From an uncultured Gammaproteobacteria bacterium (GTDB lineage Bacteria > Patescibacteriota > Patescibacteriia > SG8-24 > DYFX01): DNA of 64,000 nucleotides. The translations under genes were made by a program, and so were the position numbers. Where the stretch lies: positions 11,946-75,945 of the forward strand of contig CAZHHN010000001.1 in NCBI GenBank assembly GCA_964532415.1, written 5' to 3'. Below the pieces are notes generated by a model. That model ran no database searches. It saw only the letters and a program-made list of their open reading frames with translations, and was not told the DNA's origin. How positions within the stretch are numbered: position 1 is the stretch's first letter; each line of letters begins with the position of its first letter. Shown one piece after another: positions 1 through 64,000 of this stretch.

Positions 1-929
1 AATGCCGGCGCGAGCGCGAGGTCATCAAGGAGGAGATCAACATGTATGAGGACAATCCGATGATGCTCTCGGAGGAGCTGCTCGAAGGGCTGGTCTACGA
101 CGGCACGCTCTCGCGCCCGATCGCCGGCACGCACCGGACGATGGACGGCATCGACCGCGCGGCGCTGCTCCGCTGGCGCGACGCGTACTGCGTTCCGTCC
201 CGCATGGTCATCGCCGTCGCAGGAAAAATCGATGGGCGGATCATGAAGATGCTCGAAGCCGGATTCGGCCGCGTGCCGGAGCCGAAAAAGCGTCCGCCGG
301 CCTTTGCCTCCTCCACGCTGCGCGGCGGCGGTCCGCGCCTGGCGCTGAAACAGAAGGAGACCGAGCAGATCCAGTTTGCGCTCGGCTTTCCCGGCTACCC
401 CTACGGGCATCCGAAGATGGCGGCCTTGTCCGTCCTGTCGGTCATTCTGGGCGGCGGCATGTCTTCGCGGCTTTTCACCCAAATCCGCGAGCGGCGCGGC
501 CTGGCGTACTCGGTGCGCACCGAACTCAGCCCGTATCAGGACACCGGCCACCTCGCGATCCAGGCCGGACTGACCAAGGCAAAAATCGACGAGGGCATCC
601 GCGTGATTTTGGCCGAACTCGCCAAGCTGGCCAAAGCGGGCGTGACGGCCGAGGAACTCACCCGCGCCAAAGAATACATCAAGGGCAAAACGGTCATGGG
701 CCTCGAGGAATCGAGCGCCCTGGCGGACTTCTTCGCCAAGCAGGAGCTGCTGCAGCGCCGGATCGAAACGCCCGAGGAGAAACTGGCCAAGATCGCCGTC
801 GTCAGCCGCGAAGACGTCCGGAAGGTGGCGCGCGAAATCTTCCGCGACGATCACCTGTCGGCCGCGCTCATCGGTCCTTTCAAGGATCAAACGCGCTTCC
901 TGAAAATCCTGCACCTGCCCGCTGCCTGA
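1..929 (+). CDS. M16 (pitrilysin/insulinase) family zinc peptidase, C-terminal portion; 5' end is upstream of the window
   Basis: Frame is open from position 3 to the TGA at 927-929. The translation ...RVIKEEINMYEDNP...GFPGYPYGHP...LSPYQDTGHL... matches the M16 peptidase pattern. The listed ORF start at 42 is an internal Met. Confidence 0.6.
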   Translation, partial: CRREREVIKEEINMYEDNPMMLSEELLEGLVYDGTLSRPIAGTHRTMDGIDRAALLRWRDAYCVPSRMVIAVAGKIDGRIMKMLEAGFGRVPEPKKRPPAFASSTLRGGGPRLALKQKETEQIQFALGFPGYPYGHPKMAALSVLSVILGGGMSSRLFTQIRERRGLAYSVRTELSPYQDTGHLAIQAGLTKAKIDEGIRVILAELAKLAKAGVTAEELTRAKEYIKGKTVMGLEESSALADFFAKQELLQRRIETPEEKLAKIAVVSREDVRKVAREIFRDDHLSAALIGPFKDQTRFLKILHLPAA

Positions 930-931
930 CT

Positions 932-1645
932 ATGCGCAGACTTTTCTTCGCCAACTGGAAAATGCTGCTCGCGGACGACGCGGCCGAAGCCTTGGCCCGG
1001 ACGTATGCCGCGCGTGCCGCCGGCGCATCCGTCGATGTCGCCCTTGCGCCGGGTTTCACGGCCCTTGAGCGGATCGGACGCGTCCTTGCCGGTTCGCCGG
1101 TGACGCTTGGGGCGCAGGACGCGTTTTGGGAAAGCGCCGGCGCGTATACCGGCGAAGTTTCCCCGGCGCAGCTGTCGGCCCTCGGCGTCCGGTTCGTGAT
1201 CGTCGGTCACTCGGAGCGTCGGGCGATGGGGGAGGACGATGCGGTCGTGGCCAGGAAGTCCACCGCCGTCGCGGCCGCGGGCATGACTCCGGTGCTGTGC
1301 GTCGGCGAACTTCGGGAGGAACGCGAAACGGGCCGGCAGGAAGAGACCGTGCGCAGGCAGCTGGAGGCCGTCATCGGCGGGACGTGGTCCGGCCCATGGC
1401 CGATCGTGGCGTACGAACCGCGCTGGGCGATCGGCACGGGCGTGCCCTGCCGGCCCGAAGACGTCTCCGCCATGCTCGCGGTCATCCGCGCGGCTGCCGG
1501 AGCGGACACGCGCATCCTCTACGGCGGCTCGGTCGATCCCAAAAATTTCCGTTCCTATCTCGATCTGGCGGGCATCCACGGTTTGCTGGTCGGCGGGGCT
1601 TCGGCCCGGCCGGACGACGTGAATGCGTTTTTCGACGCGCTCTGA
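932..1645 (+). CDS. tpiA: Triosephosphate isomerase
   Basis: Contains the TIM hallmarks ANWKM near the N-terminus, VIVGHSERR and AYEPRWAIGTG. Length is ~237 aa. Confidence 0.9.
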   Translation: MRRLFFANWKMLLADDAAEALARTYAARAAGASVDVALAPGFTALERIGRVLAGSPVTLGAQDAFWESAGAYTGEVSPAQLSALGVRFVIVGHSERRAMGEDDAVVARKSTAVAAAGMTPVLCVGELREERETGRQEETVRRQLEAVIGGTWSGPWPIVAYEPRWAIGTGVPCRPEDVSAMLAVIRAAAGADTRILYGGSVDPKNFRSYLDLAGIHGLLVGGASARPDDVNAFFDAL

Positions 1646-1646
1646 T

Positions 1647-2516
1647 ATGTGGAACGTCGTCGGTATCGCGCTCATCCTCGCCGGTGCGGCGCTCATCTAC
1701 AGCGTGCTGGTCAAAAAATTCCCGCAGCTCAAGCTGATCGATCTCTCGACGCTTGCCCGGGAACGCCATGCCGAGGTCAAGTCGCGCATCATGAAGACGC
1801 GCTTCGACCGTTCGCTCGGCGCGCTTCGGCAGAAAACGTCCGGCATCGTCGGGCGGGCCTCTTCGGGCGTCTGGGGCGCGTTCGAGCGCGCCTACGGATC
1901 GTTGAAGCGCATGGAGTCCAAAGCGGACGGCGGCCCGCGGTCCGAAACGGTCCTGCCGTCGGGACGCGATGCGGCCGAAGCGGCACAGAAAGACGGCCGG
2001 TACGAAGAAGCCGAACGGCAGTATATTCTGGCGCTCAAAACCGATCCGCGCGATGTCGAGGCCTACCGCGGCTTGGCCGATCTCTACATCGGGCAGAAGC
2101 TCTACGACCAGGCCGCCGAGACGCTGGAATTCCTGCTGCGCCTGACGGGAGACGATGACCGGGCGCTCGGCCGCCTGGGTCAGGTCGAGGCTTCCCGAGG
2201 CGATTTCGAACGGGCCGAGGCGCGTTATCTCCGTTCGATCGAGCTCGCGGCCGACGCGACCGCCTATCGCGCTGAGCTCGGCAAGGTCTATCTGGCGGCG
2301 GGGGATGCCCGGCGCGCCTATGAGCAGTTCCGCACGGCGCTCCAGTCCGAACCCCACCATCCCAAGTATCTTGATTATTTTCTGGAAGCCAGTATACTCG
2401 TAGGCGACCGGGATGCCGCGCGCTCGGCGCTTTCTGCGCTCTCCGGGGTCAATCCCGGCAACGCCAAGCTCGAAGAGTTCCGTGCCCGCATCGAAGCACT
2501 GCGCGAAAAAGTTTAA
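1647..2516 (+). CDS. Membrane-anchored TPR-repeat protein
   Basis: ATG at 1647 follows the tpiA TGA (TGATATG junction). It has an N-terminal hydrophobic segment (VVGIALILAGAALIYSVL) followed by repeated TPR-like ...A...Y..LG.....G....A motifs. Confidence 0.6.
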   Translation: MWNVVGIALILAGAALIYSVLVKKFPQLKLIDLSTLARERHAEVKSRIMKTRFDRSLGALRQKTSGIVGRASSGVWGAFERAYGSLKRMESKADGGPRSETVLPSGRDAAEAAQKDGRYEEAERQYILALKTDPRDVEAYRGLADLYIGQKLYDQAAETLEFLLRLTGDDDRALGRLGQVEASRGDFERAEARYLRSIELAADATAYRAELGKVYLAAGDARRAYEQFRTALQSEPHHPKYLDYFLEASILVGDRDAARSALSALSGVNPGNAKLEEFRARIEALREKV

Positions 2517-2641
2517 AAATCAGATGAGATGACCCGAGCCATCCCGATTCCGGGCGAGGGTCAAGCCGCGAGCGGCGGTTGCGCGTGAGCGAGGACGGCC
2601 TTGGGCCGTTCCGAGCGTAAGCGCCACCGGCAAGCGAGCGA

Positions 2642-2717
2642 GCCGACGTAGCTCAGTTGGTAGAGCGTGTCCATGGTAAGGACAAGGTCACCGGTTCGAT
2701 CCCGGTCGTCGGCTCCA
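2642..2717 (+). tRNA. tRNA-Thr (anticodon GGT)
   Basis: Manual fold: acceptor GCCGACG/CGTCGGC, D-arm GCTC-AGTTGGTA-GAGC, anticodon stem TGTCC/GGACA with loop ATGGTAA, T-arm ACCGG-TTCGATC-CCGGT, encoded CCA. Confidence 0.85.
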
Positions 2718-2718
2718 C

Positions 2719-2804
2719 GGGCAGTTACTCAAGCGGTCAACGAGGGCAGACTGTAAATCTGCTGGCCTTGTGCCTTCCAAGGTTCGAATCCTTGACTGCC
2801 CACC
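2719..2804 (+). tRNA. tRNA-Tyr (anticodon GTA), type II with long variable arm
   Basis: Acceptor GGGCAGT/ACTGCCC, anticodon loop CTGTAAA, long variable arm, T-loop TTCGAAT, encoded CCA. Length 86 nt. Confidence 0.85.
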
Positions 2805-2840
2805 AGGGTTCAGGCCTCCATCCGGATGGAGACCTGAACC
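2805..2840 (+). other. Near-perfect 18-bp-stem hairpin in the tRNA-Tyr / tRNA-Thr spacer
   Basis: GGGTTCAGGCCTCCATCC / GGATGGAGACCTGAACCC forms an inverted repeat with one mismatch, immediately 3' of tRNA-Tyr. Confidence 0.7.
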
Positions 2841-2878
2841 CTGCGTCCGTCCGCGTTCAGGAACAGGCAGGGAGCCGT

Positions 2879-2954
2879 GCCGGCGTAGCTCAGCTGGTAG
2901 AGCAGCGCTTTTGTAAAGCGCCGGTCGAGGGTTCAAATCCCCCCGCCGGCTCCA
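2879..2954 (+). tRNA. tRNA-Thr (anticodon TGT)
   Basis: Acceptor GCCGGCG/CGCCGGC, D-arm GCTC-AGCTGGTA-GAGC, anticodon stem GCGCT/AGCGC with loop TTTGTAA, T-loop TTCAAAT, encoded CCA. Confidence 0.85.
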
Positions 2955-3009
2955 CCCCTTGACGGAAAAGCCGCCCGGGCGCATACTGAGTCCACGATTG
3001 AATTCTTTT

Positions 3010-3165
3010 ATGTCACAAGACAATCTCATCAAGTTGGAATGCACCGCCTGCAAGCGCGTGAATTACCACTCCAACAAGAACAAGAAGAAACTCAAGGCCC
3101 GCCTTGAGATGAAGAAGCACTGCGAGTGGTGTAAAAAGCACACCTTGCACAAGGAGACCAAATGA
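3010..3165 (+). CDS. rpmG: 50S ribosomal protein L33
   Basis: [51 protein letters not shown] has the L33 CxxC...CxxC zinc ribbon and the KHTLHKETK ending. It lies after the tRNA Thr-Tyr-Thr cluster, as in many bacteria. Confidence 0.9.
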
Positions 3166-3167
3166 AG

Positions 3168-3205
3168 CACCGCCCGCCCGGCGGTGTTTCGTTTTTCCGC
3201 GAAAG
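3168..3205 (+). terminator. Rho-independent terminator after rpmG
   Basis: Hairpin CACCGCC-CGCCC-GGCGGTG followed by TTTCGTTTTTCC. Confidence 0.6.
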
Positions 3206-3221
3206 TTGCTAGAGTCGGCGC

Positions 3222-3800
3222 ATGCCCGCAGATCATCGAAATTCCATCCGACAGTTCCTTGACGGACACGGTGCGCCCCTGATTCGTGCATTCCGGGTAT
3301 GGATCGGGCGTCACGCCCCGGCCATTATACCGGCTGTGGCAGATCATCTGTGCTACAGGTGCGGCGATTCCGACGACTTCGACGAGATCCGCGGCTGGTT
3401 CGAAGCCGTCGATGCCGAAGGGCCCGTCAGCCGGTTCATCTACCAGTCGATCGTTGCCGGCCGGCGCATCGCCGTCATCAGGCTGATCGAGCCGATTCCC
3501 ACGCCGCTCGGCGATCTGCGCTTCCTTGAATTGGCCGATCCCAAGCCGAAGAGTTCGATGAAAGGCGATTTTCATCATATCGAGATCTATCCGACTTCCG
3601 GCACGCCGGAAGAACTGGTCGCTTGCCTGAGCCGCGGCCCCACGGCAGGGATCGTCGATGGCCGTTTCAGGATCCCTTCGTTCCGGAAGGTTATACGGCC
3701 GCATCACACGACGTGGGATGCCGAGATGGACGGCGGTTTCATCATCCGGGTGACGGAGGAGCCGCTGATCGACAAGATCAAGCGGACAGAAATGCTTTGA
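3222..3800 (+). CDS. Hypothetical protein (possible VOC/glyoxalase-like fold) between rpmG and tRNA-Trp
   Basis: 192-aa ORF followed directly by a strong terminator. The KGDFHHIEIYPTSGTPEEL segment resembles the metal-binding strand of VOC-fold proteins. No firm family assignment. Confidence 0.45.
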   Translation: MPADHRNSIRQFLDGHGAPLIRAFRVWIGRHAPAIIPAVADHLCYRCGDSDDFDEIRGWFEAVDAEGPVSRFIYQSIVAGRRIAVIRLIEPIPTPLGDLRFLELADPKPKSSMKGDFHHIEIYPTSGTPEELVACLSRGPTAGIVDGRFRIPSFRKVIRPHHTTWDAEMDGGFIIRVTEEPLIDKIKRTEML

Positions 3801-3802
3801 GA

Positions 3803-3826
3803 GACGCGCCGGCGCGTCTTTTTTTG
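3803..3826 (+). terminator. Rho-independent terminator
   Basis: Hairpin GACGCGCC/GGCGCGTC followed by TTTTTTT. Confidence 0.75.
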
Positions 3827-3878
3827 TTCCTGCCGGCCTTGCCAGACCGTCCCGTTTCGGCTATCATGCCGATGTTCC

Positions 3879-3952
3879 GGGGGCTTGGTGAAGTGGTATC
3901 ACAAGGGTCTCCAAAACCCTTGTCGTAGGTTCGATCCCTACAGCCCCTGCCA
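3879..3952 (+). tRNA. tRNA-Trp (anticodon CCA)
   Basis: Anticodon stem-loop AGGGT-CTCCAAA-ACCCT, T-arm GTAGG-TTCGATC-CCTAC, acceptor ends AGCCCCT-G-CCA. Confidence 0.8.
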
Positions 3953-4383
3953 GGACAAGTAAGTACCGGAGCCAATCCGCCTGCCTCAGGCGTGCGCAAC
4001 CGATAATTGCGTGTCCCCGACGCAAAACGATCCGAAAGGGTCGTTTTGTCGTAGGGAGATCATCCCGCCGAAAGACAGATGATTTTGTCCATGTACGTTA
4101 GCCTGCTCCTATACGTCCGCACGTCGACGGCAGCCATGGCCGAACGCGGGACGCCGATATTGACACCTGCGCCAAATCCTGCTACGTTTATCGGCCGTGT
4201 CTTGAATGCGCAGCGGGCTGAACCATGGGCGTGGCGAAAGACGCTTCGGCAACGGAACGTCTTTCGCTGCGACCGTATTTGGTCGACGCCCCCGCCTCGG
4301 GGTACGGGGATGTGCCGCAGTATGCGGCCCCGGGCCCGACAGGCCCGGGAACAATGCCGGCTATCGGCCGAAGGAGCATCGAC

Positions 4384-4884
4384 ATGGCAAAGGTCGCGGT
4401 GACGCGCAACTGGCGCGAGGAAAACGGGGTGATCTCTCTCAGGGTCACCTCGGACGGTACGACCGGTCCCGAATGGATCGGTCGGCTCAGAAGCATGGGG
4501 TATCGGGTAAGCGTGTACGCCCAGACGCTGCTCAACTCCAGGGACTTCGTGCCCACACGTGGCATTGTGTATGAGATTGCCGTTCTGAAGGGCGGGCCGT
4601 CGCAAGTGCGTGACGATGCAAGGCGACGTGGACTTGCCAAGCCGACTCCGGAGGTTGCCTGTCTTATCCGTGCCGCCTGCACGGATGACGATCTCGAGGC
4701 GATGGGTCTCATGTGGCTCGTTGTCATGCATGAGCCCATCAGGGACTCCGTCGGCGAGCGGTTTCTTCTGGGCCCGCGCCGTGTCGGCGAGGGACGCTGG
4801 CTCGATGCCGCCTATAGCGAGCCTGAAGGCGGCTGGGGCGTCGAGAATGGGTTCGCATTCGTCGTCTCGGAAGTCAGCGCTTAG
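4384..4884 (+). CDS. Hypothetical protein
   Basis: ATG at 4384 is preceded by AGGAGC. The reading MAKVAVTRNWREENGVISLRVTSDG... has protein-like composition. The overlapping antisense ORF 4060..4935 is Arg-rich junk. No recognisable family. Confidence 0.4.
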   Translation: MAKVAVTRNWREENGVISLRVTSDGTTGPEWIGRLRSMGYRVSVYAQTLLNSRDFVPTRGIVYEIAVLKGGPSQVRDDARRRGLAKPTPEVACLIRAACTDDDLEAMGLMWLVVMHEPIRDSVGERFLLGPRRVGEGRWLDAAYSEPEGGWGVENGFAFVVSEVSA

Positions 4885-5298
4885 CACTCGAACGCGCCGG
4901 TCCTCTCGGAAACCTGGCGTTCGCCCGTCTCTCATGTCAGGGAGGCGGGTGTTTCATTTGAGGCCGAAGCACACTCCCAACAGGGGAAGCGGCGAAGAGG
5001 CCTTTTTGGCTTGTGGAAGTTGACAGCGCTTTGAGCATGTGGTGCGCATGCCAAGGACCGTCGGGGTCAATCCCGATCATTCCAATGGCCGAATTCTGCA
5101 CCGCCAACTTGACAAAACGTAAAGTATGGTGATACATAGGAATGCTCCTCGAGATGAAGGCACAGCATTTGCCGCAGCAGAAAGCGTCCAGCGACAGGTC
5201 GTTTTCTGGTACGGCAAGCCGGTGTCCATGGTGGATACCGTTCAGGCCGTGTCAGCCGATATGTCCCATGTGAGGGGATGAGTCGGCAGGGAGACAAC

Positions 5299-6117
5299 AT
5301 GGCAAACGACGATTTCAGGTTGGAGGTGGGAGCGGCACATCGGTTCGAGCTCGTGGCGCGCAGGGTGGGCTGGAGGAACAGCGACCTTACCCGCATGACG
5401 CAGGACCGGGTCATGCTCGGGCGCGTTCTCGACGTCATCAGGGGTATTGCGAGCATTGAGCCCGCTGCGCCTCTTGCCGATCGTGAGGCCGATCCATCTG
5501 CCTTGGATGGAATGGCCAGCGACGATTTCAGGTTGGGAGTGGGAGCGGCGCATCAGTTCGAGATCGCGGCGCGCGCGGGAGACTGGACGGATGCAGACCT
5601 TAGCCCCATGGAGCGTGAGGACACGCTCGCATGCATCCTTGCCTTCGTCCGGGGTGCCGGGAAGATTGTGTATATGCCGCATCTTGTCGACTGTAACGCC
5701 GATCCGTTCGTTCCGGACGGTCTATCGGTCGCGGAGTTCCACAGGGACGGCGTCATCGATCTTACCAAGACGGAGATCACGCTCTTCCTTTCGGCAAGGC
5801 AGAAACGCCCGCTCCGCGACCTGCCCGGGCACCGGGGCGGCGTCATCGATGGCCACGACCTCCGCAAGGAGATCGCAACCCGGCGGGCCCTGCACGTCAA
5901 TGTGCTCGACTATCTGCTCGCGCATCCGTCCCGTATCCCGCACGGGTGGAAGGGCGTGTCCGTGTTCTTCTGGAGAACGATTTATCTCGACGGGTTCGGC
6001 CATCCGAGCATCCGCTGCCTCTCTTGGGACGGCCGCAAGTGGTGCTCGAGCTACCGCCAGATCGGCCGCGGCTGGGGTCCAATCTATGCGGCTGCCTGCG
6101 GGCAAGATCGCGCATGA
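5299..6117 (+). CDS. Hypothetical protein with two tandem ~72-aa N-terminal repeats
   Basis: M(A)NDDFRLEVGAAHRFELVARRVGWRNSDLTRM... is repeated as MASDDFRLGVGAAHQFEIAARAGDWTDADLSPM... The direct repeat is also visible at nucleotide level with ~216 bp period starting ~5299 and ~5515. GGGAGA lies upstream of the 5299 ATG. Confidence 0.45.
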   Translation: MANDDFRLEVGAAHRFELVARRVGWRNSDLTRMTQDRVMLGRVLDVIRGIASIEPAAPLADREADPSALDGMASDDFRLGVGAAHQFEIAARAGDWTDADLSPMEREDTLACILAFVRGAGKIVYMPHLVDCNADPFVPDGLSVAEFHRDGVIDLTKTEITLFLSARQKRPLRDLPGHRGGVIDGHDLRKEIATRRALHVNVLDYLLAHPSRIPHGWKGVSVFFWRTIYLDGFGHPSIRCLSWDGRKWCSSYRQIGRGWGPIYAAACGQDRA

Positions 6118-6360
6118 TCCTGGTTACGGTGTACGGGAGATCTCTCCGCTCTGTTTCTGACAAGGTTCCCGCTCCGCGCATGCTGATGGCTGCGCGGAGC
6201 GTTTTCATATACACCGCAGGTGATTTTCTGCGCCTCATCCACGGCATGCGCGCCGATCCGGCCGCCTTGAAAAAGATCGCGGACCGCCTGCGGGCACATT
6301 TCTATCGCGTGACCCAAGTTTGACGGAACCTCCCGGCACGGGTGTAATGCCGGCAGAGCT

Positions 6361-7068
6361 ATGGAGATCCGTCTTGAGCCGTCCTGGAAAACGCATTTGA
6401 GCGGGGAATTCGAAAAGCCCTACTTCGCGCAGCTGGCCGCCTTCGTGCGCGACGAATACGCCGCTCATGCCGTCTACCCGCCGCCGAAACGCATCTTCGC
6501 CGCGCTCGATGCCGTGCCGTTCGATAAGGTACGCGTCGTCATTCTCGGCCAGGATCCGTATCACGGACCGGGACAGGCCAACGGTCTGTGCTTCTCGGTG
6601 CCGGAAGGCGTGCCGAAGCCACCCTCGCTCCAGAATATTTTCAAAGAAATCCACGATGATCTCGGGTTGCCGATCCCGAAAAGCGGGGATCTCCAGCATT
6701 GGGCCGACCAAGGCGTGCTGCTGCTGAACGCGACGCTGACCGTGGCGGCCGGGGAAGCCGGATCGCATCAGAAGCATGGCTGGGAAGAATTCACCGACGC
6801 CATCGTCAGGAAATTATCGGAAGAGCGGGAGGGCCTGGTCTTCCTGCTCTGGGGCGCCTATGCGCAAAAAAAGGGCGCGCAGATCGACCGCACCAGGCAT
6901 TTGGTGCTCACGACGGCACACCCGTCGCCGCTCTCGGCCCACAACGGTTTTTTCGGCTGCCGGCATTTCAGCAAGACCAATGCCTATCTGATTGCGAAAG
7001 GCGGGAAGCCGGTCGAATGGGTGAAAGACGCTCCGAAAGAAATCGACGTCCGGGACGTCGAATGGTAA
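6361..7068 (+). CDS. ung: Uracil-DNA glycosylase (family 1)
   Basis: Contains the GQDPYH water-activating motif, the HPSPLSA leucine-loop motif and the LLLNATLTV segment. Confidence 0.9.
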
Positions 7069-7076
7069 GCGCGAGA

Positions 7077-7985
7077 ATGTCTATGCGCTGCGTTCTGCAC
7101 GGCAGTTTCCGAAAGCACCTGTCCGAGATCATCCGCGTCAAGCGGGTCTTCGAGGCGGCAGGCATCGAGGTGCTGGCACCGCGTGAAGAAACGGTCGTAA
7201 GCATACAGGACGGTTTCGCGAAGTTCACCGGCGAGGAAACGCAGGATCCCCGGCTGGTGGAGCTGCTCTATCTTCATCATCTGAAGCGGCTGGATGTGGA
7301 CGGCTTCAGTTACTTCGTGAATCCTGAAGGCTATATGGGAACAAGCGCGGCCTACGAACTCGGCATCGCCCAGGTGGCGAACGTCCCTTGTTTCTTTCTC
7401 GAACCGCTGCGCGATCATCCCGCCTATCTTCATGGCGGCGCCGTTTTTCCCGCCGAGGATCTGGCGGAACATGTGCGGACGCGCGGATGCCTGCCGGAGC
7501 CGGTCGTCCGACCCGACGAAGCGGCCATGCATCGGCTCTGGGAGAATTTGATGGTTCCTGGTTCGGTGATCGCCGTCGGTGGTATCATTGAATACGACGG
7601 TGGAAGACGCCGGAACGACAGGGACATCCTGCTGGTGCGGACGCATAAGTGGGGAGGTCGCTGGTCCGTCGTCGGCGGGAAAGTTCGTCGCCACGAACGC
7701 CTGCTCGATGCCCTGGCGCGCGAGGCTCACGAGGAAACCGGTCTTCGGGTGCGTCCCGGCGCGCATCTCGCGACGTTCGACCAGATCAAGAATTCCGGTT
7801 ACTATCAGGCCGGCATGCAGCATGTCTTCGTCGATTACGTGTCGCGCGCCGATTCGAAACGCGTGCGGCTCAACGACGAAGCGCAGGCGCACGTCTGGAT
7901 GCCGGCCCGCGAGGCGCTTGCTACGCTCGACATCGAACCGAATGCCCGCCATATTGTTGAACTCTATGCCGCCCGGTCGGCTTAA
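7077..7985 (+). CDS. Two-domain protein: N-terminal domain of unknown function (~170 aa) fused to a C-terminal NUDIX hydrolase
   Basis: The Nudix box GGKVRRHERLLDALAREAHEETGL (GX5EX7REUXEEXGU) is in the C-terminal half. The ATG at 7077 (MSMRC) is just after the ung stop. The 6699 extension of this ORF overlaps ung in another frame and is rejected. Confidence 0.7.
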   Translation: MSMRCVLHGSFRKHLSEIIRVKRVFEAAGIEVLAPREETVVSIQDGFAKFTGEETQDPRLVELLYLHHLKRLDVDGFSYFVNPEGYMGTSAAYELGIAQVANVPCFFLEPLRDHPAYLHGGAVFPAEDLAEHVRTRGCLPEPVVRPDEAAMHRLWENLMVPGSVIAVGGIIEYDGGRRRNDRDILLVRTHKWGGRWSVVGGKVRRHERLLDALAREAHEETGLRVRPGAHLATFDQIKNSGYYQAGMQHVFVDYVSRADSKRVRLNDEAQAHVWMPAREALATLDIEPNARHIVELYAARSA

Positions 7986-7994
7986 CCGCCCCGT

Positions 7995-8501
7995 ATGACT
8001 TTGCCATTCACCACATCCGAACTTGAACGCTTGCTGGAGCTTGCTGCACTCGGAGAATGGCTGCTCGACGGTCATCGTCCCGAGGGCCAGGACTCGCCAG
8101 CGCACGCGGCCGTCCTTCAGAAATTGTACGCCTTGGCCGATGACGAAGGTCTCGGCTGGCTGATCGGTCTCGACGAAGCGGCCGACCGGCTCAAGCCATC
8201 GGAGGCGCTTATGGCCAGGATCGACGGGGAAGTCCAGAATTACGATGAGGCGGTCTTCTGGGACGAACTGGCGATCCGCCTGGCCGAACGCGATCTCAGG
8301 GACGAGCTCGGCGCGGCGGCGTTCGACGCCCTGCCGCACGGCGAGCGGCACGAACGCGCCGAGGCGCTGGCCCGGGCCTACGACCGCGAATTCGAACGGC
8401 ACGGTCTCGGGCGACTGCATCTGGAAACGCCGCGTCGGAACCGCCGCCCGCGCGATCCGCTGACCGAACGTCTTAAAAAAATGTTCGGCGACACGTTTTG
8501 A
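7995..8501 (+). CDS. Hypothetical acidic protein
   Basis: 168-aa ORF with protein-like composition and no recognisable motifs. Confidence 0.4.
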   Translation: MTLPFTTSELERLLELAALGEWLLDGHRPEGQDSPAHAAVLQKLYALADDEGLGWLIGLDEAADRLKPSEALMARIDGEVQNYDEAVFWDELAIRLAERDLRDELGAAAFDALPHGERHERAEALARAYDREFERHGLGRLHLETPRRNRRPRDPLTERLKKMFGDTF

Positions 8502-8520
8502 CGCCCGATCCGGGCGACGC

Positions 8521-9327
8521 TCAGCGCGGCATGTCCTTTTCGGTAACCAAGGCCAGGAACATCGGGATCTCGCGGCGGGCGGCATTTTCGGCGCGGGCTT
8601 TGGGTCCGGGATCGCTGACGCGGTGCGACGGCCATTCTTCCAGATCGACGAGGACGAACCCGGCCGCCGCCAGCGCTTTCACGTAGATGTGCAGCGGACG
8701 GTGAAACGAATGCGTGACCACTTCCGGCGCCGCGCCGGGGTGCGCCTGGATCGGCACGTCGTAGGAACCGAGATATGTGTCGATCCGACGGTATTGCAAT
8801 TTGCGCGCTTCGTCCCAGCCCCAGCCGCTTTGCCGGGGCTGCCGGAAGGCCGGATGGTTCATGACGATCACGAAGCGGGCGGCCGGTTTCAGGATTTTTG
8901 AGGCTTCATGAAAAACCGGGCCGATGTCCTCGATATTTTGAATCGCCAGGATGCAGGCGGCGCCGTCGAAAGAAACGGGCCGATATCCCGCTGCGAATCT
9001 CCGGGCGTCCGCGACGGCATAGTCCGTATTCCGCGGCGCGAGTTTCTTGGCGCGGGCGATGAGCGACGGCGAGGCATCGAAACCGGAAACATGCACGCCC
9101 GGCCGGCGCGCGATCAAGCGAGAAAAGGCGCCTTCCCCGCAGGCGATGTCCAGATAGCGCCGGCCCGGAGCGGGGGAGAGCAGCCGTTCGGCGCCGGGGA
9201 AGATGACCGCATCCTGAAAGGTCCCGTCTTTTTCCAGATGCCGGCCGTACCAGCGCGCCACGCCTTCCCAGCTGGTGCGCGCCGGAGGTCGGCTGCCGTG
9301 ATGATGAGGCGTCTTGCGGGCTCGCAT
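8521..9327 (-). CDS. Class I SAM-dependent methyltransferase
   Basis: Motif I LDIACGEGAFS, post-I acidic residue (VSGFDAS) and motif-IV-like FDGAACILAIQNI. Convergent with the upstream gene, divergent from the 9470 gene. Confidence 0.75.
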   Translation of the reverse strand: MRARKTPHHHGSRPPARTSWEGVARWYGRHLEKDGTFQDAVIFPGAERLLSPAPGRRYLDIACGEGAFSRLIARRPGVHVSGFDASPSLIARAKKLAPRNTDYAVADARRFAAGYRPVSFDGAACILAIQNIEDIGPVFHEASKILKPAARFVIVMNHPAFRQPRQSGWGWDEARKLQYRRIDTYLGSYDVPIQAHPGAAPEVVTHSFHRPLHIYVKALAAAGFVLVDLEEWPSHRVSDPGPKARAENAARREIPMFLALVTEKDMPR

Positions 9328-9386
9328 ATGCCAAGAGTGTAATGGATTTCCGTCGGGAAGCGAAACGGATTATTTGTCATGCCTTG

Positions 9387-9415
9387 TTGACATTTTTACG
9401 CTTTCCTGCTAGCAT
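9387..9415 (+). promoter_or_regulatory. Sigma70-like promoter for the phosphodiesterase gene
   Basis: TTGACA, a 17-nt spacer, then TAGCAT. Lies in the divergent intergenic region between the methyltransferase and the 9470 gene. Confidence 0.5.
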
Positions 9416-9469
9416 GACGTCTTGATCTTTCTCTCTCCATTCATCACAAACCGATTTCCGGAGGTTTTC

Positions 9470-10573
9470 GTGCAGAATGCCAACAAGAATTCCTGGCAAG
9501 CCGCCCACTATTTCGTGGCCATTGCCACGTTTTCCATCTGCGCCCTCCTCGGACTTCGGCGCTGTCAGCATCGCCCGTCTCCGGAGGCTCCCGTTCAGGC
9601 TGCGATCTCTCCTTCCGCAACGGCGAGGGCTGTGCCTCCCAATCGCGTCGTCCTGATCAGCCTCGACGGCGTGTCGAAGGCGGTGGCGCAGACCATGCCC
9701 CAGCTTCGCGAGATGTTCTCCGAAGGTTCCGGCACCACTCGGGCACTCGTTCCGCCCGGTCATACGACCTCCATCTCGCACAACGTACTCTTCAGTGGCG
9801 CGGATCCTGAGTTCAGCGGGGTGGACTGCGAGCCCGACGAGGAGCGCTGCATGCGGAAATTTCCCTACGTGCACGCGCATTACCACGGCTCCAAGTTCAG
9901 CTGGGCGCCGCTCCTGTTTACTCCACCGACGTTCAAGACGCTGGTCATGGCGGTGGAGGAAGCCGGCTACGGGTTCAGAGGCGCCGTCCAGAAGGGCAAG
10001 CTTGCCGGTCTGTTCCGCCGCAGCGGCCAAACCCACGGAATCATCAGTACCGAGAACGTCCGCCAGATCGTCGCGACGGCCTGCGAGGCGTTGCGCGATG
10101 ATAGGATCCGCCTCGTCATCCTGCATTTTAAGGGTGTCGACGGTGCCGGGCACCTGTATCACTGGGGCTCCAAGGAGCAGTATGCGGAAGCCGCTCTCAT
10201 CGATGCGCAGTTGCGGGAGATCCGCGGATGCATCCGTCAGGCGAACGATCGGGCGAAGGTTCTGCATGGTGTCCAGACGATCCTGATTGTTACGGCCGAC
10301 CATGGCGGAACGCCCGGCGGCGGCCATTGCGGACGCGCCTTCGATAACGATGCGACCTGGCTCGTGCCCTGGGTCGCCGTCGGTCCCGGCATCAAGCCGG
10401 GCTATGAGATCGTCGGGCGCCCAGAACTCATGCCCGCACACGGAGGCGTTCTCAAGCCGAGAATCCTGCTGGCCGACACCGTGCCGACGATCCTCCGGCT
10501 GCTCAAGCTGTCCCCGAACGCCATTCCGACGCTTTCGAAACGGGCCCGGACGATCGACGAGATCTTTCTCTGA
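9470..10573 (+). CDS. Alkaline-phosphatase-superfamily enzyme (type I phosphodiesterase / nucleotide pyrophosphatase-like), membrane-anchored
   Basis: GTG at 9470 is preceded by GGAGG. It has an N-terminal TM/signal anchor. VVLISLDG (metal-site Asp) and IVTADHGG (metal-site DH) are typical of NPP/AP-superfamily enzymes. Confidence 0.7.
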   Translation: MQNANKNSWQAAHYFVAIATFSICALLGLRRCQHRPSPEAPVQAAISPSATARAVPPNRVVLISLDGVSKAVAQTMPQLREMFSEGSGTTRALVPPGHTTSISHNVLFSGADPEFSGVDCEPDEERCMRKFPYVHAHYHGSKFSWAPLLFTPPTFKTLVMAVEEAGYGFRGAVQKGKLAGLFRRSGQTHGIISTENVRQIVATACEALRDDRIRLVILHFKGVDGAGHLYHWGSKEQYAEAALIDAQLREIRGCIRQANDRAKVLHGVQTILIVTADHGGTPGGGHCGRAFDNDATWLVPWVAVGPGIKPGYEIVGRPELMPAHGGVLKPRILLADTVPTILRLLKLSPNAIPTLSKRARTIDEIFL

Positions 10574-10596
10574 CTTTTCCTCATTCCGGCGACGCA

Positions 10597-10938
10597 GTGA
10601 CCATGCGCCGCCGTTTTGTTATACTGAACGCACAACGCATTTCTATGCTGCCGCGCCGCGCCGATCCCGAAGACCGTTTGTTCCTGGCCGAAACGGGCGG
10701 CCAGGTGCCCGAGGTCGATCTCCACGGGTTGCGCGCCGACGAAGCGCTGGACGCCGCGGAACGCCTGCTGCAGTCGGCTTTCGTTGCCGGGGCGCCGGCC
10801 GTCCGTTTGGTGCATGGGAAGGGCGAGGGCCGTCTGCGGGACGCGCTGGGCCGTTTCCTTCGTGCGCATCCGCTCGTCGCCCGCTTTCGCGAAACGCTCT
10901 CGGGCGGAGCGACGCTCGTGGCGCTCGTCGAACGTTGA
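10597..10938 (+). CDS. Smr-domain protein
   Basis: EVDLHGLRADEAL...VRLVHGKGEGRLR matches the Smr domain signature (LDLHG...HGKG). The true start may be the internal Met at 10645. Confidence 0.75.
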   Translation: MTMRRRFVILNAQRISMLPRRADPEDRLFLAETGGQVPEVDLHGLRADEALDAAERLLQSAFVAGAPAVRLVHGKGEGRLRDALGRFLRAHPLVARFRETLSGGATLVALVER

Positions 10939-10946
10939 ATCTACGT

Positions 10947-12287
10947 ATGCATGACCAATCGCACCGCAAAGCCTGGGTCGTGACCGTTGACATGGGTTAC
11001 GGCCACGAGCGCGCCTCCCATGCCATCCGCGATTTGGCGTACGGCGACGTGATCGTGGCCAACAACTATCCCGGCATTCCCGAACGGGACAAGCATCTTT
11101 GGCGCCAGAGCCGCAGGCTGTATGAAGCCTTTTCGCGTTTCAAGACCTTTCCGCTCATCGGCGAGGCGGTCTGGGACGTCTTCGACAGTTTCCAGGAGAT
11201 CAAGCCCTTCTATCCGCGTCGCGACCTGTCCAAGCCGAACCTGCAGCTGCTGCAGCTCTATTACCTGATCGAAAAGAAGGGCTTGGGCCGCGATCTGATC
11301 GAGACACTCCGGAACCGCCGGAACATTCCGCTGGTCTGCACCTTCTTCCTGCCGGCCTTCGCGGCGGATTATTTCGATTATCCGGAAGACATTTACCTCG
11401 TCACGACCGATGCCGACGTTAGCCGCACCTGGGTCGCCAAGGATCCGAAGCGCAGCCGCATCAAATATTTCGCCTCGAATGGGCGTGTCGTCGAGCGCCT
11501 CAAGCTCTACGGCGTGCCGCCCGAGAACATTTTTCTGACCGGTTTCCCGCTTTCCAAGGAACTCATCGGCGGCGCCAGTTACGAGACGATCAAACAGGAC
11601 CTCGGCGAGCGCCTCTGCCACCTCGATCCGAACGGCATCTTCCATTCCGTCTACGAAGAGATCATCCGAAAGGAGCTTGGCCGCACGTACGGTCGTCGGG
11701 AGCCGACGCACCCGCTCACGCTGACCTTCAGCGTCGGTGGCGCCGGTGCGCAGCGCGAGCTCGGCCTCCGCGTCGCCGAGAGCCTGCGCGAGAAAATCCG
11801 GCGCGGCAAGATCATTCTGAACCTGGTCGCCGGCACCAAAAAGGAGGTCGCCGCCTTTTTCAAAAAAGGACTGATCGGGATCGGTCTTGGCTCCGATCTG
11901 GGCGAAGGTGTGCGCATCCACTACTATCACGACCGTCCCAGCTATTTCCGGAAATTCGACCAGCTGGTGCGCCGTTCGGATATTCTCTGGACCAAGCCGA
12001 GCGAGCTCTCCTTTTATACCGGCGTCGGACTGCCGATCATCGTGGCACCGCCGATCGGTTCGCAGGAGAAGTTCAACGAGCTCTGGCTGCGGACCGTCGG
12101 CGGCGGCACGCCCCAGAACGATCCGGCCTACACCGACGAATGGCTGTTCGACTGGGTCGAGTCGGGCGGCCTGGCGCGCATGGCCTGGAGCGGCTTCATC
12201 GAAGCGCCGACGCACGGGGCCTACCGCATTGAGGAGATCATCACCGGCCGGCCGGTCAAACTTGAAAAACTGCCGCTCATCGTCTGA
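10947..12287 (+). CDS. GT-B fold glycosyltransferase (MGDG-synthase / MurG-like, GT28-like)
   Basis: N-terminal VVTVDMGYGHERASHAI resembles the G-rich loop of MGDG synthase / MurG. It has a two-Rossmann-like layout. The 10287 N-terminal extension of this ORF overlaps the phosphodiesterase gene and is rejected. Confidence 0.6.
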   Translation: MHDQSHRKAWVVTVDMGYGHERASHAIRDLAYGDVIVANNYPGIPERDKHLWRQSRRLYEAFSRFKTFPLIGEAVWDVFDSFQEIKPFYPRRDLSKPNLQLLQLYYLIEKKGLGRDLIETLRNRRNIPLVCTFFLPAFAADYFDYPEDIYLVTTDADVSRTWVAKDPKRSRIKYFASNGRVVERLKLYGVPPENIFLTGFPLSKELIGGASYETIKQDLGERLCHLDPNGIFHSVYEEIIRKELGRTYGRREPTHPLTLTFSVGGAGAQRELGLRVAESLREKIRRGKIILNLVAGTKKEVAAFFKKGLIGIGLGSDLGEGVRIHYYHDRPSYFRKFDQLVRRSDILWTKPSELSFYTGVGLPIIVAPPIGSQEKFNELWLRTVGGGTPQNDPAYTDEWLFDWVESGGLARMAWSGFIEAPTHGAYRIEEIITGRPVKLEKLPLIV

Positions 12288-12288
12288 T

Positions 12289-13278
12289 ATGTCCGCTCGT
12301 CGCCGCGCGATCACGATCGGCGTGCTCGGACTGGCCGCGCTGGCCGGGCTGTTCTTCTGGTACCGACGCGACGCTTTCCGGACGGAAGGGCGGCCGGACT
12401 ACGGCGTGACGTTCTCGACGCAGTACGCCAGAAGCCTCGGCCTCGACTGGAAGCAGGCCTTCACCTCCACGCTCGACGACCTGCGCGTCCGCAAGTTCCG
12501 CATTCCGGTCTATTGGGACGACGTCGAAGGGCAAAAAGGAAAAGAAGATTGGTCCGACGTCGACTGGATGCTCGAACAGGCCTCCGCCCGCGGCGCCGAC
12601 GTGATCCTGGCGGTCGGACGCAAGACGCCGCGCTGGCCGGAATGCCACGTGCCGGCCTGGGCGCAGGCCATGTCTGAAGACGCGCAGCGCAGGGAAGTGC
12701 TGCGTTTCCTGCAGGAAGAGATCGACCATTTCAGGGGCGCGCCGGCGGTGAAAGTCTGGCAGGTCGAAAACGAGCCGCTTTTCCATTTCGGCAAATGCCC
12801 GCCGCCCGACCGCGAATTTCTGAAGCGCGAAATCGCGCTGGTGCGCGGAGCGGATCTCCGTCCGATTATGGTCACGGACAGCGGCGAACTCTCGACCTGG
12901 ATCCGGACCGGAACGCTCGGCGACATTCTCGGCATCAGCATGTACCGCCTCGTTTGGAACAGCTATCTCGGCGGGCTCTACTGGCCGGTGTCGCCCATCT
13001 ATTACACCGACCGCATCAACCTGCTCAGCCCGATCATCCGCCGGGTGATCATCAGCGAACTCCAGGCCGAACCGTGGTTCATCAAGGCGCCCGCCGAAAC
13101 TCCGATCTCCGCCCAACTCGATCAGATGAATCCGGCCCGTCTGCGCGGCAACGCCGAATTCGCCGCTTCGACCGGCGCAGGCGAAATCTACCTGTGGGGC
13201 GTCGAATGGTGGTATTGGCTGAAAACGCGCGGTCACGGGGAACTCTGGGAAGCCGCGCGCCCGCTTTATGCGCCCTGA
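12289..13278 (+). CDS. Membrane-anchored glycoside hydrolase, clan GH-A (GH5-like) TIM barrel
   Basis: N-terminal TM (ITIGVLGLAALAGLFFW). WQVENEP carries the clan GH-A catalytic acid/base NEP motif. TGATATG junction with the glycosyltransferase. Confidence 0.6.
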   Translation: MSARRRAITIGVLGLAALAGLFFWYRRDAFRTEGRPDYGVTFSTQYARSLGLDWKQAFTSTLDDLRVRKFRIPVYWDDVEGQKGKEDWSDVDWMLEQASARGADVILAVGRKTPRWPECHVPAWAQAMSEDAQRREVLRFLQEEIDHFRGAPAVKVWQVENEPLFHFGKCPPPDREFLKREIALVRGADLRPIMVTDSGELSTWIRTGTLGDILGISMYRLVWNSYLGGLYWPVSPIYYTDRINLLSPIIRRVIISELQAEPWFIKAPAETPISAQLDQMNPARLRGNAEFAASTGAGEIYLWGVEWWYWLKTRGHGELWEAARPLYAP

Positions 13279-14422
13279 CGTTTTTTCCTTTCTGGTTTCC
13301 GATCGACCGGCGCCAATCGACCGGCGCCATCTTCCGTTCGCCGTTCGCGCCACGGAGATCATTGGCTGGATGTTGACCGCTGTTCTGGCGGCGATCGCGC
13401 TCTGGCTTCCCGAAGCGGGGCTGGCCGCGCATCGCGCCTGGCTTCTGGCGATCGCGGCGATCGGCGCCGGGGCTTGCCTGTGGTGGCGCTCTCGGACGGC
13501 GCGAACGTTCGGAGAGCGGGGAGATCAGGCACATGCGGCGCTCGCTGTGAGCGCGGGCATGGTCGCGTTGCTTACGGTTTTTCTCTATCTGCTGCCGGGC
13601 GCTCCGGGATTCCTCTACGACCTGTATGCGCTGCCCGTCATCGGCGCGGCCGTCGCATTGGACGCGCGCGCCGTGATCGGCGGAGGCGGCGCGGCCCTGT
13701 TCGCGGCGCTCTTCCTGCATATGGCGGAATGGACCTCCGGCCCGTTCTGGTCGGAAGAGATGTTCGTGCGGGGCAGCGCGATCATCTTGGTGACGATCGC
13801 GCTCGCGCTTGTGGCTGAGAGTTGGCGCGCGGCGCATGCCGGAACCGAACGCCTGGCCGAAGAAGTCAACGGCAATCTTGCCGAACTTCGGCTTCTCGCT
13901 TCGCTCGGCGGACAGGTCGAAGCGCTTTCCGACCTCCGTGCCCTGGCTGGGCGCATCGGACTGATCGCTGCCGAGGCCGCCGGCGCGGAACGGCATGCTT
14001 GTTTTTTCAGGGGCGAAGGCGCAGACGCTTTCCGGCCGATGGACAATGCCGGCGGTGCCGATCTGCTCGCGTTCGGACGCATGGACAGCGTGCGTGCCGT
14101 CATGGAGACCGGATTCCCGAGGATCTGGCCGAAGCTTGAAGAGCCGGTGCGGAACCTGCTGGCCGTCCCGCTGCAGGTGCGCGGAGCGCGGATCGGCGTC
14201 CTCTGCCTCGCGAGCCGTCGGAACGGGCGCCATTTCGATCGGGAAGCCGTACGCTCGGCTGAACGCGTGGCCGCGCTTGCGGGCGGCTTGTTCCGCGGCG
14301 CTTTGGACATCGAGCGGGCTCGCCAAGAGCGTCGGGCGGCGGAGCGGCTGGCGGCGCTCGTGGCCGGCCGCGAGGCGACGGGACTTCCGTACGAAGAATT
14401 CCCCGAATCGTCACGTCCATGA
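13268..14422 (+). CDS. Polytopic membrane protein with C-terminal GAF-like domain
   Basis: Several TM helices, then NLLAVPLQVRGARIGVLCLASRRNGRHFDREAVRSAERVAALAG, which resembles a GAF domain core. The stop overlaps the histidine-kinase start (ATGA). The exact start is uncertain (alternative Met at 13370). Confidence 0.55.
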   Translation: MRPDVFSFLVSDRPAPIDRRHLPFAVRATEIIGWMLTAVLAAIALWLPEAGLAAHRAWLLAIAAIGAGACLWWRSRTARTFGERGDQAHAALAVSAGMVALLTVFLYLLPGAPGFLYDLYALPVIGAAVALDARAVIGGGGAALFAALFLHMAEWTSGPFWSEEMFVRGSAIILVTIALALVAESWRAAHAGTERLAEEVNGNLAELRLLASLGGQVEALSDLRALAGRIGLIAAEAAGAERHACFFRGEGADAFRPMDNAGGADLLAFGRMDSVRAVMETGFPRIWPKLEEPVRNLLAVPLQVRGARIGVLCLASRRNGRHFDREAVRSAERVAALAGGLFRGALDIERARQERRAAERLAALVAGREATGLPYEEFPESSRP

Positions 14423-16914
14423 GGCGGCGCATACGGAGCACATGGCTCGAGATCGCCGCCGGTTTCGAGCTGCTGTTCGCGGCCAAACTGGCCTACGATG
14501 TCCGCCCCGTTTTCTCGTCGGGAATCTTCGGTTCTCCGGCGGATCTGTCTTCGCTTGCGCTCCTGCTCGCGGGTTGCGCCGTGTTTTTGCTGCACGCCGT
14601 CCGTCAGCTTCCGACCGCCCGGCGGGCATGTTTCGCCGTGGCCGCGCTTACCAGCCTGCCGTCCGCCTGGTGGTTGGTGCGCAACGGTTGGAACGATGTC
14701 GCCATCCTGCTGATTCTCCTGGGCGTCTGGTTCGCGGCGGCAGCGGCGTTTCGCGCCTGGGATCCGCCGCCGCAGAAGCCGGAGGAACGGTCGATGCAGG
14801 GAATCGCGCTGTATGTCGCCGCGACGCTCGTCGCGGTCGGCATTTCCCGTTTCGCGCACCTTGACGGCAGGGCCGTCGCAGCAGGGCTTGCCTGTGTTGC
14901 CGCCGCCGCGATTCTGGTCTATGCAGAGTACGTCGCCAACCGACGCCTGCGGTTGTATGCGGCGGCGGCTGGGGGCGCGGTCGTGCTGTCTTTGGCGCTG
15001 CGCGCGCTTTCAGACAGCGGCGCGGCCGCCGCGGGCGCGTTTCTTGCCCTGTTTGGCGCGCTGCTCCTTTCCGTGGCGATCCCGTATCTTCCGGAAGCCG
15101 CCGACGAGATGTCGGGCGCGCCGGAACGGCAGCGGGAAATGTGCCTGCACCAGCGCGCCTGCGAAGCGATCCTGTGGGCCGTCATGGCGCTGTCGATCCT
15201 GTACATGAACCGGAGGCAGTCGTTCGACGCACACATGTACTTTTTGGCGTTTTTCTCCGCCGCGCTCGTGACGCAATTCGGTTTTCGCGCGCGGCCCGTC
15301 CGGGCCCTGACCGAGCGCTCGTATCTTTTCGCGCTTTTCGGCATGATCGGCGTTTCGCTGCTGCTCATGGCCGCCACCGGCGGCGCGGGCGGACCGTTCG
15401 TCTATCTCGCCTACCTGTCCGTCTATGCCGGTACGGTGATCGTCGCTCCGTCCTGGTCGATCGTGACGGCCGGCGTCTACGTCGCCTATATCCTGGCGGA
15501 TGCCATCGGAGCCTGGTGGAGAGGCGGCGCGCCGCACGCCTGGGCCGATCTCGCTCCCGGCCTTTCGCAGGCGTCCTTCCTTGCCGCCTCCGTACTGCTC
15601 ATCGGCGGCTACACCGCCTGGACCGGACGGCGCCGCGCCAAACATGCCGAGGCGCTCATGGCGGCCAACCGGCGATTGGCCGAATCGCTCCGCTCGGCCG
15701 TGCGCGAACGCGAGCAATCCGAGCGGCGCTCGATCGAGCAGAAAAAGCTCAACGACGATCTGCTCGAGATGCGTTCCGCGCTCATGAACGTCCTGGAAGA
15801 CGTGCAGGAATCCAAGCGGCAGCTCGAACTTGACCGGCGCCGCGAATTCGCCAGCCTGAACGCGCTCGGTGAGGGCGTCATCGCCACCGCCAAAGACGGC
15901 GCGATCTTCCTGTGCAATCCGGCCGGCGCCGCGCTGCTCGGCCTCGACGCCAAGACCGTCGTCGGTCAGCCTCTCGAACGGACCGTTCGGCTGTTCGAGG
16001 AAAACGGCAGCGTCCTGCAGACCGGGGCATTCGAAACTGCCTTTGCCGGAAAAGCGACGCCGCTGTCCGCCCGGTTGGTGCTGCTGCGGGAGGATGGCAG
16101 GCGCGTTCCGGTCTCCGGCAGCGTCGCTCCGTATTTCGACGAGGAGAACCGTCTGGCCGGCGTCGTGCTGGCTTTCCGAGACGTGACGGTCGAACGGGAG
16201 ATCGACCGTCAGAAGTCGGATTTCATCTCGATCGCCTCACATCAGCTCCGCACGCCGCTTTCGGCGCTCCGTTGGTTCCTTGATCTGCTTCTGGCGGGCG
16301 ATGCCGGCGCGCTCAAGCCCCGGCAGAAGGAATATCTGGAAGACATGTCGGTTTCGACGGTGCGCATGATCAAACTGGTCGGCGACCTGCTCAACATCAC
16401 ACGCATCGAGTCCGGCCGCATCACGCCCAGGCCGCAGCGCGTCGACGTGGCGGCTTTCGCCGGCGATCTTGCGCGCGAGCACGCGCCGCTCTTCAAGAGC
16501 CGCGAAATCCATTTTGCCGTTCAGGTTGACGCGCGGGCGCGCACGATTTACGTCGATCCGGCGCTGGCGCATCAGGCCGTCGCCAATGTACTCTCGAACG
16601 CCGTCAAATATACGCCCAGCGGCGGAAGGGTCGATTTCAGCGTGGGCGTCGACGGGCGCATGGTCGTCTTCAGCGTCAGGGACACCGGCGTCGGCATTCC
16701 TCAGGCGCAGCAATACCGTGTCTACGACAAGTTCTTCCGGGGCGAAAACGTCGTGGCGCAGGAGACGGGAGGCAGCGGCCTTGGATTGTACGTGACGAAG
16801 CTGATCATCGAACTGTCCGGCGGTCAGATCTGGTTCGAATCGAAGGAAGGCCGCGGCACGACCTTTTCGATGGCCTTGCCCACCGCGGTTCCCGAAGGTA
16901 CAATGCCCGCATAA
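14419..16914 (+). CDS. Sensor histidine kinase (multi-TM sensor, PAS, HisKA, HATPase_c)
   Basis: About 10 TM helices. PAS-like block LNALGEGVIATAKDGAIFLCNPAGAALLG. H-box SIASHQLRTPLSAL. G-boxes DTGVGIP and GGSGLGLYVTKLIIELSGG. Confidence 0.9.
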   Translation: MRRRIRSTWLEIAAGFELLFAAKLAYDVRPVFSSGIFGSPADLSSLALLLAGCAVFLLHAVRQLPTARRACFAVAALTSLPSAWWLVRNGWNDVAILLILLGVWFAAAAAFRAWDPPPQKPEERSMQGIALYVAATLVAVGISRFAHLDGRAVAAGLACVAAAAILVYAEYVANRRLRLYAAAAGGAVVLSLALRALSDSGAAAAGAFLALFGALLLSVAIPYLPEAADEMSGAPERQREMCLHQRACEAILWAVMALSILYMNRRQSFDAHMYFLAFFSAALVTQFGFRARPVRALTERSYLFALFGMIGVSLLLMAATGGAGGPFVYLAYLSVYAGTVIVAPSWSIVTAGVYVAYILADAIGAWWRGGAPHAWADLAPGLSQASFLAASVLLIGGYTAWTGRRRAKHAEALMAANRRLAESLRSAVREREQSERRSIEQKKLNDDLLEMRSALMNVLEDVQESKRQLELDRRREFASLNALGEGVIATAKDGAIFLCNPAGAALLGLDAKTVVGQPLERTVRLFEENGSVLQTGAFETAFAGKATPLSARLVLLREDGRRVPVSGSVAPYFDEENRLAGVVLAFRDVTVEREIDRQKSDFISIASHQLRTPLSALRWFLDLLLAGDAGALKPRQKEYLEDMSVSTVRMIKLVGDLLNITRIESGRITPRPQRVDVAAFAGDLAREHAPLFKSREIHFAVQVDARARTIYVDPALAHQAVANVLSNAVKYTPSGGRVDFSVGVDGRMVVFSVRDTGVGIPQAQQYRVYDKFFRGENVVAQETGGSGLGLYVTKLIIELSGGQIWFESKEGRGTTFSMALPTAVPEGTMPA

Positions 16915-16930
16915 GTCCCAGTTTTCTCCC

Positions 16931-17308
16931 ATGGCCAAAACCATCCTGATCGTCGAGGACGAGCAGAGCATGCAGCGGGCGCTGAAAAGCAAGCTGGAAC
17001 ACGCCGGGTATCAGGTGCGGACGGCGAGCGACGGCGAAGAGGCTATGTCCGTGCTCAAAGATTCCTCTCTTCCGGATCTCGTCCTGCTCGACCTGATCAT
17101 GCCCAGGATGGACGGCATCACCGTGCTCCGCCAGATGAAAGCCGACGAGCGGCTGCGCGCGGTGCCGGTCGTGATCCTGACGAATCTGAGCGCGGGCGAC
17201 AAGGTCGCCGAAGCCATGCAGCTCGGCACCTTCGATTTCCTGGTGAAGGCCAATTACTCGCTCGACGACGTGCTGAAAAAGGTCGCCGATCGTCTGGGCC
17301 CGCCTTAG
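16931..17308 (+). CDS. Single-domain response regulator (CheY-like receiver)
   Basis: ILIVEDE...DLVLLDLIMPRMDG...VVILT with the receiver Asp and Lys positions present. No output domain. Confidence 0.9.
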   Translation: MAKTILIVEDEQSMQRALKSKLEHAGYQVRTASDGEEAMSVLKDSSLPDLVLLDLIMPRMDGITVLRQMKADERLRAVPVVILTNLSAGDKVAEAMQLGTFDFLVKANYSLDDVLKKVADRLGPP

Positions 17309-17321
17309 GATCGCGCAGGCT

Positions 17322-17705
17322 ATGGCAAAATCTTCCAAAAAAATTCTGGTCGTCGAAGACGAGACGTTTCTCGTCAAGATTTATGCCGTCAAGCTGAAGA
17401 AAGAAGGCTTCGACGTCAGCATTGCGAGCGACGGGGAAGCGGCCATCCGCATGGCGGCGGCGCTCAGGCCCGACCTGATCCTGCTCGACCTGATCCTGCC
17501 GAAACTGAACGGCTTCGAAGCGCTCGAGAAAATCCGCGCCAACCCCGACAACCGGAAGACGCCCGTGATCGTCCTCTCCAATCTCGGTCAGGAAGAGGAC
17601 GTCAAACGGGCTGAGGCGCTCGGAGCCGACGCCTATCTCGTCAAATCCAATTTTTCGATCCAGGACATCGTCGCCAAGATCCGGGAAACGCTCGGGGAAG
17701 CTTAA
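17322..17705 (+). CDS. Single-domain response regulator (CheY-like receiver), second copy
   Basis: ILVVEDE...DLILLDLILPKLNG...VIVLSNLG. Receiver only. Confidence 0.9.
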   Translation: MAKSSKKILVVEDETFLVKIYAVKLKKEGFDVSIASDGEAAIRMAAALRPDLILLDLILPKLNGFEALEKIRANPDNRKTPVIVLSNLGQEEDVKRAEALGADAYLVKSNFSIQDIVAKIRETLGEA

Positions 17706-17734
17706 GTCCGCGGCCGGCCACAGAAGGAGGAACT

Positions 17735-19435
17735 GTGTCGATACCCAACGAAACACTCAAAAAGGCGCTGGCCGAGTTGGACGTGCTTCCGGCCGACCGG
17801 TTGGAAGCCGCTTTTCAGGGCGCGCAGGAACGCGGCGAGGATCTCGCCGAATATCTGGTCGAACGCAACGCGGTTTCCGACGAAAACATGGGGCGCGTCA
17901 TGGCGGACGTCTACGGGGTGCCGTTCGTGAATCTGCGCAACGAGACGGTCGGGGAGGACGTGCTCGGGCTCCTGCCGGTCGAAATGGTCAAGCGCTCGCG
18001 GGTGTTCCCGTTCCGGAAAGCCGACGGCGCCGTCTGGCTGGCGGTCAACGATCCGGGCGATCTCGAGGCGATCGCGGCCGTGCGGAAAAAAATCGCCGGT
18101 CCGGTCCGTACCTATTTCGCCACCCGCGACGATATCGGCCTGGCCGCCGCCCGCTATCGCCGCGACATCAAAGAAGTCTTCCAGGGGATCATCGCCGCCG
18201 CCGAAAAGCGCCTGAACGAGAAGCCAGACCTGTCGCCCGAAGACGCACTGCGGGAGCTGCCGATCGTCGAGATCGTCGATACCCTGCTGCTCTACGCCTT
18301 CCAGGCCGAAGCCTCCGACCTGCACATCGAGCCGCGCGAAAAAGAAGCCTACGTGCGTTTTCGGATCGACGGCATCATGCACGACATCGTGCGCTACCCG
18401 CGCTACATGCACGAGTTCATCGTCATGCGCCTGAAGATCATGGCGCGTCTGCGCACCGACGAGCATTTCGCCGCGCAGGACGGCAAGATCCGCGAGATCT
18501 TCGAAGGCGATCTGGTCGACCTGCGCGTCAGCATCGTGCCGGTCATCGAAGGCGAAAAGGTCGTGCTGCGTCTTCTGACCGAGCGCGGCCGGCACTTTTA
18601 TCTCGAATCGATCGGCCTCGGCGAAGAAGACGTCGCCAAAATCCGCGCCGCCGTCAAGAAGCCGTACGGCATGCTCCTGGCCGTCGGTCCGACCGGCTCG
18701 GGGAAAACAACGACGCTCTACGCCGTCCTGAAAGTGCTGAACACCAGCGAGGTCAACATCACCACCATCGAGGATCCGATCGAGTACGATATTCCCGGCG
18801 TCAGCCAGATCCAGGTCAACCCGCGGACGGGCATCACCTTCGCGGCCGGGCTCCGCGCGCTGCTCCGGCAGAATCCCGATATCATCATGGTCGGAGAGGT
18901 CCGCGATGAGGAAACCGCCGGCGTGGTCGTCAACTCGGCCATGACTGGCCACTTGGTGCTTTCGACGCTGCACACCAACGACGCCGCCACGACCCTGCCC
19001 CGCCTCCTCGACCTGAAGATCGAGCCGTTCCTGATCGCGTCGTCCGTCAACCTGATCGTCGCTCAGCGCCTGGTGCGCAGGATCTGCCCGCGCTGCGTGC
19101 GCAGTTCGGACGTGGCCGTCGCGGACCTGGAGCGCTACGTTCTGCCGGCCGGCGCCGTCGAACGGCTGCTCGGAAAAAAGAAGCGCGCGACCGTCTACGC
19201 CGGCGCCAAATGCGCGCTCTGCCGCCATACCGGCTACCTCGGGCGCGTCGGCATCTTCGAACTGCTGGAAGTCGGCGATGCCGTCCGCAAGCTGATCATG
19301 GCCCGCGCCAATGCTGACGAGATCGCCCAGGAAGCCGTCCGGCAGGGGATGGTGCCGATGCTGGAAGACGGCATCCGCAAAGTGCTGAACGGCCTCACGA
19401 CGCTCGATGAACTCCAGCGCGTCCTGCGCGATTGA
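17735..19435 (+). CDS. pilB: Type IV pilus assembly ATPase PilB / GspE family
   Basis: N-terminal GSPII_E_N-like region. Walker A GPTGSGKTTTLYA, Asp box, His box and the tetracysteine motif CPRC...CALC. Confidence 0.9.
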   Translation: MSIPNETLKKALAELDVLPADRLEAAFQGAQERGEDLAEYLVERNAVSDENMGRVMADVYGVPFVNLRNETVGEDVLGLLPVEMVKRSRVFPFRKADGAVWLAVNDPGDLEAIAAVRKKIAGPVRTYFATRDDIGLAAARYRRDIKEVFQGIIAAAEKRLNEKPDLSPEDALRELPIVEIVDTLLLYAFQAEASDLHIEPREKEAYVRFRIDGIMHDIVRYPRYMHEFIVMRLKIMARLRTDEHFAAQDGKIREIFEGDLVDLRVSIVPVIEGEKVVLRLLTERGRHFYLESIGLGEEDVAKIRAAVKKPYGMLLAVGPTGSGKTTTLYAVLKVLNTSEVNITTIEDPIEYDIPGVSQIQVNPRTGITFAAGLRALLRQNPDIIMVGEVRDEETAGVVVNSAMTGHLVLSTLHTNDAATTLPRLLDLKIEPFLIASSVNLIVAQRLVRRICPRCVRSSDVAVADLERYVLPAGAVERLLGKKKRATVYAGAKCALCRHTGYLGRVGIFELLEVGDAVRKLIMARANADEIAQEAVRQGMVPMLEDGIRKVLNGLTTLDELQRVLRD

Positions 19436-19440
19436 TTGTT

Positions 19441-20649
19441 ATGCGTTATCGCTATACCGCCACGACCGCCAAAGGCCGGATGGAATCGGGTTCGATCGAA
19501 GCGCCGTCAGCCGAGGCGGCGGCCGACCAGATTCGCGCTTCGGGGCTGTTGATCGTCTCGCTCCGCCGTGAAGGCGGAGGACTCGGCGGACTCTTTGCGC
19601 GCTTCGAATGGGTCACGCCCGAAACCAAAGTCGCCTTCGCCAAGCACCTGTCGCTCATGATCCGGGCCGGCTTGCCGGTCGACGAAGCCTTGCGCGCGCT
19701 GGTCGACCAGGCGCAGGGACGCTTCCGGCGCGACTTGACCGCGGTGCACAATGCGGTCGAATCCGGCCGTCCGCTTTGGGAAGGCTTCGCCGGGCGGCCC
19801 GGCACATTTTCCGAACTGACCGTGGCCGCCGTGCGCGCGGGCGAGGCGAGCGGCACACTCGGGGAGAACCTCGACGGCCTGGCTCTACAGATGACGAAAA
19901 ATTACGAACTCGTCCGAAAGATCCGCGGCGCCATGCTCTATCCGATCGTGGTGCTGACGGCGGCGCTGGGCGTCGGCATTGGCCTTTCGACGTTCGTATT
20001 GCCGAGAATCATCGAACTGTTCAAATCGATCACCGTCCAGCTGCCGCTCATGACGCGCATCCTGCTGGCTTTCTCGAATTTCATGGTGACCTATGGGACG
20101 CAGGCGCTGCTGTGTGCCCTGGCGGCGGTCGCAGGCCTCATCGTGCTCCTGCGCTCGAAGCCGGTCCGGCCGCTGGCCGACGCGGCGCTTCTCCGGTTTC
20201 CGGTGTTCGGGACGCTCGCCCGAAATTACAGCCTGGCGATGTGCGCCCGGACGATGGCCACGCTTTTGGCCTCCGGCATGCCGATCGGCGACGCGCTCCA
20301 GGTCGCGGCCGATGGCCTGCAGAACCGCTCCTTCCGGACCGCCCTGCTGCGCGTGAAAGCCGGAACCGAACGCGGCATGCCGGCCTCGACGCTGCTTGAA
20401 GACGAGCCGCGGCTTTTCCCCTCGGTGGCTTCCCGGATGATCGCCGTCGGCGAGCGCACCGGCAAGCTTGAAGAGACCTTCGGCTATCTGGCGGAGTTTT
20501 ACGAAGACGAGGTCGATGTCATGACCAAGAACCTCTCGACGCTGCTCGAGCCGCTTCTGCTGCTCGTCATCGGCCTGGTCGTCGCCTTCATCGCCGTTTC
20601 GATCATCTCGCCGATCTACAACTTTATCGGCAATATCCAGCGCCTCTGA
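19441..20649 (+). CDS. pilC: Type IV pilus platform protein PilC / GspF family
   Basis: Two repeated GspF domains with 3-4 TM helices. ATG at 19441 is just after the pilB stop (the ORF-track start at 19432 is TTG). Confidence 0.85.
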   Translation: MRYRYTATTAKGRMESGSIEAPSAEAAADQIRASGLLIVSLRREGGGLGGLFARFEWVTPETKVAFAKHLSLMIRAGLPVDEALRALVDQAQGRFRRDLTAVHNAVESGRPLWEGFAGRPGTFSELTVAAVRAGEASGTLGENLDGLALQMTKNYELVRKIRGAMLYPIVVLTAALGVGIGLSTFVLPRIIELFKSITVQLPLMTRILLAFSNFMVTYGTQALLCALAAVAGLIVLLRSKPVRPLADAALLRFPVFGTLARNYSLAMCARTMATLLASGMPIGDALQVAADGLQNRSFRTALLRVKAGTERGMPASTLLEDEPRLFPSVASRMIAVGERTGKLEETFGYLAEFYEDEVDVMTKNLSTLLEPLLLLVIGLVVAFIAVSIISPIYNFIGNIQRL

Positions 20650-20653
20650 ACGC

Positions 20654-21121
20654 ATGCGCCGCGGCTTCACCATCCTCGAACTGCTGCTGACCGTCGGCCT
20701 GCTGTCGCTCACCGCCGCGGCCGTTTTCCTTCCGCTCTCGGCGCTCCAGGGCCGGAGCGGGCTGCAGAGTGGAACGGCCGGACTGCTGAACGTCTTCCGC
20801 CGGGCGCAAGCGCAGGCGCTTGCGGGTTACTTCGCCGATTCGTGGGGCATCCATCTTTCGGACGCGGACGGTTGCGCGCTGCCGGCCTCGCAGTACCATC
20901 TGTTCCGGGGTAGCGCGTTCACCAGCGCGACCGACACGATCGAGACGTTCAGCCTGCCGAATGCCGTAGCGGTGACGGCGCTCGCGATCGGTGGCGGCTG
21001 CGACGTGAAGTTCAGCCGCTACGGAGGATCGACGACGTCGACCGGCACGGTCACGCTGACCGGACCGTACGGCGCGACCACGCTCACCATCAACGGCTAT
21101 GGTCGGATCACGCAACCATAA
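20654..21121 (+). CDS. Pseudopilin / minor pilin with class III (prepilin) signal
   Basis: MRRGFTILELLLTVGLLSL carries the prepilin cleavage/methylation motif G|FTxxE. Confidence 0.8.
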   Translation: MRRGFTILELLLTVGLLSLTAAAVFLPLSALQGRSGLQSGTAGLLNVFRRAQAQALAGYFADSWGIHLSDADGCALPASQYHLFRGSAFTSATDTIETFSLPNAVAVTALAIGGGCDVKFSRYGGSTTSTGTVTLTGPYGATTLTINGYGRITQP

Positions 21122-24100
21122 GCCGGCAGGCGGCCAATCGACGATCGAAGTGCTGATCGCCGTCGGCACTTTCGCGCTGCTCGCGGCCGGACTGCTTCAG
21201 CTGGTTGCCAGCCCCCTGACGCTCGCCGGAGATTCGGCCAACCGTTTCAAAGCGTCAACCTTCGCCGACCAGGGCGTCGAGGCGGCGCGCGCCGTGAAGG
21301 AATCCGGCTGGACCCACCTCTCGACCGGCACGCACGGGCTGGCACGCTCCGGCGGCACCTGGTCGTTCAGCGGCTTTTCGGACGTGCCCGATACCGGCTT
21401 CGTGCGGTCGGTCGTCGTGGCGGACGTGGCGCGCGACGTGGGCGGCGCGATCGTGACGGGCGGCGGCACCGTCGATCCGCGCACGAAGAGCGTCACCGTC
21501 ACCGTCAGCTGGACCTTCGGCGTGGTCGCTTTGCCGCGCAGCGTCACCCGCTCCGTCTATCTCACCGACTGGAACGTCTACGATTGGACGCAGACGACCG
21601 ACGCCGACTTCTCGGCCGGCAGCAGGAGCGGCCTGACGATTTCCGGCACCGGGAGCGCTGCTCAGGTCGAACTCTCGCCGGCCAATAAAAGCTGGACATC
21701 CGGCGGCGGAACGCTCGTGGTGCATACGACCGACGCCGACTGGAACGGCGGCTCCTACGGCACCAACACGCAGGAAACCGGGACCGGCAGCACCGCTTCG
21801 GTGACCGAGCTCGGCGCATCGGCCTGGAGCGGCGTCAGCCAGGCCAAAACCTGGAACGAAACGACCGACACGGATTTCTCCGACGGCACCTTTTCGCAGA
21901 CGGCGGTCGTGGATACCGGCGACCTGGCCGGCGTCGGGTTGAACACGCAAATCGACTGGGCACCGCAGACCAGCCCCACCACCAATGACATGTACACGCT
22001 CGGAGCCGTGAGCGCCAACGACGTCTGGGCGGTCGGCAGCGCCGGAACGATCGCACATTGGAACGGCTCCGCCTGGAGCGCCGTCAGCAGTCCGACATCC
22101 CAGGGGTTGCACGACGTCGACTGCCTGACCGCGGCCAACTGCTGGGCGGTGGCCGATGCCGGACAGATCATCCGCTGGAATGGCACGAGCTGGACGAATT
22201 TCGTCGACACGGGCGCCGAAGTCTACAACGGCGTGACGATGACGTCGACAACGGACGGCTGGGCAGTGGCCGGCGGCACGAGCGGCACGGCCCGCGGCCG
22301 CATTTTCCGTTGGAACGGCACGGCTTGGTCGCAATTCGTCGACCTCGGCAGCCAGAATCTCAGTTCGATCGACTGCACCGGCACGTCGGACTGCTGGGCT
22401 TCGGCCGATTCCGGGCAGATCTTCCATTGGAACGGCACGGCCTGGTCGCAATTCGTCGACACCGGATCGGAGACCTGGAATGACCTGAATATGGTTTCGC
22501 CGACCGATGGCTGGATCGTCGGCGAAGGCGGCGCCATGCGGCGTTTCAATGGCACCAGCTGGAACACCGTCTCAAGCGGAGTCACCGGTTCCCTGGGCGA
22601 TGTCGAATGCGTTTCTTCCACCTACTGCCTGGTCGTCAGCGACGGCACGCCCCGGGTCTGGAACGGCACGGGCTGGTCGGCGATGAGCTTCGTGTCGGGC
22701 GTGACGCTCTACGGCCTGGCGGTCATTTCGTCGGGGAGTTCCTTCGGCATCGGCGCCGGCGGTGCCTTCGTCAATTACGGTACGCATTATTTCCCGAACG
22801 GAACGTACCTCTCCGGCATTTTCGATGCGGGCTCCGCGCAAACCTGGGGCACCGCCAGTTGGGACGCGGTGCTGGTTTCGGCGACGGGAGTGACGATCGC
22901 CACCCGGAGCGCTTCGACGCCGGCCGGTATCGGCTCGGCGGCCTGGAGCGCGGAGATGGCCGTTTCCGGTTCGGCGATCACGAGCGCCGCCAATCGTTAT
23001 CTCCAATACCGCATCACCCTGGCGACCCCGAATCGGAGCGCGACGCCGCGCCTGAACGCGATCACGATCAGCTACGCGGCGCCGGCGGTCGCCGATTACG
23101 AAGATCTCTACATGGCGGCCGACAACGACGGCTGGAGCTTCGGCAGCGGCGGCGCGATCGCGCGCTGGGACGGGACGGGCTGGAGCAAATTTTCTTCGCC
23201 GACGGTGAATCTGCTCGAGGCGGCGGCCGGGACGGCCTCGACCGACGTCTGGGCGATGGGCGCATCCGGGACGATCGTGCACTGGAACGGGACGGCTTGG
23301 TCGGTGATCGTGAGCGGCACCGCGCAGGCGCTGCACGGCGCGGCTTGTCTGACCTCGGGCAATTGCCGGACCGTCGGCGCTTCGGGAACGATCCTGCGCT
23401 GGAATGGCACGGCCTGGTCGGCCGAGGCCGATCCTTCAACGCAGGGTCTTGAAGCCGTCGGCTATACGGCGGCCAACGACGTTTGGGCCGTCGGCGGTAC
23501 CGACATCGTCCGTTTCAATGGCGCTTCATGGTCGGTCCATACGACGGTGGCCGGCGCCGCCTTTCACGGTCTTTGGATGGTCTCGGCCACTGACGGCTGG
23601 ACCGTCGGAGGCGGCGGTGCGATCCGGCGGTGGAACGGCACGGCTTGGTCAACGGTGACCAGCCCGACGACGAATGCGCTTCGGGATGTCCACTGCGCGA
23701 GCGCGTCGGACTGCTGGGCGGTCGGCGACGCCGGGACGATCATCCATTGGAACGGCACGGCTTGGTCGACGGCGGCCAGTCCGACCGGGCAGGCGATCGA
23801 AGCGGTCTTCATGAGTGGCGGGACGCACGGCTGGGCGGTCGCTCACGCCACGACCTTCCTGGAATACCGTACGGTCTATCCGGGCGGGGCGGCCTGGACC
23901 AGCCCGATCATCGACGGCGGCGCTGCCGGCACGACCTGGAACAGCGTGGCCTGGGATCAATCGCTGCCGCTCGGCACCGGCATCACGATCGCCAGCCGCT
24001 CGGGGCCGAATCCAACCTGCTGTACCGGCTGGTCTTCGTACAGCGCGGAGTACGCGTCGCCGGGCGGCTCTCCGGTCACGAGCCCGGCCAACCGTTATTT

Positions 24101-25280
24101 CCAGTATCGGACCACATTTACGACCGCCAACACCGTCTCGACCGGCGTTCTGCAGGAAGTGCGGATCCTGCGCGGCGCCGCAACCGCTCAGCCGCTCTAC
24201 GGCATTCAGGGCACGGCGGCGAGCGACGTCTGGGCCGTCGGCGAAGCCGGCACGATCCTGCGGTATGACGGTGCATCGTGGTCGGCGACCAACAGTCCGG
24301 TCACGACCGTGCTGCACGGCCTGGATGCGCTGACGTCGGCAAACGCGATCGCCGTCGGATACGGAGGCGTGATCCTGAAGATGAATGGTTCCGCCTGGAG
24401 CGCGATGAGCAGTCCGACCAACGAAGAGCTGTATGCGGTCGATCTGTTGGACGCGACGCATGGTTGGGCGGTCGGCACGGGCGGAGCGATCGTCAGTTAT
24501 AACGGGACGACGTGGTCGACGATCGCCAGCGGCACGGGCAGTCCGCTCTACGGCGTCTCGATGGTTTCCGCTTCGAACGGGTTCGCCGTCGGCGGCGGCG
24601 GCACCATCCGCAGATGGAACGGCACGAGCTGGTCGACGTCGGCGAGTCCGACTATCGACAATCTGAACGACGTATTCTGCCTGAATGCGTCGCTCTGCTG
24701 GGCGGTGGGGGACAACGGGCGCATCCTCAGTTGGAACGGCACGGTCTGGTCAGTGACGACGAGTCCGGTCGCGTCGCGGCTCAATGCCGTCGAAGCGCGC
24801 TCCGGCGGCGAAGTCTGGGCGGTCGGCGACTTCGGCACGATCCTGAAGTACGATGGCGTCTCCTGGGCCAGCTACGTTTCGCCGACGACGCGCGATCTGT
24901 ATTCCGTGGCCGTGTCGGCTCCGACCGACGGCTGGATCAGCGGGAATGCGGGGGAGTTGATCAAAGATCCGATCGCCTACGTCGGAACGGGCACGCTCTT
25001 CTCTTCGGTGCTCGACACCGACAGCGCCACTTCCACGTTTCAGACGGCCTTTTGGAATGCGATCACTCCGGCCAACACGGCGCTGCGCGTCTCGGCCCGG
25101 AACGGCAATACGTCTTCGCCCGACGGCAGCTGGTCGGGCTGGGGGCCGTATTTTTCCTCCGCCACCGGTTCGCCGATCGCCCTGCCGTCGGCGCGCTACC
25201 TTCAGTATCAGCTGACGCTTTCGACCAGCGACACGTCGATGACGCCATCCGTGCAGGACCTCACCATGACCTATGAATGA
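21099..25280 (+). CDS. Giant (1393 aa) pilin-like protein: prepilin-type N-terminus followed by three modules of WNGTxWS beta-propeller-like repeats
   Basis: N-terminus GGQSTIEVLIAVGTFALLAAGLL is a prepilin-like signal with a hydrophobic helix. There are >20 copies of a ~40-aa unit [GTI.(H/R)WNGT.WS...SPT...L..V.C.....CWAVGD.G]. Each of the three blocks ends with a conserved NRYLQYR(I/T)T..T segment. Confidence 0.7.
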   Translation: MVGSRNHKPAGGQSTIEVLIAVGTFALLAAGLLQLVASPLTLAGDSANRFKASTFADQGVEAARAVKESGWTHLSTGTHGLARSGGTWSFSGFSDVPDTGFVRSVVVADVARDVGGAIVTGGGTVDPRTKSVTVTVSWTFGVVALPRSVTRSVYLTDWNVYDWTQTTDADFSAGSRSGLTISGTGSAAQVELSPANKSWTSGGGTLVVHTTDADWNGGSYGTNTQETGTGSTASVTELGASAWSGVSQAKTWNETTDTDFSDGTFSQTAVVDTGDLAGVGLNTQIDWAPQTSPTTNDMYTLGAVSANDVWAVGSAGTIAHWNGSAWSAVSSPTSQGLHDVDCLTAANCWAVADAGQIIRWNGTSWTNFVDTGAEVYNGVTMTSTTDGWAVAGGTSGTARGRIFRWNGTAWSQFVDLGSQNLSSIDCTGTSDCWASADSGQIFHWNGTAWSQFVDTGSETWNDLNMVSPTDGWIVGEGGAMRRFNGTSWNTVSSGVTGSLGDVECVSSTYCLVVSDGTPRVWNGTGWSAMSFVSGVTLYGLAVISSGSSFGIGAGGAFVNYGTHYFPNGTYLSGIFDAGSAQTWGTASWDAVLVSATGVTIATRSASTPAGIGSAAWSAEMAVSGSAITSAANRYLQYRITLATPNRSATPRLNAITISYAAPAVADYEDLYMAADNDGWSFGSGGAIARWDGTGWSKFSSPTVNLLEAAAGTASTDVWAMGASGTIVHWNGTAWSVIVSGTAQALHGAACLTSGNCRTVGASGTILRWNGTAWSAEADPSTQGLEAVGYTAANDVWAVGGTDIVRFNGASWSVHTTVAGAAFHGLWMVSATDGWTVGGGGAIRRWNGTAWSTVTSPTTNALRDVHCASASDCWAVGDAGTIIHWNGTAWSTAASPTGQAIEAVFMSGGTHGWAVAHATTFLEYRTVYPGGAAWTSPIIDGGAAGTTWNSVAWDQSLPLGTGITIASRSGPNPTCCTGWSSYSAEYASPGGSPVTSPANRYFQYRTTFTTANTVSTGVLQEVRILRGAATAQPLYGIQGTAASDVWAVGEAGTILRYDGASWSATNSPVTTVLHGLDALTSANAIAVGYGGVILKMNGSAWSAMSSPTNEELYAVDLLDATHGWAVGTGGAIVSYNGTTWSTIASGTGSPLYGVSMVSASNGFAVGGGGTIRRWNGTSWSTSASPTIDNLNDVFCLNASLCWAVGDNGRILSWNGTVWSVTTSPVASRLNAVEARSGGEVWAVGDFGTILKYDGVSWASYVSPTTRDLYSVAVSAPTDGWISGNAGELIKDPIAYVGTGTLFSSVLDTDSATSTFQTAFWNAITPANTALRVSARNGNTSSPDGSWSGWGPYFSSATGSPIALPSARYLQYQLTLSTSDTSMTPSVQDLTMTYE

Positions 25281-25794
25281 TCCGCACCGAACGCGACCCG
25301 GTTTCACGCTCGTCGACTTCATCCTGTATTTCGGGCTGATCGGTCTCTTTCTGACGGGCGTCATCGCCTTCGCGGTCGACTACACCAAGAGCTACAATAA
25401 GGCGCTCATCATTTCCCGCGTCGGGCAGGAGAGCCGTTTCGGGCTTCAGCGCATTCTGCGGACGGTTCGGCAGGCGGCCAAAATCAACGCCGCCTCGGTC
25501 TTTGACGATGATATGGGCACGCTCGCGCTCGACACGGTTGCAACCTCGACCACGCCGACCGTTTTCGACGTGTCCGGAGGCGCGCTGCGGATCAGGGAAG
25601 GCTCCGCCACCGCGACGCCGCTTACCTCCGGCGAGGTGGTCGTGCAGAAATTGCGCTTCAGCAAAGACGCGCCGATCGGCAACACGACCGCCGTCACGGT
25701 CGAGCTGACGGTGTCCTATGTGGGTCCTTTTGCCGACAAGCTGCTCTCTTACAGCCTTTCCGCCAGCGGCACGGCCGTGGTGCGCCGGGATTGA
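25273..25794 (+). CDS. Pseudopilin / minor pilin
   Basis: RPGFTLVDFILYFGLIGLFLTGVIAF is a prepilin-type N-terminus. ATGA overlap with the preceding gene. Confidence 0.75.
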   Translation: MNDPHRTRPGFTLVDFILYFGLIGLFLTGVIAFAVDYTKSYNKALIISRVGQESRFGLQRILRTVRQAAKINAASVFDDDMGTLALDTVATSTTPTVFDVSGGALRIREGSATATPLTSGEVVVQKLRFSKDAPIGNTTAVTVELTVSYVGPFADKLLSYSLSASGTAVVRRD

Positions 25795-25795
25795 T

Positions 25796-26200
25796 ATGCG
25801 CCATCCCCCCAAGGGTTTCATCGCGATGGTCACGGTCCTGGTGCTGATGGCGGTGCTCCTGGCCGCCGGATTGGTCGGGGCGGCGATCGGACGCGACGAG
25901 CTGCTGCTCTCCGGTATCGTGGAAGACGGCAACCAGGCGTTTTCCGTCGCCGATGGCTGCCTCGAAGACGCCGTCAATCGCTTCAAACAAAACGGCGGCT
26001 ACGCCGGCGGCAGTTATGCGCTCTCCGGCGGAAGCTGCGTGGTGACGGTCGTCAATCCCGGCGGCAACACCCGGCTGGTGTCGGCCACGGCGACCTACGC
26101 CAACAACAGCCGCGCCATCGATGCCAACGTCACGCTGAAATTCAACGCGGCGGGCAACGCCAAAACCGTCATCGTCAATTCGTGGCTGGAATCCAATTGA
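25796..26200 (+). CDS. Small minor pilin (PilX-like N-terminus)
   Basis: KGFIAMVTVLVLMAVLLAAGLVGA is a pilin-like hydrophobic N-terminus. TGATATG junction. Confidence 0.6.
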   Translation: MRHPPKGFIAMVTVLVLMAVLLAAGLVGAAIGRDELLLSGIVEDGNQAFSVADGCLEDAVNRFKQNGGYAGGSYALSGGSCVVTVVNPGGNTRLVSATATYANNSRAIDANVTLKFNAAGNAKTVIVNSWLESN

Positions 26201-26227
26201 GGCTCTGGTGTACGATGGACGCACATT

Positions 26228-36237: not shown

Positions 36238-36579
36238 ATGGAAATCAGTCGCTCAACGAAGAAGCTGTCATTGTGGACCGTGCTTCTCGGTGTATTGCCA
36301 TTTGTGATTTATGCCGTTGAACGTGCCCTTGGGAAACTGCCGTCTGCAACTGATTGGTACAAGGGCGGTACCAATCATGGTCCTTGGCGATGGGAGCTCG
36401 AAGGTTTCACGATACTTTATCCAGTTATGATTCTGGCGGTGATAACTGCTATCAAGTCGATTGCCGAAGGGCAGGAAAGAAAAAAGTGGCAACCAGTTCT
36501 GATCGGTGGGGGGCTGATCGTGCTTCAAGCCGTCATCCTGTATGCCCAGTTAGTGGTACTTAATTGGACGGTGAATTGA
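36238..36579 (+). CDS. Small 3-TM membrane protein, putative immunity protein for the RHS C-terminal toxin
   Basis: Starts 1 nt after the RHS stop (TAGTATG). Three hydrophobic helices. Low GC like the toxin tip. Confidence 0.5.
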   Translation: MEISRSTKKLSLWTVLLGVLPFVIYAVERALGKLPSATDWYKGGTNHGPWRWELEGFTILYPVMILAVITAIKSIAEGQERKKWQPVLIGGGLIVLQAVILYAQLVVLNWTVN

Positions 36580-36598
36580 ATCACCAACGAGCCTACCT

Positions 36599-36853
36599 AT
36601 GAACACGGCTTCAAATGAAGAACTGGTGAAGACTGTGGGTGCGGTCGTTATTGGTACGCCTAGCGGCCTTAAGGCGCAGGAGGCGCAAGCGGAATTAAAT
36701 AGGAGGTTGATTGAGAAAATGGAGGCGCTCGTGACCAGTCTCGACAAGAATAATGAGACTACAGAACGGTTCAATCGCCGAACGCTTCAATTGACTTGGG
36801 CGATGGCGGTACTTGCTGTCGTGCAAATTGTGATTCCGTTCCTGCGCAATTGA
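36599..36853 (+). CDS. Small hypothetical protein with C-terminal TM helix
   Basis: 84-aa ORF in the low-GC cassette. Hydrophobic tail TWAMAVLAVVQIVIPFL. Confidence 0.35.
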   Translation: MNTASNEELVKTVGAVVIGTPSGLKAQEAQAELNRRLIEKMEALVTSLDKNNETTERFNRRTLQLTWAMAVLAVVQIVIPFLRN

Positions 36854-36955
36854 TGCGCGTGGATCCGCGACTATCGCGTGGTTCTTCTTCCATGCTCCGA
36901 CGTAGGGGTTTAGGAAAGGCATCGTAGGCTGATTGGTTAAAGCAAAGAAGAGAGT

Positions 36956-38149
36956 ATGCTGGACAAGCGACTAGAAGATGTTGCGGTCGGGGACATTCAA
37001 GCGTTGGTGGAGAACAGTGTCCTCGAAAGAAAGACATTAGAGTACAAGTCAGAACTTCCCGAGAAAATAGACGACAGTAAAAGGGAGTTTTTGAAGGATG
37101 TTTCTTCCTTCGCGAACACTCTCGGAGGCGACTTGATATACGGTGTTCGAGAAGATGAGGGAATTTTAGATCCTAAAATCGGCTTGGTCGCGATAGACGC
37201 CGACGCGGAGATAGCGAGGTTGGAAAACATTATCCGCGACGGGATCTCCCCGAGAATTTCTGTGGAGATACGACCGATTCAATGGGAAGACAAAACTGTG
37301 TTGGTGCTGCGGATACGGGCCAGCCTGCAAGCGCCACATCGGGTCGTCTTTGGCGGGCACGACAAGTTTTACAAGCGGAACAGCAACGGAAAGTATCCAA
37401 TGGATGTGGGCGAGCTGCGGGTCGCCTTCTTGCAGTCAGGCGAGATTGTGGAACGTATCCGGCGGTTCCGGGAAGTACGGATTTCGGATATACAAGCGGA
37501 TGAGGCACCGCTACCCGTGATGTCGACAGATAGGTTTATCGGGATTCACATCATTCCTCTGTCCGCATTCAATGCCACGCAACGCTTGTCGCCACGAGTC
37601 ATCGAGGATATGAACGATGGCAAGGAGAGTCTGTTCACGCCGTTTCCGAATGTTCGCGGCTACAGCCACCACATCAATCTGGAGGGTGTAGTCCTCTACA
37701 CACCCAATCAGGAAAAAGGGTCGTGGCACTATACGCAGCTGTATCGTGACGGAAAAATCGAAGTATATGACAGTGTGAAGCTGACTGGGGCGGCGGGGTC
37801 ACAAAACAAGACGATTGCTATGTATGATTTGGAGGTATCGACGCTGGCTTATGTAGATAAGATGCGAAAGATGCTCGATAAGCTTGGCTTTGACCCGCCC
37901 TATTATGTGTTTGTTTCCTTGGTTGGAGTGCACGGCCTGACGGTGCATGTGCCATTTGGCACATTCGAACGCCCCGTGCCGATCAGGCAGAAGGACTTGC
38001 TGTTGCCAGAAGTGCTGTTGGAAAAATCCGAGGATGATCTCGCTCAGAAATTGAAGCCTGTGTTCGATATGGTTTGGAACGCGGCCGGTATCAGCGAGTC
38101 GCCAAATTTCACAGAGCAAGCTCCTTCGGTAGAACAAGTTGCTGGTTAG
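36956..38149 (+). CDS. AlbA_2 (Schlafen-like divergent AAA / putative DNA-binding) domain protein
   Basis: N-terminal ...ERKTLEYKSELPEKIDDSKREFLKDVSSFANTLGGDLIYGV... matches the AlbA_2 signature (ExK...L...aaFaNt.GG.L.iGV). 397 aa, low GC. Confidence 0.65.
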   Translation: MLDKRLEDVAVGDIQALVENSVLERKTLEYKSELPEKIDDSKREFLKDVSSFANTLGGDLIYGVREDEGILDPKIGLVAIDADAEIARLENIIRDGISPRISVEIRPIQWEDKTVLVLRIRASLQAPHRVVFGGHDKFYKRNSNGKYPMDVGELRVAFLQSGEIVERIRRFREVRISDIQADEAPLPVMSTDRFIGIHIIPLSAFNATQRLSPRVIEDMNDGKESLFTPFPNVRGYSHHINLEGVVLYTPNQEKGSWHYTQLYRDGKIEVYDSVKLTGAAGSQNKTIAMYDLEVSTLAYVDKMRKMLDKLGFDPPYYVFVSLVGVHGLTVHVPFGTFERPVPIRQKDLLLPEVLLEKSEDDLAQKLKPVFDMVWNAAGISESPNFTEQAPSVEQVAG

Positions 38150-38314
38150 GGTGGGCTCGCGGATTACTTGTTGGATTTTCTTCCGTGCCCGCGCTGGGGT
38201 TTAGGAAAGGTGTCGTTACAACCGTCTATCCGCCGTTCTGCTTCATTACCCTACCTAGAGCGCCTGTTGGTAACCAAAAAGCGTCGATTAACTCCCGCTG
38301 TACGCCCAAGCCCC

Positions 38315-38794
38315 ATGCTCACCAGTCAAGCTCGGCGTGTCGTCCTGGATACGAGCGTCGTCATCTCCGGGATCCACGCCAAGGAGAACGACCATGAGGA
38401 ATCGAACTTGCTGCTGATCCTGCGGTGGTTCGAGGCCGGACATTTCTTGCTTGAATCCAACGCCAAGATACTCGATGAGTACCGCCGCAAGATGCGCGAG
38501 AAGCTGCAAGATGGTTTCCTGAAAAAGCCGGAGGTGGTCGGGATCTATTTCAATATGTTTCAGGACAAGGCGCTGTTCGATCGGCTTCTCGTTACTCCTC
38601 CGATTTACATTCCGGCTGATCCCACCGACAACATCTACTTCGCCAGCAACAACTGCCTCACCGCAGACTACTTGGTTACGTCGAACACCAAACACTTCAC
38701 TTCGGAGATCCAGCAGGATCTAGTACAGCTTGGGAGCAAACTGAGAATCGTCACGCCGGCAGAGTTCGTGGCAGCAGTCAGGCAGGAGAATTGA
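38315..38794 (+). CDS. PIN-domain nuclease (TA-toxin-like PIN family)
   Basis: RVVLDTSVVISGI at the N-terminus (first acidic PIN residue). ...YLVTSNTKHF near the C-terminus (third/fourth acidic region). About 160 aa. The ORF-track start at 38168 is probably too early. Confidence 0.65.
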   Translation: MLTSQARRVVLDTSVVISGIHAKENDHEESNLLLILRWFEAGHFLLESNAKILDEYRRKMREKLQDGFLKKPEVVGIYFNMFQDKALFDRLLVTPPIYIPADPTDNIYFASNNCLTADYLVTSNTKHFTSEIQQDLVQLGSKLRIVTPAEFVAAVRQEN

Positions 38795-38833
38795 TGGCTG
38801 GCATCATGGGACGCAGCTCGAGCTTTAAGATGA

Positions 38834-39034
38834 CGTGATGCCTATGCGGCGTCCAGGCGAACTGTCGACAACTCACTGGAAGCCGGAGCGGGTGTCGGCC
38901 AGCGCACTTTTGCGGGGCATGAGTATGACGTGGGCACGAATCTCAGCTACATGGGAGCCCGCTATTACGACCCGGCGATCGGAAGGTTCCTATCGGAAGA
39001 CCCGATGTTCTTGGCTGTCGGTACCGGATGCTGA
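38834..39034 (+). pseudogene. Start-less orphan fragment of an RHS core / C-terminal junction (displaced ancestral RHS tip)
   Basis: In-frame translation ...TFAGHEYDVGTNLSYMGARYYDPAIGRFLSEDPMFLAVGTGC* parallels FAGQEYDVGTGLSYMGARYYDAGVGRFLSQDPAFLAVGD at 35431-35560 of the intact RHS gene. There is no ATG between the upstream in-frame stop (38831) and the fragment. High GC like the host. Confidence 0.7.
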
Positions 39035-39076
39035 CTCTTGCCAACCCGCTTTTCGTCATGTAGGATGGCCACGTTC

Positions 39077-39151
39077 CGGAATGTAGCTCAGCGGTAGAGC
39101 GCTCGCTTCGGGTGCGAGAGGTCGCAGGTTCAATCCCTGTCATTCCGACCA
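39077..39151 (+). tRNA. tRNA-Pro (anticodon CGG)
   Basis: Acceptor CGGAATG/CATTCCG, D-arm GCTC-AGCGGTA-GAGC, anticodon stem CTCGC/GCGAG with loop TTCGGGT, T-loop TTCAATC, encoded CCA. Confidence 0.8.
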
Positions 39152-39245
39152 TGGAAGGTCCCCGTTACGCGCGGGGATTTTCCTTTTCCGGGCCGTCCAC
39201 CCCTTGGCTTGACCCGTTCGCCTTACGTTCGTGTAGGATGGAAGC

Positions 39246-40517
39246 ATGGACCTCTTTGCCCATCAATCCGAAAAAACCAAGCAGACGCACGCGCCGTTGG
39301 CCGAACTGATGCGGCCGGCGACGCTCGACGATTTCGTCGGTCAGGAAGCGCTGGTCGGGCCCGGTTCCGCCTTCCGGACGCTGCTCGAGCTGGACGCCAT
39401 CCCGTCCATGATCTTCTGGGGTCCGCCCGGCGTCGGCAAAACCACCCTGGCGCGCATCATCGCCGGCATGACCGCATCGCGCTTCGTGCCGCTTTCGGCC
39501 ACCACCTCCGGCATCGCGGAGCTGAAGAAATCCGTCGGGGAAGCCCGCGAGTGCCGGCTGCTGCGCGCCGAGCGCACGATCGTTTTCGTCGACGAGATCC
39601 ACCGCTGGAACAAGGCCCAGCAGGACGCCTTCCTGCCGCACGTCGAAGACGGCACCGTCACGTTGATCGGCGCCACCACCGAGAACCCCTCGTTCGAAAT
39701 CAACGGCGCGCTCCTTTCGCGCAGCCGGGTGTTCGTGCTGCAGCCGCTCTCGACCGGGGCGATCGAAACGCTGCTCGCCCGCGCTCTCACGCTCGTCCGG
39801 GAGCGTGCGGTCTATCCCTACAGGATCCGGCCCGGAAAAGGCGCGCTGCATTATCTGGCGGCCGTGGCGAACGGCGACGGGCGCTCGGCCCTGAACGGCC
39901 TCGAACTCGGATTGCGCAGCGTTCGGCCGGACGCCAGGGGCGTGGTACACTTGAAAAAGGAAGCGCTCTCCAGGACGCTTCAAAAGAACCATCTTCTGTA
40001 CGACCGGCAGGGCGAGGAGCATTACAACGTCATTTCGGCGCTGCACAAGTCGATGCGCGGATCGGACGTCAACGCCGCGCTCTATTGGCTCGGCCGCATG
40101 CTCGAGGCGGGGGAGGACCCGCTCTACGTCGCCCGGCGCGTCACACGTTTCGCCTCCGAAGACATCGGCTTGGCCGATCCGCAGGCGCTTGTGCAGTGCG
40201 TGGCGGCGACCCAGGCCTGCCACCAGATCGGCCTGCCGGAATGCAACGTCATCCTCGCCCAAGCCGTGGCCTACTGCGCCCGCGCCCCGAAATCCAACGC
40301 GCTCTATGCCGCCTACGGCAGAGTGCAGTCCGACATCCGCGAGTTCCCGAACGAAGGCGTGCCGCTGCATCTGCGCAGCGCGCCCACCAAGCTGATGAAG
40401 GATCTCGGCTACGGGAAAGGCTACAAATACAATCCGGATTTTTCGGAACCGGTCGATCAGGACTACCTGCCGCCTTCGCTCAAAGGGCGCATCTATCTCG
40501 ATGAGAAAAAAGATTAA
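39246..40517 (+). CDS. rarA: Replication-associated recombination protein A (MgsA/WRNIP-family AAA+ ATPase)
   Basis: Walker A GPPGVGKTTLA and Walker B IVFVDEIHR. The C-terminal MgsA helical region includes the HYNVISALHKSMRGSD motif. Confidence 0.9.
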   Translation: MDLFAHQSEKTKQTHAPLAELMRPATLDDFVGQEALVGPGSAFRTLLELDAIPSMIFWGPPGVGKTTLARIIAGMTASRFVPLSATTSGIAELKKSVGEARECRLLRAERTIVFVDEIHRWNKAQQDAFLPHVEDGTVTLIGATTENPSFEINGALLSRSRVFVLQPLSTGAIETLLARALTLVRERAVYPYRIRPGKGALHYLAAVANGDGRSALNGLELGLRSVRPDARGVVHLKKEALSRTLQKNHLLYDRQGEEHYNVISALHKSMRGSDVNAALYWLGRMLEAGEDPLYVARRVTRFASEDIGLADPQALVQCVAATQACHQIGLPECNVILAQAVAYCARAPKSNALYAAYGRVQSDIREFPNEGVPLHLRSAPTKLMKDLGYGKGYKYNPDFSEPVDQDYLPPSLKGRIYLDEKKD

Positions 40518-41688
40518 CATCGCCATCGCAGCCGTCCTGCTGGCCGCTTTCGCGGGGCTGTTCTTGTGGCTCCGCCATCCCGCGCCGCAGGCCGTTCTGC
40601 GCCGCGCGCAGGGTCTTCTGGCTTCGGAAAAAACCATGCACGTCGAAGCGATCGGCAGCCTGCTCGGCGCTTCGGCGGCGGCCGGACCGCTGGCGTCCGA
40701 CGCGACCGGTGTCGACATGACCGTGCACGCCGATCTCGACCGGACCGATCCTCTCAAGCCCGCCTCCGCGCTGACCTTCGAATTCCGCCAGCAGGCCGAC
40801 GGCAGGCTCTCGAAGCTTTCCGGCGAAACGCGCCGCAAAGACGGCGCCCATTACCTTCGCCTGGATGCCGCCGACAATCTCGACAGCCCCGACGTCCGCA
40901 AGTTGATCGGCCTCTGGGTCAGGCATGACCGGCCGTTCTCCGAATTTCTCGTTCCGCCCGGCGAAGCCGCCTTGTCCGCGCGGCCGCTGGATACCGCCGG
41001 TCTCGAAGCGCTGCGGAAAGCGGTCGCGACGCTCGATCTCTTCAAAGTCCGGAAAACGCTTCCAGCCGAAACCATCGGCGGCCAGGAGGCCGATCATTTC
41101 GTCGTCGAAGCCGACATGCAGGCGCTTTCCGCGCTGCTCATGAAATACCGACAGCTGCGCTCGTCCGCCGAACTGGCTCCGGCCGACGTGCTGGCGGTCA
41201 CCGATCAGATCATCCGTTGGGGCCAGCCCTACGGCGAAGTCTGGATCGGGCGGCGCGACGGACGCTTCCTGCGCCTGCAGCTCCAGACGCAGCTTTCGGC
41301 CGCCGACGGATCGACGGCCGGCGGGGCCATTCTCCGCCTCGATTTCAGCAATTACGGCCTGCCGGTCGCGGTGCAGGCGCCCGACGCGCGTGACGTGCAG
41401 GACGTGCTGGGACCGTCGTTCCTGAAGCGCCTGAACCTGGCCGGGGATCGCGCGGTCTCGGCTGCGGTCGGGAGCGGCACCGGCACTCTCGGACTGCCGA
41501 ACGGCCAGTCCTTCGCGGTCGCCGCGACCGATAGCGACCGGGACGGCTTGTCCGACAGTCAGGAAGCGTTTTATGGCAGCGATCCGTGGAATCCCGACAC
41601 CGACGGCGACGGGTGGACGGACGGCCTGGAAGTCGAAAAGGGGATGAATCCGAACGGTCCCGGCACGCTCTTCGGTTTCGGCTTATGA
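40501..41688 (+). CDS. Membrane-anchored hypothetical protein with C-terminal thrombospondin-type-3-like Ca-binding repeats
   Basis: N-terminal TM (INIAIAAVLLAAFAGLFLWL). C-terminal DSDRDGLSDSQE...DTDGDGWTDGLE aspartate-rich repeats. Confidence 0.5.
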   Translation: MRKKINIAIAAVLLAAFAGLFLWLRHPAPQAVLRRAQGLLASEKTMHVEAIGSLLGASAAAGPLASDATGVDMTVHADLDRTDPLKPASALTFEFRQQADGRLSKLSGETRRKDGAHYLRLDAADNLDSPDVRKLIGLWVRHDRPFSEFLVPPGEAALSARPLDTAGLEALRKAVATLDLFKVRKTLPAETIGGQEADHFVVEADMQALSALLMKYRQLRSSAELAPADVLAVTDQIIRWGQPYGEVWIGRRDGRFLRLQLQTQLSAADGSTAGGAILRLDFSNYGLPVAVQAPDARDVQDVLGPSFLKRLNLAGDRAVSAAVGSGTGTLGLPNGQSFAVAATDSDRDGLSDSQEAFYGSDPWNPDTDGDGWTDGLEVEKGMNPNGPGTLFGFGL

Positions 41689-43388
41689 CGCGCCTGCGCT
41701 TCGTCCGGCTGGGATTTTTGGTCGTGAGCCTGGTGATCGTCGCGCAGCTTTTCCGGGTACAGGTGCTGGCGCACGATTTTTATTCGGCGTTGGCCGAAGG
41801 TCAGCACGACCTGTTCCGACATCTCTTCCCGGAGCGCGGCCGCATTTATGCGCATGACGGCGGCGCGGGCGATCAGATGTTCCTTCTGGCCACCAACCGC
41901 AAGTTGAACCTGCTGTACGCCGAACCGAATCATCTGAAGGACCCGGCCGCCGCCGCCCGGGCGATTGCGCCGATCCTCGGCATGGAACCCGCCGATATCG
42001 CGGCGAAAATTTCCGATCCGAAGGAGCGTTATCGCGTCGTCGCCCGCAAGCTCGACGACAATGCGCGCGCCAAAGTCGAGGCGCTCAAGATCGACGGCCT
42101 CGGTTTCAGCGAGGAAGACGCCCGTTTCTACCCGGAGGGCCGCTTCGGCGCGCAGGCGGTCGGCTTCGTGGGCGAAAGCGCCCAAGGCCGGAGCGGGCAC
42201 TACGGCATCGAAGGCTGGTACGACGCTGAGCTCTCCGGCAGCCAGGGCTATCTCGAATCGCAGAAAGATTCGGTCGGACGCCTGATCGCCGTCGGCAATC
42301 ACACGCTCAAGCCGGCCAAGGACGGCGACGATATCGTGCTGACGATCGACCGCACCGTCCAATACGTGGCCTGCCAGAAGCTGGAGGAAGCCGTGCAAAA
42401 ACACCAGGCCGAACGGGGCAGCCTGGTCATTCTGGATCCGAAAACCGGCGCGATCGTCGCCATGTGCAACGCGCCGGTTTTCGATCCCAACGACTACGGC
42501 AACGTCGGGAATCCCGACGTCTACAACAATGCCGCAATTTTCAGCGCCTATGAACCCGGTTCGGTCTTCAAGACGGTCACGATGGCCGGCGCCGTCGACG
42601 CCGGCCGGGTCACGCCGGACACGGTTTTCGACGATCCGGGCGAGGTGAAGATCGGGCCGTTCACCATCCGCAACTCGGATCTCAAGGCGCATGGGCGCGT
42701 CACGATGACCGACGTGCTGGCCGAATCGCTCAACACCGGGCTGGTCGAAGTCGCCCACCGCCTGGGCGCGCCAAGTTTTTTGAAGTACGCGCGTGATTTC
42801 GGATTCGGCGAGAAAAGCGGAGTGACGCTCCAGTCCGAAGTGCCGGGCAACCTGAGCGCGCTCACCCGGAACGGCGACATCTGGTCGGCCACCGCCTCGT
42901 TCGGCCAGGGCATCACGACGACCGTCCTTCAGCTGGCTGCCGCCTACGGGGCGATCGCCAACAAGGGCCTGCTGATGAAGCCGTACGTCGTCGACGAGAT
43001 CCGTTCGGTCGACGGCCAGGTTCGCAGGACCAAGCCGCAGTCGGTCCGTCAGGTCGTGAGCGCGCATACCGCCGATCTCGTGACCGGCATGCTGGTGGCC
43101 GTGGTCGAGCGCGGGCACGGAAAGCGCGCCGGCGTGCCGGGCTATTGGATCGGCGGCAAGACGGGCACGGCGCAGATCCCAAACGCCAACGGTCCGGGCT
43201 ACGAAGCCGGGCCGACCATCGGTACCTTCGCCGGCTTCGGGCCGATCGACGATCCGAAGTTCGTGATGGTCGTCCGGCTCGACCGGCCCAAAGACGTGCA
43301 GTTCGCCGAATCGTCAGCCGCGCCGCTCTTCGGCGAGATCGCCAAATTCCTCCTCGATTATTATCGCATCGCGCCCACGCGCGCCTGA
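41685..43388 (+). CDS. Class B penicillin-binding protein (PBP2/FtsI-type peptidoglycan D,D-transpeptidase)
   Basis: ATGA overlap with the upstream gene. N-terminal TM, then the SxxK (GSVFKT), SxN (SLN) and KTGT (GKTGTA) active-site motifs. Confidence 0.85.
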   Translation: MTRLRFVRLGFLVVSLVIVAQLFRVQVLAHDFYSALAEGQHDLFRHLFPERGRIYAHDGGAGDQMFLLATNRKLNLLYAEPNHLKDPAAAARAIAPILGMEPADIAAKISDPKERYRVVARKLDDNARAKVEALKIDGLGFSEEDARFYPEGRFGAQAVGFVGESAQGRSGHYGIEGWYDAELSGSQGYLESQKDSVGRLIAVGNHTLKPAKDGDDIVLTIDRTVQYVACQKLEEAVQKHQAERGSLVILDPKTGAIVAMCNAPVFDPNDYGNVGNPDVYNNAAIFSAYEPGSVFKTVTMAGAVDAGRVTPDTVFDDPGEVKIGPFTIRNSDLKAHGRVTMTDVLAESLNTGLVEVAHRLGAPSFLKYARDFGFGEKSGVTLQSEVPGNLSALTRNGDIWSATASFGQGITTTVLQLAAAYGAIANKGLLMKPYVVDEIRSVDGQVRRTKPQSVRQVVSAHTADLVTGMLVAVVERGHGKRAGVPGYWIGGKTGTAQIPNANGPGYEAGPTIGTFAGFGPIDDPKFVMVVRLDRPKDVQFAESSAAPLFGEIAKFLLDYYRIAPTRA

Positions 43389-43389
43389 T

Positions 43390-44664
43390 ATGCGGCATGC
43401 TCTGCAGGCGCTTCTGGCCTTCCTCGCCCGGGCCGTTCTGGCCCGTTATCGTCCGCGCATCGTGGCGGTGGCCGGTTCGGTCGGGAAAACTTCGACCACC
43501 CGCGCCGTGACGGCCGTGCTGGCGCGATCCTTTTCCGTCCGCGGCAGCGCCGGGAATCACAACAACGAGATCGGCGTGCCGCTCACCGTTCTCGGGGAGG
43601 CCAGGTCCGGCGGACGCTCGCCGTTCGTCTGGACCGGCATCCTCGCGCGCGGATTCCTGCTGGCCTTCGGTCCGGCGCGCGCCTATCCGAAGGTGCTGGT
43701 GCTCGAGATGGCCACCGATCATCCCGGCGATCTGGCCTATCTCACGTCGATCGCGTCGCCGGACGTGGCGGTGCTGACGGCCATCGCCGAAGAACACACC
43801 GAATTTCTCGGCGATCTCGACGGCGTGGCGCGGGAAGAGGGAGCGGTCGTGCATGCGCTTGGGCCGGAAGGGATCGCGGTCCTGAACGCGGACGATCCGC
43901 GGGTCGCCGCGCTGGCGGAAGGCTTGGGTGACCGCGCCGTCACGTTCGGATTCGGGGAATCCGCCCAGGTCCGTGCCGAACGTGTGGGTGCCGAACTCGC
44001 GCTCGGAACGGTCTTCACCCGGTTCGGTTTGCGAATCGGCGAACGATCGCTGCCGGTGAATCTCCCCGGCGCGCTTGGCGAGGGCAACGTCTATGCGGCG
44101 CTGGCGGCCGCTTCGGTCGCGCTGGCGCTTCGGATCGATCCGGCGCTCATCCCGTACGGCCTGGCCGAGTATCAGCCGCCGCCCGGGCGCCTGCGCGTTT
44201 TGCCCGGCATCAAAGGCGTGACGCTGCTCGACGACACCTACAACGCTTCGCCCCGGGCGGTCGAACTGGCGCTCAAAACTTTCCGCGCATTGCCGGCCGC
44301 CGGACGCAAGATCGCCGCGCTGGGCGACATGCTCGAGCTCGGCGCACTGACGGAAGAAGCGCATCGGCAGGTGGGCGCCGCGGCGGCCTCATCCGGGATC
44401 GATGTCCTGATCGGCGTCGGGCCGGCCTCGGTTTTCCTGTGCGAGGCGGCGCGGCGCTCCGGCTTGTCGGAAGATCGCGTTTTCCATTTCCCGAATGCCG
44501 GGGAGGCCGGCCGCTTCCTGCAGGAACGATTGCATCCCGGCGACGCGCTGCTCATCAAGGGTTCGCAGGGCATCCGGATGGAAAAGATCGTCAGGGAATT
44601 GATGGCCGAGCCCGGGCGCGCGGCCGAACTGCTCGTGCGCCAGTCCAAGGATTGGCTTGATTGA
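43390..44664 (+). CDS. murF: UDP-N-acetylmuramoyl-tripeptide--D-alanyl-D-alanine ligase
   Basis: P-loop GSVGKTSTT, NHNNEIGVPLT and Mur ligase middle/C-terminal domain patterns. Confidence 0.85.
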   Translation: MRHALQALLAFLARAVLARYRPRIVAVAGSVGKTSTTRAVTAVLARSFSVRGSAGNHNNEIGVPLTVLGEARSGGRSPFVWTGILARGFLLAFGPARAYPKVLVLEMATDHPGDLAYLTSIASPDVAVLTAIAEEHTEFLGDLDGVAREEGAVVHALGPEGIAVLNADDPRVAALAEGLGDRAVTFGFGESAQVRAERVGAELALGTVFTRFGLRIGERSLPVNLPGALGEGNVYAALAAASVALALRIDPALIPYGLAEYQPPPGRLRVLPGIKGVTLLDDTYNASPRAVELALKTFRALPAAGRKIAALGDMLELGALTEEAHRQVGAAAASSGIDVLIGVGPASVFLCEAARRSGLSEDRVFHFPNAGEAGRFLQERLHPGDALLIKGSQGIRMEKIVRELMAEPGRAAELLVRQSKDWLD

Positions 44665-44803
44665 GCTTAAAAATCGGGGTAAACGTAAAAAACCGGTTGA
44701 CAGAATCCGGTTTTTAGGGTACGTTGAGGCGTTTCCGGGGAATGATTTCCGGAAACGCGTTCATCGACAATACGCAACCCAGCCCGTTCGGCAGGAGGTT
44801 TCG

Positions 44804-46114
44804 ATGTCCAAGATTCACATCAAGAGTTCGCTGCTGAACAATGTCACAGGCGACATGGATGCCACGAAGGTGCGGGTGCTTGGGCGGTATCTGATCGAAG
44901 GCGAAATTGGCAAAGGAGGCATGGGCATGGTGTTTCGGGCCTATGACCGGACGCTTGAACGCCACGTGGCGATCAAGCTCATCCAGGCTCCAGGACCGTC
45001 GGGGCTCTCGGTAAGATTGGATCCAGATCATCAGAAGGCCCTGCAACGGTTTCAACAGGAGGCCCGGGCCGCGGCCAACGTTCGGCATCCGAACGTTGTC
45101 CAGGTCTACGAACTGCAGACAGACCCCCAGGGATTCTGCTATCTCGTGATGGAATACGTGCGTGGCGAGACGCTCTCCAAATTGCTCGCGCGCCGATTGA
45201 GTACGTCCCGGAAACCGTTCGAGCCGCGCGAGGCGATTCACCTCGTGGACCAAGTGCTCCAAGGTTTGGGGGCGGTGCATCAGGCCGGTTTCGTCCATCG
45301 CGATATTAAGCCGAGCAATGTGATGGTCACGGCTGGGGGAGGCGTCGTCGTCGTCGATTTCGGCGTGGTCAAAGATGTCCAACGGGATGGAGACTTGACC
45401 CGGACCAGTATTGTTCCGGGATCGGTGTCGTACATGGCGCCGGAGCAGATCAACCGGGAGCCGATCGATGCGCGGACCGATATCTACGCCGTCGGCGTCC
45501 TGCTCTACAGCCTGTTGGTGGGCACCTTACCTTTCGAAGGCGACAACGATGTGGAGGTCCTGCAGCAACACCTGCGCGCCACCGTGCCGTCCCTGGGCCA
45601 CCGGTGCGGTCGCTTGAGCGGCGGTCTGGACGCCATCATCGCACGGGCGATGGCGAAAGTTCCGCAAGAACGCTTCCAGAGCGCGCAAGAAATGCGGCGG
45701 GCCCTGCAAAATCTGCTCAGCCCGCCGGCACCGAAGAAATCGAGAGGGTATCTCGCACCCGTTCTGGCGAGTCTGGCGGCCATCGTTGCCGCCGCCGCGC
45801 TCCTCTATGAGCGTTGGCCGTCGGATGATGAACCGATTGTGATCGGCGAGCAGGCCGAGATTTCAGGATCATCCCCGAAATCCGTGCCGATCGGCCCCGA
45901 TCTCTCGAAGTTCGCGGTCCCGCCGCCCAGCCAGCAGGATTGCAGGAGCGGCACTCAGGCCGAACAGTCCTACTGTCTCTGCGGCCTGTATGCCATTGGG
46001 CAACAGCTCGGGCAGCACTCCGATGCTTGCCGCGACGCGCTCAACCGCCTTCCGAGAGGCGACGCGCGCAAAGAACGCGTTTGGGGATGGTTGCGCGCCG
46101 CATCGGTTCATTAG
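44804..46114 (+). CDS. Hanks-type Ser/Thr protein kinase with TM helix and Cys-containing extracytoplasmic tail
   Basis: AGGAGG precedes the ATG at 44804. Gly loop GKGGMGMVF, VAIK, catalytic loop HRDIKPSNV, DFG and APE. A TM helix (LAPVLASLAAIVAAAALL) is followed by ~110 aa. Confidence 0.85.
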   Translation: MSKIHIKSSLLNNVTGDMDATKVRVLGRYLIEGEIGKGGMGMVFRAYDRTLERHVAIKLIQAPGPSGLSVRLDPDHQKALQRFQQEARAAANVRHPNVVQVYELQTDPQGFCYLVMEYVRGETLSKLLARRLSTSRKPFEPREAIHLVDQVLQGLGAVHQAGFVHRDIKPSNVMVTAGGGVVVVDFGVVKDVQRDGDLTRTSIVPGSVSYMAPEQINREPIDARTDIYAVGVLLYSLLVGTLPFEGDNDVEVLQQHLRATVPSLGHRCGRLSGGLDAIIARAMAKVPQERFQSAQEMRRALQNLLSPPAPKKSRGYLAPVLASLAAIVAAAALLYERWPSDDEPIVIGEQAEISGSSPKSVPIGPDLSKFAVPPPSQQDCRSGTQAEQSYCLCGLYAIGQQLGQHSDACRDALNRLPRGDARKERVWGWLRAASVH

Positions 46115-46247
46115 CACGATTCTCTGGGAGCAGGCATTGCGATGCCGCTCCTTTTTCTTATCTGTGCAAAATGCACGCGTCGTGAAGGTTCATTGCGGTC
46201 ATGGTACAATGGCTCGTACACAAAATTATTCATCTGTTTTTCAATCC

Positions 46248-46733
46248 ATGACCCTGAACGCGCGTTTTTCTCTTCTTATCTGCAGCAGCCTTCTTTTTGC
46301 GGGCGCCGGCTGCGCTTCGATTTCTCCGGCCTCGCCTCCGTACGTGCCGGTAACGGCCCCGTCGCCGGTCCCGCCGCCCGAGCCCGCGCCGACTCCTGCA
46401 TCCGGCACGCTTGAAGTGGGCGAGAAGGATAAGAATGCGACGTTGCCTGCGACGGTCGGGGAAATCGTCGATCTCGTTCTGCACAGCACGTATTGGACGA
46501 TTCAGCGTCCCGATGCGGCGATCCTGAAGCCACTGATGCCGGAGCCGAAGGTCACCCCCGATTTCAGGGGCGTGCCCGGTTCCGGTTCGGGAACCGTTGA
46601 GATGCGTTATCAGGTCATCGGAGCCGGGACGGCGCAGCTGAGCGCCACGCGCACCTCATGCGGCGAAGCGATGCTCTGTACGGGTGAAAACGGGAAATTC
46701 CGGGTGTCAATCACCGCGACGCGGCCGGAGTAA
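46248..46733 (+). CDS. Lipoprotein, possible chagasin/I42-like fold (weak)
   Basis: Lipobox LLFAGAGC, then a Pro-rich linker and a beta-rich domain. A strong terminator follows. Confidence 0.45.
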   Translation: MTLNARFSLLICSSLLFAGAGCASISPASPPYVPVTAPSPVPPPEPAPTPASGTLEVGEKDKNATLPATVGEIVDLVLHSTYWTIQRPDAAILKPLMPEPKVTPDFRGVPGSGSGTVEMRYQVIGAGTAQLSATRTSCGEAMLCTGENGKFRVSITATRPE

Positions 46734-46772
46734 GCCGTCGCACCGCGAAAATTCCCTGCAATCCCGGTTGCG

Positions 46773-46805
46773 AAAAATCCCCTCCGACACGGAAGGGGAT
46801 TTTTC
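46773..46805. terminator. Bidirectional rho-independent terminator
   Basis: AAAAATCCCCTCC-GACAC-GGAAGGGGATTTTT hairpin, between the lipoprotein gene (+) and tRNA-Glu (-). Confidence 0.7.
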
Positions 46806-46864
46806 TGGTACACGCATCCTATTCTCAAATCGCAAAACGCTCCCGTTCGGGGGAGCGTTCGGCA

Positions 46865-46942
46865 TGGTACCGCGTAGGGGATTCGAACCCCTGATCTTCT
46901 GGCTGAGAACCAGACGTCCTAACCGGGCTAGACGAACGCGGC
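46865..46942 (-). tRNA. tRNA-Glu (anticodon CTC)
   Basis: Reverse complement folds as acceptor GCCGCGT/ACGCGGT (G-U first pair), anticodon stem TCTGG/CCAGA with loop TTCTCAG, T-loop TTCGAAT, encoded CCA. Confidence 0.7.
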
Positions 46943-47085
46943 AGGCTCGTTCACATTCGCATTGGGGCCCTCGGAACATTCGACAGGCTAGCACGCCGGT
47001 GCGGGTTTGTCCAGGGAAGTGGTATCAATCGGAAGATTGACGGAAAACCTTTTTACCGTTACGCTGGGCCGCACGCCCGGCGTAT

Positions 47086-48048
47086 ATGTTTTCCTGGAAA
47101 GACGCCAAAAAACCGATCGTCGCGCTGTCGCCGATGGCCGACATGACCGACTCCGAGTTTTGCCTGATCGCCAAGCGTTTCGGGGCCAGGATTGTGTTCC
47201 GTGAAATGGTCGCCTCCGAAGCGCTCGTGCGGCAGAACGACAAGACGCTCGGGATGGCCGCCTTCGACGAGCGCGAGCGCCCGATCATCCAGCAGATCTT
47301 CGGCGCCGATCCGGACGTCATGGCCGAAGCGGCCCGCGTCGTCGAGGAACGCTTCCATCCGGACGGCATCGACGTCAACATGGGCTGCCCGGTCTATAAG
47401 ATCACCTCGAATTTCAACGGTGCCGCGCTCATGAAGGAACCGGAACGTGCCGCCGCCATCGTCCGGAAAATGAAGGCCGCCGTTTCGGTCCCGGTGTCGG
47501 TCAAGATCCGCCTCGGCTGGGGCGATCCGCGCGAATGCCTCGACTTCGCCCCGATCCTGGAACAATCCGGCGCCGATCTGCTGACCGTCCACGGGCGCAC
47601 CAAAGCGCAGGGCTATTCCGGCAGCGCCGACTGGACGATGGTCGGCGGCGTCAAAAAGCGCGTCTCGATCCCGGTGCTCGTGAACGGCGACGTGCATACG
47701 CCCGAGGCGGCCGTGCCGGCCATGGCCCAGTCCGGCGCCGACGGCACGCTGGTGGCCCGCGGCGCGCTCGGCAATCCCTGGATCCTGAAACAGATCGAAG
47801 AGATGCTGGAAGACGGAAAGGTTTCGACCGTCGTCGATGACGCGACGCGCGCCCGGACGGCGCTTGAGCATCTTGAGCTGATGATCGCGCGGCACGGCGA
47901 GGAGCGCGGCGTCGTGCTGATGCGCAAGCACTTCGCCTGGTATTTCAAGGGCGGCCGCGACTCCAAAGAAGTCCGTCAGGCCCTGAATCGGGCCGGAACG
48001 CGTGCGGAAGTCGGAACGGCATTGGAGCATTTCCGGATGCTGGCCTGA
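47086..48048 (+). CDS. dus: tRNA-dihydrouridine synthase (DusB-like)
   Basis: VALSPMADMTD (FMN-binding start), NMGCP (catalytic Cys), and a TIM-barrel plus helical C-terminus. Confidence 0.85.
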   Translation: MFSWKDAKKPIVALSPMADMTDSEFCLIAKRFGARIVFREMVASEALVRQNDKTLGMAAFDERERPIIQQIFGADPDVMAEAARVVEERFHPDGIDVNMGCPVYKITSNFNGAALMKEPERAAAIVRKMKAAVSVPVSVKIRLGWGDPRECLDFAPILEQSGADLLTVHGRTKAQGYSGSADWTMVGGVKKRVSIPVLVNGDVHTPEAAVPAMAQSGADGTLVARGALGNPWILKQIEEMLEDGKVSTVVDDATRARTALEHLELMIARHGEERGVVLMRKHFAWYFKGGRDSKEVRQALNRAGTRAEVGTALEHFRMLA

Positions 48049-48117
48049 GGTTTCGGTCGGCTGGAACCGCCCGGTCCGAGCTGCTATAGTGCGCCTAGCT
48101 TCAATGCCAAGCCCGTT

Positions 48118-48810
48118 ATGGCCGAATTCTGGCGTCAGGTTTTCGTCTATCCGTTGCTCGATGTCCTGATCCTGTTTTATAACACCATCGCCTTCCAGAA
48201 CCTGGGCGTGGCCGTGATCGAAATGACGGTGCTGCTGCGCCTCGTTTTGCTGCCGATCAACGTCCTGGCCGAGAAGGACACCGCCCGCTACGAACGCCTC
48301 GAACAGGAAGTCGCCGGTATCCAGAAGGCCTTCAAAGCCGATGAGGTCATGGCCAACGACCATATCCGCGCGCTGCTCAAAAAGCGCAGGATCAGCCCGT
48401 GGGCCAAGACGCTCATCCTGTTCGTGCAGCTGCTTGTGCTGCTCGTGCTCTATCAGGTTTTCCTGCGCGGCATCAACGCGCACCTCGACCATCTGGCGGA
48501 CTGGGCCGGCCGGCCGCTCATGCCGATCAACACCACCTTTTTCGGCTTCGAGCTCGGCCGGCGCAATATTCTCTGGGCCTTGGCGGTCGGCTTCTACCTG
48601 TTTCTCGAAATCCTGTACGCGCAGCGCAAGGTCGCGCGCCTCCTGGGCCGGCAGGATGCCGTTTACCGTTACGCTTTTCCGCTCTTCAGCATCGTGGTAC
48701 TGTCGCTGCTGCCGATGGCCAAAAGCCTGTTCGTGCTGACCTCGATGACCTTCTCCCTCGCCGTTTCATCCTTCCGCCGCCTGCTATGGCCGACCGCCTC
48801 GACCAAATGA
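48118..48810 (+). CDS. yidC: Membrane protein insertase YidC/Oxa1 family (short form without large periplasmic domain)
   Basis: GVAVIEMTVLLRLVLLPINVLAEKD matches the conserved YidC TM helix (G.AII..T...R..L.PL..K). About 5 TM helices, 230 aa. Confidence 0.65.
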   Translation: MAEFWRQVFVYPLLDVLILFYNTIAFQNLGVAVIEMTVLLRLVLLPINVLAEKDTARYERLEQEVAGIQKAFKADEVMANDHIRALLKKRRISPWAKTLILFVQLLVLLVLYQVFLRGINAHLDHLADWAGRPLMPINTTFFGFELGRRNILWALAVGFYLFLEILYAQRKVARLLGRQDAVYRYAFPLFSIVVLSLLPMAKSLFVLTSMTFSLAVSSFRRLLWPTASTK

Positions 48811-49364
48811 TGTATTCGTTCGTGATGGAAGACGTCCTGAAAGGGCTCTTCATTCACGTCCCGCCCGGTTATGTTGCCTGTGTCTACGACCTGGGCCGCG
48901 GCGTTTTGAAAAAAGTGATGATGCCGGGGCTGCACCTCAAGATCCCGTTCTGGCAGAAAGCCAAGCTCTTCAACACCCAGACGCTCGAGTATTCGATCTC
49001 GCACGATTTCCAGCCCGAGCAGATCAAGGCCATGGGGGATACGCCCATCAACGCGCAGACGGCCGACGGCCGGCGCATCCTGATCGAAGGCACCATCCTG
49101 CTGCGCCTCGACATCGAGCAGATCCCGATGATCTGGCAGAACATCGGCGACGACTTCGTGCAGAAGATCGTCCGCCCGACCATCCGCAGCCGCCTGCGCA
49201 TGCTGGCCGCCCGCTACCCGTTTTCCGACGTCGTCTCGGTCCGGCGTGACCAGGTCGAGATCGAAACCAAGCAGGAACTTGAGCGCATTTTCTTCCCGCG
49301 CGGCATCCGCGTCGAAAACGTGCTGCTTTCCGAAATCAGCGAGCCGCAGGCATCCGAGGATTGA
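48807..49364 (+). CDS. SPFH/Band-7 (prohibitin/stomatin-like) domain protein
   Basis: ATGA overlap with the yidC stop. PGYVACVYDLGRGVLKKVMMPGLHLKIPFWQKA is the Band-7 core. Confidence 0.65.
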   Translation: MMYSFVMEDVLKGLFIHVPPGYVACVYDLGRGVLKKVMMPGLHLKIPFWQKAKLFNTQTLEYSISHDFQPEQIKAMGDTPINAQTADGRRILIEGTILLRLDIEQIPMIWQNIGDDFVQKIVRPTIRSRLRMLAARYPFSDVVSVRRDQVEIETKQELERIFFPRGIRVENVLLSEISEPQASED

Positions 49365-49384
49365 AAAGAAAAAAACCGCGCGCG

Positions 49385-50038
49385 TCAGGAAGACAGGCGC
49401 GGCAGAACCGAACGCTGTAGGCGTTCGAGCGCGAACCCGAAGGTGAACCAGAGCGGCACGAAGGCGGGATTGATATAGCGTTCCCAGGCGACCGGCGAAT
49501 TCACGTAGCGCCACGGGCAGGCCCCGAGGATGCTTTCGAGCAGCCAGCCCCAGCCGTATTCGCAGATGAAGATGAACGCGACGTAGCCGAGCCCGCGGAG
49601 ATACCACGGCAGGGAAAAGAATCTCGGCCAGCGCCGCTCAAGCAGGTGGAATCCGAATGTGGCGGAGAGCGCATAGACCGGAATGCTCCAAAGGCTGGTG
49701 CGGCAGGGCAGCGCCGGATCGATCGCCGATCCGTCCAGCGCCCGCTGCAGCGCGTCCCTGATGCCCGTCGAAAGCGCTTCGGCCGAAAGACCGATGGCGA
49801 CATAGACCGCGAAGGCGACGAGCAGGCGGTGCATCTCGGGCGTTCTGGCCCGCGGCCACGTCCGTGACAGGCAGTCAGAGAGCGCCGCGCCAGGCACGAC
49901 GGGTTTTTGGGCCGTGCCGCAGGTCTTGCACCCGAGGCGTCCTCCGTCGCTGGAACGCGTAAAAGGAGTCAGCGGGCCGTGTTTCGGATCGAGCCTGCAA
50001 AGCAACCTGTCGGGATCGGGCAGTCTCTTGCGCATCAT
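49385..50038 (-). CDS. Membrane protein with N-terminal CxxC...CxxC zinc-ribbon-like motif (DUF2085-like)
   Basis: LCRLDP...GCKTCG cysteine pairs, followed by 4-5 TM helices. Confidence 0.45.
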   Translation of the reverse strand: MMRKRLPDPDRLLCRLDPKHGPLTPFTRSSDGGRLGCKTCGTAQKPVVPGAALSDCLSRTWPRARTPEMHRLLVAFAVYVAIGLSAEALSTGIRDALQRALDGSAIDPALPCRTSLWSIPVYALSATFGFHLLERRWPRFFSLPWYLRGLGYVAFIFICEYGWGWLLESILGACPWRYVNSPVAWERYINPAFVPLWFTFGFALERLQRSVLPRLSS

Positions 50039-50877
50039 CCACCTCCGTGGCGCTCCATCCAGAGTATGGTGATGGGACGCGGGGCGTCAAGCAGGTGATC
50101 TTGACGGCCGCGGGCATTCGGGGTAGGAAGGTGGACAGGAGGTTGAACGTGAAACTGCCCGCCGACATGCTCGGGGAAACCACCGTTGCCATTCTCGATT
50201 TCTTGGTGTTCGACTGCCTATTGCCGGCCGTCGATGCCTTCGACCGTCTCATGGAGTCATGGGTATGGCTGTGGGTGACCACATTGCTCTACGGCAGTGA
50301 AATGTGACCGGCCGCTTGCCTACGCCGAGCTTGGTTCTGCTGGTGCTGTCCCTGCCGGATGGCCATGGCGATGAACTACGCTACCGGCCGAAGACGTTCG
50401 TGACGCCTGACCGCATGCGGGAATCAGGCGCGCAAGAAGCGTAAATCGCTCCGTCTCTCCCGACGCGCTTCGACGGATCGTCTCCTGTCCCGCCGCTGGC
50501 GCTAGTCCGTTCTCAGCCCTGACACGTTCAGGGTTTTCTTTTATCCGCGCAAAAAGAAAGACGGACTCGGAGGTGAGAGTCCGTCCAGAGAGGCGCTTCC
50601 TTGCATAAGCGCCCCATCCCGGTGCCGAAGGCTCGTCGGCCTGGCAAAGAGCGGTTCTCACCTCAAGGGGAGATCACGCTCAATGGCACGTTGGATAGGC
50701 AAGGGAACTCCGCGGGTGGGACGGAGCGCTCGAATTGCCTATCTCAACTTGGGATGATCGCCTGGTCTCGTGCATGTCCTGTGAACGAGACCTTTTCTCG
50801 ACGTCCACGCGGCCGCGGGTTGGGACCGCGGCTGGGGTCGTCGAAGGCCTAAACCTACCACCAACGTTCCAAATTCG

Positions 50878-51339
50878 TCAAGTGGCGGCGGCCTCGCGAC
50901 GCTTCATGGCGCGGACCGTTCCGATCCCCAGGATCACGCCGAAGAGCGAGAGGATAAAGCAGGCGAACACGGGGAGCCAGACGACTGTCAATGAATCGAT
51001 CTCTGCATGGCGCGGATTCGCCGGGTCGTAACGGACGTTGACGGTCTCGCCGACCACGGGCTGCGCGCCACCGCCCATCGAAGACGTGAACTGGTAGGAA
51101 ACGTGTCCGGGCGTCGAAAACTCGACGACCGGCGCATACGTCGGGACCCTTTTTCTGGTTGTACTGGAAACGGGTGCCCGGCCGACGACTTTTCCGATGG
51201 CCGGCGCTCCGCCTAAGATTTGGGTGGCACGCACCAGGAAAATGACCGTTCCGATCGTGCAGAGCGCCGCTCCGCCGAAACCGACGATGATCCCGTTTTT
51301 CAGGGGATTTTTCCGAAGGGTCTCGCCGGAGGTTTCCAT
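50878..51339 (-). CDS. Hypothetical membrane protein (two TM helices flanking a small beta domain, DUF3592-like)
   Basis: TM at residues ~15-35 and ~115-140. 153-aa ORF with protein-like composition. Confidence 0.45.
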   Translation of the reverse strand: METSGETLRKNPLKNGIIVGFGGAALCTIGTVIFLVRATQILGGAPAIGKVVGRAPVSSTTRKRVPTYAPVVEFSTPGHVSYQFTSSMGGGAQPVVGETVNVRYDPANPRHAEIDSLTVVWLPVFACFILSLFGVILGIGTVRAMKRREAAAT

Positions 51340-51395
51340 GGGTAAAAGTTTGGATTACGTCTCTATCGTAGCAGAGAATGGCTCTTGACGTCTTC

Positions 51396-51422
51396 TTAGC
51401 ACTCCATTAAAGTGAGTGCCAG
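51396..51422 (+). promoter_or_regulatory. CIRCE-like HrcA operator overlapping a sigma70-like promoter
   Basis: TTAGCACTC-N9-GAGTGCCAG versus the CIRCE consensus TTAGCACTC-N9-GAGTGCTAA. TTGACG at 51385-51390 and TAAAGT at 51408-51413 are 17 nt apart. Confidence 0.75.
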
Positions 51423-51424
51423 TT

Positions 51425-52126
51425 ATGGAAGCCTTGGATGCCCGCAAGGAAACGCTGCTGAAACTGACGGTTCGGCGCTACATCGAAAGCGCGGAACCGG
51501 TCGGTTCGGCTTGGCTGGCCGACGAATCCGGTCTGGACGTTTCTTCGGCGACGATTCGCAATGAGCTGGCCGATTTGGAAGAGATGGGCTACCTGATGCA
51601 GCCGCATACCTCGGCTGGCCGCGCCCCGTCTGAAACAGGGTATCGTTACTACGTCGACCGCTTTCTGGAAAAGAAAAAGCCCGGCGTCTCCGTTCAGGAA
51701 GCATTGGCAGAGGCGATCGGTGAGGCTGACGATGGCGCGGATCGCCTGCGTCGCGCGGCCAAGACGCTGGCCGGGCTTTCCGGGGAATCGGTCCTGGCCG
51801 CCTTCCGCCCGCGCGACGTCTACTACACCGGACTTTCCAACCTGTTCGCCAAGCCGGAGTTCCGGCAGATCGCCCTGGTCGCCTCGATGTCGCGCATGCT
51901 CGACCACCTCGATGAGGTCATGGAACAGGTCTTTCCGAAAGTCGAGAGCGGTCTCAGCGTCTGGATCGGAAGCGAGAATCCGTTCGGCGCCGAATGTGGA
52001 CTGCTCATCGCCCGCGCGCCGATCGGAAATGCCCACGGCATCCTCGGAGTGCTCGGCCCGATGCGCATGGACTACGACGTCGGCGCGGGCCTGCTCGAGA
52101 CGGCGATCGAGAGACTGCAAGTCTAA
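51425..52126 (+). CDS. hrcA: Heat-inducible transcription repressor HrcA
   Basis: N-terminal winged helix ...RRYIESAEPVGSAWLADESGLDVSSATIRNELADLEEMGYLMQPHTSAGRAPSETGYRYYVD... The ATG at 51425 is immediately after CIRCE. Confidence 0.85.
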   Translation: MEALDARKETLLKLTVRRYIESAEPVGSAWLADESGLDVSSATIRNELADLEEMGYLMQPHTSAGRAPSETGYRYYVDRFLEKKKPGVSVQEALAEAIGEADDGADRLRRAAKTLAGLSGESVLAAFRPRDVYYTGLSNLFAKPEFRQIALVASMSRMLDHLDEVMEQVFPKVESGLSVWIGSENPFGAECGLLIARAPIGNAHGILGVLGPMRMDYDVGAGLLETAIERLQV

Positions 52127-52273
52127 TGCGCCCGCGCTCCAAACAAATTTCAAAGCGTGTCCGCGATGGACGGGTGGCACCGCAGGCGATATCTCCTGAG
52201 GCGCGCGACAGCGCCGAACGGGGATGTCGCCGAGAGGTGACAGGACCCGTCCGTCGCGAACATCAAGATTTCT

Positions 52274-52789
52274 ATGCCTGACGAAGAAAAGAAAACCGAA
52301 GAACACCAAGGCTGCGGGGACGGCGTCTGCAGGATGCCGCAGAAGCCAGCCGATCTCGAGAAGAAGCTGGAAGAGGCCGTCAGCCAGTCGTTGCGCGCGC
52401 TGGCCGATTACCAGAATCTCCAGAAGGAAGTCGCCCGCGAGCGCGCCGAGATGGGTTCCTACGCCGTTCTGCGCGTGGTCGAGCGCTTCCTGCCCGTCTT
52501 CGACAACTTCAACACCGCCATGAGCCACATGCCCACGTCCGACGACAAGGCGGTGGTCAACTGGGCGGTCGGCGTCGGCTTCATTCAGAAGCAGCTGGAA
52601 GAAGCGCTGCGCTCCCTGGGCCTCACGCCCATCAAGACCGTCGGCGAGCCGTTCGACGCCGCCAGGCATGAAGCCGTCGGCGAGGAAGCATCCGACAGGG
52701 AACACGGCATCATCCTGAAGGAAGTCCAATCCGGCTACGAGATCCTCGGCAAAGTCGTCCGCCCCGCCAAAGTCATCATCGCTCAATAA
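52274..52789 (+). CDS. grpE: Nucleotide exchange factor GrpE
   Basis: ADYQNLQKEV..., the FDP..HEAV motif and GrpE beta-sheet C-terminus. Lies between hrcA and dnaK. Confidence 0.85.
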   Translation: MPDEEKKTEEHQGCGDGVCRMPQKPADLEKKLEEAVSQSLRALADYQNLQKEVARERAEMGSYAVLRVVERFLPVFDNFNTAMSHMPTSDDKAVVNWAVGVGFIQKQLEEALRSLGLTPIKTVGEPFDAARHEAVGEEASDREHGIILKEVQSGYEILGKVVRPAKVIIAQ

Positions 52790-52810
52790 ACCAAACCCAA
52801 CCCAACGCCC

Positions 52811-53140
52811 ATGGCACCTCTCGTCTTCCAAAGCGAACGCGAATGGCACTCCTTCTACGAGAGCCACCGGTTTTCGTTCAAGGAATGGGAAAACTTCCTG
52901 ATGTTCTTCCAGCTGGACGGCAACATGCTGATCACCATCCCGTCGCGCCGCGTAAGCGACGACGGCACGCCGGAGCGCCAGCAGAAGATCAAGCTGCGCG
53001 ACCTGCCCAAGCACAAGGGCGGCATTTCCAATCTGAAGTTCAGCGTCCAGACCGAAAACAAGCTGGTCACCTTCGACACCAGCGGCCCGGTCTTCAAGGC
53101 GGGATATGAAATGCCGAAGGGGGAGAGGGCGTCGGCGTGA
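52811..53140 (+). CDS. Hypothetical small protein inserted between grpE and dnaK
   Basis: 109-aa ORF, moderately high GC, no recognisable motifs. Its stop overlaps the start of the next gene. Confidence 0.4.
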   Translation: MAPLVFQSEREWHSFYESHRFSFKEWENFLMFFQLDGNMLITIPSRRVSDDGTPERQQKIKLRDLPKHKGGISNLKFSVQTENKLVTFDTSGPVFKAGYEMPKGERASA

Positions 53141-53670
53141 GTGATATGGATACGTCCGTTAAGTTGCACCCCGAACAATTCCGCTCAGCACTTGAAAAGC
53201 TGTCTGAGGATAAGGTTGCGGATCTTGTTGATGGGTTCGTGGCAAGCGGGCTCAATCTCTCCAAAGAAGAAAAGCAGGCGGTCGAATTCGTTTTCTGGCT
53301 GAGTGCCCGGATTGAATCATTTCTGGGACGCGCCATTCAGGAAGTCTTGGGTACAGATGCTCGGGTTGGAAAGTATGTTGCTTCTCATTTGCGCGAAGTG
53401 CGGCAAGAAGTGTTGAAACAAACGACTGATGATCTGTATCTGGGCGGCAAAGTGCAATTAATGAGCAGGATTATTTCTGCTATTAAGGGCAAAAAATTCA
53501 AACTGGCTGAAGAGTTCCTCGGAACCATCAATCGATTGAGAAATGATATCTCGCATAACCGTTTCAAGTATCTAGAGTATAAGGGCCAGCTTGTTACCGA
53601 ACTAGCAACCAAGAAAAGAATTATCGGTGATTTCAAGGATATTTTTCAAGACATCGGCAAGAAAGAATAA
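53137..53670 (+). CDS. Low-GC HEPN-like protein (Rx4H motif)
   Basis: 177-aa ORF, visibly AT-richer than its neighbours. RLRNDISHNRFKY fits the HEPN Rx4-6H motif near the C-terminal helix. Confidence 0.45.
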   Translation: MSDMDTSVKLHPEQFRSALEKLSEDKVADLVDGFVASGLNLSKEEKQAVEFVFWLSARIESFLGRAIQEVLGTDARVGKYVASHLREVRQEVLKQTTDDLYLGGKVQLMSRIISAIKGKKFKLAEEFLGTINRLRNDISHNRFKYLEYKGQLVTELATKKRIIGDFKDIFQDIGKKE

Positions 53671-53672
53671 CT

Positions 53673-54074
53673 ATGTCCCTCCTCCCAAAAAATATTTCTC
53701 CTTTCGATGAGGAACGCGGTCTGGCCGATCTCTCGAAAGGCTTCATCCCGGCGGTCGACGTCTACGAGAACGGCAGCGACGTGATCGTGGAGACGCCGCT
53801 CGCGGGCGTCGATCCGAAGGACGTCGAGGTCACGGTCGAGGGCGGCGTGCTGACGGTGCGCGGCAAAACCGAGCACCGCAAGGAAGTCGACGAGAAGGAT
53901 TATCTCTATAAGGAAGTCCGCTACGGTGCCTTCCAGCGTAAGATCGCCCTGCCCGCCCTCGTCGTCGGCGAGAAAGCCCAGGCGACATCGGAACACGGCA
54001 TGCTGCGCATCACGATTCCGAAGGCCGAAGGCGATAAGAAGCAGCCGGTGAAGGTGGAAATCAAGAAGAGATGA
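53673..54074 (+). CDS. Hsp20 / alpha-crystallin family small heat-shock protein
   Basis: PAVDVYENGSDVIVETPLAGVDPKDVEVTVEGGVLTVRGK...LRITIPK is an alpha-crystallin domain. Confidence 0.85.
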   Translation: MSLLPKNISPFDEERGLADLSKGFIPAVDVYENGSDVIVETPLAGVDPKDVEVTVEGGVLTVRGKTEHRKEVDEKDYLYKEVRYGAFQRKIALPALVVGEKAQATSEHGMLRITIPKAEGDKKQPVKVEIKKR

Positions 54075-54136
54075 CGGCCGGGGAGGTCGCCTGCGGCGCC
54101 ACCCGCTGATTCGTGCATCAATTACATCAACTCTCT

Positions 54137-56044
54137 ATGCCAAAAATCCTCGGAATCGACCTCGGAACGACGAACTCGTGCATGGCCGTCATCGAAGGCG
54201 GCCAGCCGAAGGTGCTCGAAAACAAGGAAGGCGCGCGCACCACGCCGTCGATGGTGGCCGTTTCGAAAACCGGCGAGCGTTTGGTCGGCCAGCTCGCCAA
54301 GCGCCAGGCCGTCGTGAACCCGACCAACACGCTCTATTCGATCAAGCGCCTGATCGGTCGCCGCTGGGAAGACGCGGAAGTCCAGCGCGACGCCAAGCTC
54401 TTTCCTTTCAAGATCGTGAAGGCGGGGGAGGGCGCCAAGGTCGCCATGAGCGACAAGGAATATTCGCCGCAGGAAATCTCGGCCATGATCCTGCAGAAGC
54501 TCAAGGCCGACGCGGAAGAAAAACTGGGCGAGAAGATCGAGGAAGCCGTCATCACCGTGCCGGCCTACTTCGACGACGCGCAGAGACAGGCCACCAAGGA
54601 CGCCGGCGAGATTGCCGGCTTGAAAGTGCGCCGCATCATCAACGAGCCGACGGCCGCCGCGCTGGCCTACGGCTTCGACAAGAAGAAAGACGAAAAGATC
54701 GTGGTCTACGACCTGGGCGGCGGCACCTTCGACGTCTCGGTGCTGGAAGTCTCGGCCGACACGGTCGAAGTCAAAGCCACCAACGGAGACACGCACCTGG
54801 GCGGTGACGACTTCGACCAGATCCTGATCAACTGGATCGTCGGCGAGTTCAGGAAGTCCGACGGCATCGATCTCTCGAAAGATCCGCTGGCGCTCCAGCG
54901 CATCAAGGAAGCGGCCGAAAAGGCCAAGATCGAGCTCTCGACCGCGGCCACGACCGAAATTAACCAGCCGTTCATCGCCTCCGATCCGGCCACCGGTCCT
55001 AAACATTTGGTGCTGACGCTCTCGCGCTCCAAGCTCGAAGAGCTGGTCGGTGCGCTGGTCGAGAAAACGCTCGAACCGACCAAGAAGGCGCTCTCCGACG
55101 CCAAGCTGTCTGCTTCCGACATCAACGAAGTCGTCATGGTCGGCGGCATGACGCGCATGCCCCTCGTGCTCCAGACGGTCGAGAAGTTCTTCGGCAAGAA
55201 GCCGAACGTCAGCGTCAATCCGGACGAAGTCGTTGCGATCGGTGCGGCCGTTCAGGGCGGCGTCTTCCAGGGCGACGTCAAGGACGTGCTGCTGCTCGAC
55301 GTCACGCCGCTCTCGCTCGGCCTCGAAACGCTCGGCGGCGTCTCCACCAAGCTGATCGAGCGCAACACCACCATTCCGACCAGCAAAACGCAGGTCTTCT
55401 CGACCGCGGCCGACAACCAGCCCGGCGTTGAAATCCACGTGCTCCAGGGCGAGCGCGAAATGGCTTCCGACAACAAGTCGCTCGGGCGCTTCATGCTCGA
55501 CGGCATTCCGCCGGCGCCGCGCGGAGTTCCCCAGGTCGAAGTCACCTTCGATATCGACGCCAACGGCATCCTGAACGTCAAGGCCAGGGACAAGGCTTCC
55601 GGCAAGGAGCAGAAGATCACCATTACCGCTTCGACCGGCCTCTCGAAGGATGAAGTCGAGCGCATGAAGAAGGACGCCGAGGCGCACGCCGCCGAGGACA
55701 AGGCCAAGCGCGAGGCGATCGATCTCAAGAACAATGCCGAGACGATGATCTACACCACCGAAAAGATGGTGAAGGAGATGGGCGACAAGATGAAGCCGGA
55801 AGACAAAACGACGCTCGAAGAAAAAATCGAAGCGCTCAAGAAGGTCAAGGACTCCGCCGTGCCGGCCGATATCAAGAAAGCCGCCGAGGAACTCACCAAT
55901 CTGGCGCAGCGGATCGGCGGCGAGATGTACAAGGACCAGCCCGCCGGCGGAGAGGCCAAGCCCGACGACAAGTCCGCCGAAGGCGGATCCGCTTCTGGTG
56001 GAAAGGACGGCCCGATCGAGGGGGAAGTGGTCGACAAGAAATAA
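54137..56044 (+). CDS. dnaK: Chaperone DnaK (Hsp70)
   Basis: [36 protein letters not shown] and an EEVD-less C-terminus rich in G/E/K. Confidence 0.95.
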
Positions 56045-56051
56045 AAAAGAG

Positions 56052-56735
56052 TCAGTTACCCGACTCCTCGGAAGATGGCGCGGTCGGGACGCACGAGACG
56101 CAACGGCCCTTCTCGGCGGCGCAGAAGTGACACCAGATCATGTTCGCTCCGGCGGTCCAATGTCCGCAGTCGCGTGCTTTCGAAAGTACGGGCGTGTGGC
56201 GGGGCGGCGGACGGCAGTCCCTGCATCGAATACCGGCGACGCCACTGTGGCGATGCAACCCGAAAATGGCTCGTAATCGCTCGCGTTTCGGGATGCGGTG
56301 ATCCAACTCAGAAGCTGACATGGCCAGGACGATCTGTGCGTGGTCTCCCATGAGCGGCGCATGCGCCGTCAAAAGCGCGTGCGCGTCAACGTAACCGTAG
56401 ATCTTAAACAGGATCGTGAACAGGTCGATATCGGCCTCAACGACTTCGGCGGCGGCTTTCGCGATTTCCCGCTCCGCTTCCGAGATCGTCGGCTTGGTGC
56501 AGTGTTGGCAGAGCCGATCCTTGTAGGCGCAACGCTCGCAGAGGCGAATACGCAGGTCCGATGGCAGCGCCTGCCCTTCGCACCACCGCCCTGGGCACGG
56601 ACGACGCTGGGCGAGCCGTCGTTCGCGCGCGTCACGTCGATGAGGATCGCATGAGCCGGTCCAAGGCATCGGCTGGACCGGCGGTACCGGGGGCGGATTT
56701 TCAAACTCGGGCAAGCAAGGCTGGCAGAGATGCAT
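56052..56735 (-). CDS. Cys-rich hypothetical protein encoded antisense between dnaK and dnaJ
   Basis: 227-aa ORF with several CxxC-like pairs (CQPC, CERC...CQHC, CRDC, CVSC). The plus-strand alternatives here are short. Confidence 0.35.
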   Translation of the reverse strand: MHLCQPCLPEFENPPPVPPVQPMPWTGSCDPHRRDARERRLAQRRPCPGRWCEGQALPSDLRIRLCERCAYKDRLCQHCTKPTISEAEREIAKAAAEVVEADIDLFTILFKIYGYVDAHALLTAHAPLMGDHAQIVLAMSASELDHRIPKRERLRAIFGLHRHSGVAGIRCRDCRPPPRHTPVLSKARDCGHWTAGANMIWCHFCAAEKGRCVSCVPTAPSSEESGN

Positions 56736-56811
56736 GGCGGTCTCCTGGCATGAGGTCTCCCCCTACCGCTGCTCTCACCTAAACGTATTTGCCGCCTCCT
56801 GTCAAACACTT

Positions 56812-57876
56812 ATGGCCAAAGACTACTACAAGATCCTGGGTATCGAACGGAACGCTTCCGACGAGGAAATCAAGAAAGCCTTCCGGTCTTTGGCGCACAA
56901 ATACCATCCCGACAAGGAAGGCGGCAACGAGGCCAAGTTCAAGGAGATCAACGAGGCCTATCAGGTGCTGGGCGACCCCAAGAAAAAATCGCAGTACGAC
57001 CAGTTCGGCCAGACCTTCGACCAAGGCGGGGGCGGATTCGGCGGGCAGGGATTCGGCGGCTTCCAGGGCGCCAACTTCGACATGGGCGATCTTTCCGAGA
57101 TGTTCGGCGACATGTTCGGGATGGGCGGCGGCCGCGCGCGGCGCAGGGCGCAGGGCGGCGATATCGAAGTCAACGCAACGATCGGCTTCGCCGAAGCGGC
57201 CTTCGGCGTTGAGAAGACGATCGAACTTTACAAGCCCGTCCGGTGCGCGGCCTGTTCCGGCACCGGCATCCCGTCCGGCGCCAAAATGCACACGTGCAAA
57301 ACCTGCGGGGGTCAGGGGCGCGTGCGCCAGATGCAGCGGTCGATCCTCGGCAGCTTCGAGGCGGTTGTGGCCTGCGGCGCGTGCCACGGCACCGGCAACG
57401 TGCCGGAAAAGGAATGCAAAGAATGCGGCGGCGCCGGCGTCAGGCGCGAGAAGGTTTCGCTGCAGGTCAGGATCCCGGCCGGCATCGATCACGGCGAAAC
57501 GATCCGCATCCCGGGCCAGGGCGAAGCTGCCGGACACGGGGGAGCGCCCGGCGATCTGTACCTGCACGTCCGCGTCCAGTCCGATCCGCGTTTCGAGCGC
57601 GACGGGTCCGACGTCTACTCGAATCTGCGTATTCGATTCTCCGAGGCGGCACTGGGCGCGGAGCGGGAAATCGAAACGCTCGATGGGCCGGTCACGCTCA
57701 GGGTTCCGGCCGGCACGCAGTCCGGCGCGGAGATTCGCCTCAAAGGCCGTGGCGTCGTCAAACTGCGCGCGAGCGGCCGTGGCGACCATTTCGTGCGGGT
57801 GACGGTCGAAACGCCCTCCCATCTTTCACGGAAAACCCGACAGTTGATGGAGGAGCTGGGAAAAGAAGGTCTTTGA
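56812..57876 (+). CDS. dnaJ: Chaperone DnaJ
   Basis: J domain with HPD (KYHPDKEGG), a G/F-rich linker, four CxxCxGxG zinc-finger repeats and C-terminal CTD I/II. Confidence 0.9.
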   Translation: MAKDYYKILGIERNASDEEIKKAFRSLAHKYHPDKEGGNEAKFKEINEAYQVLGDPKKKSQYDQFGQTFDQGGGGFGGQGFGGFQGANFDMGDLSEMFGDMFGMGGGRARRRAQGGDIEVNATIGFAEAAFGVEKTIELYKPVRCAACSGTGIPSGAKMHTCKTCGGQGRVRQMQRSILGSFEAVVACGACHGTGNVPEKECKECGGAGVRREKVSLQVRIPAGIDHGETIRIPGQGEAAGHGGAPGDLYLHVRVQSDPRFERDGSDVYSNLRIRFSEAALGAEREIETLDGPVTLRVPAGTQSGAEIRLKGRGVVKLRASGRGDHFVRVTVETPSHLSRKTRQLMEELGKEGL

Positions 57877-57961
57877 ATCGAGCCAAAAAGGATCAGTTAT
57901 CCCCACGGCCAAAAATACGCAAAAAAGGTATACTGCAGACACTTTCACTTTGCCTCAACCT

Positions 57962-60502
57962 ATGCAGATCGACCCTGCCGTTCGGAAGTTGGCCGCCGCC
58001 CTGAGCGCCGCGGCGCTCTTCTCGTTCGCCTATGCCGCGCAGGCCCAGTTCACGGCGCCGACCTGCACGCCGCCGAACTGCAGCCCGGCCGTCATTCAGA
58101 ACATTCCGCTGACCGGATCGACCCAGAACGCCGGGATCAACATCAGCGGCGACATCAAGGCGGGCGCCACCTTCCAAGCCGCTCAGACGCTGCTTCCACT
58201 CGGTACGGTCGCCGCGCCAACCTATACGTTCGTCGGCGACACCAACACCGGTTTCTATTCGCCGGCCGTCGATCAAATCGGCATCACGACCGGCGGCGCC
58301 CAGCGCTTCCTCGTGAACGGCAGCGGCGCGACGGTCGCGACCGGCCAGCTGACCCTGCCGGTCGGCAGTGCGGCCGTTCCTGCCATGACTTTCGCCGGCG
58401 ATACCAACACCGGCATCTTCCATAACGCGGCCGATACCCTCAACCTCGCCACTAACGGTGTTTCGCGCCTCGCCGTCGATTCTGCCGGCGCCGTGACGGT
58501 CCCTGGCAACCTGACGGTCAGCGGTTCGCTGACGGCCACGTTCGCGGGCGACGGCAGCCTGCTCACCAACCTGAACGCCGGCAATATCGCAACCGGCACG
58601 CTGAACGACGCACGCCTGTCGTCCAACATCCCCAGGCTGAACGCCGCCAACGCCTTTACCGGCAACAATACCCTGAGCGGCATGTCTTCTTTTGGAAGTT
58701 CCGCGCTGGTTCTTGCCGCCGGCCAGAATCTGGTCTACGGCAATATCGCGACCGGCTCGACGGGCAACCTCCTGCTGCTGCAGAAAAACAGCGCCGATCA
58801 ATTCCGCGTCGATCCGTCCGGTAACATTGTTGCGGCCGGCGGCCTGACGGCCACCACCGGCACCTTCAGCGGTAACGTCAGCGTGGCCGGACAGAGCGTC
58901 TGCCGGGCCGACGGCACCAACTGCCCACCAACGATCAACGGAAGCGGTACCACCAATTTCGTCCTGAAATTCACTCCTTCCGGTAATGTCGTCGGCAACT
59001 CCCAGCTTCAGGATGACGGGACGGGCGTCGGCGTCGGCGGCGTTCCGGTCGCCGGCATCAAGCTTTCGGTCGCCGGCAATATCGGGATGTCGTCCGGTTC
59101 ATACCTATCCGCCATCAATAACGGAACCGGCGCGGTATTAAGGACGAGCCGGTCCGACAACACCCAGGTTGGCCAGATCAAGACCAACGGCTGGGGCAAC
59201 TTTTCGACCAGCAGCGGCCTGGCCGTCGGCTATGATTGGCCGAACAGCCCGCAATCCGGCCTGATCGTCAACGGTAACCTCGGCATCGGTATAGCTGCGC
59301 CGCTCGGAAAAGTACAGATCGCGACGAATGACGACACGAATCCCACCAGTGTGAGCGCCTGGGATGCGCGGCATTTCGTGGTCGGCCAGCCTGCCAACGC
59401 GGGCGCCGTCGGCATTTCATACAACAATACGGGAGGATACGGCATCATCGATGCGCTCTCTCCCGGCGTGGCCTGGAAGAATCTCATCCTTCAGAGCGGC
59501 GGCGGCAACGTCGGCATCGGCACGCTGGCCCCTTCCCAACGGCTGGAAGTGAACGGAACGGCCGCCGCTTCGAAAATCATCGCCGGCGGCGGAGCGTCAA
59601 GCAATTGGGCCGACGTCAACGCTCCGGTATTGATGGCCGGTTCGGTAATCTACTCCTACGGATCGATCTGCGCCGGTGAAAGCAACGGCAACTGCACCGG
59701 CAACGGCGGCGTGGTTATCGGCGGCAGCGACCCCAATGCCTGGACCAATCTTACGAGTAGCGGTAATTCGTTCTTCACCGGCAGGCTCGGCATCGGGACG
59801 AAGACGCCGACGGCGCCATTGGCGGTTGAGACTTGGGGAGACGACTACGCCGGCACCTTCTTCAACGGCAGTGCGGGATTTGGCGGTGCTTCCCGTGCCA
59901 TTTTTGCACAGGCGGGGAACTTTGCGGTCGGTGCTGGCACGGAGTATGCCATCCAAGCGGATGCTTATAGTAACGGTGCATCGGCCTATGCCCTTTATGC
60001 CACGGCAAGCTGCTTGAGCTGCGGAGGGGCCGCTTGGGGTGTGTATATCGGATCCGGCGGAGCGGCTAAACCGGGTGGAGGTCCGTGGAGCGCGACGTCC
60101 GATCGGCGCGTGAAAAAGGACATCACTCCGTTTAAGGAGGGTTTGAATGTTCTGCGCCAAATCAACCCGATCAACTACACCTATAACGGTCTTGGCGAAA
60201 TGCCGGAAGGTTTTAAGGCGGTCGGCGTGATCGCTCAGGATGTCAAGAAGATCGCGCCTTACATGGTCACGACTGATTATCGCAAGCTACGCCCGACCGA
60301 TACCGAAAAAACGCCGATCTATATGGTGGATCCGAATGACTTCACGTACATGACCATCAACGCCATCAAGGAACTCGATCTGCGGATCGACGGGCTCGAA
60401 GCCAGGGTCGCCGGGCGGCAGGACGACCAGGACCGGCGTATCCAAGCGCTGGAAGCCGAAGTCTCCGCGCTCCAGGCCGAAGTGAAGGCGTTAAAACCTT
60501 AG
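57962..60502 (+). CDS. Secreted tail-fibre-like protein with C-terminal intramolecular-chaperone (peptidase S74-like) domain and coiled-coil tail
   Basis: Signal peptide (AALSAAALFSFAYAAQAQ). Long G/T/N/A-rich beta-repeat region. C-terminal SDRRVKKDITPF...LRQINPINYTYNG...GVIAQDVKKIAPYMV...TINAIKELDLRI matches the S74 chaperone-of-endosialidase pattern. The final ~40 aa form heptad-like repeats. Confidence 0.65.
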   Translation: MQIDPAVRKLAAALSAAALFSFAYAAQAQFTAPTCTPPNCSPAVIQNIPLTGSTQNAGINISGDIKAGATFQAAQTLLPLGTVAAPTYTFVGDTNTGFYSPAVDQIGITTGGAQRFLVNGSGATVATGQLTLPVGSAAVPAMTFAGDTNTGIFHNAADTLNLATNGVSRLAVDSAGAVTVPGNLTVSGSLTATFAGDGSLLTNLNAGNIATGTLNDARLSSNIPRLNAANAFTGNNTLSGMSSFGSSALVLAAGQNLVYGNIATGSTGNLLLLQKNSADQFRVDPSGNIVAAGGLTATTGTFSGNVSVAGQSVCRADGTNCPPTINGSGTTNFVLKFTPSGNVVGNSQLQDDGTGVGVGGVPVAGIKLSVAGNIGMSSGSYLSAINNGTGAVLRTSRSDNTQVGQIKTNGWGNFSTSSGLAVGYDWPNSPQSGLIVNGNLGIGIAAPLGKVQIATNDDTNPTSVSAWDARHFVVGQPANAGAVGISYNNTGGYGIIDALSPGVAWKNLILQSGGGNVGIGTLAPSQRLEVNGTAAASKIIAGGGASSNWADVNAPVLMAGSVIYSYGSICAGESNGNCTGNGGVVIGGSDPNAWTNLTSSGNSFFTGRLGIGTKTPTAPLAVETWGDDYAGTFFNGSAGFGGASRAIFAQAGNFAVGAGTEYAIQADAYSNGASAYALYATASCLSCGGAAWGVYIGSGGAAKPGGGPWSATSDRRVKKDITPFKEGLNVLRQINPINYTYNGLGEMPEGFKAVGVIAQDVKKIAPYMVTTDYRKLRPTDTEKTPIYMVDPNDFTYMTINAIKELDLRIDGLEARVAGRQDDQDRRIQALEAEVSALQAEVKALKP

Positions 60503-60506
60503 CCTG

Positions 60507-60540
60507 AAAAAAGACCGCCGGGCGAGGCGGTCTTTCGTTT
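60507..60540. terminator. Bidirectional rho-independent terminator between convergent genes
   Basis: AAAAAAGACCGCC-GGGCGA-GGCGGTCTTTCGTTT. Confidence 0.7.
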
Positions 60541-61142
60541 CAGCGGATTCGCACTTCCGTGGCGTCGAAAACGGATTCTTTCAGGATGTTATGATCGGCG
60601 CTGATCTGGGCGAAACTCCCGGCAGTCACTTCCGAAAGCGGAATGGGGATTTCTTTGGAAGGATTAACGGGATGGTATTTGGTGAGATCGCCGCCGGCCG
60701 CCGTCAGGGCATCTTGCTGCTCTTTCTGCAGCTCTTCTCCCGATTTCTGCGCGATCCGATAGAACTTGGTGGTTGGGGTGATCCGTACGGTCCTTTTGGC
60801 GGGTCCGGGCAGCTGCTCAAGCGGATTCGCCACCGTCAGATCGACTTCAAACTCGAGCGAATCCCTGCCGACGGAAACGATCCTGCCCATCAGGATCGAA
60901 GTTTCATTCGGCACCGACGGGAAGAAATGCAGCTTCTCCAATTTTTCCCGCGCGGCGTCGTATCCTTCCTGATACGTCGGGGCGAGCGGAATCGAGAAGC
61001 GCCCGATGCCGTAGCCGGTCAGGAGTCCGGCCGTGAGTCCGATCAGGGCGCTGGTCGGGATCTTCCGGCCGACGCGGGTCGGCCGGGGCCGGGTTGCCGG
61101 CGCGGGCGTCGGCGGCTTGGGAAGCGGCGTGCTGATTGGCAT
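60540..61142 (-). CDS. Membrane-anchored hypothetical protein (Pro-rich N-terminus, single TM)
   Basis: ATG at 61142 (the TTG at 61163 is an alternative). TM helix ALIGLTAGLLTGYGIG. Confidence 0.45.
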   Translation of the reverse strand: MPISTPLPKPPTPAPATRPRPTRVGRKIPTSALIGLTAGLLTGYGIGRFSIPLAPTYQEGYDAAREKLEKLHFFPSVPNETSILMGRIVSVGRDSLEFEVDLTVANPLEQLPGPAKRTVRITPTTKFYRIAQKSGEELQKEQQDALTAAGGDLTKYHPVNPSKEIPIPLSEVTAGSFAQISADHNILKESVFDATEVRIR

Positions 61143-61183
61143 ATTGAAAAGTTTATGGAACAATGCTTCCGCAAGTATAGCAT

Positions 61184-62692
61184 ATGCCGATGCGCCTCCA
61201 CGACACGCTCAGCCGGGACTTGAAGGATTTTCCGTCCGACCACGACGGTCCGGTCACGATCTACGCCTGCGGGCCGACGGTGTATCACTACGCCCATATC
61301 GGCAATTTGAGGACGTTTTTGACCGTCGATCTGCTGCGGCGCTATTTGGAATACAGGGGGAAAAAGGTGAAGCTGGTCATGAACATCACCGACGTCGGGC
61401 ACATGCTGAACGACGCCGAGAAGGGCGAGGACAAAATCGAAGCGGCGGCCAAAAAGGAAGGCAAAACCCAGGAAGAGATCGCCGCATTCTACACGAAGGC
61501 GTTTTTCTCCGATCTGAAAGCGCTCAACTTCAAGATAGAGCCCGGCGTTATGCAGGCGGCTTTGGAAGGCAAGCCGTATCTCGACGGCTTTCCGCGCGCC
61601 ACTGAAAATGTCGAAGGGGAGAGCGGCATGATCGAACTGGTCAAGAGGCTGCTCGACAAGGGTCTGGCCTATCCGACCGAACAAGGCGACGTCTATTACG
61701 ACGTGGCGAAGTTTGGGAACTATGGCCAGCTTTCCGGCAACGCTGTCGAGGCGCTCAGGGCCGGTGCGCGCGTTGAAGTGCAGGACGACAAGCGTCATCC
61801 GGCCGATTTCGCGCTTTGGATCCATAACGAGGCTCATCAGATGCAGTGGGCATTCGATTGGAAAAATCCGGCAACCGGTGAAATCTTGGGTTTCAAGGGC
61901 TATCCCGGCTGGCATCTGGAATGTTCGGCCATGGCCCAGAAGTATCTTGGCAAGACCATCGACCTGCATTGCGGCGGCGAAGATCTGAAGTTCCCGCATC
62001 ACGAATGCGAAATCGCCCAGTCCGAAGGCGCGACCGGAGAAACGTTCGCCAGGCACTGGCTGCACGTGACCTATCTCCTGGTCGACGGCGAGAAGATGTC
62101 GAAGTCGAAAGGGAATTTCTATACGCTGCAGGATTTGCTGGACAAGGGCTATTCGGCGGAGGCGATCCGTATGTTACTGCTCTCCACACACTACCGTTCG
62201 CAGCTCAATTTCACCTTGGCTGGGCTCGACGCGACCAAGAAAGCAATCCGACGTTTTCAGGCAACGACAGTTGCCTTCAAAAAAGTGCCGGCCGATGTGA
62301 AGAATACCGGCCGAGTCCACGAACATATCGATAGGGCACGCGACAGCATTGCAAAAGCTTTGGACGAGGATTTGAATGTCTCGCATGCCATCGCCGAAAT
62401 GTATGCCTTCCAAGGCGGGGTCAACAAATTGAGAGATTTCGGGAACGTCGGTCCCAAAGACGCGGCAGCAGTGCTCGATTTCATGCAGAGTCTCGACAAT
62501 ATTTTTGGCTTTGGATTCACCAAAGAACTCATCGAAGAGGCTCATGAGGAAGTAAGTCGCTTGCTTGAGGAACGTGGGACTGCCCGCGCCGAAAAGCGCT
62601 GGACCGACTCCGACCGCCTGCGCGACGAGATCGCCGCCAAAGGCTGGATCGTGGAGGACACGCCGCAGGGGCAGAAGCTCCGGAAAGCCTGA
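61184..62692 (+). CDS. cysS: Cysteinyl-tRNA synthetase
   Basis: HIGH-class motif YHYAHIGNLR, Zn-binding Cys residues, KMSKS and the DALR-like C-terminal domain. Confidence 0.9.
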   Translation: MPMRLHDTLSRDLKDFPSDHDGPVTIYACGPTVYHYAHIGNLRTFLTVDLLRRYLEYRGKKVKLVMNITDVGHMLNDAEKGEDKIEAAAKKEGKTQEEIAAFYTKAFFSDLKALNFKIEPGVMQAALEGKPYLDGFPRATENVEGESGMIELVKRLLDKGLAYPTEQGDVYYDVAKFGNYGQLSGNAVEALRAGARVEVQDDKRHPADFALWIHNEAHQMQWAFDWKNPATGEILGFKGYPGWHLECSAMAQKYLGKTIDLHCGGEDLKFPHHECEIAQSEGATGETFARHWLHVTYLLVDGEKMSKSKGNFYTLQDLLDKGYSAEAIRMLLLSTHYRSQLNFTLAGLDATKKAIRRFQATTVAFKKVPADVKNTGRVHEHIDRARDSIAKALDEDLNVSHAIAEMYAFQGGVNKLRDFGNVGPKDAAAVLDFMQSLDNIFGFGFTKELIEEAHEEVSRLLEERGTARAEKRWTDSDRLRDEIAAKGWIVEDTPQGQKLRKA

Positions 62693-62753
62693 ATCATCGA
62701 CAAAAAGGCGCATCCGAAAGGGCTTCGTGCTATACTGAAACCGATACGCGCCT

Positions 62754-63233
62754 ATGCCACAGGAAGGGGAAACGCCCGCATTCGAACAATCCCCGCGGCT
62801 GCCGGAAGGCTCTGCCGAAACTCCCGAACGCGGAGCTTCTTTCGAAACGCCCGCTCCCGGCACCGAGCAGCCTTCCGCTCCCGTTCCTTCGCCGGCGACA
62901 ACCTCTGCGGCGCCTGCACCCGCACAACCGGCCAAAGACCCGACCCTGCGGCAGGTGGAAGATGTCCTTGAAGAGGGCTTGGCCGAGGTCTATAAAAAAA
63001 TGGATCCGGCCCATCAGGCCAGGTTCAGCAAGGAAGGGGACCGGGTGGCCGGCCGGGTGACCGAGATGATCCGCCAGGCCCGGGTGCGCGCCCGCGAAGT
63101 GCTCTCGCTCATCTCCAACTGGCTGAAGATCATTCCCGGCGTGAACCGCTTTTTCCTCGACCAGGAAGCCAAGATCAAGACCGACCGCATCATCGCGCTG
63201 GCCGGGGAAGAAAAAAAGCGACGTGGCGTATGA
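62754..63233 (+). CDS. Hypothetical protein with Pro/Ala-rich N-terminus
   Basis: 159-aa ORF. The conserved-looking C-terminal half has no recognisable motifs. Confidence 0.4.
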   Translation: MPQEGETPAFEQSPRLPEGSAETPERGASFETPAPGTEQPSAPVPSPATTSAAPAPAQPAKDPTLRQVEDVLEEGLAEVYKKMDPAHQARFSKEGDRVAGRVTEMIRQARVRAREVLSLISNWLKIIPGVNRFFLDQEAKIKTDRIIALAGEEKKRRGV

Positions 63234-64000
63234 CGATCCCGCTTGACATCCCGGACGTGCTTCAGCCGTACCTGCTTCCGGTCGCGGCCGGCGTGGGGGG
63301 GCTTTTCGTTTTTCTGATCGCCCTGCGCATCCTGCGCCGCGTCCTGACGGCGCGCGCGCGGGTGGCGCGGGCCTTCGACAACGTCGTGCTTTCGATCATG
63401 GTTCCCAAAGAATCGGGCGACAAGGATGCCGGCACGCGCGAAAAATCTCTACAGGAAATCCAGGCCGCCATCGCGCTGGCCGAAGGCGTCTTCAAGAGCA
63501 TCGGCGGCTTGCATGCCGAGCGCGGCTTCAAGGCCTGGCTGACCGGCCGCAGCGACGTGATCGGCTTCGAGATCGTGGCGCAGGGCGGCTTGGTGTCGTT
63601 CTACATCGCCGTGCCGCGTGAATCGAAGAGCTTCATCGAGCAGCAGGTCCATGCCCAGTATCCGCTGGCGCAGATCGAGGAGGCGGCCGACTACGACATC
63701 TTCCAGCCGACCGCCCAGGTCGCCAGCGCGCATCTCATCTTCAACCGCGAGCATTTCTTCCCGCTCAAATCCTACAAGAAGCTCGAAACCGATCCGCTCA
63801 ACGCCCTGACGAACGCGCTTGCCAAGGTCGAATCCGGCGACGGCGCGGCCATCCAGCTGCTCGTCCGCTCGGCCCGCAAAGAATGGCGGGAGAAAGGCAT
63901 CAAGATCGCCTCGCTCATGCAGCAGGGGCGTTCGTACGATCAGGCGCGCAAAAAGATCGGCCCGTTCGGTTTTCTGGCCGGCGGCGACAAAAAGCACGAG
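63230..64000 (+). CDS. Hypothetical membrane-anchored protein, 3' partial (runs off window end)
   Basis: ATGA overlap with the upstream gene. The frame is open to the end of the window. N-terminal TM (LLPVAAGVGGLFVFLIALRIL). Absent from the ORF track because no stop is reached. Confidence 0.5.
   Translation, partial: MTIPLDIPDVLQPYLLPVAAGVGGLFVFLIALRILRRVLTARARVARAFDNVVLSIMVPKESGDKDAGTREKSLQEIQAAIALAEGVFKSIGGLHAERGFKAWLTGRSDVIGFEIVAQGGLVSFYIAVPRESKSFIEQQVHAQYPLAQIEEAADYDIFQPTAQVASAHLIFNREHFFPLKSYKKLETDPLNALTNALAKVESGDGAAIQLLVRSARKEWREKGIKIASLMQQGRSYDQARKKIGPFGFLAGGDKKHE

What the first reader, a model, noticed from the sequence alone, without database searches (positions are those of the whole stretch)
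13268..19435. GAF membrane sensor, multi-TM PAS histidine kinase and two stand-alone CheY-like receivers sit directly upstream of pilB-pilC
These four regulatory genes are tightly linked (ATGA overlap between the GAF protein and the kinase, ~15-30 bp spacers otherwise) and read into pilB. Two output-less receivers next to a pilus ATPase recall the PilG/PilH pair of the Pil-Chp system, but no CheA/CheW/MCP genes are present. Instead a classical HisKA kinase with ~10 TM helices is the only kinase. This looks like a streamlined sensory module controlling pilus extension.
Basis: inference. Interest (0 to 1): 0.55.

Follow-up and report, generated by a model that had tools for sequence, protein, structure and literature searches.

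The report
Two-component switch wired to a pilus motor
In an ultra-small "candidate phyla radiation" (CPR, Patescibacteria) bacterium, a membrane sensor, a sensor kinase and two tiny signal-receiver proteins sit in one gene string with the pilus motor; a receiver of this type sits in front of that motor gene in most CPR relatives sampled, which makes it the best current candidate for how these bacteria control their pili.

Summary
On the + strand, with a 4-bp overlap and 13-29-nt spacers, lie a 6TM-GAF protein (13268-14422), an 831-aa PAS-HisKA-HATPase kinase (14419-16914), two stand-alone receivers (16931-17308, 17322-17705), pilB, pilC and a complete secretin-less type IV pilus cluster running to 29492. 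No CheA, CheW, MCP, PilT or PilD gene was found in the window.

New findings:
- The organism is a high-GC Patescibacteria (CPR) bacterium.
- Of 44 PilB-anchored loci with at least 3 kb of upstream sequence, 37 have a same-strand stand-alone receiver within 3 kb upstream of pilB. That is about 30 times the receiver density elsewhere in those loci.
- The exact GAF-kinase-RR-RR-pilB array recurs even where the GAF protein is only about 26-35% identical.
- These receivers show no affinity to PilG, PilH or CheY. They share their own signature: the canonical K-P is missing, one residue is inserted, and RR2-type members carry SNLGQ.
- The GAF protein is a kinase-less sensor. Its six-helix membrane domain borders on Pfam 6TM_PilS and is probably repeated inside the kinase.

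Best reading: a classical two-component module whose receivers act post-translationally on the pilus machine, most likely on PilB. That step is inferred. I class it as a new variant of a known kind.

The parts
13268..14422 (+). Kinase-less membrane sensor: six TM helices (PilS/DUF4118-like), a signalling helix, a GAF domain and a conserved C-terminal helix
   Evidence: Pfam GAF and GAF_2. Six hydrophobic segments. The family is small, about 15-17 full-length clusters at 50% identity, 373-389 aa. Of 15 members, 4 hit PF25323 6TM_PilS (best 27.0 bits, equal to the cut-off) and 3 hit DUF4118. AlphaFold model pLDDT 79; Foldseek finds the GAF fold.
14419..16914 (+). Sensor histidine kinase: about 14 hydrophobic segments (8 + 6), a coiled coil, PAS, HisKA (H608) and HATPase_c
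   Evidence: Pfam. The cytoplasmic part resembles WalK, PnpS and PhoR but scores below their cut-offs. H, N, G1, F and G2 box residues are invariant in alignment A2. Residues 243-396 align to the GAF protein's 6TM domain: hhalign probability 84%, E 8e-6; in a TM-only rerun the real pair scores 37.4 against at most 20.7 for reversed or shuffled controls.
16931..17308 (+). RR1: stand-alone receiver (kinase-proximal type), D54/T84/K106, KANYS in place of K-P
   Evidence: It is 72-83% identical in the five loci that carry the GAF gene.
17322..17705 (+). RR2: stand-alone receiver (pilB-proximal type, seen in most sampled CPR lineages), D56/S86/K108, SNLGQEED and KSNFS
17735..19435 (+). PilB extension ATPase (MshEN N-domain, Walker A at 318, tetra-Cys 451/454/493/496)
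   Evidence: Its nearest relatives are Patescibacteria.
19441..20649 (+). PilC platform protein. The ORF opens at TTG 19432; the ATG at 19441 is the start used by the automatic call.
20654..21121 (+). Minor pilin-like protein (prepilin motif G|FTILE)
21099..25280 (+). Giant 1393-aa pilin-like protein (N-terminus G|QSTIE followed by a TM segment). I read it as a candidate tip adhesin; that role is an inference.
   Evidence: Conserved in L007 and L008.
25273..25794 (+). 173-aa pilin-like membrane protein (G|FTLVD)
25796..26200 (+). 134-aa single-TM pilus cluster protein (the ORF reads 25718-26200 if taken from its first ATG)
26228..28312 (+). PilM (actin-like ATPase) fused to a TM segment and a C-terminal extension
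   Evidence: PilM_2 E 5e-37. TIGR01175 scores above its cut-off. TM segment at 381-403.
28376..28942 (+). Pilin (A|FTLIE, N_methyl)
28962..29492 (+). Pilin (G|FTLIE, N_methyl)

Best explanation
This is the regulatory head of a type IV pilus operon in a high-GC Patescibacteria (CPR) bacterium.

A classical HisKA kinase with a large membrane sensor domain most likely phosphorylates two output-less receivers, RR1 and RR2. RR2 belongs to a CPR-specific receiver family encoded in front of pilB, or of the pilins that precede pilB, in most sampled CPR lineages. It has no DNA-binding or enzymatic domain, so it most likely works by phosphorylation-dependent binding to the pilus machine, and PilB is the most probable target. 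This would gate pilus assembly used for attachment, twitching or DNA uptake. RR1, the kinase-proximal paralogue, most likely serves as a second output or as a phosphate sink that sharpens the response.

The 6TM-GAF protein is a sensor half without a kinase. It is translationally coupled to the kinase and probably modulates it through membrane or helix contacts. Its membrane domain, and a probable second copy inside the kinase, resemble the six-helix domain with which PilS senses membrane pilin, so pilin inventory is a plausible input.

Shown here: gene content, intact catalytic and phospho-acceptor residues, conservation of the linkage, the family signature, and the fold of the GAF protein.

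Inferred: phosphotransfer to both receivers, the target (PilB), the sign of regulation, the role of RR1, and the nature of the signal.
For: Gene content and junctions.

Organism:
- All but a few of the 80 best PilB relatives come from records labelled Patescibacteria or one of its lineages.
- The nearest named RR2 homologues are from Patescibacteria or Parcubacteria.
- The cluster lacks a secretin.

Linkage:
- 37 of 44 PilB-anchored loci with at least 3 kb of upstream sequence carry a same-strand receiver within 3 kb upstream. Receiver density is 3.56 per 10 kb there against 0.12 per 10 kb elsewhere in the loci.
- The layouts seen are HK-RR2-pilB, HK-RR1-RR2-pilB and RR2-pilins-pilB.
- Starting from the receiver instead, 2 of 3 RR2 homologues at 56-58% identity are directly followed by pilB-pilC.
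- Starting from the GAF protein, 3 of 3 contigs long enough to judge show GAF-HK(828-851 aa)-RR-RR-pilB; in the third the contig ends inside a 349-residue gene fragment at the pilB position that matches PilB (61% over 349 residues).
- Patescibacteria are reported to have only about 5 two-component systems per genome (PMC7137472), so chance adjacency is unlikely.

Selection: inside the lineage that carries the GAF gene, RR1 and RR2 are at least as conserved as PilB and far more than the kinase or GAF protein. RR1 is 72-83% and RR2 73-84% identical, against PilB 61-77%, kinase 36-53% and GAF protein 26-35%.

Competence of the parts: H608 and the N, G1, F and G2 boxes are invariant. D54/D56, T84/S86 and K106/K108 are present.

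Precedent for the mechanism:
- In Xanthomonas the single-domain receiver EmvR, fed by the classical kinase ColS, binds PilB and represses its ATPase (PMC11973254).
- DrdR binds PilB and PilT (PMC13507683).

PilS-like input. PilS uses its six TM segments to bind PilA (PMC6058289).
Against: - There is no direct evidence for phosphotransfer or for any receiver-PilB contact. Complexes could not be modelled with the tools available.
- L089 has a kinase and three receivers of this family with no pilB within 7 kb, so the family is not used exclusively at pilus loci.
- 7 of 44 evaluable pilB loci have no receiver within the 3-kb window. Two of these (L031, L035) have one just outside it.
- The 6TM_PilS link is borderline. 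Only 4 of 15 family members hit it, the best exactly at the cut-off, and neither the window protein itself nor any kinase hits it directly.
- In relatives a soluble PAS-kinase precedes the GAF gene and may be its true partner. That kinase is missing from the window.
- The promoter and terminator scans are uninformative.
Confidence: 0.6

Rival explanations
1. Phosphorelay or transcriptional route. The stand-alone receivers are intermediates or sinks that pass phosphate, through an unlinked Hpt protein or kinase, to a DNA-binding regulator elsewhere. The module would then set transcription of the pilus operon rather than acting on the machine.
For: The receivers have no output domain. Single-domain receivers such as Spo0F work this way (general knowledge). 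RR1's best matches among solved structures are PleD and Spo0F-type receivers. L089 shows the family away from pilB.
Against: No Hpt protein or DNA-binding response regulator is encoded in the window or in the surveyed loci next to the module. CPR genomes carry very few two-component proteins (PMC7137472). The receiver stays next to pilB or the pilins even where no kinase is nearby, as expected for a component of the machine.
Confidence: 0.17
2. General envelope or cell-wall two-component system of the WalK/PhoR type that lies next to the pilus genes only because the genome is compact. It would have no specific role in pilus control.
For: The kinase's cytoplasmic part scores best against the WalK, PnpS and PhoR models. 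In the window and in L090 the genes upstream of the module encode a phosphodiesterase, a DUF6938 protein and a glycosidase-like protein.
Against: All those NCBIfam scores are far below the family cut-offs (230 against 725 bits for WalK). There is no OmpR-type DNA-binding partner. The receiver-pilB adjacency holds across CPR lineages whose other flanking genes differ; in L087, for example, the flank is ribosomal S6-SSB-S18.
Confidence: 0.1
3. A reduced Pil-Chp system. RR1 and RR2 would be orthologues of PilG and PilH that lost their CheA-type kinase and acquired a HisKA kinase.
For: Two CheY-like single-domain receivers sit next to pilus genes, as in pilGH. PilH is 36% identical to RR1 over 103 residues. 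The bootstrap trees do not firmly exclude a link: PilG, PilH or CheY joined a window receiver in a group of 15 or fewer taxa in 23 of 120 replicates.
Against: No CheA, CheW or MCP gene was found. Chemotaxis genes are nearly absent from Patescibacteria (PMC7137472). Both receivers are closer to the HisKA-cognate receiver RR468, and RR2 is also closer to the CPR receivers (median 43%), than to PilG or PilH (22-30% identity). RR1's median identity to the CPR receivers (35%) is only slightly above its identity to PilH (30%). Both share a K-P loss plus a one-residue insertion with the CPR family, and PilG, PilH and CheY lack it.
Confidence: 0.03

Closest known systems
ColS-ColR/EmvR 'one-to-two' system of Xanthomonas oryzae (PMC11973254) and DrdR of X. 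campestris (PMC13507683)
   Same: A classical HisKA kinase feeds an output-less receiver that acts post-translationally on the pilus motor PilB. This is the mechanism proposed here.
   Different: EmvR is an orphan gene in a diderm proteobacterium, and its kinase also has a DNA-binding partner. Here the receivers are encoded inside the pilus operon of a monoderm-like CPR bacterium, there are two of them, no DNA-binding partner is present, and they have their own sequence signature. Homology to EmvR was not tested because no sequence was at hand.
PilG/PilH of the Pil-Chp chemosensory system (Pseudomonas aeruginosa)
   Same: A pair of single-domain CheY-like receivers dedicated to type IV pilus function, with one plausibly an output and the other an antagonist or sink.
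   Different: PilG and PilH are fed by the CheA-type kinase ChpA together with CheW and MCP proteins, none of which was found here. There is no specific sequence affinity. The CPR receivers also lack the canonical K-P.
PilS-PilR two-component system
   Same: A pilus-linked HisKA kinase with a multi-helix membrane domain followed by PAS-DHp-CA. Pfam's 6TM_PilS model touches the family of the adjacent GAF protein, and that domain is probably repeated in the kinase. PilS senses membrane pilin (PMC6058289).
   Different: There is no NtrC-type PilR. The output is two stand-alone receivers. The kinase has eight extra hydrophobic segments. The PilS-like domain also occurs on a separate kinase-less GAF protein. 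The Pfam evidence is borderline.
PleC/DivJ-DivK/PleD of Caulobacter
   Same: HisKA kinases phosphorylate a single-domain receiver together with a second receiver protein. Membrane pilin is reported to signal to PleC (PMC7196804). RR1's best solved-structure match is the PleD receiver.
   Different: PleD carries a diguanylate cyclase output and the system drives the cell cycle. No GGDEF domain was found in the window, and the PilB N-domain lacks the MshEN c-di-GMP-binding motif.
KdpD-type TM(DUF4118)-GAF sensor module
   Same: A membrane helical bundle (weak DUF4118 hits in 3 of 15 family members) followed directly by a GAF domain and a long signalling helix.
   Different: The protein stops after the helix and has no DHp or catalytic domain. 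It is encoded as a separate gene overlapping a kinase gene.

Membership tests
Classical two-component system (HisKA kinase + REC receivers) | HisKA domain with a phospho-acceptor His, plus HATPase_c with N, G1, F and G2 boxes | tested here: met
   Pfam HisKA 59.5 bits and HATPase_c 92.4 bits. H608, N723/N727, D755/G757/G759, F772 and G785/G787/G789 are invariant in the six-sequence alignment A2.
Classical two-component system (HisKA kinase + REC receivers) | Receiver domain with acidic pocket, phospho-acceptor Asp, Thr/Ser and Lys | tested here: met
   RR1 has E9-D10, D54, T84, K106. RR2 has E12-D13, D56, S86, K108. The usual Pro after the Lys is absent.
Classical two-component system (HisKA kinase + REC receivers) | Phosphotransfer from this kinase to these receivers | not testable with these tools
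   This needs in-vitro phosphotransfer profiling.
Pil-Chp PilG/PilH | Encoded with, and fed by, a CheA-type kinase (ChpA), CheW-like PilI and the MCP PilJ | tested here: not met
   No CheA, CheW or MCP domain was found in any Pfam-scanned ORF of the window. The adjacent kinase is HisKA-type.
Pil-Chp PilG/PilH | Sequence grouping with PilG or PilH rather than with other receivers | tested here: inconclusive
   Identity to PilG or PilH is 22-30% over the trimmed receiver alignment (25-36% in BLASTP local alignments), against 31-39% to RR468 and a median of 35-43% to the CPR receivers. The NJ tree puts the references outside, but with only about 30% bootstrap support. The shared K-P loss and insertion argue against membership. 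The reference sequences were verified as exact database entries.
Pil-Chp PilG/PilH | Single-domain CheY-like receivers genetically linked to type IV pilus genes | tested here: met
PilS-PilR | Six-TM PilS-type membrane domain (Pfam PF25323) | tested here: inconclusive
   The kinase has no direct hit. The adjacent GAF-protein family hits in 4 of 15 members, the best at 27.0 bits, equal to the cut-off. hhalign links that domain to kinase residues 243-396 with probability 84%, and the controls are clean.
PilS-PilR | Cognate NtrC-type regulator PilR (REC, sigma-54 AAA+ and HTH domains) | tested here: not met
   No such protein is encoded in the window. Both receivers are 125-127 aa with a REC domain only.
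Type IV pilus assembly system (T4aP-like, monoderm/CPR type) | PilB-type ATPase, PilC platform, PilM, and pilins with a class III signal sequence | tested here: met
   PilB has T2SSE at 398.8 bits plus MshEN, Walker A and tetra-Cys. PilC has two T2SSF domains. PilM scores above the TIGR01175 cut-off. Pilins carry G|FT(L/I)(I/L)E N-termini. No secretin, PilT or PilD gene was found in the window.
GAF-domain sensors | GAF fold | tested here: met
   Pfam GAF and GAF_2 score above cut-off. All 15 family members hit GAF. The AlphaFold model (pLDDT 79) matches PDE2A/PDE6, Nlh1 and DosS GAF structures, E 8e-6 to 1e-3. The ligand is unknown.

The most novel reading that the evidence does not exclude
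Across the Candidate Phyla Radiation, type IV pili are governed by a dedicated and so far undescribed stand-alone receiver family (SNLGQ motif, K-P lost) that docks on the PilB motor and is fed by interchangeable HisKA kinases. In this lineage the input would come from PilS-like six-helix membrane modules, one inside the kinase and one on a split, kinase-less GAF protein. These modules would read the membrane pilin pool and give a purely post-translational pilin-feedback loop in organisms that lack PilR and sigma-54.
Probability: 0.25. Interest if true: 0.75.

Novelty: new variant of a known kind. Interest (0 to 1): 0.55.

Why it matters
Type IV pili are the organelle by which the cultivated CPR bacteria, such as Saccharibacteria, find, bind and move on their hosts. 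A recent study of those pili states that the regulation of extension and retraction in Patescibacteria is an open question (bioRxiv 10.1101/2024.11.25.624915). These genomes keep only a handful of two-component proteins (PMC7137472). Finding one receiver family placed in front of pilB in most sampled CPR lineages therefore names a concrete, testable regulator: a 125-130-aa protein that can be deleted or point-mutated in the genetically tractable Saccharibacteria. It also offers a minimal model of how a classical kinase can steer a pilus motor without chemotaxis proteins or transcription factors.

Tried and rejected
- Word-indexed homology searches with the kinase N-terminus (residues 1-462) and with the GAF protein found only one relative and the query itself, respectively. 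The Ala/Leu-rich membrane sequences defeat the word index. The exhaustive HMMER search then recovered the GAF family.
- A single-sequence AlphaFold run of the GAF protein was useless (pLDDT 50). It was repeated with a 15-sequence alignment.
- Direct BLASTP between the GAF protein and the kinase showed nothing. Only the profile-profile comparison did. I checked that result against reversed and block-shuffled controls.
I do not rest the argument on it.
- Promoter and terminator scans are at chance level.
- No Rfam element lies in the region; only tRNAs were found elsewhere in the window.
- A c-di-GMP route through the PilB MshEN domain was considered and set aside, because the binding motif is absent and no GGDEF, EAL or PilZ gene was found.
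- Five literature searches for a described receiver-pilB link in CPR, Saccharibacteria or Parcubacteria found nothing, and nothing turned up in the full text of the two Saccharibacteria pilus papers that were checked.

Full report
**What is in the sequence.** Between 13268 and 29492 every gene is on the + strand.

- 6TM-GAF protein: 13268-14422, 384 aa.
- Histidine kinase: 14419-16914, 831 aa.
- Two receivers: 16931-17308 (RR1, 125 aa) and 17322-17705 (RR2, 127 aa).
- pilB: 17735-19435.
- pilC: to 20649.
- Four pilin-like genes, one of them a 1393-aa giant.
- A PilM fusion: 26228-28312.
- Two classical pilins: 28376-28942 and 28962-29492.

These calls rest. The GAF and kinase genes overlap by ATGA. 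The other junctions are 16, 13 and 29 nt, and pilB has an AAGGAGG ribosome-binding site. The kinase has PAS, HisKA and HATPase_c domains. Both receivers are a Response_reg domain only, with the acidic pocket, phospho-acceptor Asp (D54, D56), T84/S86 and K106/K108 in place. Pfam scans of the remaining candidate ORFs of the 64 kb (picked by length and third-position GC) found no CheA, CheW, MCP, PilT, PilD or secretin gene. Promoter and terminator consensus scans are at chance level and say nothing either way.

**Whose genome.** The 80 best PilB relatives in the species-level genome collection are almost all from records labelled Patescibacteria, Saccharibacteria, Parcubacteria or other CPR lineages. 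The top two are 77% and 72% identical, and the rest are at most 52%. The nearest named RR2 homologues are likewise from Patescibacteria or Parcubacteria. The window's own genes occur in Logan assemblies of runs SRR8931231-44. The secretin-less cluster with a giant pilin fits a cell without an outer membrane. A GC content of 60-67% is unusually high for this group.

**Is the arrangement conserved?** I called ORFs in the 80 PilB-anchored loci and searched them with the window's proteins.

- Of 44 loci with at least 3 kb upstream of pilB, 37 have a same-strand stand-alone receiver within 3 kb, 6 have two or more receivers, and 20 have a HisKA kinase within 6.5 kb.
- Receiver ORFs occur at 3.56 per 10 kb in that upstream window, against 0.12 per 10 kb in the rest of the loci.
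- Three layouts recur: kinase-RR2-pilB; kinase-RR1-RR2-pilB; and RR2-(one to four pilins)-pilB. The third is common in Paceibacteria- and Saccharibacteria-labelled records.
- Where two receivers are present, the kinase-proximal one usually scores better against RR1 and the pilB-proximal one against RR2.

Two independent samplings agree. Of three RR2 homologues at 56-58% identity on long contigs, two are followed directly by pilB-pilC. The third belongs to a kinase-plus-three-receiver cluster with no pilB within 7 kb. Four members of the GAF-protein family at 23-28% identity to the window protein all sit with a 4-bp overlap in front of a large following gene; it is an 828-851-aa kinase in the three contigs where the gene is complete, and there it is followed by a 124-aa receiver and a roughly 130-aa receiver. 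The next gene is pilB in L090 and L092; in L094 the contig ends inside a 349-residue gene fragment at that position that matches PilB (61% over 349 residues). In L090 even the upstream phosphodiesterase, DUF6938 and glycosidase-like genes are syntenic with the window. Patescibacteria are reported to carry only about 5 two-component systems and fewer than one chemotaxis gene per genome (PMC7137472), so this linkage is far beyond chance.

**What kind of receivers?** I verified my PilG, PilH, CheY, DivK and RR468 reference sequences as exact database entries.

- RR1 and RR2 are 39% identical to each other.
- They are 34-39% identical to the HisKA-cognate stand-alone receiver RR468 of Thermotoga.
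- They are 25-36% identical to PilG, PilH and CheY.
- Their best matches among solved structures are PleD (for RR1) and RR468, RpaA and PhoP (for RR2).
- All NCBIfam matches fall far below the family cut-offs.

A neighbour-joining tree puts the five references outside the CPR receivers. Bootstrap support for that split is only about 30%, and RR1's position is unstable, so the phylogeny is inconclusive on its own.

More telling is a shared signature. All five references have the canonical K-P after strand beta5. The CPR receivers have K-(A/S/T) plus a one-residue insertion (KANYS in RR1, KSNFS in RR2). RR2-type proteins also carry SNLGQ(E/D)xD after beta4, conserved in at least 80% of the 63 RR2-type sequences. 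Within the lineage that has the GAF gene, the two receivers are at least as conserved as PilB and far more than the kinase or the GAF protein: RR1 72-83% and RR2 73-84% identical, against 61-77% for PilB, 36-53% for the kinase and 26-35% for the GAF protein. The PilG/PilH comparison is thus an analogy, not a homology.

**The kinase and the GAF protein.** Across CPR the pil-linked kinases keep a PAS-HisKA-HATPase core but swap inputs. The inputs seen are multi-TM (here), dCache (L009, L089), HAMP (L046, L088), several PAS domains (L071), or none at all in kinases of about 250 aa. The window's membrane domain has homologues only in close relatives.

The GAF protein defines a small family: about 15-17 full-length clusters at 50% identity among 1.8 billion representatives, each 373-389 aa. 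The family shows six TM helices, a conserved linker (LSxRLDQxQ), a GAF domain and a conserved C-terminal helix (ERxxAERMxKLLVGRELKMRELK). With this alignment AlphaFold gives pLDDT 79. TM6 runs on as a long helix into a GAF fold and then into a 45-residue helix, which is the layout of a sensor kinase cut off before its DHp domain. Foldseek confirms the GAF fold.

Four of the 15 members hit Pfam PF25323, the PilS-like transmembrane domain. The best hit is 27.0 bits, exactly at the cut-off, covering model positions 8-175 of 189. Three members hit DUF4118, the KdpD membrane domain. NCBIfam adds only weak KdpD and RegB hits.

A profile-profile comparison aligns the GAF protein's TM domain (residues 13-172) with kinase residues 243-396, the six membrane-proximal hydrophobic segments, at probability 84% and E 8e-6. 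Both share an E-x-x-x-W motif at the first helix. In a TM-only rerun the real pair scores 37.4, while reversed and 30 block-shuffled controls reach at most 20.7. The kinases themselves do not hit PF25323. I therefore treat "PilS-like" as a lead and not as an assignment.

In L007, L008, L090 and L094 a soluble 380-aa PAS-HisKA-HATPase gene immediately precedes the GAF gene. The window and its Logan twins lack that gene.

**How it most likely works.**

Shown:
- A kinase with all catalytic residues intact.
- Two receivers with all phospho-acceptor residues intact and no output domain.
- A kinase-less sensor.
- A tight, widely conserved genetic link to pilB.

Inferred:
- The kinase phosphorylates RR1 and RR2.
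- RR2, and possibly RR1, binds a component of the pilus machine, most probably PilB, in a phosphorylation-dependent way and so gates pilus assembly.
- RR1 serves as a second output or a phosphate sink.
- The 6TM-GAF protein tunes the kinase.
- The PilS-like membrane modules may read the membrane pilin pool.

There is experimental precedent for a classical kinase feeding a single-domain receiver that binds PilB and alters its ATPase: EmvR with ColS (PMC11973254) and DrdR (PMC13507683). PilS binds PilA through its six TM segments (PMC6058289), and membrane pilin signals to the HisKA kinase PleC in Caulobacter (PMC7196804). A c-di-GMP route is unlikely, because the PilB N-domain lacks the MshEN binding motif and no GGDEF, EAL or PilZ gene was found.

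The rivals are listed with their weights in the rival-explanations section. They are a phosphorelay to an unlinked transcription factor, a general WalK-like envelope system adjacent by chance, and a degenerate Pil-Chp system. The second and third are contradicted by the comparative data.

**Novelty.** Five searches of the held literature found no description of a receiver or two-component module linked to pilB in CPR bacteria, and nothing turned up in the full text of the two Saccharibacteria pilus papers that were checked. The most detailed study of Saccharibacteria pili lists regulation of extension and retraction as an open question. Control of type IV pili by single-domain receivers is a known principle. 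The new elements are the CPR-specific receiver family with its own signature, its position inside the pilus operon across most sampled CPR lineages, the interchangeable HisKA inputs, and the split PilS-like 6TM-GAF sensor. I class this as a new variant of a known kind, with interest 0.55.

Noticed in passing
window 30195-36236 (+): A 2013-aa SpvB/TcdB/FG-GAP/RHS-repeat protein whose C-terminus is an SLT / Tse3-like muramidase domain. It lies just downstream of the pilus cluster. It may be a polymorphic toxin that attacks the cell wall, which would be notable in an episymbiotic CPR bacterium.
   Followed up: no
window 36200-38800: A low-GC island (0.50 against about 0.62) with a Schlafen/AlbA_2 gene (36956-38149) and a PIN_3 gene (38168-38794). 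It sits between the RHS toxin gene and tRNA-Pro (39077-39151) and looks like an acquired defence or mobile islet.
   Followed up: partly
window 21099-25280 (+): A giant 1393-aa pilin-like protein with a prepilin-type N-terminus (G|QSTIE) and a weak CBM_5_12 signal. It is conserved in L007 (68% identity) and L008 (46%). I read it as a candidate tip adhesin.
   Followed up: partly
L007 4395-5534; L008 1193-2335; L090 6850-7992; L094 375-1517: In relatives a soluble 380-aa PAS-HisKA-HATPase kinase gene directly precedes the 6TM-GAF gene; in L007 and L094 the two overlap by 4 bp. The window and its Logan twins L001-L005 lack it. It may be the GAF protein's original kinase partner.
   Followed up: partly
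window 16931-17705 and receivers in L007-L094: This receiver family lacks the canonical Lys-Pro after beta5 and has a one-residue insertion there. RR2-type members carry an SNLGQ(E/D)xD motif after beta4. Both changes lie on the alpha4-beta5-alpha5 output face.
   Followed up: yes
L088 9107-9496; L089 6193-7381: Two variants of the module. L088 has a second receiver gene between pilB and pilC. L089 has a dCache kinase followed by three receivers of the same family with no pilB within 7 kb.
   Followed up: no
window 57950-60502 (+) and 44657-46114 (+): An 850-aa protein ending in a Peptidase_S74 (endosialidase chaperone) domain, and a eukaryotic-type Ser/Thr protein kinase downstream of the PBP2 and Mur ligase genes.
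   Followed up: no
window, whole: GC content of 60-67% is unusually high for Patescibacteria, the group indicated by the PilB and RR2 relatives.
   Followed up: no
L031 3236-4612; L087 1-778: Reverse-transcriptase (RVT_1-like) reading frames lie just upstream of, or near, the receiver-pilB module in two CPR loci. In L031 the frame is open into the receiver gene when read stop to stop.
   Followed up: no

What the first reader, a model, noticed from the sequence alone, without database searches (positions are those of the whole stretch)
21099..25280. 1393-aa pilin-like giant: prepilin-type N-terminus followed by three tandem WNGTxWS beta-propeller-like modules
The protein begins with a leader plus hydrophobic helix (..AGGQSTIEVLIAVGTFALLAAGLL) like the pseudopilins flanking it. 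The rest is more than 20 copies of a ~40-aa repeat (GTI(I/L)(H/R)WNGTAWS...SPT...L..V.C.S...CWAVGD.G). These form three blocks, each closed by a conserved N-R-Y-(L/F)-Q-Y-R-x-T-(L/F) linker and a Ser/Thr-rich segment. Repeats of this kind resemble the blades of Ycf48/BNR-type propellers. A pilus-incorporated subunit carrying three propellers would be a very large tip adhesin. Its position between pilC and pilM, with ATGA-type overlaps on both sides, argues that it is a core part of the pilus operon rather than an accessory gene.
Basis: partly seen in the sequence, partly recalled or inferred. Interest (0 to 1): 0.8.

Follow-up and report, generated by a model that had tools for sequence, protein, structure and literature searches.

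The report
Giant three-propeller type IV minor pilin
This gene encodes a very large pilus subunit from an ultrasmall (CPR/Patescibacteria) bacterium: a normal small pilin 'handle' carries three seven-bladed propeller domains, most likely shown at the pilus tip to grip a host or surface, which is a new, extreme version of the already known 'modular pilin' design.

Summary
ORF 21099-25280 (+) encodes 1393 aa with a conserved class III (prepilin) signal: G-1, E+5 and a predicted 55-residue alpha-1 helix. A small GspI/PilV-like pilin head follows, then three blocks. Each block is a seven-bladed beta-propeller (six full 39-aa WNGxxW repeats plus a split seventh blade) followed by a roughly 100-aa beta-sandwich ending in RY(L/F)QY. 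That makes 18 full repeats and 21 blades.

The gene order PilB-PilC-small pilin-GIANT-two small pilin-like ORFs-PilM fusion-major pilins is kept in all eight related loci examined. Relatives carry one to five propeller blocks. The same head also occurs alone or with other cargo, in 2,658 cluster representatives.

The organism is a Patescibacterium. The window holds no secretin, PilT or PilD.

Best reading: a modular minor pilin of the priming/tip complex that displays a roughly 130-kDa propeller array as an adhesin. Adhesion, tip location and ligand are inferred, not shown.

Precedents are the S. sanguinis modular pilins PilB and PilC and the Saccharibacteria propeller pilin PilX2. I rate it a new variant of a known kind, of moderate interest.

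The parts
21099..25280 (+). Whole CDS of the giant modular minor pilin (1393 aa plus stop)
   Evidence: 68%-identical full-length orthologue in L006; the identical 1393-aa protein P0387 is in NCBI, unnamed
21099..21134 (+). Class III (prepilin) leader peptide, residues 1-12, ending in G-1
   Evidence: Sequence; G-1 at least 90% conserved
21135..21305 (+). Alpha-1 helix of the pilin module (residues 13-69), with E+5 (E17) and the hydrophobic alpha-1N
   Evidence: AF2 helices 15-44 and 46-69; E17 at least 90% conserved
21306..21572 (+). Globular beta-sheet of the small pilin head (residues 70-158), GspI/PilV/ComGE-like
   Evidence: AF2 strands 77-156, block pLDDT about 78-94. Sub-threshold NCBIfam hits across the family: ComGE 18/22, GspI 14/22, XpsI 10/22, PilV 9/22. 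2,658 relatives of the head
21573..21956 (+). Spacer or stalk (residues 159-286) made of three ~40-aa 'TTDxDFxxGT...' hairpin units; the first two are predicted with low confidence
   Evidence: Sequence; pLDDT below 50 over 159-246 and above 80 from 250
21957..22778 (+). Propeller 1 (residues 287-560), seven blades
22779..23084 (+). Beta-sandwich 1 (residues 561-662), ending in NRYLQYRITL
   Evidence: no Pfam or PDB sequence match
23085..23873 (+). Propeller 2 (residues 663-925), seven blades
   Evidence: PSII_BNR 22.9 bits, below cut-off
23874..24182 (+). Beta-sandwich 2 (residues 926-1028), with NRYFQYRTTF
24183..24974 (+). Propeller 3 (residues 1029-1292), seven blades; the block best conserved with the orthologue
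   Evidence: PSII_BNR 40.0 bits, E 3.8e-10
24975..25277 (+). C-terminal beta-sandwich 3 (residues 1293-1393), with ARYLQYQLTL
   Evidence: the same domain ends most family members whatever their cargo
20654..21121 (+). Upstream minor pilin (155 aa, MRRG|FTILE), GspH-like N-terminus; overlaps the giant's start by 23 nt
25273..25794 (+). Downstream pilin-like protein (173 aa, RPG|FTLVD); overlaps the giant's stop by 8 nt
   Evidence: weak pseudopilin hits in orthologues
25796..26200 (+). Fourth small pilin-like protein (134 aa from the internal ATG, KG|FIAMV, no E+5, as in GspK/PilX-type subunits)
   Evidence: 136-143-aa counterpart in every syntenic locus; no family hit
17735..19435 (+). PilB/GspE assembly ATPase
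   Evidence: T2SSE E 2.3e-119
19432..20649 (+). PilC/GspF platform protein
   Evidence: T2SSF E 4e-55
26228..28312 (+). PilM fused to a ~340-aa C-terminal extension
   Evidence: PilM_2 E 4.6e-37; TIGR01175 155.9 bits
28376..28942 (+). Putative major pilin 1 (188 aa, KA|FTLIELL)
   Evidence: N_methyl and GspG-like hits
28962..29492 (+). Putative major pilin 2 (176 aa, KG|FTLIELL)
14419..17705 (+). Histidine kinase (14419-16914) plus two single-domain response regulators (16931-17308, 17322-17705) heading the operon
   Evidence: Not scanned against Pfam in the window. Assignment rests on the translations and on the Pfam-annotated counterparts in the same arrangement in L001, L002, L003 and the same ORF sizes in L006

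Best explanation
The protein is a modular type IV minor pilin of a Patescibacteria (CPR) type IV pilus.

Shown by sequence and structure prediction:
- a class III signal peptide and a ~55-residue alpha-1 helix;
- a small GspI/PilV-like pilin head of about 145 mature residues;
- a flexible stalk;
- three units, each a seven-bladed beta-propeller plus a previously unclassified ~100-aa beta-sandwich.

Inferred mechanism. The protein is inserted in the membrane by its alpha-1N segment and cleaved after G12 by a prepilin peptidase encoded elsewhere in the genome. It joins the three small neighbouring pilins (GspH-like, then a 173-aa and a 134-aa pilin-like protein; gene order as in H-I-J-K and FimU-PilV-W-X) in a priming complex on PilC. 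PilB-driven polymerisation of the two major pilins then lifts this complex out, so the roughly 130-kDa propeller array ends up at the pilus tip. The CPR envelope has no outer-membrane secretin, and none is encoded in the operon, so a cargo wider than the filament can be carried.

At the tip the propellers probably act as the adhesin or host-recognition module of this presumably episymbiotic cell. A surface glycan is a plausible but untested ligand. The number and sequence of propeller blocks would set reach, avidity or specificity.
For: Pilin identity:
- G-1, E+5 and the hydrophobic helix are present and at least 90% conserved.
- AF2 predicts helix 15-69 followed by a beta-sheet at 77-156.
- Family heads hit ComGE (18/22), GspI (14/22), XpsI (10/22), PilV (9/22) and TIGR02532 (12/22).

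Operon membership: the same order PilB-PilC-~155 aa-giant-~170 aa-~140 aa-PilM-pilins is found in L001, L002, L003, L005, L006, L007 (partial) and L009, with a variant in L004. The start overlaps the upstream pilin gene here, and also in L002 and L006 by their ORF coordinates.

Cargo is a real fold:
- pLDDT 88 for blocks 2-3.
- Foldseek E about 1e-16 to tandem-propeller proteins, including the glycan-sensing BT4663 and PorZ.

Modularity: the head alone has 2,658 relatives ranging from 134 to more than 2,000 aa. They include head-only proteins (164-179 aa) and heads with what read, by eye only, as LamG-like, LVIVD-like or FG-GAP-like cargo. Relatives carry 1-5 propeller blocks.

Extracellular character: 49% Gly+Ala+Ser+Thr against 25% in PilB, and six C-x5-C pairs.

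Each block is kept separately: orthologous blocks are 61-75% identical, paralogous blocks 33-39%.

Precedents:
- Modular pilins are tip-compatible adhesins (PMC8179133).
- The lectin-module pilin PilC of S. sanguinis sits in a glycan-binding complex of minor pilins (title and abstract of PMC9934059; listed, not read further).
- The Saccharibacteria minor pilin PilX2 carries a seven-bladed propeller, and deleting it halves host binding while pili are still made (PMC11623550).

The organism is a CPR bacterium (DnaK hits). No secretin, PilT or PilD was found among the larger predicted window ORFs scanned with Pfam or by the PilD motif scan.
Against: - No experiment or co-structure places the protein in a pilus, at the tip or elsewhere.
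- The giant itself does not reach the curated cut-off of any pilin HMM (best GspI, E 0.074). The pilin call rests on motifs, family-level hits, predicted structure and synteny.
- The +1 residue is Gln rather than the usual Phe or Met.
- No prepilin peptidase is visible in the 64-kb window.
- The ligand is unknown. The Tectonin and CBM_5_12 hits are sub-threshold or repeat artefacts.
- Inter-domain geometry is uncertain (pTM 0.50-0.58), and the stalk is poorly predicted.
- The head's class (GspI/PilV) could not be checked by fold, because the fold searches were dominated by the propellers.
Confidence: 0.62

Rival explanations
1. Cell-surface or envelope-spanning component of the machine rather than a pilus subunit. 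The class III N-terminus only anchors the protein in the membrane. The propeller-sandwich array stands in the cell wall or S-layer zone, for example as a conduit or alignment structure replacing the PilN/O/P/Q proteins missing from these operons, or as a PilY1-like primer that stays at the base.
For: The gene is invariably present between pilC and pilM in this operon type. Apart from the PilM fusion, no PilN/O/P/Q proteins are recognisable. Tandem propeller-plus-sandwich architectures occur in envelope proteins such as PorZ and the BT4663 sensor.
Against: The same head occurs without cargo (164-179 aa) or with unrelated cargo in other lineages. Block number varies from 1 to 5. That variation suits an exchangeable effector better than a fixed structural part. 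The conserved E+5 is a feature of subunits that polymerise (general T4P knowledge).
Confidence: 0.2
2. Pilus-borne enzyme. The propellers are catalytic (glycosidase, lyase or sialidase-like) and degrade host surface polymers on contact, rather than simply binding them.
Against: No canonical Asp-box (SxDxGxTW) is evident by eye in the sequence or in the aligned repeat units; no explicit motif scan was run. No catalytic motif or hydrolase-family hit was found. The most conserved repeat positions read as structural W and G residues. Fold hits are generic seven-bladed propellers at about 10% identity.
Confidence: 0.08
3. Not a pilin at all: an ordinary secreted or membrane repeat protein whose N-terminus resembles a prepilin signal by chance and whose location is coincidental.
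For: The protein does not itself pass any pilin HMM cut-off. The same propeller repeat occurs in many non-pilin proteins with Sec signals, Ig-like, SLH or lipase domains in Myxococcota, Chloroflexia, Actinomycetes and Bathyarchaeia.
Against: G-1, S+2 and E+5 are at least 90% conserved in the head family. There are family-level hits to GspI/PilV/ComGE/N_methyl. A 55-residue alpha-1 plus beta-sheet is predicted. The position among pilin genes is invariant in genomes from 40 to 68% GC.
Confidence: 0.03

Closest known systems
Modular type IV pilins, e.g. Streptococcus sanguinis PilB (pilin + vWA) and PilC (pilin + lectin) (Raynaud et al. 2021, PMC8179133; PMC9934059)
   Same: A class III signal and small pilin module are fused through a linker to bulky modules that are not specific to pilus biology. 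The host is monoderm-type with no secretin. The subunit is predicted to fit only at the tip. The gene sits among minor pilins.
   Different: The cargo here is about 1,230 aa: three propellers and three sandwiches, against a single vWA or lectin module. Neither the modules nor the head is homologous to those of S. sanguinis by any test run here. Function is untested.
Saccharibacteria (TM7x) minor pilin PilX2, a pilin with a seven-bladed RCC1-type propeller needed for efficient host binding (PMC11623550)
   Same: A CPR type IV pilus minor pilin carrying a C-terminal seven-bladed beta-propeller. It is the largest pilin of its locus and a candidate tip adhesin of an episymbiont.
   Different: PilX2 has one RCC1-type propeller and was reported to lack a predicted PilD signal. 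The window protein has a canonical G-1/E+5 signal, three WNGxxW (Ycf48-like) propellers and interleaved sandwiches. No RCC1 hit was found.
PilY1/PilC tip adhesins of diderm T4aP (Pseudomonas, Neisseria, Myxococcus)
   Same: A beta-propeller-bearing protein encoded with the four core minor pilins and presented with them at the pilus tip to mediate adhesion.
   Different: PilY1 is not a pilin. From general knowledge, it has a Sec signal and docks on the minor-pilin complex through its own propeller (PF05567/IPR008707). Here the propellers are covalently fused to a pilin head, and no PilY1/PilC-domain hit was returned.
T2SS/T4aP core minor pilins GspH-I-J-K and FimU-PilV-PilW-PilX
   Same: Four consecutive pilin-like genes sit between the platform and alignment genes. 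The first is GspH-like, the second (the giant) has a GspI/PilV/ComGE-like head, and the last lacks E+5 like GspK.
   Different: All hits are below curated cut-offs. The identities of the third and fourth genes are not established. GspI/PilV are about 120-190 aa with no cargo.
Ycf48/HCF136 (PF14870 PSII_BNR) and other seven-bladed propellers (WD40, YncE, BT4663, PorZ)
   Same: The seven-bladed propeller fold. Propeller 3 passes the Pfam PF14870 gathering score. BT4663 and PorZ also combine two propellers with a C-terminal sandwich.
   Different: About 10% identity to solved structures. There is no photosystem in CPR bacteria. Propellers 1 and 2 do not pass the PF14870 cut-off. The relation is at fold or superfamily level only.

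Membership tests
Type IV pilin (class III signal peptide; IPR012902/TIGR02532/PF07963) | Short polar leader ending in Gly(-1), Glu at +5, and about 20 hydrophobic residues forming alpha-1N | tested here: met
   MVGSRNHKPAGG|QSTIE-VLIAVGTFALLAAGLL. G-1, S+2 and E+5 are at least 90% conserved in 22 family heads.
Type IV pilin (class III signal peptide; IPR012902/TIGR02532/PF07963) | Match to the curated N-terminal methylation-site HMM above cut-off | tested here: inconclusive
   The giant itself has no PF07963 or TIGR02532 hit. 12 of 22 family heads match TIGR02532 at E up to 1, best 9.2e-5.
Type IV pilin (class III signal peptide; IPR012902/TIGR02532/PF07963) | Lollipop fold: a ~50-residue alpha-1 packed on an antiparallel beta-sheet | tested here: met
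   AF2 predicts helix 15-69, then strands 77-84, 87-91, 95-98, 101-112, 124-138 and 147-156, with pLDDT about 80-94. This is a prediction only.
Type IV pilin (class III signal peptide; IPR012902/TIGR02532/PF07963) | Cleavage and N-methylation by prepilin peptidase, and incorporation into a filament | not testable with these tools
   No PilD motif in the window; this needs biochemistry.
Modular pilin sensu Raynaud et al. 2021 | An N-terminal pilin module plus at least one extra module that also exists outside pilus proteins | tested here: met
   The same propeller repeat occurs in non-pilin proteins (P0045, P0050, P0052, P0053, P0058-60). The head occurs alone or with other cargo. Their Dataset S1 lists the architecture IPR012902-IPR028203 once; the mapping of IPR028203 to PSII_BNR is from memory.
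GspI / PilV / ComGE-type core minor pilin | Sequence match to TIGR01707, NF047828, TIGR02523 or NF041013 above cut-off | tested here: inconclusive
   Many family members hit these models, but below cut-off. Best E-values: 2.7e-5 (GspI), 8.7e-7 (XpsI), 2.7e-6 (PilV), 7e-6 (ComGE). The giant scores E 0.074 on GspI.
GspI / PilV / ComGE-type core minor pilin | Second position in a four-gene minor-pilin cassette next to a GspH/FimU-like gene | tested here: met
   Order is 155 aa (GspH-like N-terminus), giant, 173 aa, 134 aa (no E+5). It is conserved in related loci.
PilY1/PilC tip adhesin (PF05567 / IPR008707) | C-terminal PilY1-type propeller domain and a non-pilin (Sec) N-terminus | tested here: not met
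   No PF05567 hit on the full protein or on the single propellers. The N-terminus is prepilin-type.
Ycf48/HCF136 (PF14870 PSII_BNR) | Score above the Pfam gathering threshold (27 bits) | tested here: inconclusive
   Propeller 3 alone scores 40.0 bits (E 3.8e-10), propeller 2 scores 22.9 bits, propeller 1 has no hit, and the full-length scan has no hit.
Ycf48/HCF136 (PF14870 PSII_BNR) | Single-propeller lumenal or periplasmic protein of oxygenic phototrophs acting in PSII assembly | tested here: not met
   The organism is a Patescibacterium, and the protein is a pilin fusion in a pilus operon.
WD40 repeat proteins | WD40 sequence repeats (GH...WD) detectable by Pfam | tested here: not met
Saccharibacteria PilX2-like propeller pilin | RCC1-type seven-bladed propeller on a CPR minor pilin | tested here: not met
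   The fold is seven-bladed but there is no RCC1 hit. Homology to PilX2 itself was not tested because no sequence was available.

The most novel reading that the evidence does not exclude
These proteins form a large, undescribed class of 'programmable' CPR pilus tip adhesins. One conserved PilV/GspI-like carrier head and one conserved C-terminal sandwich frame an exchangeable cargo: 1-5 propeller-sandwich cassettes, or LamG-like, LVIVD-like or FG-GAP-like arrays (the latter three assigned by eye only). That cargo would determine which host cell an ultrasmall episymbiont can recognise. At 1,393 to 2,368 aa they may be the largest type IV pilins reported. Block number and sequence would then predict the host range of uncultured Patescibacteria.
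Probability: 0.3. Interest if true: 0.7.

Novelty: new variant of a known kind. Interest (0 to 1): 0.5.

Why it matters
How CPR/Patescibacteria find and hold their hosts is largely unknown, and type IV pili are their best-conserved surface organelle. This protein family, of which this gene is a three-propeller member, offers a concrete candidate for the host-recognition element in non-Saccharibacteria CPR lineages such as the Uhrbacteria/Magasanikbacteria-like groups.

The head is constant and easy to find by HMM (2,658 cluster representatives). The cargo is highly variable. Cataloguing the cargo could therefore give a sequence-based handle on adhesion specificity in organisms that cannot be grown.

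The family also stretches the modular-pilin concept to cargo about eight times the size of the pilin module. It defines a ~100-aa beta-sandwich domain with no current family assignment.

Tried and rejected
I split it into residues 1-680 and 660-1393.
- The search for related loci with the 14-sequence alignment failed for lack of a conserved 7-10-column stretch. I used the single protein instead.
- The afdb50 fold library was unavailable.
- Fold searches could not classify the pilin head or the sandwich, because propeller hits fill the lists.
- Profiles of the head (A4) and sandwich (A5) against PDB sequences gave nothing meaningful: LigA Ig-like at E 1e-3, NCAM2 at E 0.17. The A5 members scanned one by one against Pfam also gave nothing meaningful.
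- The CBM_5_12 (27 bits) and DUF2510 hits are short W-rich repeat matches and were discounted. Tectonin at 20 bits is below its cut-off.
- A motif scan for prepilin peptidase (G[GAM]GD[VIAFLM]K) found none in the window. Pfam scans of the larger predicted window ORFs found no PilT, PilD or secretin.
- Rejected: compositional (non-structural) repeats.
- Rejected: membership of the PilY1 family.
- Rejected: an ordinary Sec signal.
- Four literature searches of the open-access library found no description of this family. One table line in Raynaud et al. may correspond to it.
Full report
**Observation**

It runs 21099-25280 on the + strand and encodes 1393 codons plus a stop. Its GC3 of 0.83 matches its neighbours.

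The N-terminus reads MVGSRNHKPAGG|QSTIEVLIAVGTFALLAAGLL. It has a 12-residue polar leader ending in Gly, Glu at +5, and a 21-residue hydrophobic stretch.

A regex for the blade motif, [WFYM][ND]GxxW, finds exactly 18 sites. They fall in three groups of six with a 39-aa period. Shuffled sequences give 0.09 sites on average and never more than two.

I built an HMM from the 18 units. Each full unit matches it at i-E between 4.9e-17 and 6.8e-22, though these values are circular because the HMM came from the same units. The HMM also detects half-units at residues 287-308, 911-923 and 1029-1043.

The RY[LF]QY motif occurs three times, at residues 633, 999 and 1366.

The overlaps with the flanking genes are real but differ from the description. 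The upstream overlap is 23 nt and the downstream one is 8 nt (ATGAATGA); they are not ATGA on both sides.

**Genomic context**

On the + strand the genes run as follows:

| Coordinates | Product |
|---|---|
| 14419-16914 | histidine kinase |
| 16931-17705 | two response regulators |
| 17735-19435 | PilB (T2SSE, E 2e-119) |
| 19432-20649 | PilC (T2SSF, E 4e-55) |
| 20654-21121 | 155-aa pilin, G\|FTILE, GspH-like N-terminus |
| 21099-25280 | the giant |
| 25273-25794 | 173-aa pilin-like protein, G\|FTLVD |
| 25796-26200 | 134-aa pilin-like protein, G\|FIAMV, no Glu+5 |
| 26228-28312 | PilM fusion |
| 28376-28942, 28962-29492 | two major-type pilins |

The kinase and regulators were not scanned against Pfam in the window. 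They are assigned from the translations and from their annotated counterparts in the related loci.

No secretin, PilT or PilD appears among the larger predicted window ORFs that I scanned. The rest of the window is housekeeping: TIM, PBP2, a Mur ligase, DnaK, DnaJ, CysRS, YidC and MgsA.

The best named relatives of the window's DnaK are all Patescibacteria, at 75-78% identity: Uhrbacteria, Magasanikbacteria, Kerfeldbacteria, Falkowbacteria and Parcubacteria. The one exception is a single hit labelled Candidatus Binatia (76%). The identical DnaK and the identical 1393-aa protein are recorded, unnamed, on an 82.9-kb NCBI contig.

**Relatives**

A search of 5.8 billion proteins gave 415 hits at E up to 1e-5. 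The top ~57 are mostly pilin-headed proteins from Patescibacteria metagenomes. The best in that search are 43-46% identical. A 68%-identical orthologue turned up in a GTDB MAG (L006).

Nearly all full-length members keep G-1, E+5 and the hydrophobic helix.

Their lengths cluster near 1,000, 1,400 and 1,850-2,370 aa. These correspond to two, three and four-to-five propeller-sandwich blocks. One-propeller forms also exist: P0129 at 577 aa and the 715-aa ORF in L009.

Gene order around the homologue is the same in every locus examined: L001, L002, L003, L005, L006, L007 (partial) and L009. L004 shows a variant. These genomes range from 40% to 68% GC. The gene is thus a fixed member of this operon type.

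**Structure**

Two AlphaFold2 jobs used co-linear alignments. Residues 1-680 gave mean pLDDT 79.8 and residues 660-1393 gave 88.1. The models show:

- a 55-residue alpha-1 helix (15-69) followed by a six-strand sheet (77-156). This is the classical pilin lollipop.
- a poorly predicted stalk (159-246) made of ~40-aa 'TTDxDF' hairpin units.
- three blocks, each with seven groups of three to four antiparallel strands, followed by a five-strand sandwich. The RYxQY motif is one strand of that sandwich.

At the sequence level, propeller 3 scanned alone passes the Pfam gathering score for PF14870 (Ycf48/PSII_BNR) at 40 bits and E 3.8e-10. Propeller 2 falls just short at 22.9 bits, and propeller 1 does not hit. 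The sandwich domain matches no Pfam family or PDB sequence.

**The head as a carrier**

Family heads give sub-threshold but consistent hits to core minor-pilin models:

| Model | Members hitting (of 22) |
|---|---|
| ComGE | 18 |
| GspI | 14 |
| TIGR02532 (prepilin N-terminal domain) | 12 |
| XpsI | 10 |
| PilV | 9 |

The upstream gene is GspH-like and the last small gene lacks E+5. The four-gene cassette therefore mirrors GspH-I-J-K and FimU-PilV-PilW-PilX, with the giant in the GspI/PilV slot. This assignment is suggestive, not proven.

An exhaustive phmmer search with the 165-aa head against 1.84 billion representatives found 2,658 proteins at E up to 1e-3 and 820 at E up to 1e-10. Their total lengths run from 134 to more than 2,000 aa. 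I inspected a sample of these:

- head-only proteins of 164-179 aa;
- heads with stretches that read, by eye only, as LVIVD-like repeats, LamG domains or FG-GAP-like repeat arrays (no family scan was run on them);
- heads with one propeller.

Most end in the same RYxQYR sandwich. This is what the modular-pilin concept predicts: a constant carrier with exchangeable effectors.

**Further properties**

Orthologous blocks (window against L006) are 61%, 70% and 75% identical. Blocks within the protein are only 33-39% identical. The triplication is therefore old, and each block is maintained on its own.

The protein is 49% Gly+Ala+Ser+Thr, against 25% for PilB. The Saccharibacteria T4P study (PMC11623550) used this compositional trait to flag exposed pilins. 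The giant also has six C-x5-C pairs, which would suit extracellular disulfides.

**Mechanism**

The steps shown by prediction are the pilin architecture, the propeller and sandwich folds, the operon membership and the modularity.

The inferred steps run as follows. PilD processes the protein. It then assembles with the three small pilins into a priming complex on PilC. Major-pilin polymerisation lifts it out, so the roughly 130-kDa cargo sits at the tip. There it binds a host or surface ligand.

The absence of an outer-membrane secretin in CPR bacteria removes the size limit on tip cargo. This fits the S. sanguinis PilB study, which shows modular pilins in both monoderms and diderms and judges PilB compatible only with a tip location (PMC8179133).

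The closest functional precedent is PilX2 of Nanosynbacter lyticus TM7x. It is a CPR minor pilin with one seven-bladed RCC1 propeller, and deleting it halves host binding while pili are still made (PMC11623550).

**Rivals**

- An envelope-resident machinery role, about 0.2. The variability and dispensability of the cargo across lineages weaken it.
- A pilus-borne enzyme, about 0.08. No catalytic signature supports it.
- A non-pilin protein, about 0.03. Motif conservation, predicted structure and synteny contradict it.

**Comparison and novelty**

The protein meets the definition of a modular type IV pilin. It is not a PilY1-family member, having no PF05567 hit and a prepilin N-terminus. It is not a Ycf48 orthologue, and it is not demonstrably homologous to PilX2.

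The InterPro survey in Raynaud et al. lists the architecture IPR012902-IPR028203 once in its Dataset S1. If IPR028203 is the Ycf48-like domain, as I recall, a relative was catalogued there but never discussed.

Four full-text searches found no description of the family.

I therefore class it as a new variant of a known kind. It is an unusually large, multi-propeller modular minor pilin with an unclassified sandwich domain, belonging to a big CPR family of carrier-plus-cargo pilins.

Interest is moderate, at 0.5. A pilus specialist would find the size and the cargo diversity notable but not paradigm-changing. The family does offer a practical route to studying host recognition in uncultured CPR bacteria.

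Noticed in passing
window 30195-36236 (+), and 36205-38149: A 2013-aa protein lies directly downstream of the pilus operon. It has SpvB, TcdB_midN, FG-GAP and RHS-repeat regions and ends in an SLT lytic-transglycosylase domain (residues 1869-1973), so it looks like a peptidoglycan-degrading RHS toxin. A low-GC stretch (0.50) follows, with a 124-aa membrane ORF (a possible immunity protein) and a Schlafen/AlbA_2 ORF.
   Followed up: partly
window 26228-28312 (+): PilM carries a ~340-residue C-terminal extension (694 aa in total) with a weak Baseplate_J-like hit. Similar long PilM fusions occur in L001, L002 and L006. No separate PilN or PilO is recognisable.
   Followed up: partly
window 21573-21956 (giant residues 159-286): The stalk consists of three ~40-aa units of the form 'W.xTTDxDFxxGTxxxTxVxGxGxxAxVxL'. 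The same unit precedes the extra propellers in four- and five-block homologues (P0001-P0003, P0006). The first two units are predicted with low confidence.
   Followed up: partly
window 21957-24974 (propellers): 14 of the 18 blade motifs are N-G-[ST] sequons, and the protein has 21 N-x-S/T sites in all. Six blades carry a C-x5-C pair (342/348, 426/432, 504/510, 750/756, 866/872, 1194/1200). These could be glycosylation and disulfide sites, or simply structural residues.
   Followed up: no
proteins P0135, P0140, P0138, P0175, P0142, P0165, P0137, P0144, P0150, P0161, P0143: The same pilin head is fused in other genomes to no cargo or to quite different cargo. By eye only, that cargo reads as LVIVD-like repeats, LamG domains or FG-GAP-like arrays. 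Most of these proteins end in the same RYxQYR beta-sandwich, which has no Pfam or PDB match.
   Followed up: partly
L008 (same MAG contig as L006), and P0066: The MAG that carries the 68% orthologue encodes a second, non-pilin protein (870 aa, with CarboxypepD_reg domains) whose propeller repeats are 55% identical to those of the giant. The window itself holds no second WNGxxW protein.
   Followed up: partly
window 57950-60502 (+): An 850-aa protein with a Peptidase_S74 domain, the intramolecular chaperone of endosialidase and tail-fibre proteins. This is unusual outside phage and may mark a fibre-like surface protein.
   Followed up: no
L009 and L007 (record titles): Contigs labelled 'Gammaproteobacteria' (L009, GC 0.40) and 'Vicinamibacterales' (L007, GC 0.68) carry the typical CPR operon arrangement around a giant homologue. 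This suggests mis-binning or mislabelling of these MAG contigs.
   Followed up: partly
window 2642-3949 (+): A cluster of four tRNA genes lies at 2642-2951 with a fifth at 3879-3949. No rRNA gene is present in the window.
   Followed up: no

What the first reader, a model, noticed from the sequence alone, without database searches (positions are those of the whole stretch)
52811..53670. Two-gene insertion, one of them low-GC and HEPN-like, splits the conserved hrcA-grpE-dnaK-dnaJ heat-shock operon
hrcA, grpE, dnaK and dnaJ are normally contiguous. Here a 109-aa ORF and a 177-aa ORF sit between grpE and the Hsp20 and dnaK genes. The 177-aa gene is visibly AT-richer than everything around it. 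It carries RLRNDISHNRFKY near its C-terminus, an Rx4H arrangement characteristic of HEPN RNase domains (Abi/toxin-like). Its start overlaps the stop of the 109-aa gene (ATGA-like junction), suggesting a two-gene unit. A HEPN toxin-like module embedded in, and co-transcribed with, the HrcA/CIRCE-controlled heat-shock operon would be an unusual regulatory coupling.
Basis: partly seen in the sequence, partly recalled or inferred. Interest (0 to 1): 0.65.

Follow-up and report, generated by a model that had tools for sequence, protein, structure and literature searches.

The report
Foreign HEPN gene in heat-shock operon slot
One foreign gene for a predicted HEPN-type RNA-cutting enzyme sits in a single-gene slot inside the bacterium's heat-shock operon, and relatives carry other foreign genes there, including a known abortive-infection type, or nothing.

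Summary
The ORFs, the low GC and the RLRNDISHNR motif are real. The "two-gene insertion" is not.

**ORF109 (52811-53140)** is native. Its GC3 is 0.855, and it lies between grpE and hsp20 in all 13 related lineages examined.

**ORF177 (probable ATG 53146-53670, 174 aa)** is the only foreign gene.
- Its GC is 0.446 and GC3 0.48, the lowest-GC spot in the 64 kb window.
- It belongs to a sparse, unnamed family of about 30 distant relatives. E57, R132 and H137 are invariant and N133 nearly so (RNx3H).
- Weak matches in three profile libraries converge on HEPN RNase families. Fold search gave nothing.

**The ORF109|hsp20 junction is a variable cargo slot.**
- It is empty in 7 lineages and occupied in 6.
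- Cargos are a 50%-identical allele of the same HEPN family, an AbiJ-like Abi_C HEPN protein, a membrane J-domain protein and two unknown cargos.
- All cargos are low-GC and packed within 1-9 nt of ORF109's stop. In five of six they end 1-4 nt before the hsp20 start.

A conserved CIRCE operator lies upstream of hrcA and no terminator intervenes, so read-through transcription is inferred.

Most likely this is a stand-alone, trigger-dependent abortive-infection or stress RNase expressed with the chaperones. Activity, trigger and co-transcription are untested.

The parts
51385..51413 (+). Promoter-like site (TTGACG, 17 nt, TAAAGT) overlapping the CIRCE operator
   Evidence: Consensus scan only. 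It is the only + strand promoter-like site found in 50800-58200.
51396..51422 (+). CIRCE operator (TTAGCACTC-N9-GAGTGCCAG), ending 2 nt before the hrcA ATG
   Evidence: It has 2 mismatches to the consensus and is the single match in 64 kb, against 0.01 expected. An equivalent element lies upstream of hrcA in L001, L003, L004 and L021-L025.
51425..52126 (+). hrcA (short form, about 233 aa; alternative GTG start at 51416 would overlap CIRCE)
   Evidence: Pfam HrcA C-terminal domain, E = 8.6e-17.
52274..52789 (+). grpE
   Evidence: Pfam GrpE, E = 1.8e-37.
52811..53140 (+). ORF109: a conserved, lineage-specific operon gene of unknown function, native to the genome and the upstream flank of the cargo slot
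   Evidence: GC3 is 0.855. There are 11 homologues at 56-83% identity, always between grpE and hsp20. No Pfam, PADLOC or PHROG match. The AF2 model has pLDDT 70.9 and Foldseek against PDB found nothing significant.
53146..53670 (+). ORF177/P0001: the inserted cargo gene, a stand-alone minimal HEPN-superfamily protein of 174 aa (177 aa if GTG 53137 is used)
   Evidence: GC is 0.446 and GC3 0.48. The family has 31 proteins among 1.84 billion representatives. Invariant F48, E57, R132 and H137. HEPN-clan matches in Pfam, PADLOC and NCBIfam. The gene is absent from this position in 7 relatives.
53314..53316 (+). Codon for E57, the invariant upstream acidic residue in the long helix 40-70 (FVFWxxxxxE motif)
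   Evidence: Alignment A1, AF2 secondary structure, codon read.
53539..53556 (+). Codons for R132-N-D-I-S-H137, the predicted HEPN RNase active-site motif (Rx4H with N after R)
   Evidence: R132 and H137 are invariant and N133 is at least 90% conserved in 32 sequences. The profile aligns this motif with the LRNKVAH motif in the HEPN region of Csm6 (6tug; E = 0.31, weak).
53673..54074 (+). hsp20, the downstream flank of the slot; its ATG lies 2 nt after the ORF177 stop
   Evidence: Pfam HSP20, E = 1.6e-17. The start sequence ATGTCCCT(C/T)CT is the same in all 11 junctions printed, and up to 15 nt are identical in several.
54137..56044 (+). dnaK, the last gene of the + strand unit
   Evidence: 87-94% identity to dnaK of relatives. 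No + strand terminator-like site was found between hrcA and the end of dnaK.
56052..56735 (-). Conserved Cys-rich gene on the opposite strand (227 aa) separating dnaK from dnaJ
   Evidence: tblastn: 44% identity in L001 and 33% in L021/L022 at the same position. A terminator-like hairpin lies just after its stop on the - strand.
56812..57876 (+). dnaJ, not contiguous with dnaK
   Evidence: ORF and translation. Pfam DnaJ domains are recorded for the orthologue in L001.

Best explanation
ORF177 is one horizontally acquired gene. It encodes a stand-alone minimal HEPN-domain protein, a predicted metal-independent endoribonuclease with the active-site motif R132-N-x3-H137 and an invariant E57. It occupies a hypervariable single-gene cargo slot between ORF109 and hsp20, inside the operon hrcA-grpE-ORF109-[slot]-hsp20-dnaK, which carries a CIRCE operator.

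Shown here by computation:
- foreign composition;
- patchy presence at this position;
- the slot holds different low-GC cargos in relatives, including an AbiJ-like HEPN protein;
- conservation of the catalytic signature.

Inferred:
- The gene has no promoter or terminator of its own. It is therefore transcribed by read-through from the CIRCE promoter, at a basal level with dnaK and more when HrcA is released by proteotoxic stress.
- It is probably translationally coupled to its neighbours, given spacers of 5 nt and 2 nt.
- Because no antitoxin partner is present and dnaK must be expressed constantly, the protein must be inactive by default.
- It most likely acts like single-gene HEPN abortive-infection proteins. 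A trigger, phage infection or severe proteotoxic stress, switches on RNA cleavage and arrests growth.
For: **Single-gene insertion**
- ORF177 GC3 is 0.48, against 0.76-0.86 in the neighbours and 0.855 in ORF109. It is the lowest-GC spot in the window.
- Other family members checked lie in genomes of 27-37% GC.
- The slot is empty, with 6-51 nt spacers, in L001/L003, L004, L017, L018, L024, L025 and the P0008 contig.

**Variable slot**
- L016 carries a 175-aa homologue at 50% identity.
- L023 carries a 412-aa protein matching Pfam Abi_C (E = 1.1e-20) and PADLOC AbiJ (E = 2.8e-23).
- L022 carries a J-domain protein with a hydrophobic C-terminal half. L020 carries a 238-aa protein matching phrog_13652. 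L021 carries two small ORFs.
- All cargos have GC 0.41-0.53 between flanks with GC3 0.78-0.95. Each cargo ATG lies 1-9 nt after the ORF109 stop. In five of the six, the cargo stop lies 1-4 nt before the hsp20 ATG.
- L020-L023 have flanks 89-96% identical but four different cargos. The window and L016 are not sister lineages.
- For the two HEPN alleles dS is saturated, while dS is 0.46 in the adjacent ORF109.

**HEPN assignment**
- Invariant R132, H137 and E57, with N133 nearly invariant.
- Pfam matches among the 32 members: HEPN_RiboL-PSP 11, HEPN_Apea 8, plus Cthe2314, Abi_2, Csm6_HEPN, Swt1 and pEK499_p136.
- The family consensus scores 24.8 bits against HEPN_Apea, cut-off 24.4.
- PADLOC matches CARF_HEPN, Csx1, Csm6 and Cas13 models. 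NCBIfam matches Cas13e and Cas13b.
- The best PDB profile hit is Csm6, aligned on its RNxxxH motif.
- The AF2 model is all-alpha with pLDDT 89.7.

**Mobile or defence company of the family elsewhere**
- Serine recombinases, type I restriction-modification genes, phage integrases, PemK and Prim-Pol lie nearby.

**Regulation**
- A CIRCE operator overlapping a promoter-like site is conserved in relatives. No + strand terminator or second promoter-like site lies between hrcA and dnaK.

**Intact gene in the population**
- Identical DNA occurs in five runs.
Against: - No named HEPN family is matched above threshold by ORF177 itself. Its best Pfam match is E = 0.053 (Csm6_HEPN).
- RNase activity, toxicity, the trigger and co-transcription are all untested.
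- The slot is not exclusively defensive. One cargo is a J-domain co-chaperone-like protein and two are unknown.
- No relative of ORF177 was found in viral contigs, phage records or plasmid records.
- Seven of thirteen lineages do without any cargo.
- The promoter and terminator scans are crude. Organisms with other signals would escape them.
Confidence: 0.6

Rival explanations
1. ORF109 and ORF177 form a mobile two-gene toxin-antitoxin or Abi module inserted together, with ORF109 as the antitoxin.
For: The genes are adjacent on the same strand and may overlap by 4 nt if GTG 53137 is the start. Many HEPN toxins have a small upstream partner.
Against: - ORF109 has native GC3 of 0.855.
- It is present in all 13 lineages: 7 without any cargo and 4 with unrelated cargo.
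- It has no nucleotidyltransferase or antitoxin family match.
- The homologue and the public gene call favour ATG 53146, which removes the overlap.
Confidence: 0.03
2. Neutral or selfish passenger. The junction simply tolerates insertions of clean ORFs that do not disturb dnaK expression. The HEPN gene has no functional link with heat shock and may be on its way to loss.
For: - More than half of the lineages have an empty slot.
- The cargos are heterogeneous.
- No partner gene is conserved among family members elsewhere.
Against: - Both HEPN alleles are full-length ORFs that keep every invariant residue despite 50% divergence.
- The gene is identical in five samples.
- Two unrelated HEPN families landed in the same slot. 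That is unexpected for random cargo, although six occupied cases are few.
Confidence: 0.2
3. Stress-physiology RNase rather than phage defence. The HEPN enzyme is induced with the chaperones and cleaves mRNA, tRNA or rRNA during proteotoxic stress. This lowers the folding load or induces dormancy, in the manner of the KEN (HEPN) RNase of Ire1 in the eukaryotic unfolded-protein response.
For: - The gene sits in the chaperone operon under CIRCE.
- Another cargo in the same slot is a J-domain protein, that is, chaperone-related.
- Anantharaman et al. 2013 (PMC3710099) list the KEN domains as HEPN, and sacsin as a protein combining Hsp90-like, DnaJ and HEPN modules.
Against: - The gene is foreign, patchy and fast-turning-over, which is typical of conflict genes rather than core physiology.
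- Relatives of the family lie near recombinases and restriction-modification genes.
- The AbiJ-like cargo belongs to a family known from phage abortive infection.
Confidence: 0.15
4. A catalytically inert HEPN or an unrelated helical protein, for example an RNA- or nucleotide-binding adaptor. The RNx3H motif would then serve binding rather than cleavage.
For: Some HEPN domains are non-catalytic (PMC3710099). The structural search gave no HEPN hit.
Against: Non-catalytic HEPN domains typically lose the Rx4-6H motif. Here R and H are invariant, together with the N after R and the upstream E.
Confidence: 0.05

Closest known systems
Single-gene HEPN abortive-infection proteins (AbiJ/Abi_C, AbiD/F Abi_2, AbiU2, AbiV, ApeA)
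   Same: - A stand-alone gene with no adjacent antitoxin.
- An Rx4-6H RNase signature.
- Foreign composition.
- Relatives in recombinase and restriction-modification neighbourhoods.
- An AbiJ-like protein occupies the identical slot in L023.
- The family consensus just reaches the Pfam HEPN_Apea threshold.
   Different: - At 174 aa it is a bare HEPN domain. It lacks the roughly 300-aa N-terminal domain of ApeA (PMC3710099) and the N-terminal region of AbiJ.
- ORF177 itself passes no family threshold.
- hhalign finds no relation to the L023 AbiJ-like protein.
- It is embedded in a chaperone operon, not in a plasmid or island.
HEPN-MNT (HepT-MntA) toxin-antitoxin pairs
   Same: A small HEPN protein of about 130-180 aa with an Rx4H motif.
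   Different: No minimal nucleotidyltransferase gene lies next to it. ORF109 has no such match and exists without the HEPN gene. There is no match to Pfam PF05168.
Defence or variable hotspots between conserved core genes (E. coli PMC10121019; P. aeruginosa PMC10250203; P2/P4 hotspots PMC9122126)
   Same: Fixed conserved flanks, content that differs between close relatives, and low-GC cargo that includes known defence genes.
   Different: - As I recall those studies (only their titles and abstracts were seen here), such hotspots usually lie between transcription units or inside mobile elements. They hold multi-gene systems with their own signals and often integrases.
- Here the slot usually takes a single ORF (two small ORFs in L021). 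It has no integrase, no repeats and almost no non-coding DNA. It lies inside the heat-shock operon, upstream of dnaK.
- A full-text search returned no listed paper that mentions a dnaK operon together with defence hotspots.
Eukaryotic chaperone-linked HEPN RNases (Ire1 KEN domain, sacsin)
   Same: A HEPN domain functionally tied to the protein-folding stress machinery (PMC3710099).
   Different: Those are domain fusions in large eukaryotic proteins. Here the link is only shared operon and regulation, and it is inferred, not shown.
HagF of Chlamydia (PMC12154930)
   Same: A precedent for a small lineage-specific protein in the HrcA regulon. This is relevant to ORF109, not to ORF177.
   Different: No sequence relation was tested or claimed. 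The function of ORF109 is unknown.

Membership tests
HEPN superfamily (as defined by Anantharaman et al. 2013, PMC3710099) | Conserved Rx4-6H motif with a polar residue (N, D or H) immediately after R | tested here: met
   R132 and H137 are invariant and N133 is at least 90% conserved in 32 family members.
HEPN superfamily | A second conserved acidic residue upstream of the motif (typically Ex3[KR]) | tested here: met
   E57 is invariant in the long helix 40-70. The spacing to the next basic residue is not the typical Ex3[KR] in ORF177 (ESFLGR).
HEPN superfamily | Four-helix up-down bundle, often with an insert between helices 2 and 3 | tested here: inconclusive
HEPN superfamily | Profile similarity to established HEPN families | tested here: met
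   Sub-threshold but convergent. HEPN-clan families dominate the Pfam, PADLOC and NCBIfam matches of the 32 members. The family consensus scores 24.8 bits against HEPN_Apea, cut-off 24.4. ORF177 alone reaches only E = 0.053 (Pfam Csm6_HEPN), 0.0097 (PADLOC Csx1) and 0.015 (PADLOC Csm6).
HEPN superfamily | Metal-independent endoRNase activity | not testable with these tools
   Needs biochemistry.
ApeA defence proteins | N-terminal beta-rich domain of about 300 aa fused to the HEPN domain | tested here: not met
   ORF177 is 174 aa and all-helical.
HEPN-MNT toxin-antitoxin | An adjacent minimal nucleotidyltransferase antitoxin gene that co-occurs with the HEPN gene | tested here: not met
   ORF109 has no Pfam or PADLOC match. 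It occurs without the HEPN gene in 11 of 13 lineages.
Csm6/Csx1 CRISPR ancillary RNases | CARF sensor domain plus HEPN, in a type III CRISPR context | tested here: not met
   Matches cover only the HEPN motif region. The protein is too short for a CARF domain. No cas genes lie nearby.
AbiJ (Abi_C) | Significant match to the Abi_C or AbiJ profiles | tested here: not met
   Not met for ORF177. Met for the different cargo in L023: Pfam E = 1.1e-20, PADLOC E = 2.8e-23.
HrcA/CIRCE regulon member | CIRCE inverted repeat at the operon promoter; gene on the same strand with no intervening terminator or promoter | tested here: met
   CIRCE at 51396-51422 with 2 mismatches, conserved in relatives. The scan found no + strand terminator or promoter-like site between hrcA and dnaK.
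HrcA/CIRCE regulon member | Heat-inducible, HrcA-dependent transcription | not testable with these tools
   Needs RNA data.
Variable (defence) hotspot between core genes | Conserved flanks with different content in close relatives, including known defence genes | tested here: met
   7 empty and 6 occupied lineages with 5 cargo types. One cargo is AbiJ-like.
Mobile element or integron cassette | Integrase, flanking repeats or attC-type recombination sites | tested here: not met
   Spacers of 1-9 nt upstream and 1-4 nt downstream leave no room for attC. Junction sequences share no repeat. No recombinase is present in the operon.

The most novel reading that the evidence does not exclude
The ORF109|hsp20 junction is a dedicated effector slot inside the operon. 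Through it, this lineage uses its proteotoxic-stress sensor (HrcA, released when chaperones are titrated) as an infection or damage alarm. Swappable single-gene effectors, such as HEPN RNases or membrane proteins, would be produced together with Hsp20 and DnaK. They might also be restrained by those chaperones, or work with the constant ORF109, until chaperone capacity is exhausted. This would be a bacterial counterpart of the unfolded-protein-response RNase Ire1 (KEN/HEPN).
Probability: 0.15. Interest if true: 0.85.

Novelty: new variant of a known kind. Interest (0 to 1): 0.58.

Why it matters
HEPN RNases and variable defence hotspots are both well known. A slot that usually takes one ORF, inside the CIRCE-controlled hrcA-dnaK operon, was not found in the searchable literature. 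It has recruited two unrelated HEPN families and other foreign genes.

If the coupling is functional, it would tie expression of an abortive-infection or stress RNase to the cell's protein-folding alarm. That is a simple and testable logic for how a toxin without an antitoxin is timed.

The finding also defines a small unnamed HEPN family with clear catalytic candidates (E57, R132, N133, H137). It also shows that ORF109 is a conserved, uncharacterised member of this lineage's heat-shock operon.

Tried and rejected
- **ORF109 structure.** Foldseek of the ORF109 model gave nothing significant.
- **PDB sequence searches.** ORF177 alone gave only chance-level hits. The family profile gave Csm6 at E = 0.31.
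- **Phage, plasmid and viral collections.** tblastn of ORF177 against plasmid and phage records found no match. With a six-sequence alignment it found no relative.
- **Relation between the two HEPN cargos.** hhalign of the family profile against the L023 AbiJ-like cargo found no relation.
- **A conserved partner gene.** The downstream neighbours of family members in L010 and L012 are unrelated. Other contexts show no common neighbour.
- **Antisense regulator inside ORF177.** A - strand promoter-like site lies at 53649..53620. Neither it nor the 83-aa antisense ORF is conserved in L016, so both were rejected as chance in AT-rich DNA.
- **Organism identity.** The one genome-collection hit is labelled only "uncultured bacterium". 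Cluster look-up gave no names. Sample accessions were not found in papers. The window has no rRNA gene. The taxon remains undetermined.
- **dN/dS of the two HEPN alleles.** dS is saturated, so no ratio could be computed.
Full report
**1. What is in the sequence**

The + strand between 51.4 and 56.0 kb encodes the following genes (Pfam):

| Gene | Coordinates | Evidence |
|---|---|---|
| hrcA | 51425-52126 (alternative GTG 51416) | Pfam HrcA, E = 8.6e-17 |
| grpE | 52274-52789 | Pfam GrpE, E = 1.8e-37 |
| ORF109 | 52811-53140 | no Pfam match |
| ORF177 | 53137 or 53146-53670 | see section 4 |
| hsp20 | 53673-54074 | Pfam HSP20, E = 1.6e-17 |
| dnaK | 54137-56044 | 87-94% identical to dnaK of relatives |

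- A CIRCE operator (TTAGCACTC-N9-GAGTGCCAG, 2 mismatches) lies at 51396-51422. It is the only match in 64 kb, against 0.01 expected. It overlaps the only + strand promoter-like site of the region.
- No + strand terminator-like site lies between hrcA and the end of dnaK.
- dnaJ (56812-57876) is separated from dnaK by a conserved gene on the opposite strand (56052-56735).
- Intergenic distances are 5 nt from ORF109 to ATG 53146 and 2 nt from ORF177 to hsp20.

**2. Composition**

- ORF177 has GC 0.446 and GC3 0.48. hrcA, grpE, ORF109, hsp20, dnaK and dnaJ have GC3 0.76-0.86, and ORF109 alone 0.855.
- The 300-nt minimum of 0.393 inside ORF177 is the lowest value in the window (mean 0.623, sd 0.049).
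- Only ORF177 is compositionally foreign. ORF109 is not.

**3. One gene was inserted, not two**

- ORF109 has 11 homologues at 56-83% identity.
- ORF177 has only itself and one weak hit in the 5.8-billion-protein word-indexed search.
- Contexts of the ORF109 homologues show hrcA-grpE-ORF109-hsp20-dnaK, and further downstream dnaJ and a Peptidase_S74 protein where the contig reaches that far. ORF109 is always present.
- ORF177 is absent from L001/L002/L003, L004, L017, L018, L024, L025 and the P0008 contig. In these the spacer from the ORF109 stop to the hsp20 ATG is only 6-51 nt.
- The insertion is not a chimera. The identical ORF177 DNA in the same context is on five contigs from five runs.
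- The likely start is ATG 53146. The public gene call (P0001, 174 aa) and the L016 homologue both begin there.

**4. What ORF177 is**

*The family*
- An exhaustive phmmer search of 1.84 billion representatives found 31 proteins at E < 1e-3. All are 131-238 aa and 25-47% identical over the matched stretches.
- In the 32-sequence alignment F48, E57, R132 and H137 are invariant. W51, N133 and Y145 are at least 90% conserved. The core motif is [LI]RNx[IV][AS]H[GN]R.
- This is the Rx4-6H motif with a polar residue after R, plus an upstream acidic residue. Those features define the HEPN RNase active site (PMC3710099, read).

*Profile matches*
- ORF177 alone gives only sub-threshold matches: Pfam Cas_Csm6_HEPN E = 0.055, PADLOC Csx1 0.0097 and Csm6 0.015.
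- Across the family the weak matches converge on HEPN families in three independent libraries.
  - Pfam: RiboL-PSP-HEPN in 11 of 32 members and Apea-like HEPN in 8 of 32 (best E = 2.7e-5). Cthe_2314, Abi_2, Csm6_HEPN, Swt1 and pEK499_p136 also match.
  - PADLOC: CARF_HEPN, Csx1, Csm6 and Cas13a/b/c.
  - NCBIfam: Cas13e and Cas13b.
- A majority consensus of the family scores 24.8 bits against HEPN_Apea, whose gathering cut-off is 24.4 (E = 3.3e-5).
- The best PDB hit of the family profile is Csm6 (6tug). It is aligned on its LRNKVAH motif, at E = 0.31.

*Structure*
- AlphaFold2 gives a confident all-helical model (pLDDT 89.7). E57 lies in a long helix (40-70). R132-N133 lie at the end of helix 117-136.
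- Foldseek found no significant neighbour in PDB or BFVD. The more sensitive libraries were unavailable.

*Conclusion*
- Membership of the HEPN superfamily is well supported by sequence. The fold test is open. ORF177 is not a member of any named HEPN family.

**5. The slot**

This is the main result. Mapping the window's proteins onto all related loci shows that the ORF109|hsp20 junction is occupied in five other lineages.

| Locus | Cargo | Family evidence | GC / GC3 |
|---|---|---|---|
| window | ORF177, 174 aa | HEPN (section 4) | 0.446 / 0.48 |
| L016 | 175 aa, 50% identical to ORF177 (BLASTP 4e-64) | same family; RNSICHNR motif kept | 0.407 / 0.40 |
| L023 | 412 aa | Pfam Abi_C 1.1e-20; PADLOC AbiJ 2.8e-23; phrog_23253 | 0.475 / 0.48 |
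| L020 | 238 aa | only phrog_13652, E = 1.5e-9 | 0.474 / 0.57 |
| L021 | 84-aa ORF plus 53-aa hydrophobic ORF | none significant | 0.467 / 0.53 |
| L022 | 195 aa, J domain plus hydrophobic C-terminal half | Pfam DnaJ 1.3e-16 | 0.527 / 0.67 |

- The flanking genes have GC3 0.78-0.95 in every case.
- Every cargo starts 1-9 nt after the ORF109 stop. Except in L021, every cargo ends 1-4 nt before the hsp20 ATG.
- A neighbour-joining tree of grpE + ORF109 + hsp20 shows that the window and L016 are not sisters. L016 groups with the empty L017 and L018 (88-89% identity).
- L020-L023 form a tight clade (89-96% identity) with four different cargos.
- Between the window and L016 the HEPN genes are 55.6% identical in DNA, with dN 0.45 and dS saturated. 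The adjacent ORF109 genes are 82% identical, with dS 0.46.
- The two alleles are therefore older than the split of their hosts. They were acquired or exchanged separately.
- Other family members lie in genomes of 27-37% GC, which fits a low-GC donor pool. Three of five such contexts contain recombinases, integrases, type I restriction-modification genes, PemK or Prim-Pol. Two are small islets among housekeeping genes.

**6. How it most likely works**

Shown here by computation:
- a foreign single gene;
- a conserved HEPN catalytic signature;
- a recurrently re-used slot that also holds an AbiJ-type HEPN protein;
- a CIRCE operator conserved upstream of hrcA in every relative whose upstream region is available.

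Inferred:
- The cargo has no promoter or terminator of its own, and dnaK lies downstream. Transcripts for hsp20 and dnaK therefore have to pass through it. It is expressed at a basal level and more strongly when HrcA repression is lifted.
- From established knowledge of the HrcA-GroEL titration model in Bacillus subtilis (my recollection, not checked here), that happens when unfolded proteins occupy the chaperonin.
- The short spacers suggest translational coupling.
- The "clean ORF" form of every cargo probably reflects selection against polar effects on dnaK.
- There is no antitoxin and expression is unavoidable. The RNase must therefore be inactive until triggered, as in single-gene HEPN Abi proteins.
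- Phage infection is known to load the chaperone system (general knowledge, not tested here). It is thus a plausible condition both for induction and for activation.
- I give about 0.85 to the HEPN assignment and 0.95 to the single-gene insertion into a variable slot. Read-through transcription gets about 0.7, and a defence or abortive-infection role about 0.45.

**7. Rivals**

- The two-gene toxin-antitoxin reading is essentially refuted (section 3).
- A neutral-passenger reading remains possible. Half the lineages have an empty slot and the cargos are heterogeneous.
- A purely physiological stress RNase, like Ire1's KEN domain, fits the location and the J-domain cargo. It fits the patchy, foreign and fast-turning-over nature of the gene poorly.
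- An inert HEPN is unlikely given the invariant catalytic residues.

**8. Comparison with what is known, and novelty**

- The protein is a new, unnamed family within a known superfamily.
- Variable hotspots between core genes are known (PMC10121019, PMC10250203, PMC9122126). As I recall those studies, they are larger and carry their own signals, often as mobile elements. Only their titles and abstracts were seen here.
- This slot usually takes one ORF, has no recombinase or repeats, and lies inside the CIRCE-controlled chaperone operon.
- The full-text search returned no listed paper that mentions a dnaK operon together with defence hotspots. It also gave no paper tying HEPN to a heat-shock operon. 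Absence from that library is not proof of novelty.
- I rate the finding a new variant of a known kind. Interest is moderate (0.58) because the functional coupling is entirely inferred.

**9. Limits**

- The organism is an uncultured bacterium of undetermined taxon.
- Only 13 lineages could be compared, many of them on short contigs.
- The promoter and terminator scans are simple consensus scans.
- How cargos enter the slot so precisely is unexplained.

Noticed in passing
window 56052-56735 (- strand): A Cys-rich 227-aa gene on the opposite strand lies between dnaK and dnaJ. It is conserved at the same position in relatives (44% identity in L001, 33% in L021/L022). It has only a weak sub-threshold Pfam hit (CRIPT) and no PADLOC or PHROG match. 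So dnaJ is not in the dnaK transcription unit in this lineage.
   Followed up: partly
window 35451-38100, next to tRNA-Pro at 39077-39151: This is the second low-GC stretch of the window (minimum 0.457). It covers the C-terminal tip (SLT domain) of a 2013-aa RHS/TcdB/SpvB-type polymorphic toxin (30195-36236) and a 124-aa ORF that could be its immunity gene. It also covers a Schlafen AlbA_2 protein (36956-38149). A PIN-domain protein (38168-38794) lies just past its end. This looks like a conflict-system islet.
   Followed up: partly
window 57950-60502: An 850-aa Gly/Thr/Asn-rich protein with a C-terminal Peptidase_S74 (intramolecular chaperone of tail-fibre type) domain lies directly after dnaJ. 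A homologous arrangement is present in L001.
   Followed up: no
window 51385-51425: The CIRCE operator overlaps the promoter-like -10 element and ends 2 nt before the hrcA ATG. This implies a nearly leaderless hrcA mRNA. HrcA here is only about 233 aa, and the other genes of the operon lack obvious Shine-Dalgarno sequences.
   Followed up: no
L024 2202-2516: In this relative the ORF109|hsp20 slot is empty. Two small hydrophobic ORFs (49 and 52 aa) sit instead between hsp20 and dnaK. A second junction of the operon may therefore also accept small cargo.
   Followed up: no
L004 6800-6890: The hsp20-dnaK spacer of this relative contains an imperfect inverted repeat (gtcatcctgagcggagcgaaggatc ... 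gattcctcgctgcgctcggaatgac). It resembles a small repeat element and is absent from the window.
   Followed up: no
L016 973-1500: The 175-aa homologue of ORF177 (50% identity) was returned by neither large protein search. It was found only through the genomic context of an ORF109 homologue. The family is therefore under-sampled in the protein collections, and more operon-embedded copies may exist.
   Followed up: partly
L022 4297-4884: The cargo in this relative is a J-domain protein with a hydrophobic C-terminal half. Its J domain matches several phage protein families (PHROGs). It is a possible foreign co-chaperone that could redirect the host DnaK encoded just downstream.
   Followed up: partly

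What the first reader, a model, noticed from the sequence alone, without database searches (positions are those of the whole stretch)
57962..60502. Chromosomal 850-aa secreted protein with phage-tail-fibre-like architecture and an auto-cleaving S74 chaperone domain, not next to phage genes
The C-terminal ~130 aa (..SDRRVKKDITPF..LRQINPINYTYNG..GVIAQDVKKIAPYMV..MTINAIKELDLRI) follow the conserved pattern of the intramolecular chaperone (peptidase S74) that folds and then cleaves itself from trimeric beta-helical tailspikes and fibres. The body is a Gly/Thr/Asn/Ala-rich beta-repeat region with an ordinary Sec signal peptide, and the last ~40 residues are heptad-like (RIQALEAEVSALQAEVKALK). The neighbours are dnaJ and a membrane protein. 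There is no capsid, terminase or integrase. It therefore appears to be a domesticated fibre, perhaps a surface adhesin or S-layer-like spike.
Basis: partly seen in the sequence, partly recalled or inferred. Interest (0 to 1): 0.6.

Follow-up and report, generated by a model that had tools for sequence, protein, structure and literature searches.

The report
Chromosomal phage-like fibre in a Patescibacterium
An ultrasmall (candidate phyla radiation) bacterium carries, at a fixed place in its chromosome, a secreted protein built like a phage tail fibre with a self-cleaving folding domain; it is a plausible but untested candidate for how these bacteria recognise the cells they live on.

Summary
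Window 57962-60502 (+) encodes an 846-aa protein with these parts:
- a Sec-type signal peptide
- a Gly/Ala/Thr/Ser/Asn-rich body with tail-fibre repeats
- a canonical C-terminal Peptidase_S74 intramolecular-chaperone domain (Pfam 47 bits against a cut-off of 22; invariant S713/K718 in the SDxxxK motif; modelled fold 2.8 A from the MyRF ICA domain and 1.4 A from a phage ICA domain)

The heptad tail is the chaperone's own coiled coil, not a separate feature.

The gene is not phage-borne. In the 9 distinct related genomes recovered, nearly all MAGs (records titled Patescibacteria/Minisyncoccota, some Gammaproteobacteria), the ortholog lies directly after dnaJ. Wherever the contig reaches further, it also lies before cysS. 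No relative was found in IMG/VR viral contigs.

Orthologs keep a nearly invariant N-terminal module (A|QF..PTC.PP.C.P.VIQN). That module occurs in only 26 of 1.84 billion protein clusters. The orthologs also keep a conserved proximal shaft. The distal half and the C-terminal cap are swapped between species, and some orthologs lack S74.

The closest described system is the Bdellovibrio MAT fibres (S74 and non-S74 subgroups). The most likely reading is a surface-attached trimeric recognition or adhesion fibre matured by S74 self-cleavage. Its identity is well supported. Its function and anchoring are inferred.

The parts
57962..60502 (+). Coding sequence of the 846-aa fibre protein (stop TAG at 60500-60502)
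   Evidence: ORF list. The start is fixed by the ortholog alignment and by an independent gene call.
57962..58045 (+). Sec-type signal peptide, residues 1-28. Predicted signal peptidase I cut is A28|Q29 (A-Q-A|Q-F).
   Evidence: Basic n-region and a hydrophobic core at residues 10-24. A28, Q29 and F30 are invariant in 18 orthologs. Judged by inspection, without a predictor.
58046..58180 (+). Family-defining N-terminal module of the mature protein, residues 29-73 (QFxxPTCxPPxCxPxVIQN...INxxGDxKxG, with the C35/C40 pair). Proposed cell-proximal attachment end.
   Evidence: Mean column identity is 70 %, with 18 invariant columns. A profile of it finds only 26 clusters among 1.84 billion, and the 23 best matches (E <= 1.5e-6) all start within the first 14 residues of the protein.
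58202..58525 (+). Two tandem 54-aa tail-fibre repeats, residues 81-134 and 135-188 (G-S/T-x-A-x-P-x-x-T-F-x-G-D-T-N-T-G...)
   Evidence: phrog_28766 'tail fiber protein', three stretches, E = 3.2e-21. GDTNTG occurs at residues 92 and 146. This is the only part of the body modelled with pLDDT 55-72.
58547..58660 (+). GDGSxLTNLNAxNIxxGTLxDARLSSN motif, residues 196-233. It is a module shared with many unrelated large surface proteins.
   Evidence: BLAST segments covering residues ~170-245 at 45-69 % identity in FG-GAP, Kelch and S74 proteins.
58046..59011 (+). Conserved proximal shaft, residues 29-350, including the C314/C321 pair
   Evidence: Per-window identity to orthologs is 0.44-0.57.
59012..60061 (+). 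Variable distal half, residues 351-700, with Cys pairs 570/578 and 684/687. Proposed ligand-binding end.
   Evidence: Identity to orthologs drops to 0.14-0.29. Orthologs carry different inserts and lengths, 846-1418 aa. One 98-aa block (residues 438-535) is 67 % identical to an otherwise different protein, P0031.
60098..60499 (+). Peptidase_S74 intramolecular chaperone, residues 713-846 (134 aa). The scissile bond is T712-S713. The S713 codon is at 60098-60100 and the K718 codon at 60113-60115.
   Evidence: Pfam. Profile against PDB: 8jov 1e-19, 7dc3 5e-19, 6f45 2e-18. Model pLDDT is 87-98. Foldseek gives 7dc3 at rmsd 2.8 A, with 3gud and 3gw6 at probability 1.0, and 305 viral ICA/S74 proteins.
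60335..60493 (+). C-terminal long helix with heptads, residues 792-844. This is the trimerising coiled coil of the chaperone.
   Evidence: Secondary structure and pLDDT. The T5 pb1 chaperone ends in a triple coiled coil (PMC4690869).
60513..60540 (.). Hairpin GACCGCC-GGGCGA-GGCGGTC, flanked by an A-run and a T-run, between the convergent fibre and membrane-protein genes. Likely a bidirectional intrinsic terminator.
   Evidence: Sequence. RNA fold of -23.1 kcal/mol, z = -3.8. The simple terminator scan did not list it.

Best explanation
The gene encodes a cellular, vertically inherited relative of phage receptor-binding fibres. The proposed pathway has five steps.
1. The 846-aa precursor is exported by Sec, and its leader is removed at A28|Q29.
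2. Outside the cytoplasm, three chains are brought into register by the C-terminal S74 domain, starting from its terminal coiled coil. The chaperone templates folding of the intertwined beta-structured fibre from the C-terminus towards the N-terminus.
3. Once the trimer is correctly folded, S713, activated by K718, cleaves the T712-S713 bond. This releases the 134-aa chaperone and uncovers the distal tip.
4. The mature fibre (residues 29-712, about 684 aa per chain) stays on the cell through its nearly invariant N-terminal module.
5. The variable distal half binds a ligand on another cell or surface. In a Patescibacterium the most likely ligand is the envelope of its host. Exchange of distal modules and C-terminal caps between species would retune specificity.

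Shown here: the domain identities, the catalytic dyad, the fold of the chaperone, the non-phage conserved locus and the conserved-proximal/variable-distal pattern. Inferred: export, trimerisation, self-cleavage, surface retention and the ligand.
For: S74 identity:
- Pfam 47.3 bits.
- S713 and K718 are invariant in 29 C-termini, and both are present in all 12 S74-bearing orthologs.
- PDB profile hits go only to S74/ICA proteins.
- The confident model superposes on MyRF ICA, the GA-1 chaperone and the endoNF chaperone and on 305 viral S74 fibres.

Fibre body: 14 PHROG families match, 11 of them tail-fibre families.

Extracytoplasmic location: a leader with an invariant A-Q-F junction. Eight cysteines fall in four close pairs at 35/40, 314/321, 570/578 and 684/687.

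Cellular rather than viral:
- All 11 loci from species-representative genomes (9 distinct genomes) have the fibre gene directly downstream of dnaJ.
- All 8 loci long enough to show it have cysS downstream. DnaK is 80-92 %, DnaJ 66-80 % and CysS 55-61 % identical to the window.
- None of 44 candidate stretches in IMG/VR is a relative.
- Only 5 weak partial hits appear in 50,697 phage genomes.
- Housekeeping genes lie on both sides.

Receptor-binding layout: identity to orthologs is 0.44-0.57 for residues 1-350, 0.14-0.29 for residues 351-700 and 0.48 again at the S74 start. Orthologs have alternative C-terminal caps.

Precedent: Bdellovibrio MAT fibres are secreted, surface-located, S74- or non-S74-capped trimers with a conserved N-terminal domain, and self-cleavage of Bd3182 was demonstrated (PMC10769870).
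Against: - Nothing here shows a trimer. Only monomer prediction was available, and the full-length model is poor (mean pLDDT 41.5).
- Cleavage, surface retention and any ligand are untested.
- No recognised anchoring device is present: Pfam and NCBIfam detect no anchoring domain, only S74 is found. The fibre could therefore simply be released.
- Only one copy per genome was seen through the N-terminal motif, against 21 MATs in Bdellovibrio.
- The lifestyle of this high-GC (~62 %) lineage is unknown.
- Six of the related records are titled 'Gammaproteobacteria'. The Patescibacteria assignment rests on the other record titles, including one 1.17-Mb complete genome.
Confidence: 0.6

Rival explanations
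1. It is a secreted tailspike-like enzyme. The S74-chaperoned trimer would carry a polysaccharide-degrading activity, as in the endosialidases where S74 was first found, and would digest host capsule, cell wall or biofilm matrix rather than merely bind it.
For: S74 caps enzymatic tailspikes as well as fibres (3gw6 endosialidase chaperone and 6eu4 tail spike among the hits). About 350 residues of the distal half (351-700) have no family assignment.
Against: No glycosidase, lyase or esterase domain is detected. The sequence is dominated by short fibre repeats. The best PHROG matches are fibres, not depolymerases. The distal half varies too much between orthologs for a conserved active site.
Confidence: 0.12
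2. It is a structural component of the bacterium's own envelope, such as a spike, a coat or a spacer (S-layer-like), with no role in recognising other cells.
For: It is single copy, at a fixed locus, with a strongly conserved N-terminal half.
Against: No SLH or other S-layer domain is present. Module swapping in the distal half and exchange of C-terminal caps between close species is the pattern of receptor-binding proteins, not of lattice-forming proteins.
Confidence: 0.12
3. It is the fibre of a phage-derived particle (prophage remnant, tailocin or extracellular contractile injection system) whose other genes lie elsewhere.
For: It is homologous to tail-fibre families. Fibres of eCIS can carry S74 domains (papers listed).
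Against: It has a Sec leader, whereas particle fibres assemble in the cytoplasm. No tail, baseplate, capsid, terminase or integrase gene is present among the window ORFs scanned or within +-10 kb in three relatives. It occupies the identical housekeeping position in 9 other genomes. It has no IMG/VR relative.
Confidence: 0.04

Closest known systems
Bdellovibrio bacteriovorus MAT (mosaic adhesive trimer) fibres, S74 subgroup, e.g. Bd3182 (PMC10769870)
   Same: Both are chromosomal, non-phage and carry a signal peptide. Both have a conserved module directly after the leader, a long Gly-rich fibre body of ~1000 aa, and a C-terminal S74 domain with the SDxxxK motif. Family members exist with alternative non-S74 caps, and the tips are mosaic and swappable. 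The producer is a bacterium that lives on or in other bacteria.
   Different: Here the host lineage is (by record titles) Patescibacteria, which lack an outer membrane. There is one copy at a fixed dnaJ-cysS locus rather than 21 dispersed paralogs. The N-terminal module is short (~45 aa, Cys-containing) and extremely narrow in distribution. Homology to the ~130-aa MAT N-domain could not be tested. The only sequence contact with a MAT structure is a non-significant match to Bd2133 (E = 0.6).
[quoted passage not shown]
   Same: The C-terminal chaperone is the same size (134 aa here; residues 1263/1264-1396 in pb1). A Thr-Ser scissile bond is followed by Lys at +5. The chain ends in a terminal triple coiled coil. 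Profile match to 8hqz is 3.6e-14.
   Different: pb1 is a virion protein made in the cytoplasm without a leader and is attached to a tail. Its bullet-shaped tip has no detectable similarity to the distal half here.
K1F endosialidase C-terminal intramolecular chaperone domain (PDB 3gw6) and GA-1 neck appendage chaperone (3gud)
   Same: The founding S74 members. Foldseek probability is 1.0, and the profile hit to 3gud is 2.2e-7.
   Different: Those cap enzymatic or appendage proteins of phages. No sialidase or other catalytic body is present here.
Myelin regulatory factor (MyRF) ICA domain (PDB 7dc3)
   Same: Best solved structural match (rmsd 2.8 A over 126 columns, TM 0.68; profile E = 5e-19). 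It is another example of S74 captured by a cellular gene.
   Different: MyRF is a eukaryotic membrane-bound transcription factor. There, cleavage releases a DNA-binding domain rather than maturing a fibre.

Membership tests
Peptidase S74 / intramolecular chaperone auto-processing (ICA, CIMCD) domain | Match to the family profile above the curated threshold | tested here: met
   PF13884, 47.3 bits against a cut-off of 22, profile positions 1-57 of 58.
Peptidase S74 / intramolecular chaperone auto-processing (ICA, CIMCD) domain | Catalytic Ser and Lys five residues apart (SDxxxK) at the start of the domain | tested here: met
   S713-D-R-R-V-K718. S and K are invariant in 29 aligned C-termini and present in all 12 S74-bearing orthologs. 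They align with the SDxRxK of solved members.
Peptidase S74 / intramolecular chaperone auto-processing (ICA, CIMCD) domain | Characteristic fold: alpha/beta unit, beta-hairpin 'tentacle' and C-terminal helix forming a trimeric coiled coil | tested here: met
   AF2 model pLDDT 87-98. Foldseek gives 7dc3, 3gud and 3gw6 at probability 1.0, and the best viral ICA protein at rmsd 1.4 A. The coiled coil itself was modelled as a single helix only.
Peptidase S74 / intramolecular chaperone auto-processing (ICA, CIMCD) domain | Trimer-dependent self-cleavage releasing the domain | not testable with these tools
   Needs expression of wild type against S713A or K718A, or proteomics.
Bdellovibrio-type MAT fibres | Signal peptide, i.e. 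a secreted cellular protein | tested here: met
   Leader features and an invariant A|QF junction. Judged by inspection, without a dedicated predictor.
Bdellovibrio-type MAT fibres | The MAT-specific conserved ~130-aa beta-rich N-terminal domain | not tested
   No Bdellovibrio MAT N-domain sequence or structure was reachable, and afdb50 was unavailable. This family has its own, different-looking 45-aa module.
Bdellovibrio-type MAT fibres | Mosaic body with interchangeable C-terminal tips, both S74 and non-S74 | tested here: met
   Orthologs P0014, P0015, P0017 and P0018 carry an unrelated ~185-aa cap, and P0013 and P0020 end in ...YCYKP, while 12 orthologs carry S74.
Bdellovibrio-type MAT fibres | Homotrimeric fibre on the cell surface that engages other bacteria | not testable with these tools
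   Only monomer prediction is offered, and the full-length model is poor.
Phage or tailocin tail fibre (particle component) | Encoded with tail, baseplate and other virion genes | tested here: not met
   Housekeeping neighbours in the window and in all related loci. No IMG/VR relative.
Phage or tailocin tail fibre (particle component) | Sequence homology to tail-fibre families | tested here: met
   phrog_28766, phrog_1980, phrog_5481 and others, with E from 3e-21 to 1e-8.
Trimeric autotransporter adhesin | C-terminal YadA-type beta-barrel membrane anchor | tested here: not met
   The C-terminus is S74, and Pfam detects no anchor domain. One JGI record names a distant homolog this way (P0086), which appears to be a misnomer.

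The most novel reading that the evidence does not exclude
This single-copy gene, at a conserved position in the chromosome, is the host-recognition organelle of a lineage of groundwater Patescibacteria. On this reading it is a phage-style receptor-binding fibre, folded outside the cell by an S74 chaperone and held on the cell by a lineage-specific N-terminal module. Its distal half and cap are exchanged between species to switch hosts. Host range of uncultivated ultrasmall bacteria could then be read, and eventually predicted, from one locus.
Probability: 0.3. Interest if true: 0.7.

Novelty: new member of a known kind. Interest (0 to 1): 0.45.

Why it matters
How Patescibacteria find and bind their hosts is largely unknown. 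Work so far points to type IV pili and unspecified adhesins (PMC11623550, PMC10633639).

This locus offers a concrete candidate with a recognisable layout:
- a conserved attachment end
- a variable binding end
- a self-removing chaperone

It is also easy to find in metagenomes, because it always follows dnaJ.

It extends the idea established for Bdellovibrio, that bacteria living on other bacteria reuse phage receptor-binding architecture, to a second and very different lineage that has no outer membrane. It is also a case where S74-assisted folding would have to happen after Sec export.

The limits are real. The S74 domain is already auto-annotated in such genomes as 'tail fiber domain-containing protein'. 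The lineage is uncultivated. Nothing about function has been tested.

Tried and rejected
- **Full-length AF2 monomer model.** Mean pLDDT was 41.5 and the body could not be interpreted. Only the repeats and the S74 domain were usable. A separate C-terminal model was then made.
- **NCBIfam.** No hit for the fibre or for the neighbouring membrane protein.
- **Paralogs in the window.** None found by tblastn.
- **Diversity-generating retroelement.** A search for a template repeat found no DNA repeat linking the gene to any other place in the window.
- **Recent phage origin.** Only five short, weak hits in GenBank phages and none in IMG/VR.
- **Alternative C-terminal cap of four orthologs.** No Pfam, PHROG or PDB sequence match.
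- **Conserved accessory gene next to the fibre.** The small genes beside it in relatives are unrelated to each other and absent from the window.
- **afdb50 fold search.** This was meant to test similarity to Bdellovibrio MAT models, but the library was not available.
- **Literature.** Four searches found no paper describing S74 fibres in Patescibacteria. One preprint mentions a 'tail fibre-like protein' near a CPR pilus operon, in a different context.
- **Promoter upstream.** Only a TATACT at 57929-57934, with no -35 element. The consensus scan found nothing there, so whether the gene is read through from dnaJ is open.
Full report

An ORF runs from 57950 (TTG) or 57962 (ATG) to 60502 on the + strand. 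The ATG start gives 846 aa and is preferred. All 17 aligned orthologs begin at the equivalent Met, and an independent assembly (Logan SRR8931232) calls the identical 846-aa product.

Pfam finds one domain, Peptidase_S74. It covers residues 713-769 over profile positions 1-57 of 58, with E = 2.5e-12 and 47.3 bits against a curated cut-off of 22.

PHROGs finds 14 families, eleven of them annotated as tail fibre. They cover the N-terminal repeats (phrog_28766, 3.2e-21), the distal part (phrog_1980, residues 521-820) and the C-terminus.

The body (residues 29-710) is G 16.3, A 13.0, T 9.5, S 9.4 and N 8.7 %.

**2. The C-terminal domain**

The motif S713-D-R-R-V-K718 is the SDxxxK dyad. The evidence for a canonical S74 domain is as follows.
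- In an alignment of 29 diverse C-termini the only invariant columns are S713, K718 and one Ala of the IAQ motif.
- All 12 S74-bearing orthologs keep both S and K.
- A profile of that alignment hits only S74/ICA proteins in the PDB at significant E-values: a putative tail fibre 8jov (1e-19), MyRF ICA 7dc3 (5.2e-19), phage S16 gp37 6f45 (2.2e-18), an L-shaped tail fibre 8hqz (3.6e-14), the GA-1 neck appendage 3gud (2.2e-7) and the tail spike 6eu4 (6.9e-4). The Ser and Lys are aligned in each printed alignment.
- An AF2 model of residues 641-846 has pLDDT 87-98 over the S74 part.
- That model superposes on 7dc3 (rmsd 2.8 A over 126 columns, TM 0.68), and on 3gud and 3gw6 at probability 1.0.
- It also matches 305 viral proteins at E <= 0.001. 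Those carrying a name in the top 50 are ICA/S74 proteins, tail fibres or uncharacterised proteins, and the best superposes at rmsd 1.4 A.

The fragment from S713 to the end is 134 aa, the size of the T5 pb1 chaperone. Like that chaperone it ends in a long helix (residues 792-844). In T5 this helix forms the trimeric coiled coil from which folding is thought to start (PMC4690869).

**3. The N-terminus and the body**

Residues 1-28 look like a Sec leader: R8 and K9, then a hydrophobic core at residues 10-24, then A26-Q27-A28. A28, Q29 and F30 are invariant in 18 orthologs.

What follows the leader is strikingly conserved. The consensus is QFxxPTCxPPxCxPxVIQN...INxxGDxKxG, with 70 % mean column identity.

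A profile of residues 1-73 searched against 1.84 billion cluster representatives finds only 26 proteins (21 at E <= 1e-10). The 23 best matches (E <= 1.5e-6) all start within the first 14 residues of the protein. The full-length examples are 711-1626 aa. The module is therefore specific to this small family.

After the module come:
- two 54-aa tail-fibre repeats (residues 81-188)
- a GDGSxLTNLNAxNIxxGTLxDARL motif, shared with many unrelated large surface proteins
- a conserved shaft reaching to about residue 350

The eight cysteines fall in four close pairs: 35/40, 314/321, 570/578 and 684/687. This suits an extracytoplasmic protein.

Identity to orthologs is 0.44-0.57 over residues 1-350. 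It falls to 0.14-0.29 over residues 351-700 and returns to 0.48 at the start of S74. This is the layout of a receptor-binding protein: conserved attachment end, variable distal end, conserved chaperone.

**4. Genomic context**

The window is chromosomal and housekeeping. The gene order around the fibre is:
- a CIRCE operator (51396-51422)
- hrcA, grpE, hsp20, dnaK, an opposite-strand ORF, dnaJ
- the fibre gene
- a convergent single-pass membrane protein, then cysS

Upstream lie RarA/MgsA, a PBP transpeptidase, a Mur ligase, a Ser/Thr kinase and a Band 7 protein. Farther away are type IV pilus genes, a histidine kinase and a giant RHS toxin. A strong hairpin directly after the stop codon looks like a bidirectional terminator.

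A scan of one genome per species (185,579 species) with the N-terminal motif returned 11 loci from 9 distinct genomes (two repeat contigs fetched earlier). One locus was found per genome. The fibre gene lies directly downstream of dnaJ in all 11. It lies upstream of cysS in all 8 loci long enough to show it. DnaK is 80-92 %, DnaJ 66-80 % and CysS 55-61 % identical to the window, against about 40-50 % for the fibre's N-terminal part (gene calls).

Record titles say 'Patescibacteria group bacterium' (including a 1.17-Mb complete genome, CP129476.1) or 'Minisyncoccota bacterium', which is the NCBI name of that phylum. Six records are titled 'uncultured Gammaproteobacteria'. I take these as likely mislabels, given the shared synteny and the near-identical DnaK.

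No relative exists among IMG/VR viral contigs. GenBank phages give only five short, weak hits. The gene is therefore an old, vertically inherited resident and not a prophage remnant.

**5. Mosaicism**

Orthologs range from 846 to 1418 aa and differ by whole modules. Twelve end in S74. Four (P0014, P0015, P0017, P0018) end in an unrelated ~185-aa domain plus a coiled coil, which has no Pfam, PHROG or PDB match. Two (P0013, P0020) end in ...YCYKP with no chaperone-like domain.

One 98-aa block of the window protein (residues 438-535) is 67 % identical to a block in an otherwise different 1021-aa protein from Hainich groundwater.

The small genes beside the fibre differ between genomes and are absent from the window.

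**6. Most likely mechanism**

By homology with endoNF, T5 pb1 and Bd3182, the proposed pathway is:
- export through Sec
- trimerisation nucleated by the S74 coiled coil
- chaperoned folding of the fibre
- trimer-dependent cleavage at T712|S713
- retention through the invariant N-terminal module
- ligand binding by the uncovered distal end

The domain identities, the dyad, the chaperone fold, the locus and the conservation gradient are shown. Export, trimer formation, cleavage, anchoring and the ligand are inferred.

The full-length monomer model was too poor to say anything about the body.

**7. Comparison with what is known**

The closest described system is the Bdellovibrio MAT family. These are 21 secreted fibres with a conserved N-terminal domain. 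Thirteen end in S74 and eight in other tips. Self-cleavage was demonstrated for Bd3182, and the fibres have a role at the predator-prey interface (PMC10769870).

The present protein works like a MAT on every testable point. It differs in four ways:
- lineage
- envelope type
- copy number (one, at a fixed locus)
- N-terminal module, whose relation to the MAT N-domain could not be tested

It is a full member of the S74 domain family. It is not a particle tail fibre, because the context and the leader fail that test. It is not a trimeric autotransporter.

Four literature searches found no description of such fibres in Patescibacteria. NCBI's pipeline already labels relatives 'tail fiber domain-containing protein'.

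**8. Verdict**

The finding is real and correctly read. It is a new member of a known kind (cellular S74-capped fibres), found in a lineage where host recognition is an open problem.

Interest is moderate at 0.45. It gives a good, easily located candidate with a clear experimental path, but the architecture has a precedent and no function has been tested.

Noticed in passing
window 21099-25280 (+): A 1393-aa ORF built of at least 11 copies of a 39-aa (117-nt) repeat ending in ...G.I..WNGT.WS. Pfam gives only a marginal CBM_5_12 match and NCBIfam gives none. It lies between the type IV pilus genes pilB (17735-19435) and pilM (26228-28312).
   Followed up: partly
window 30195-36236 (+), 35468-35542 and 38947-39021: A 2013-aa SpvB / TcdB_midN / FG-GAP / RHS protein that ends in an SLT lytic transglycosylase domain. 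The end of its RHS core (YMGARYYD..GRFLS.DP) recurs 3.5 kb downstream at 71 % identity, like an orphan RHS toxin cassette. The stretch between them (36-38 kb) drops to 50 % GC and holds a Schlafen AlbA_2 gene (36956-38149).
   Followed up: partly
window 51396-51422 (+): A CIRCE-like inverted repeat (TTAGCACTC-N9-GAGTGCCAG, 2 mismatches; 0.01 expected by chance) overlaps the listed start of hrcA. The hrcA-grpE-hsp20-dnaK-dnaJ cluster just upstream of the fibre gene is therefore probably HrcA-controlled. Whether the fibre gene is read through from dnaJ is unknown.
   Followed up: no
related loci L008 (P0017) and the orthologs P0014, P0015, P0018: At the same dnaJ-cysS position these orthologs replace S74 with an uncharacterised ~185-aa C-terminal domain (DIAEVY...AGIYSTSPGVLMG...ALAGRVPVKVT...PGDLLT...AMKA...) followed by a coiled coil. 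It has no Pfam, PHROG or PDB sequence match. It may be a different intramolecular chaperone.
   Followed up: partly
L016 3151-6216 (P0031, Hainich groundwater contig): A 1021-aa protein with a different N-terminus shares a 98-aa block that is 67 % identical to residues 438-535 of the window fibre. This points to exchange of fibre modules between different proteins. Its neighbours are nucleotidyltransferase toxin-antitoxin-like genes, not phage genes.
   Followed up: partly
L001 6267-6842; L002 13538-14056 (also L009, L005); L003 9468-9974 (also L006): The small genes that sit next to the fibre gene in relatives are unrelated to one another and have no counterpart in the window. They are a putative lipoprotein with an HExxH zincin motif, a second lipoprotein-like protein, and a multi-pass membrane protein. 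The dnaJ-cysS interval therefore behaves as a small variable spot.
   Followed up: partly
window 28406-28606 and 28974-29174; 5299-5397 and 5512-5610: Two pairs of direct DNA repeats: 201 nt at 83 % identity and 99 nt at 79 % identity. They lie within or between small ORFs and suggest tandem paralogous genes or domains. The first pair is just downstream of pilM.
   Followed up: no
window 60540-61163 (-): The convergent neighbour is a 207-aa single-pass membrane protein with no family match. It keeps its position next to the fibre gene in 8 of the 11 related loci at 31-44 % identity (absent from L006 and L009; three other contigs end too early). All genes here are syntenic, so this alone does not link it to the fibre.
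   Followed up: partly
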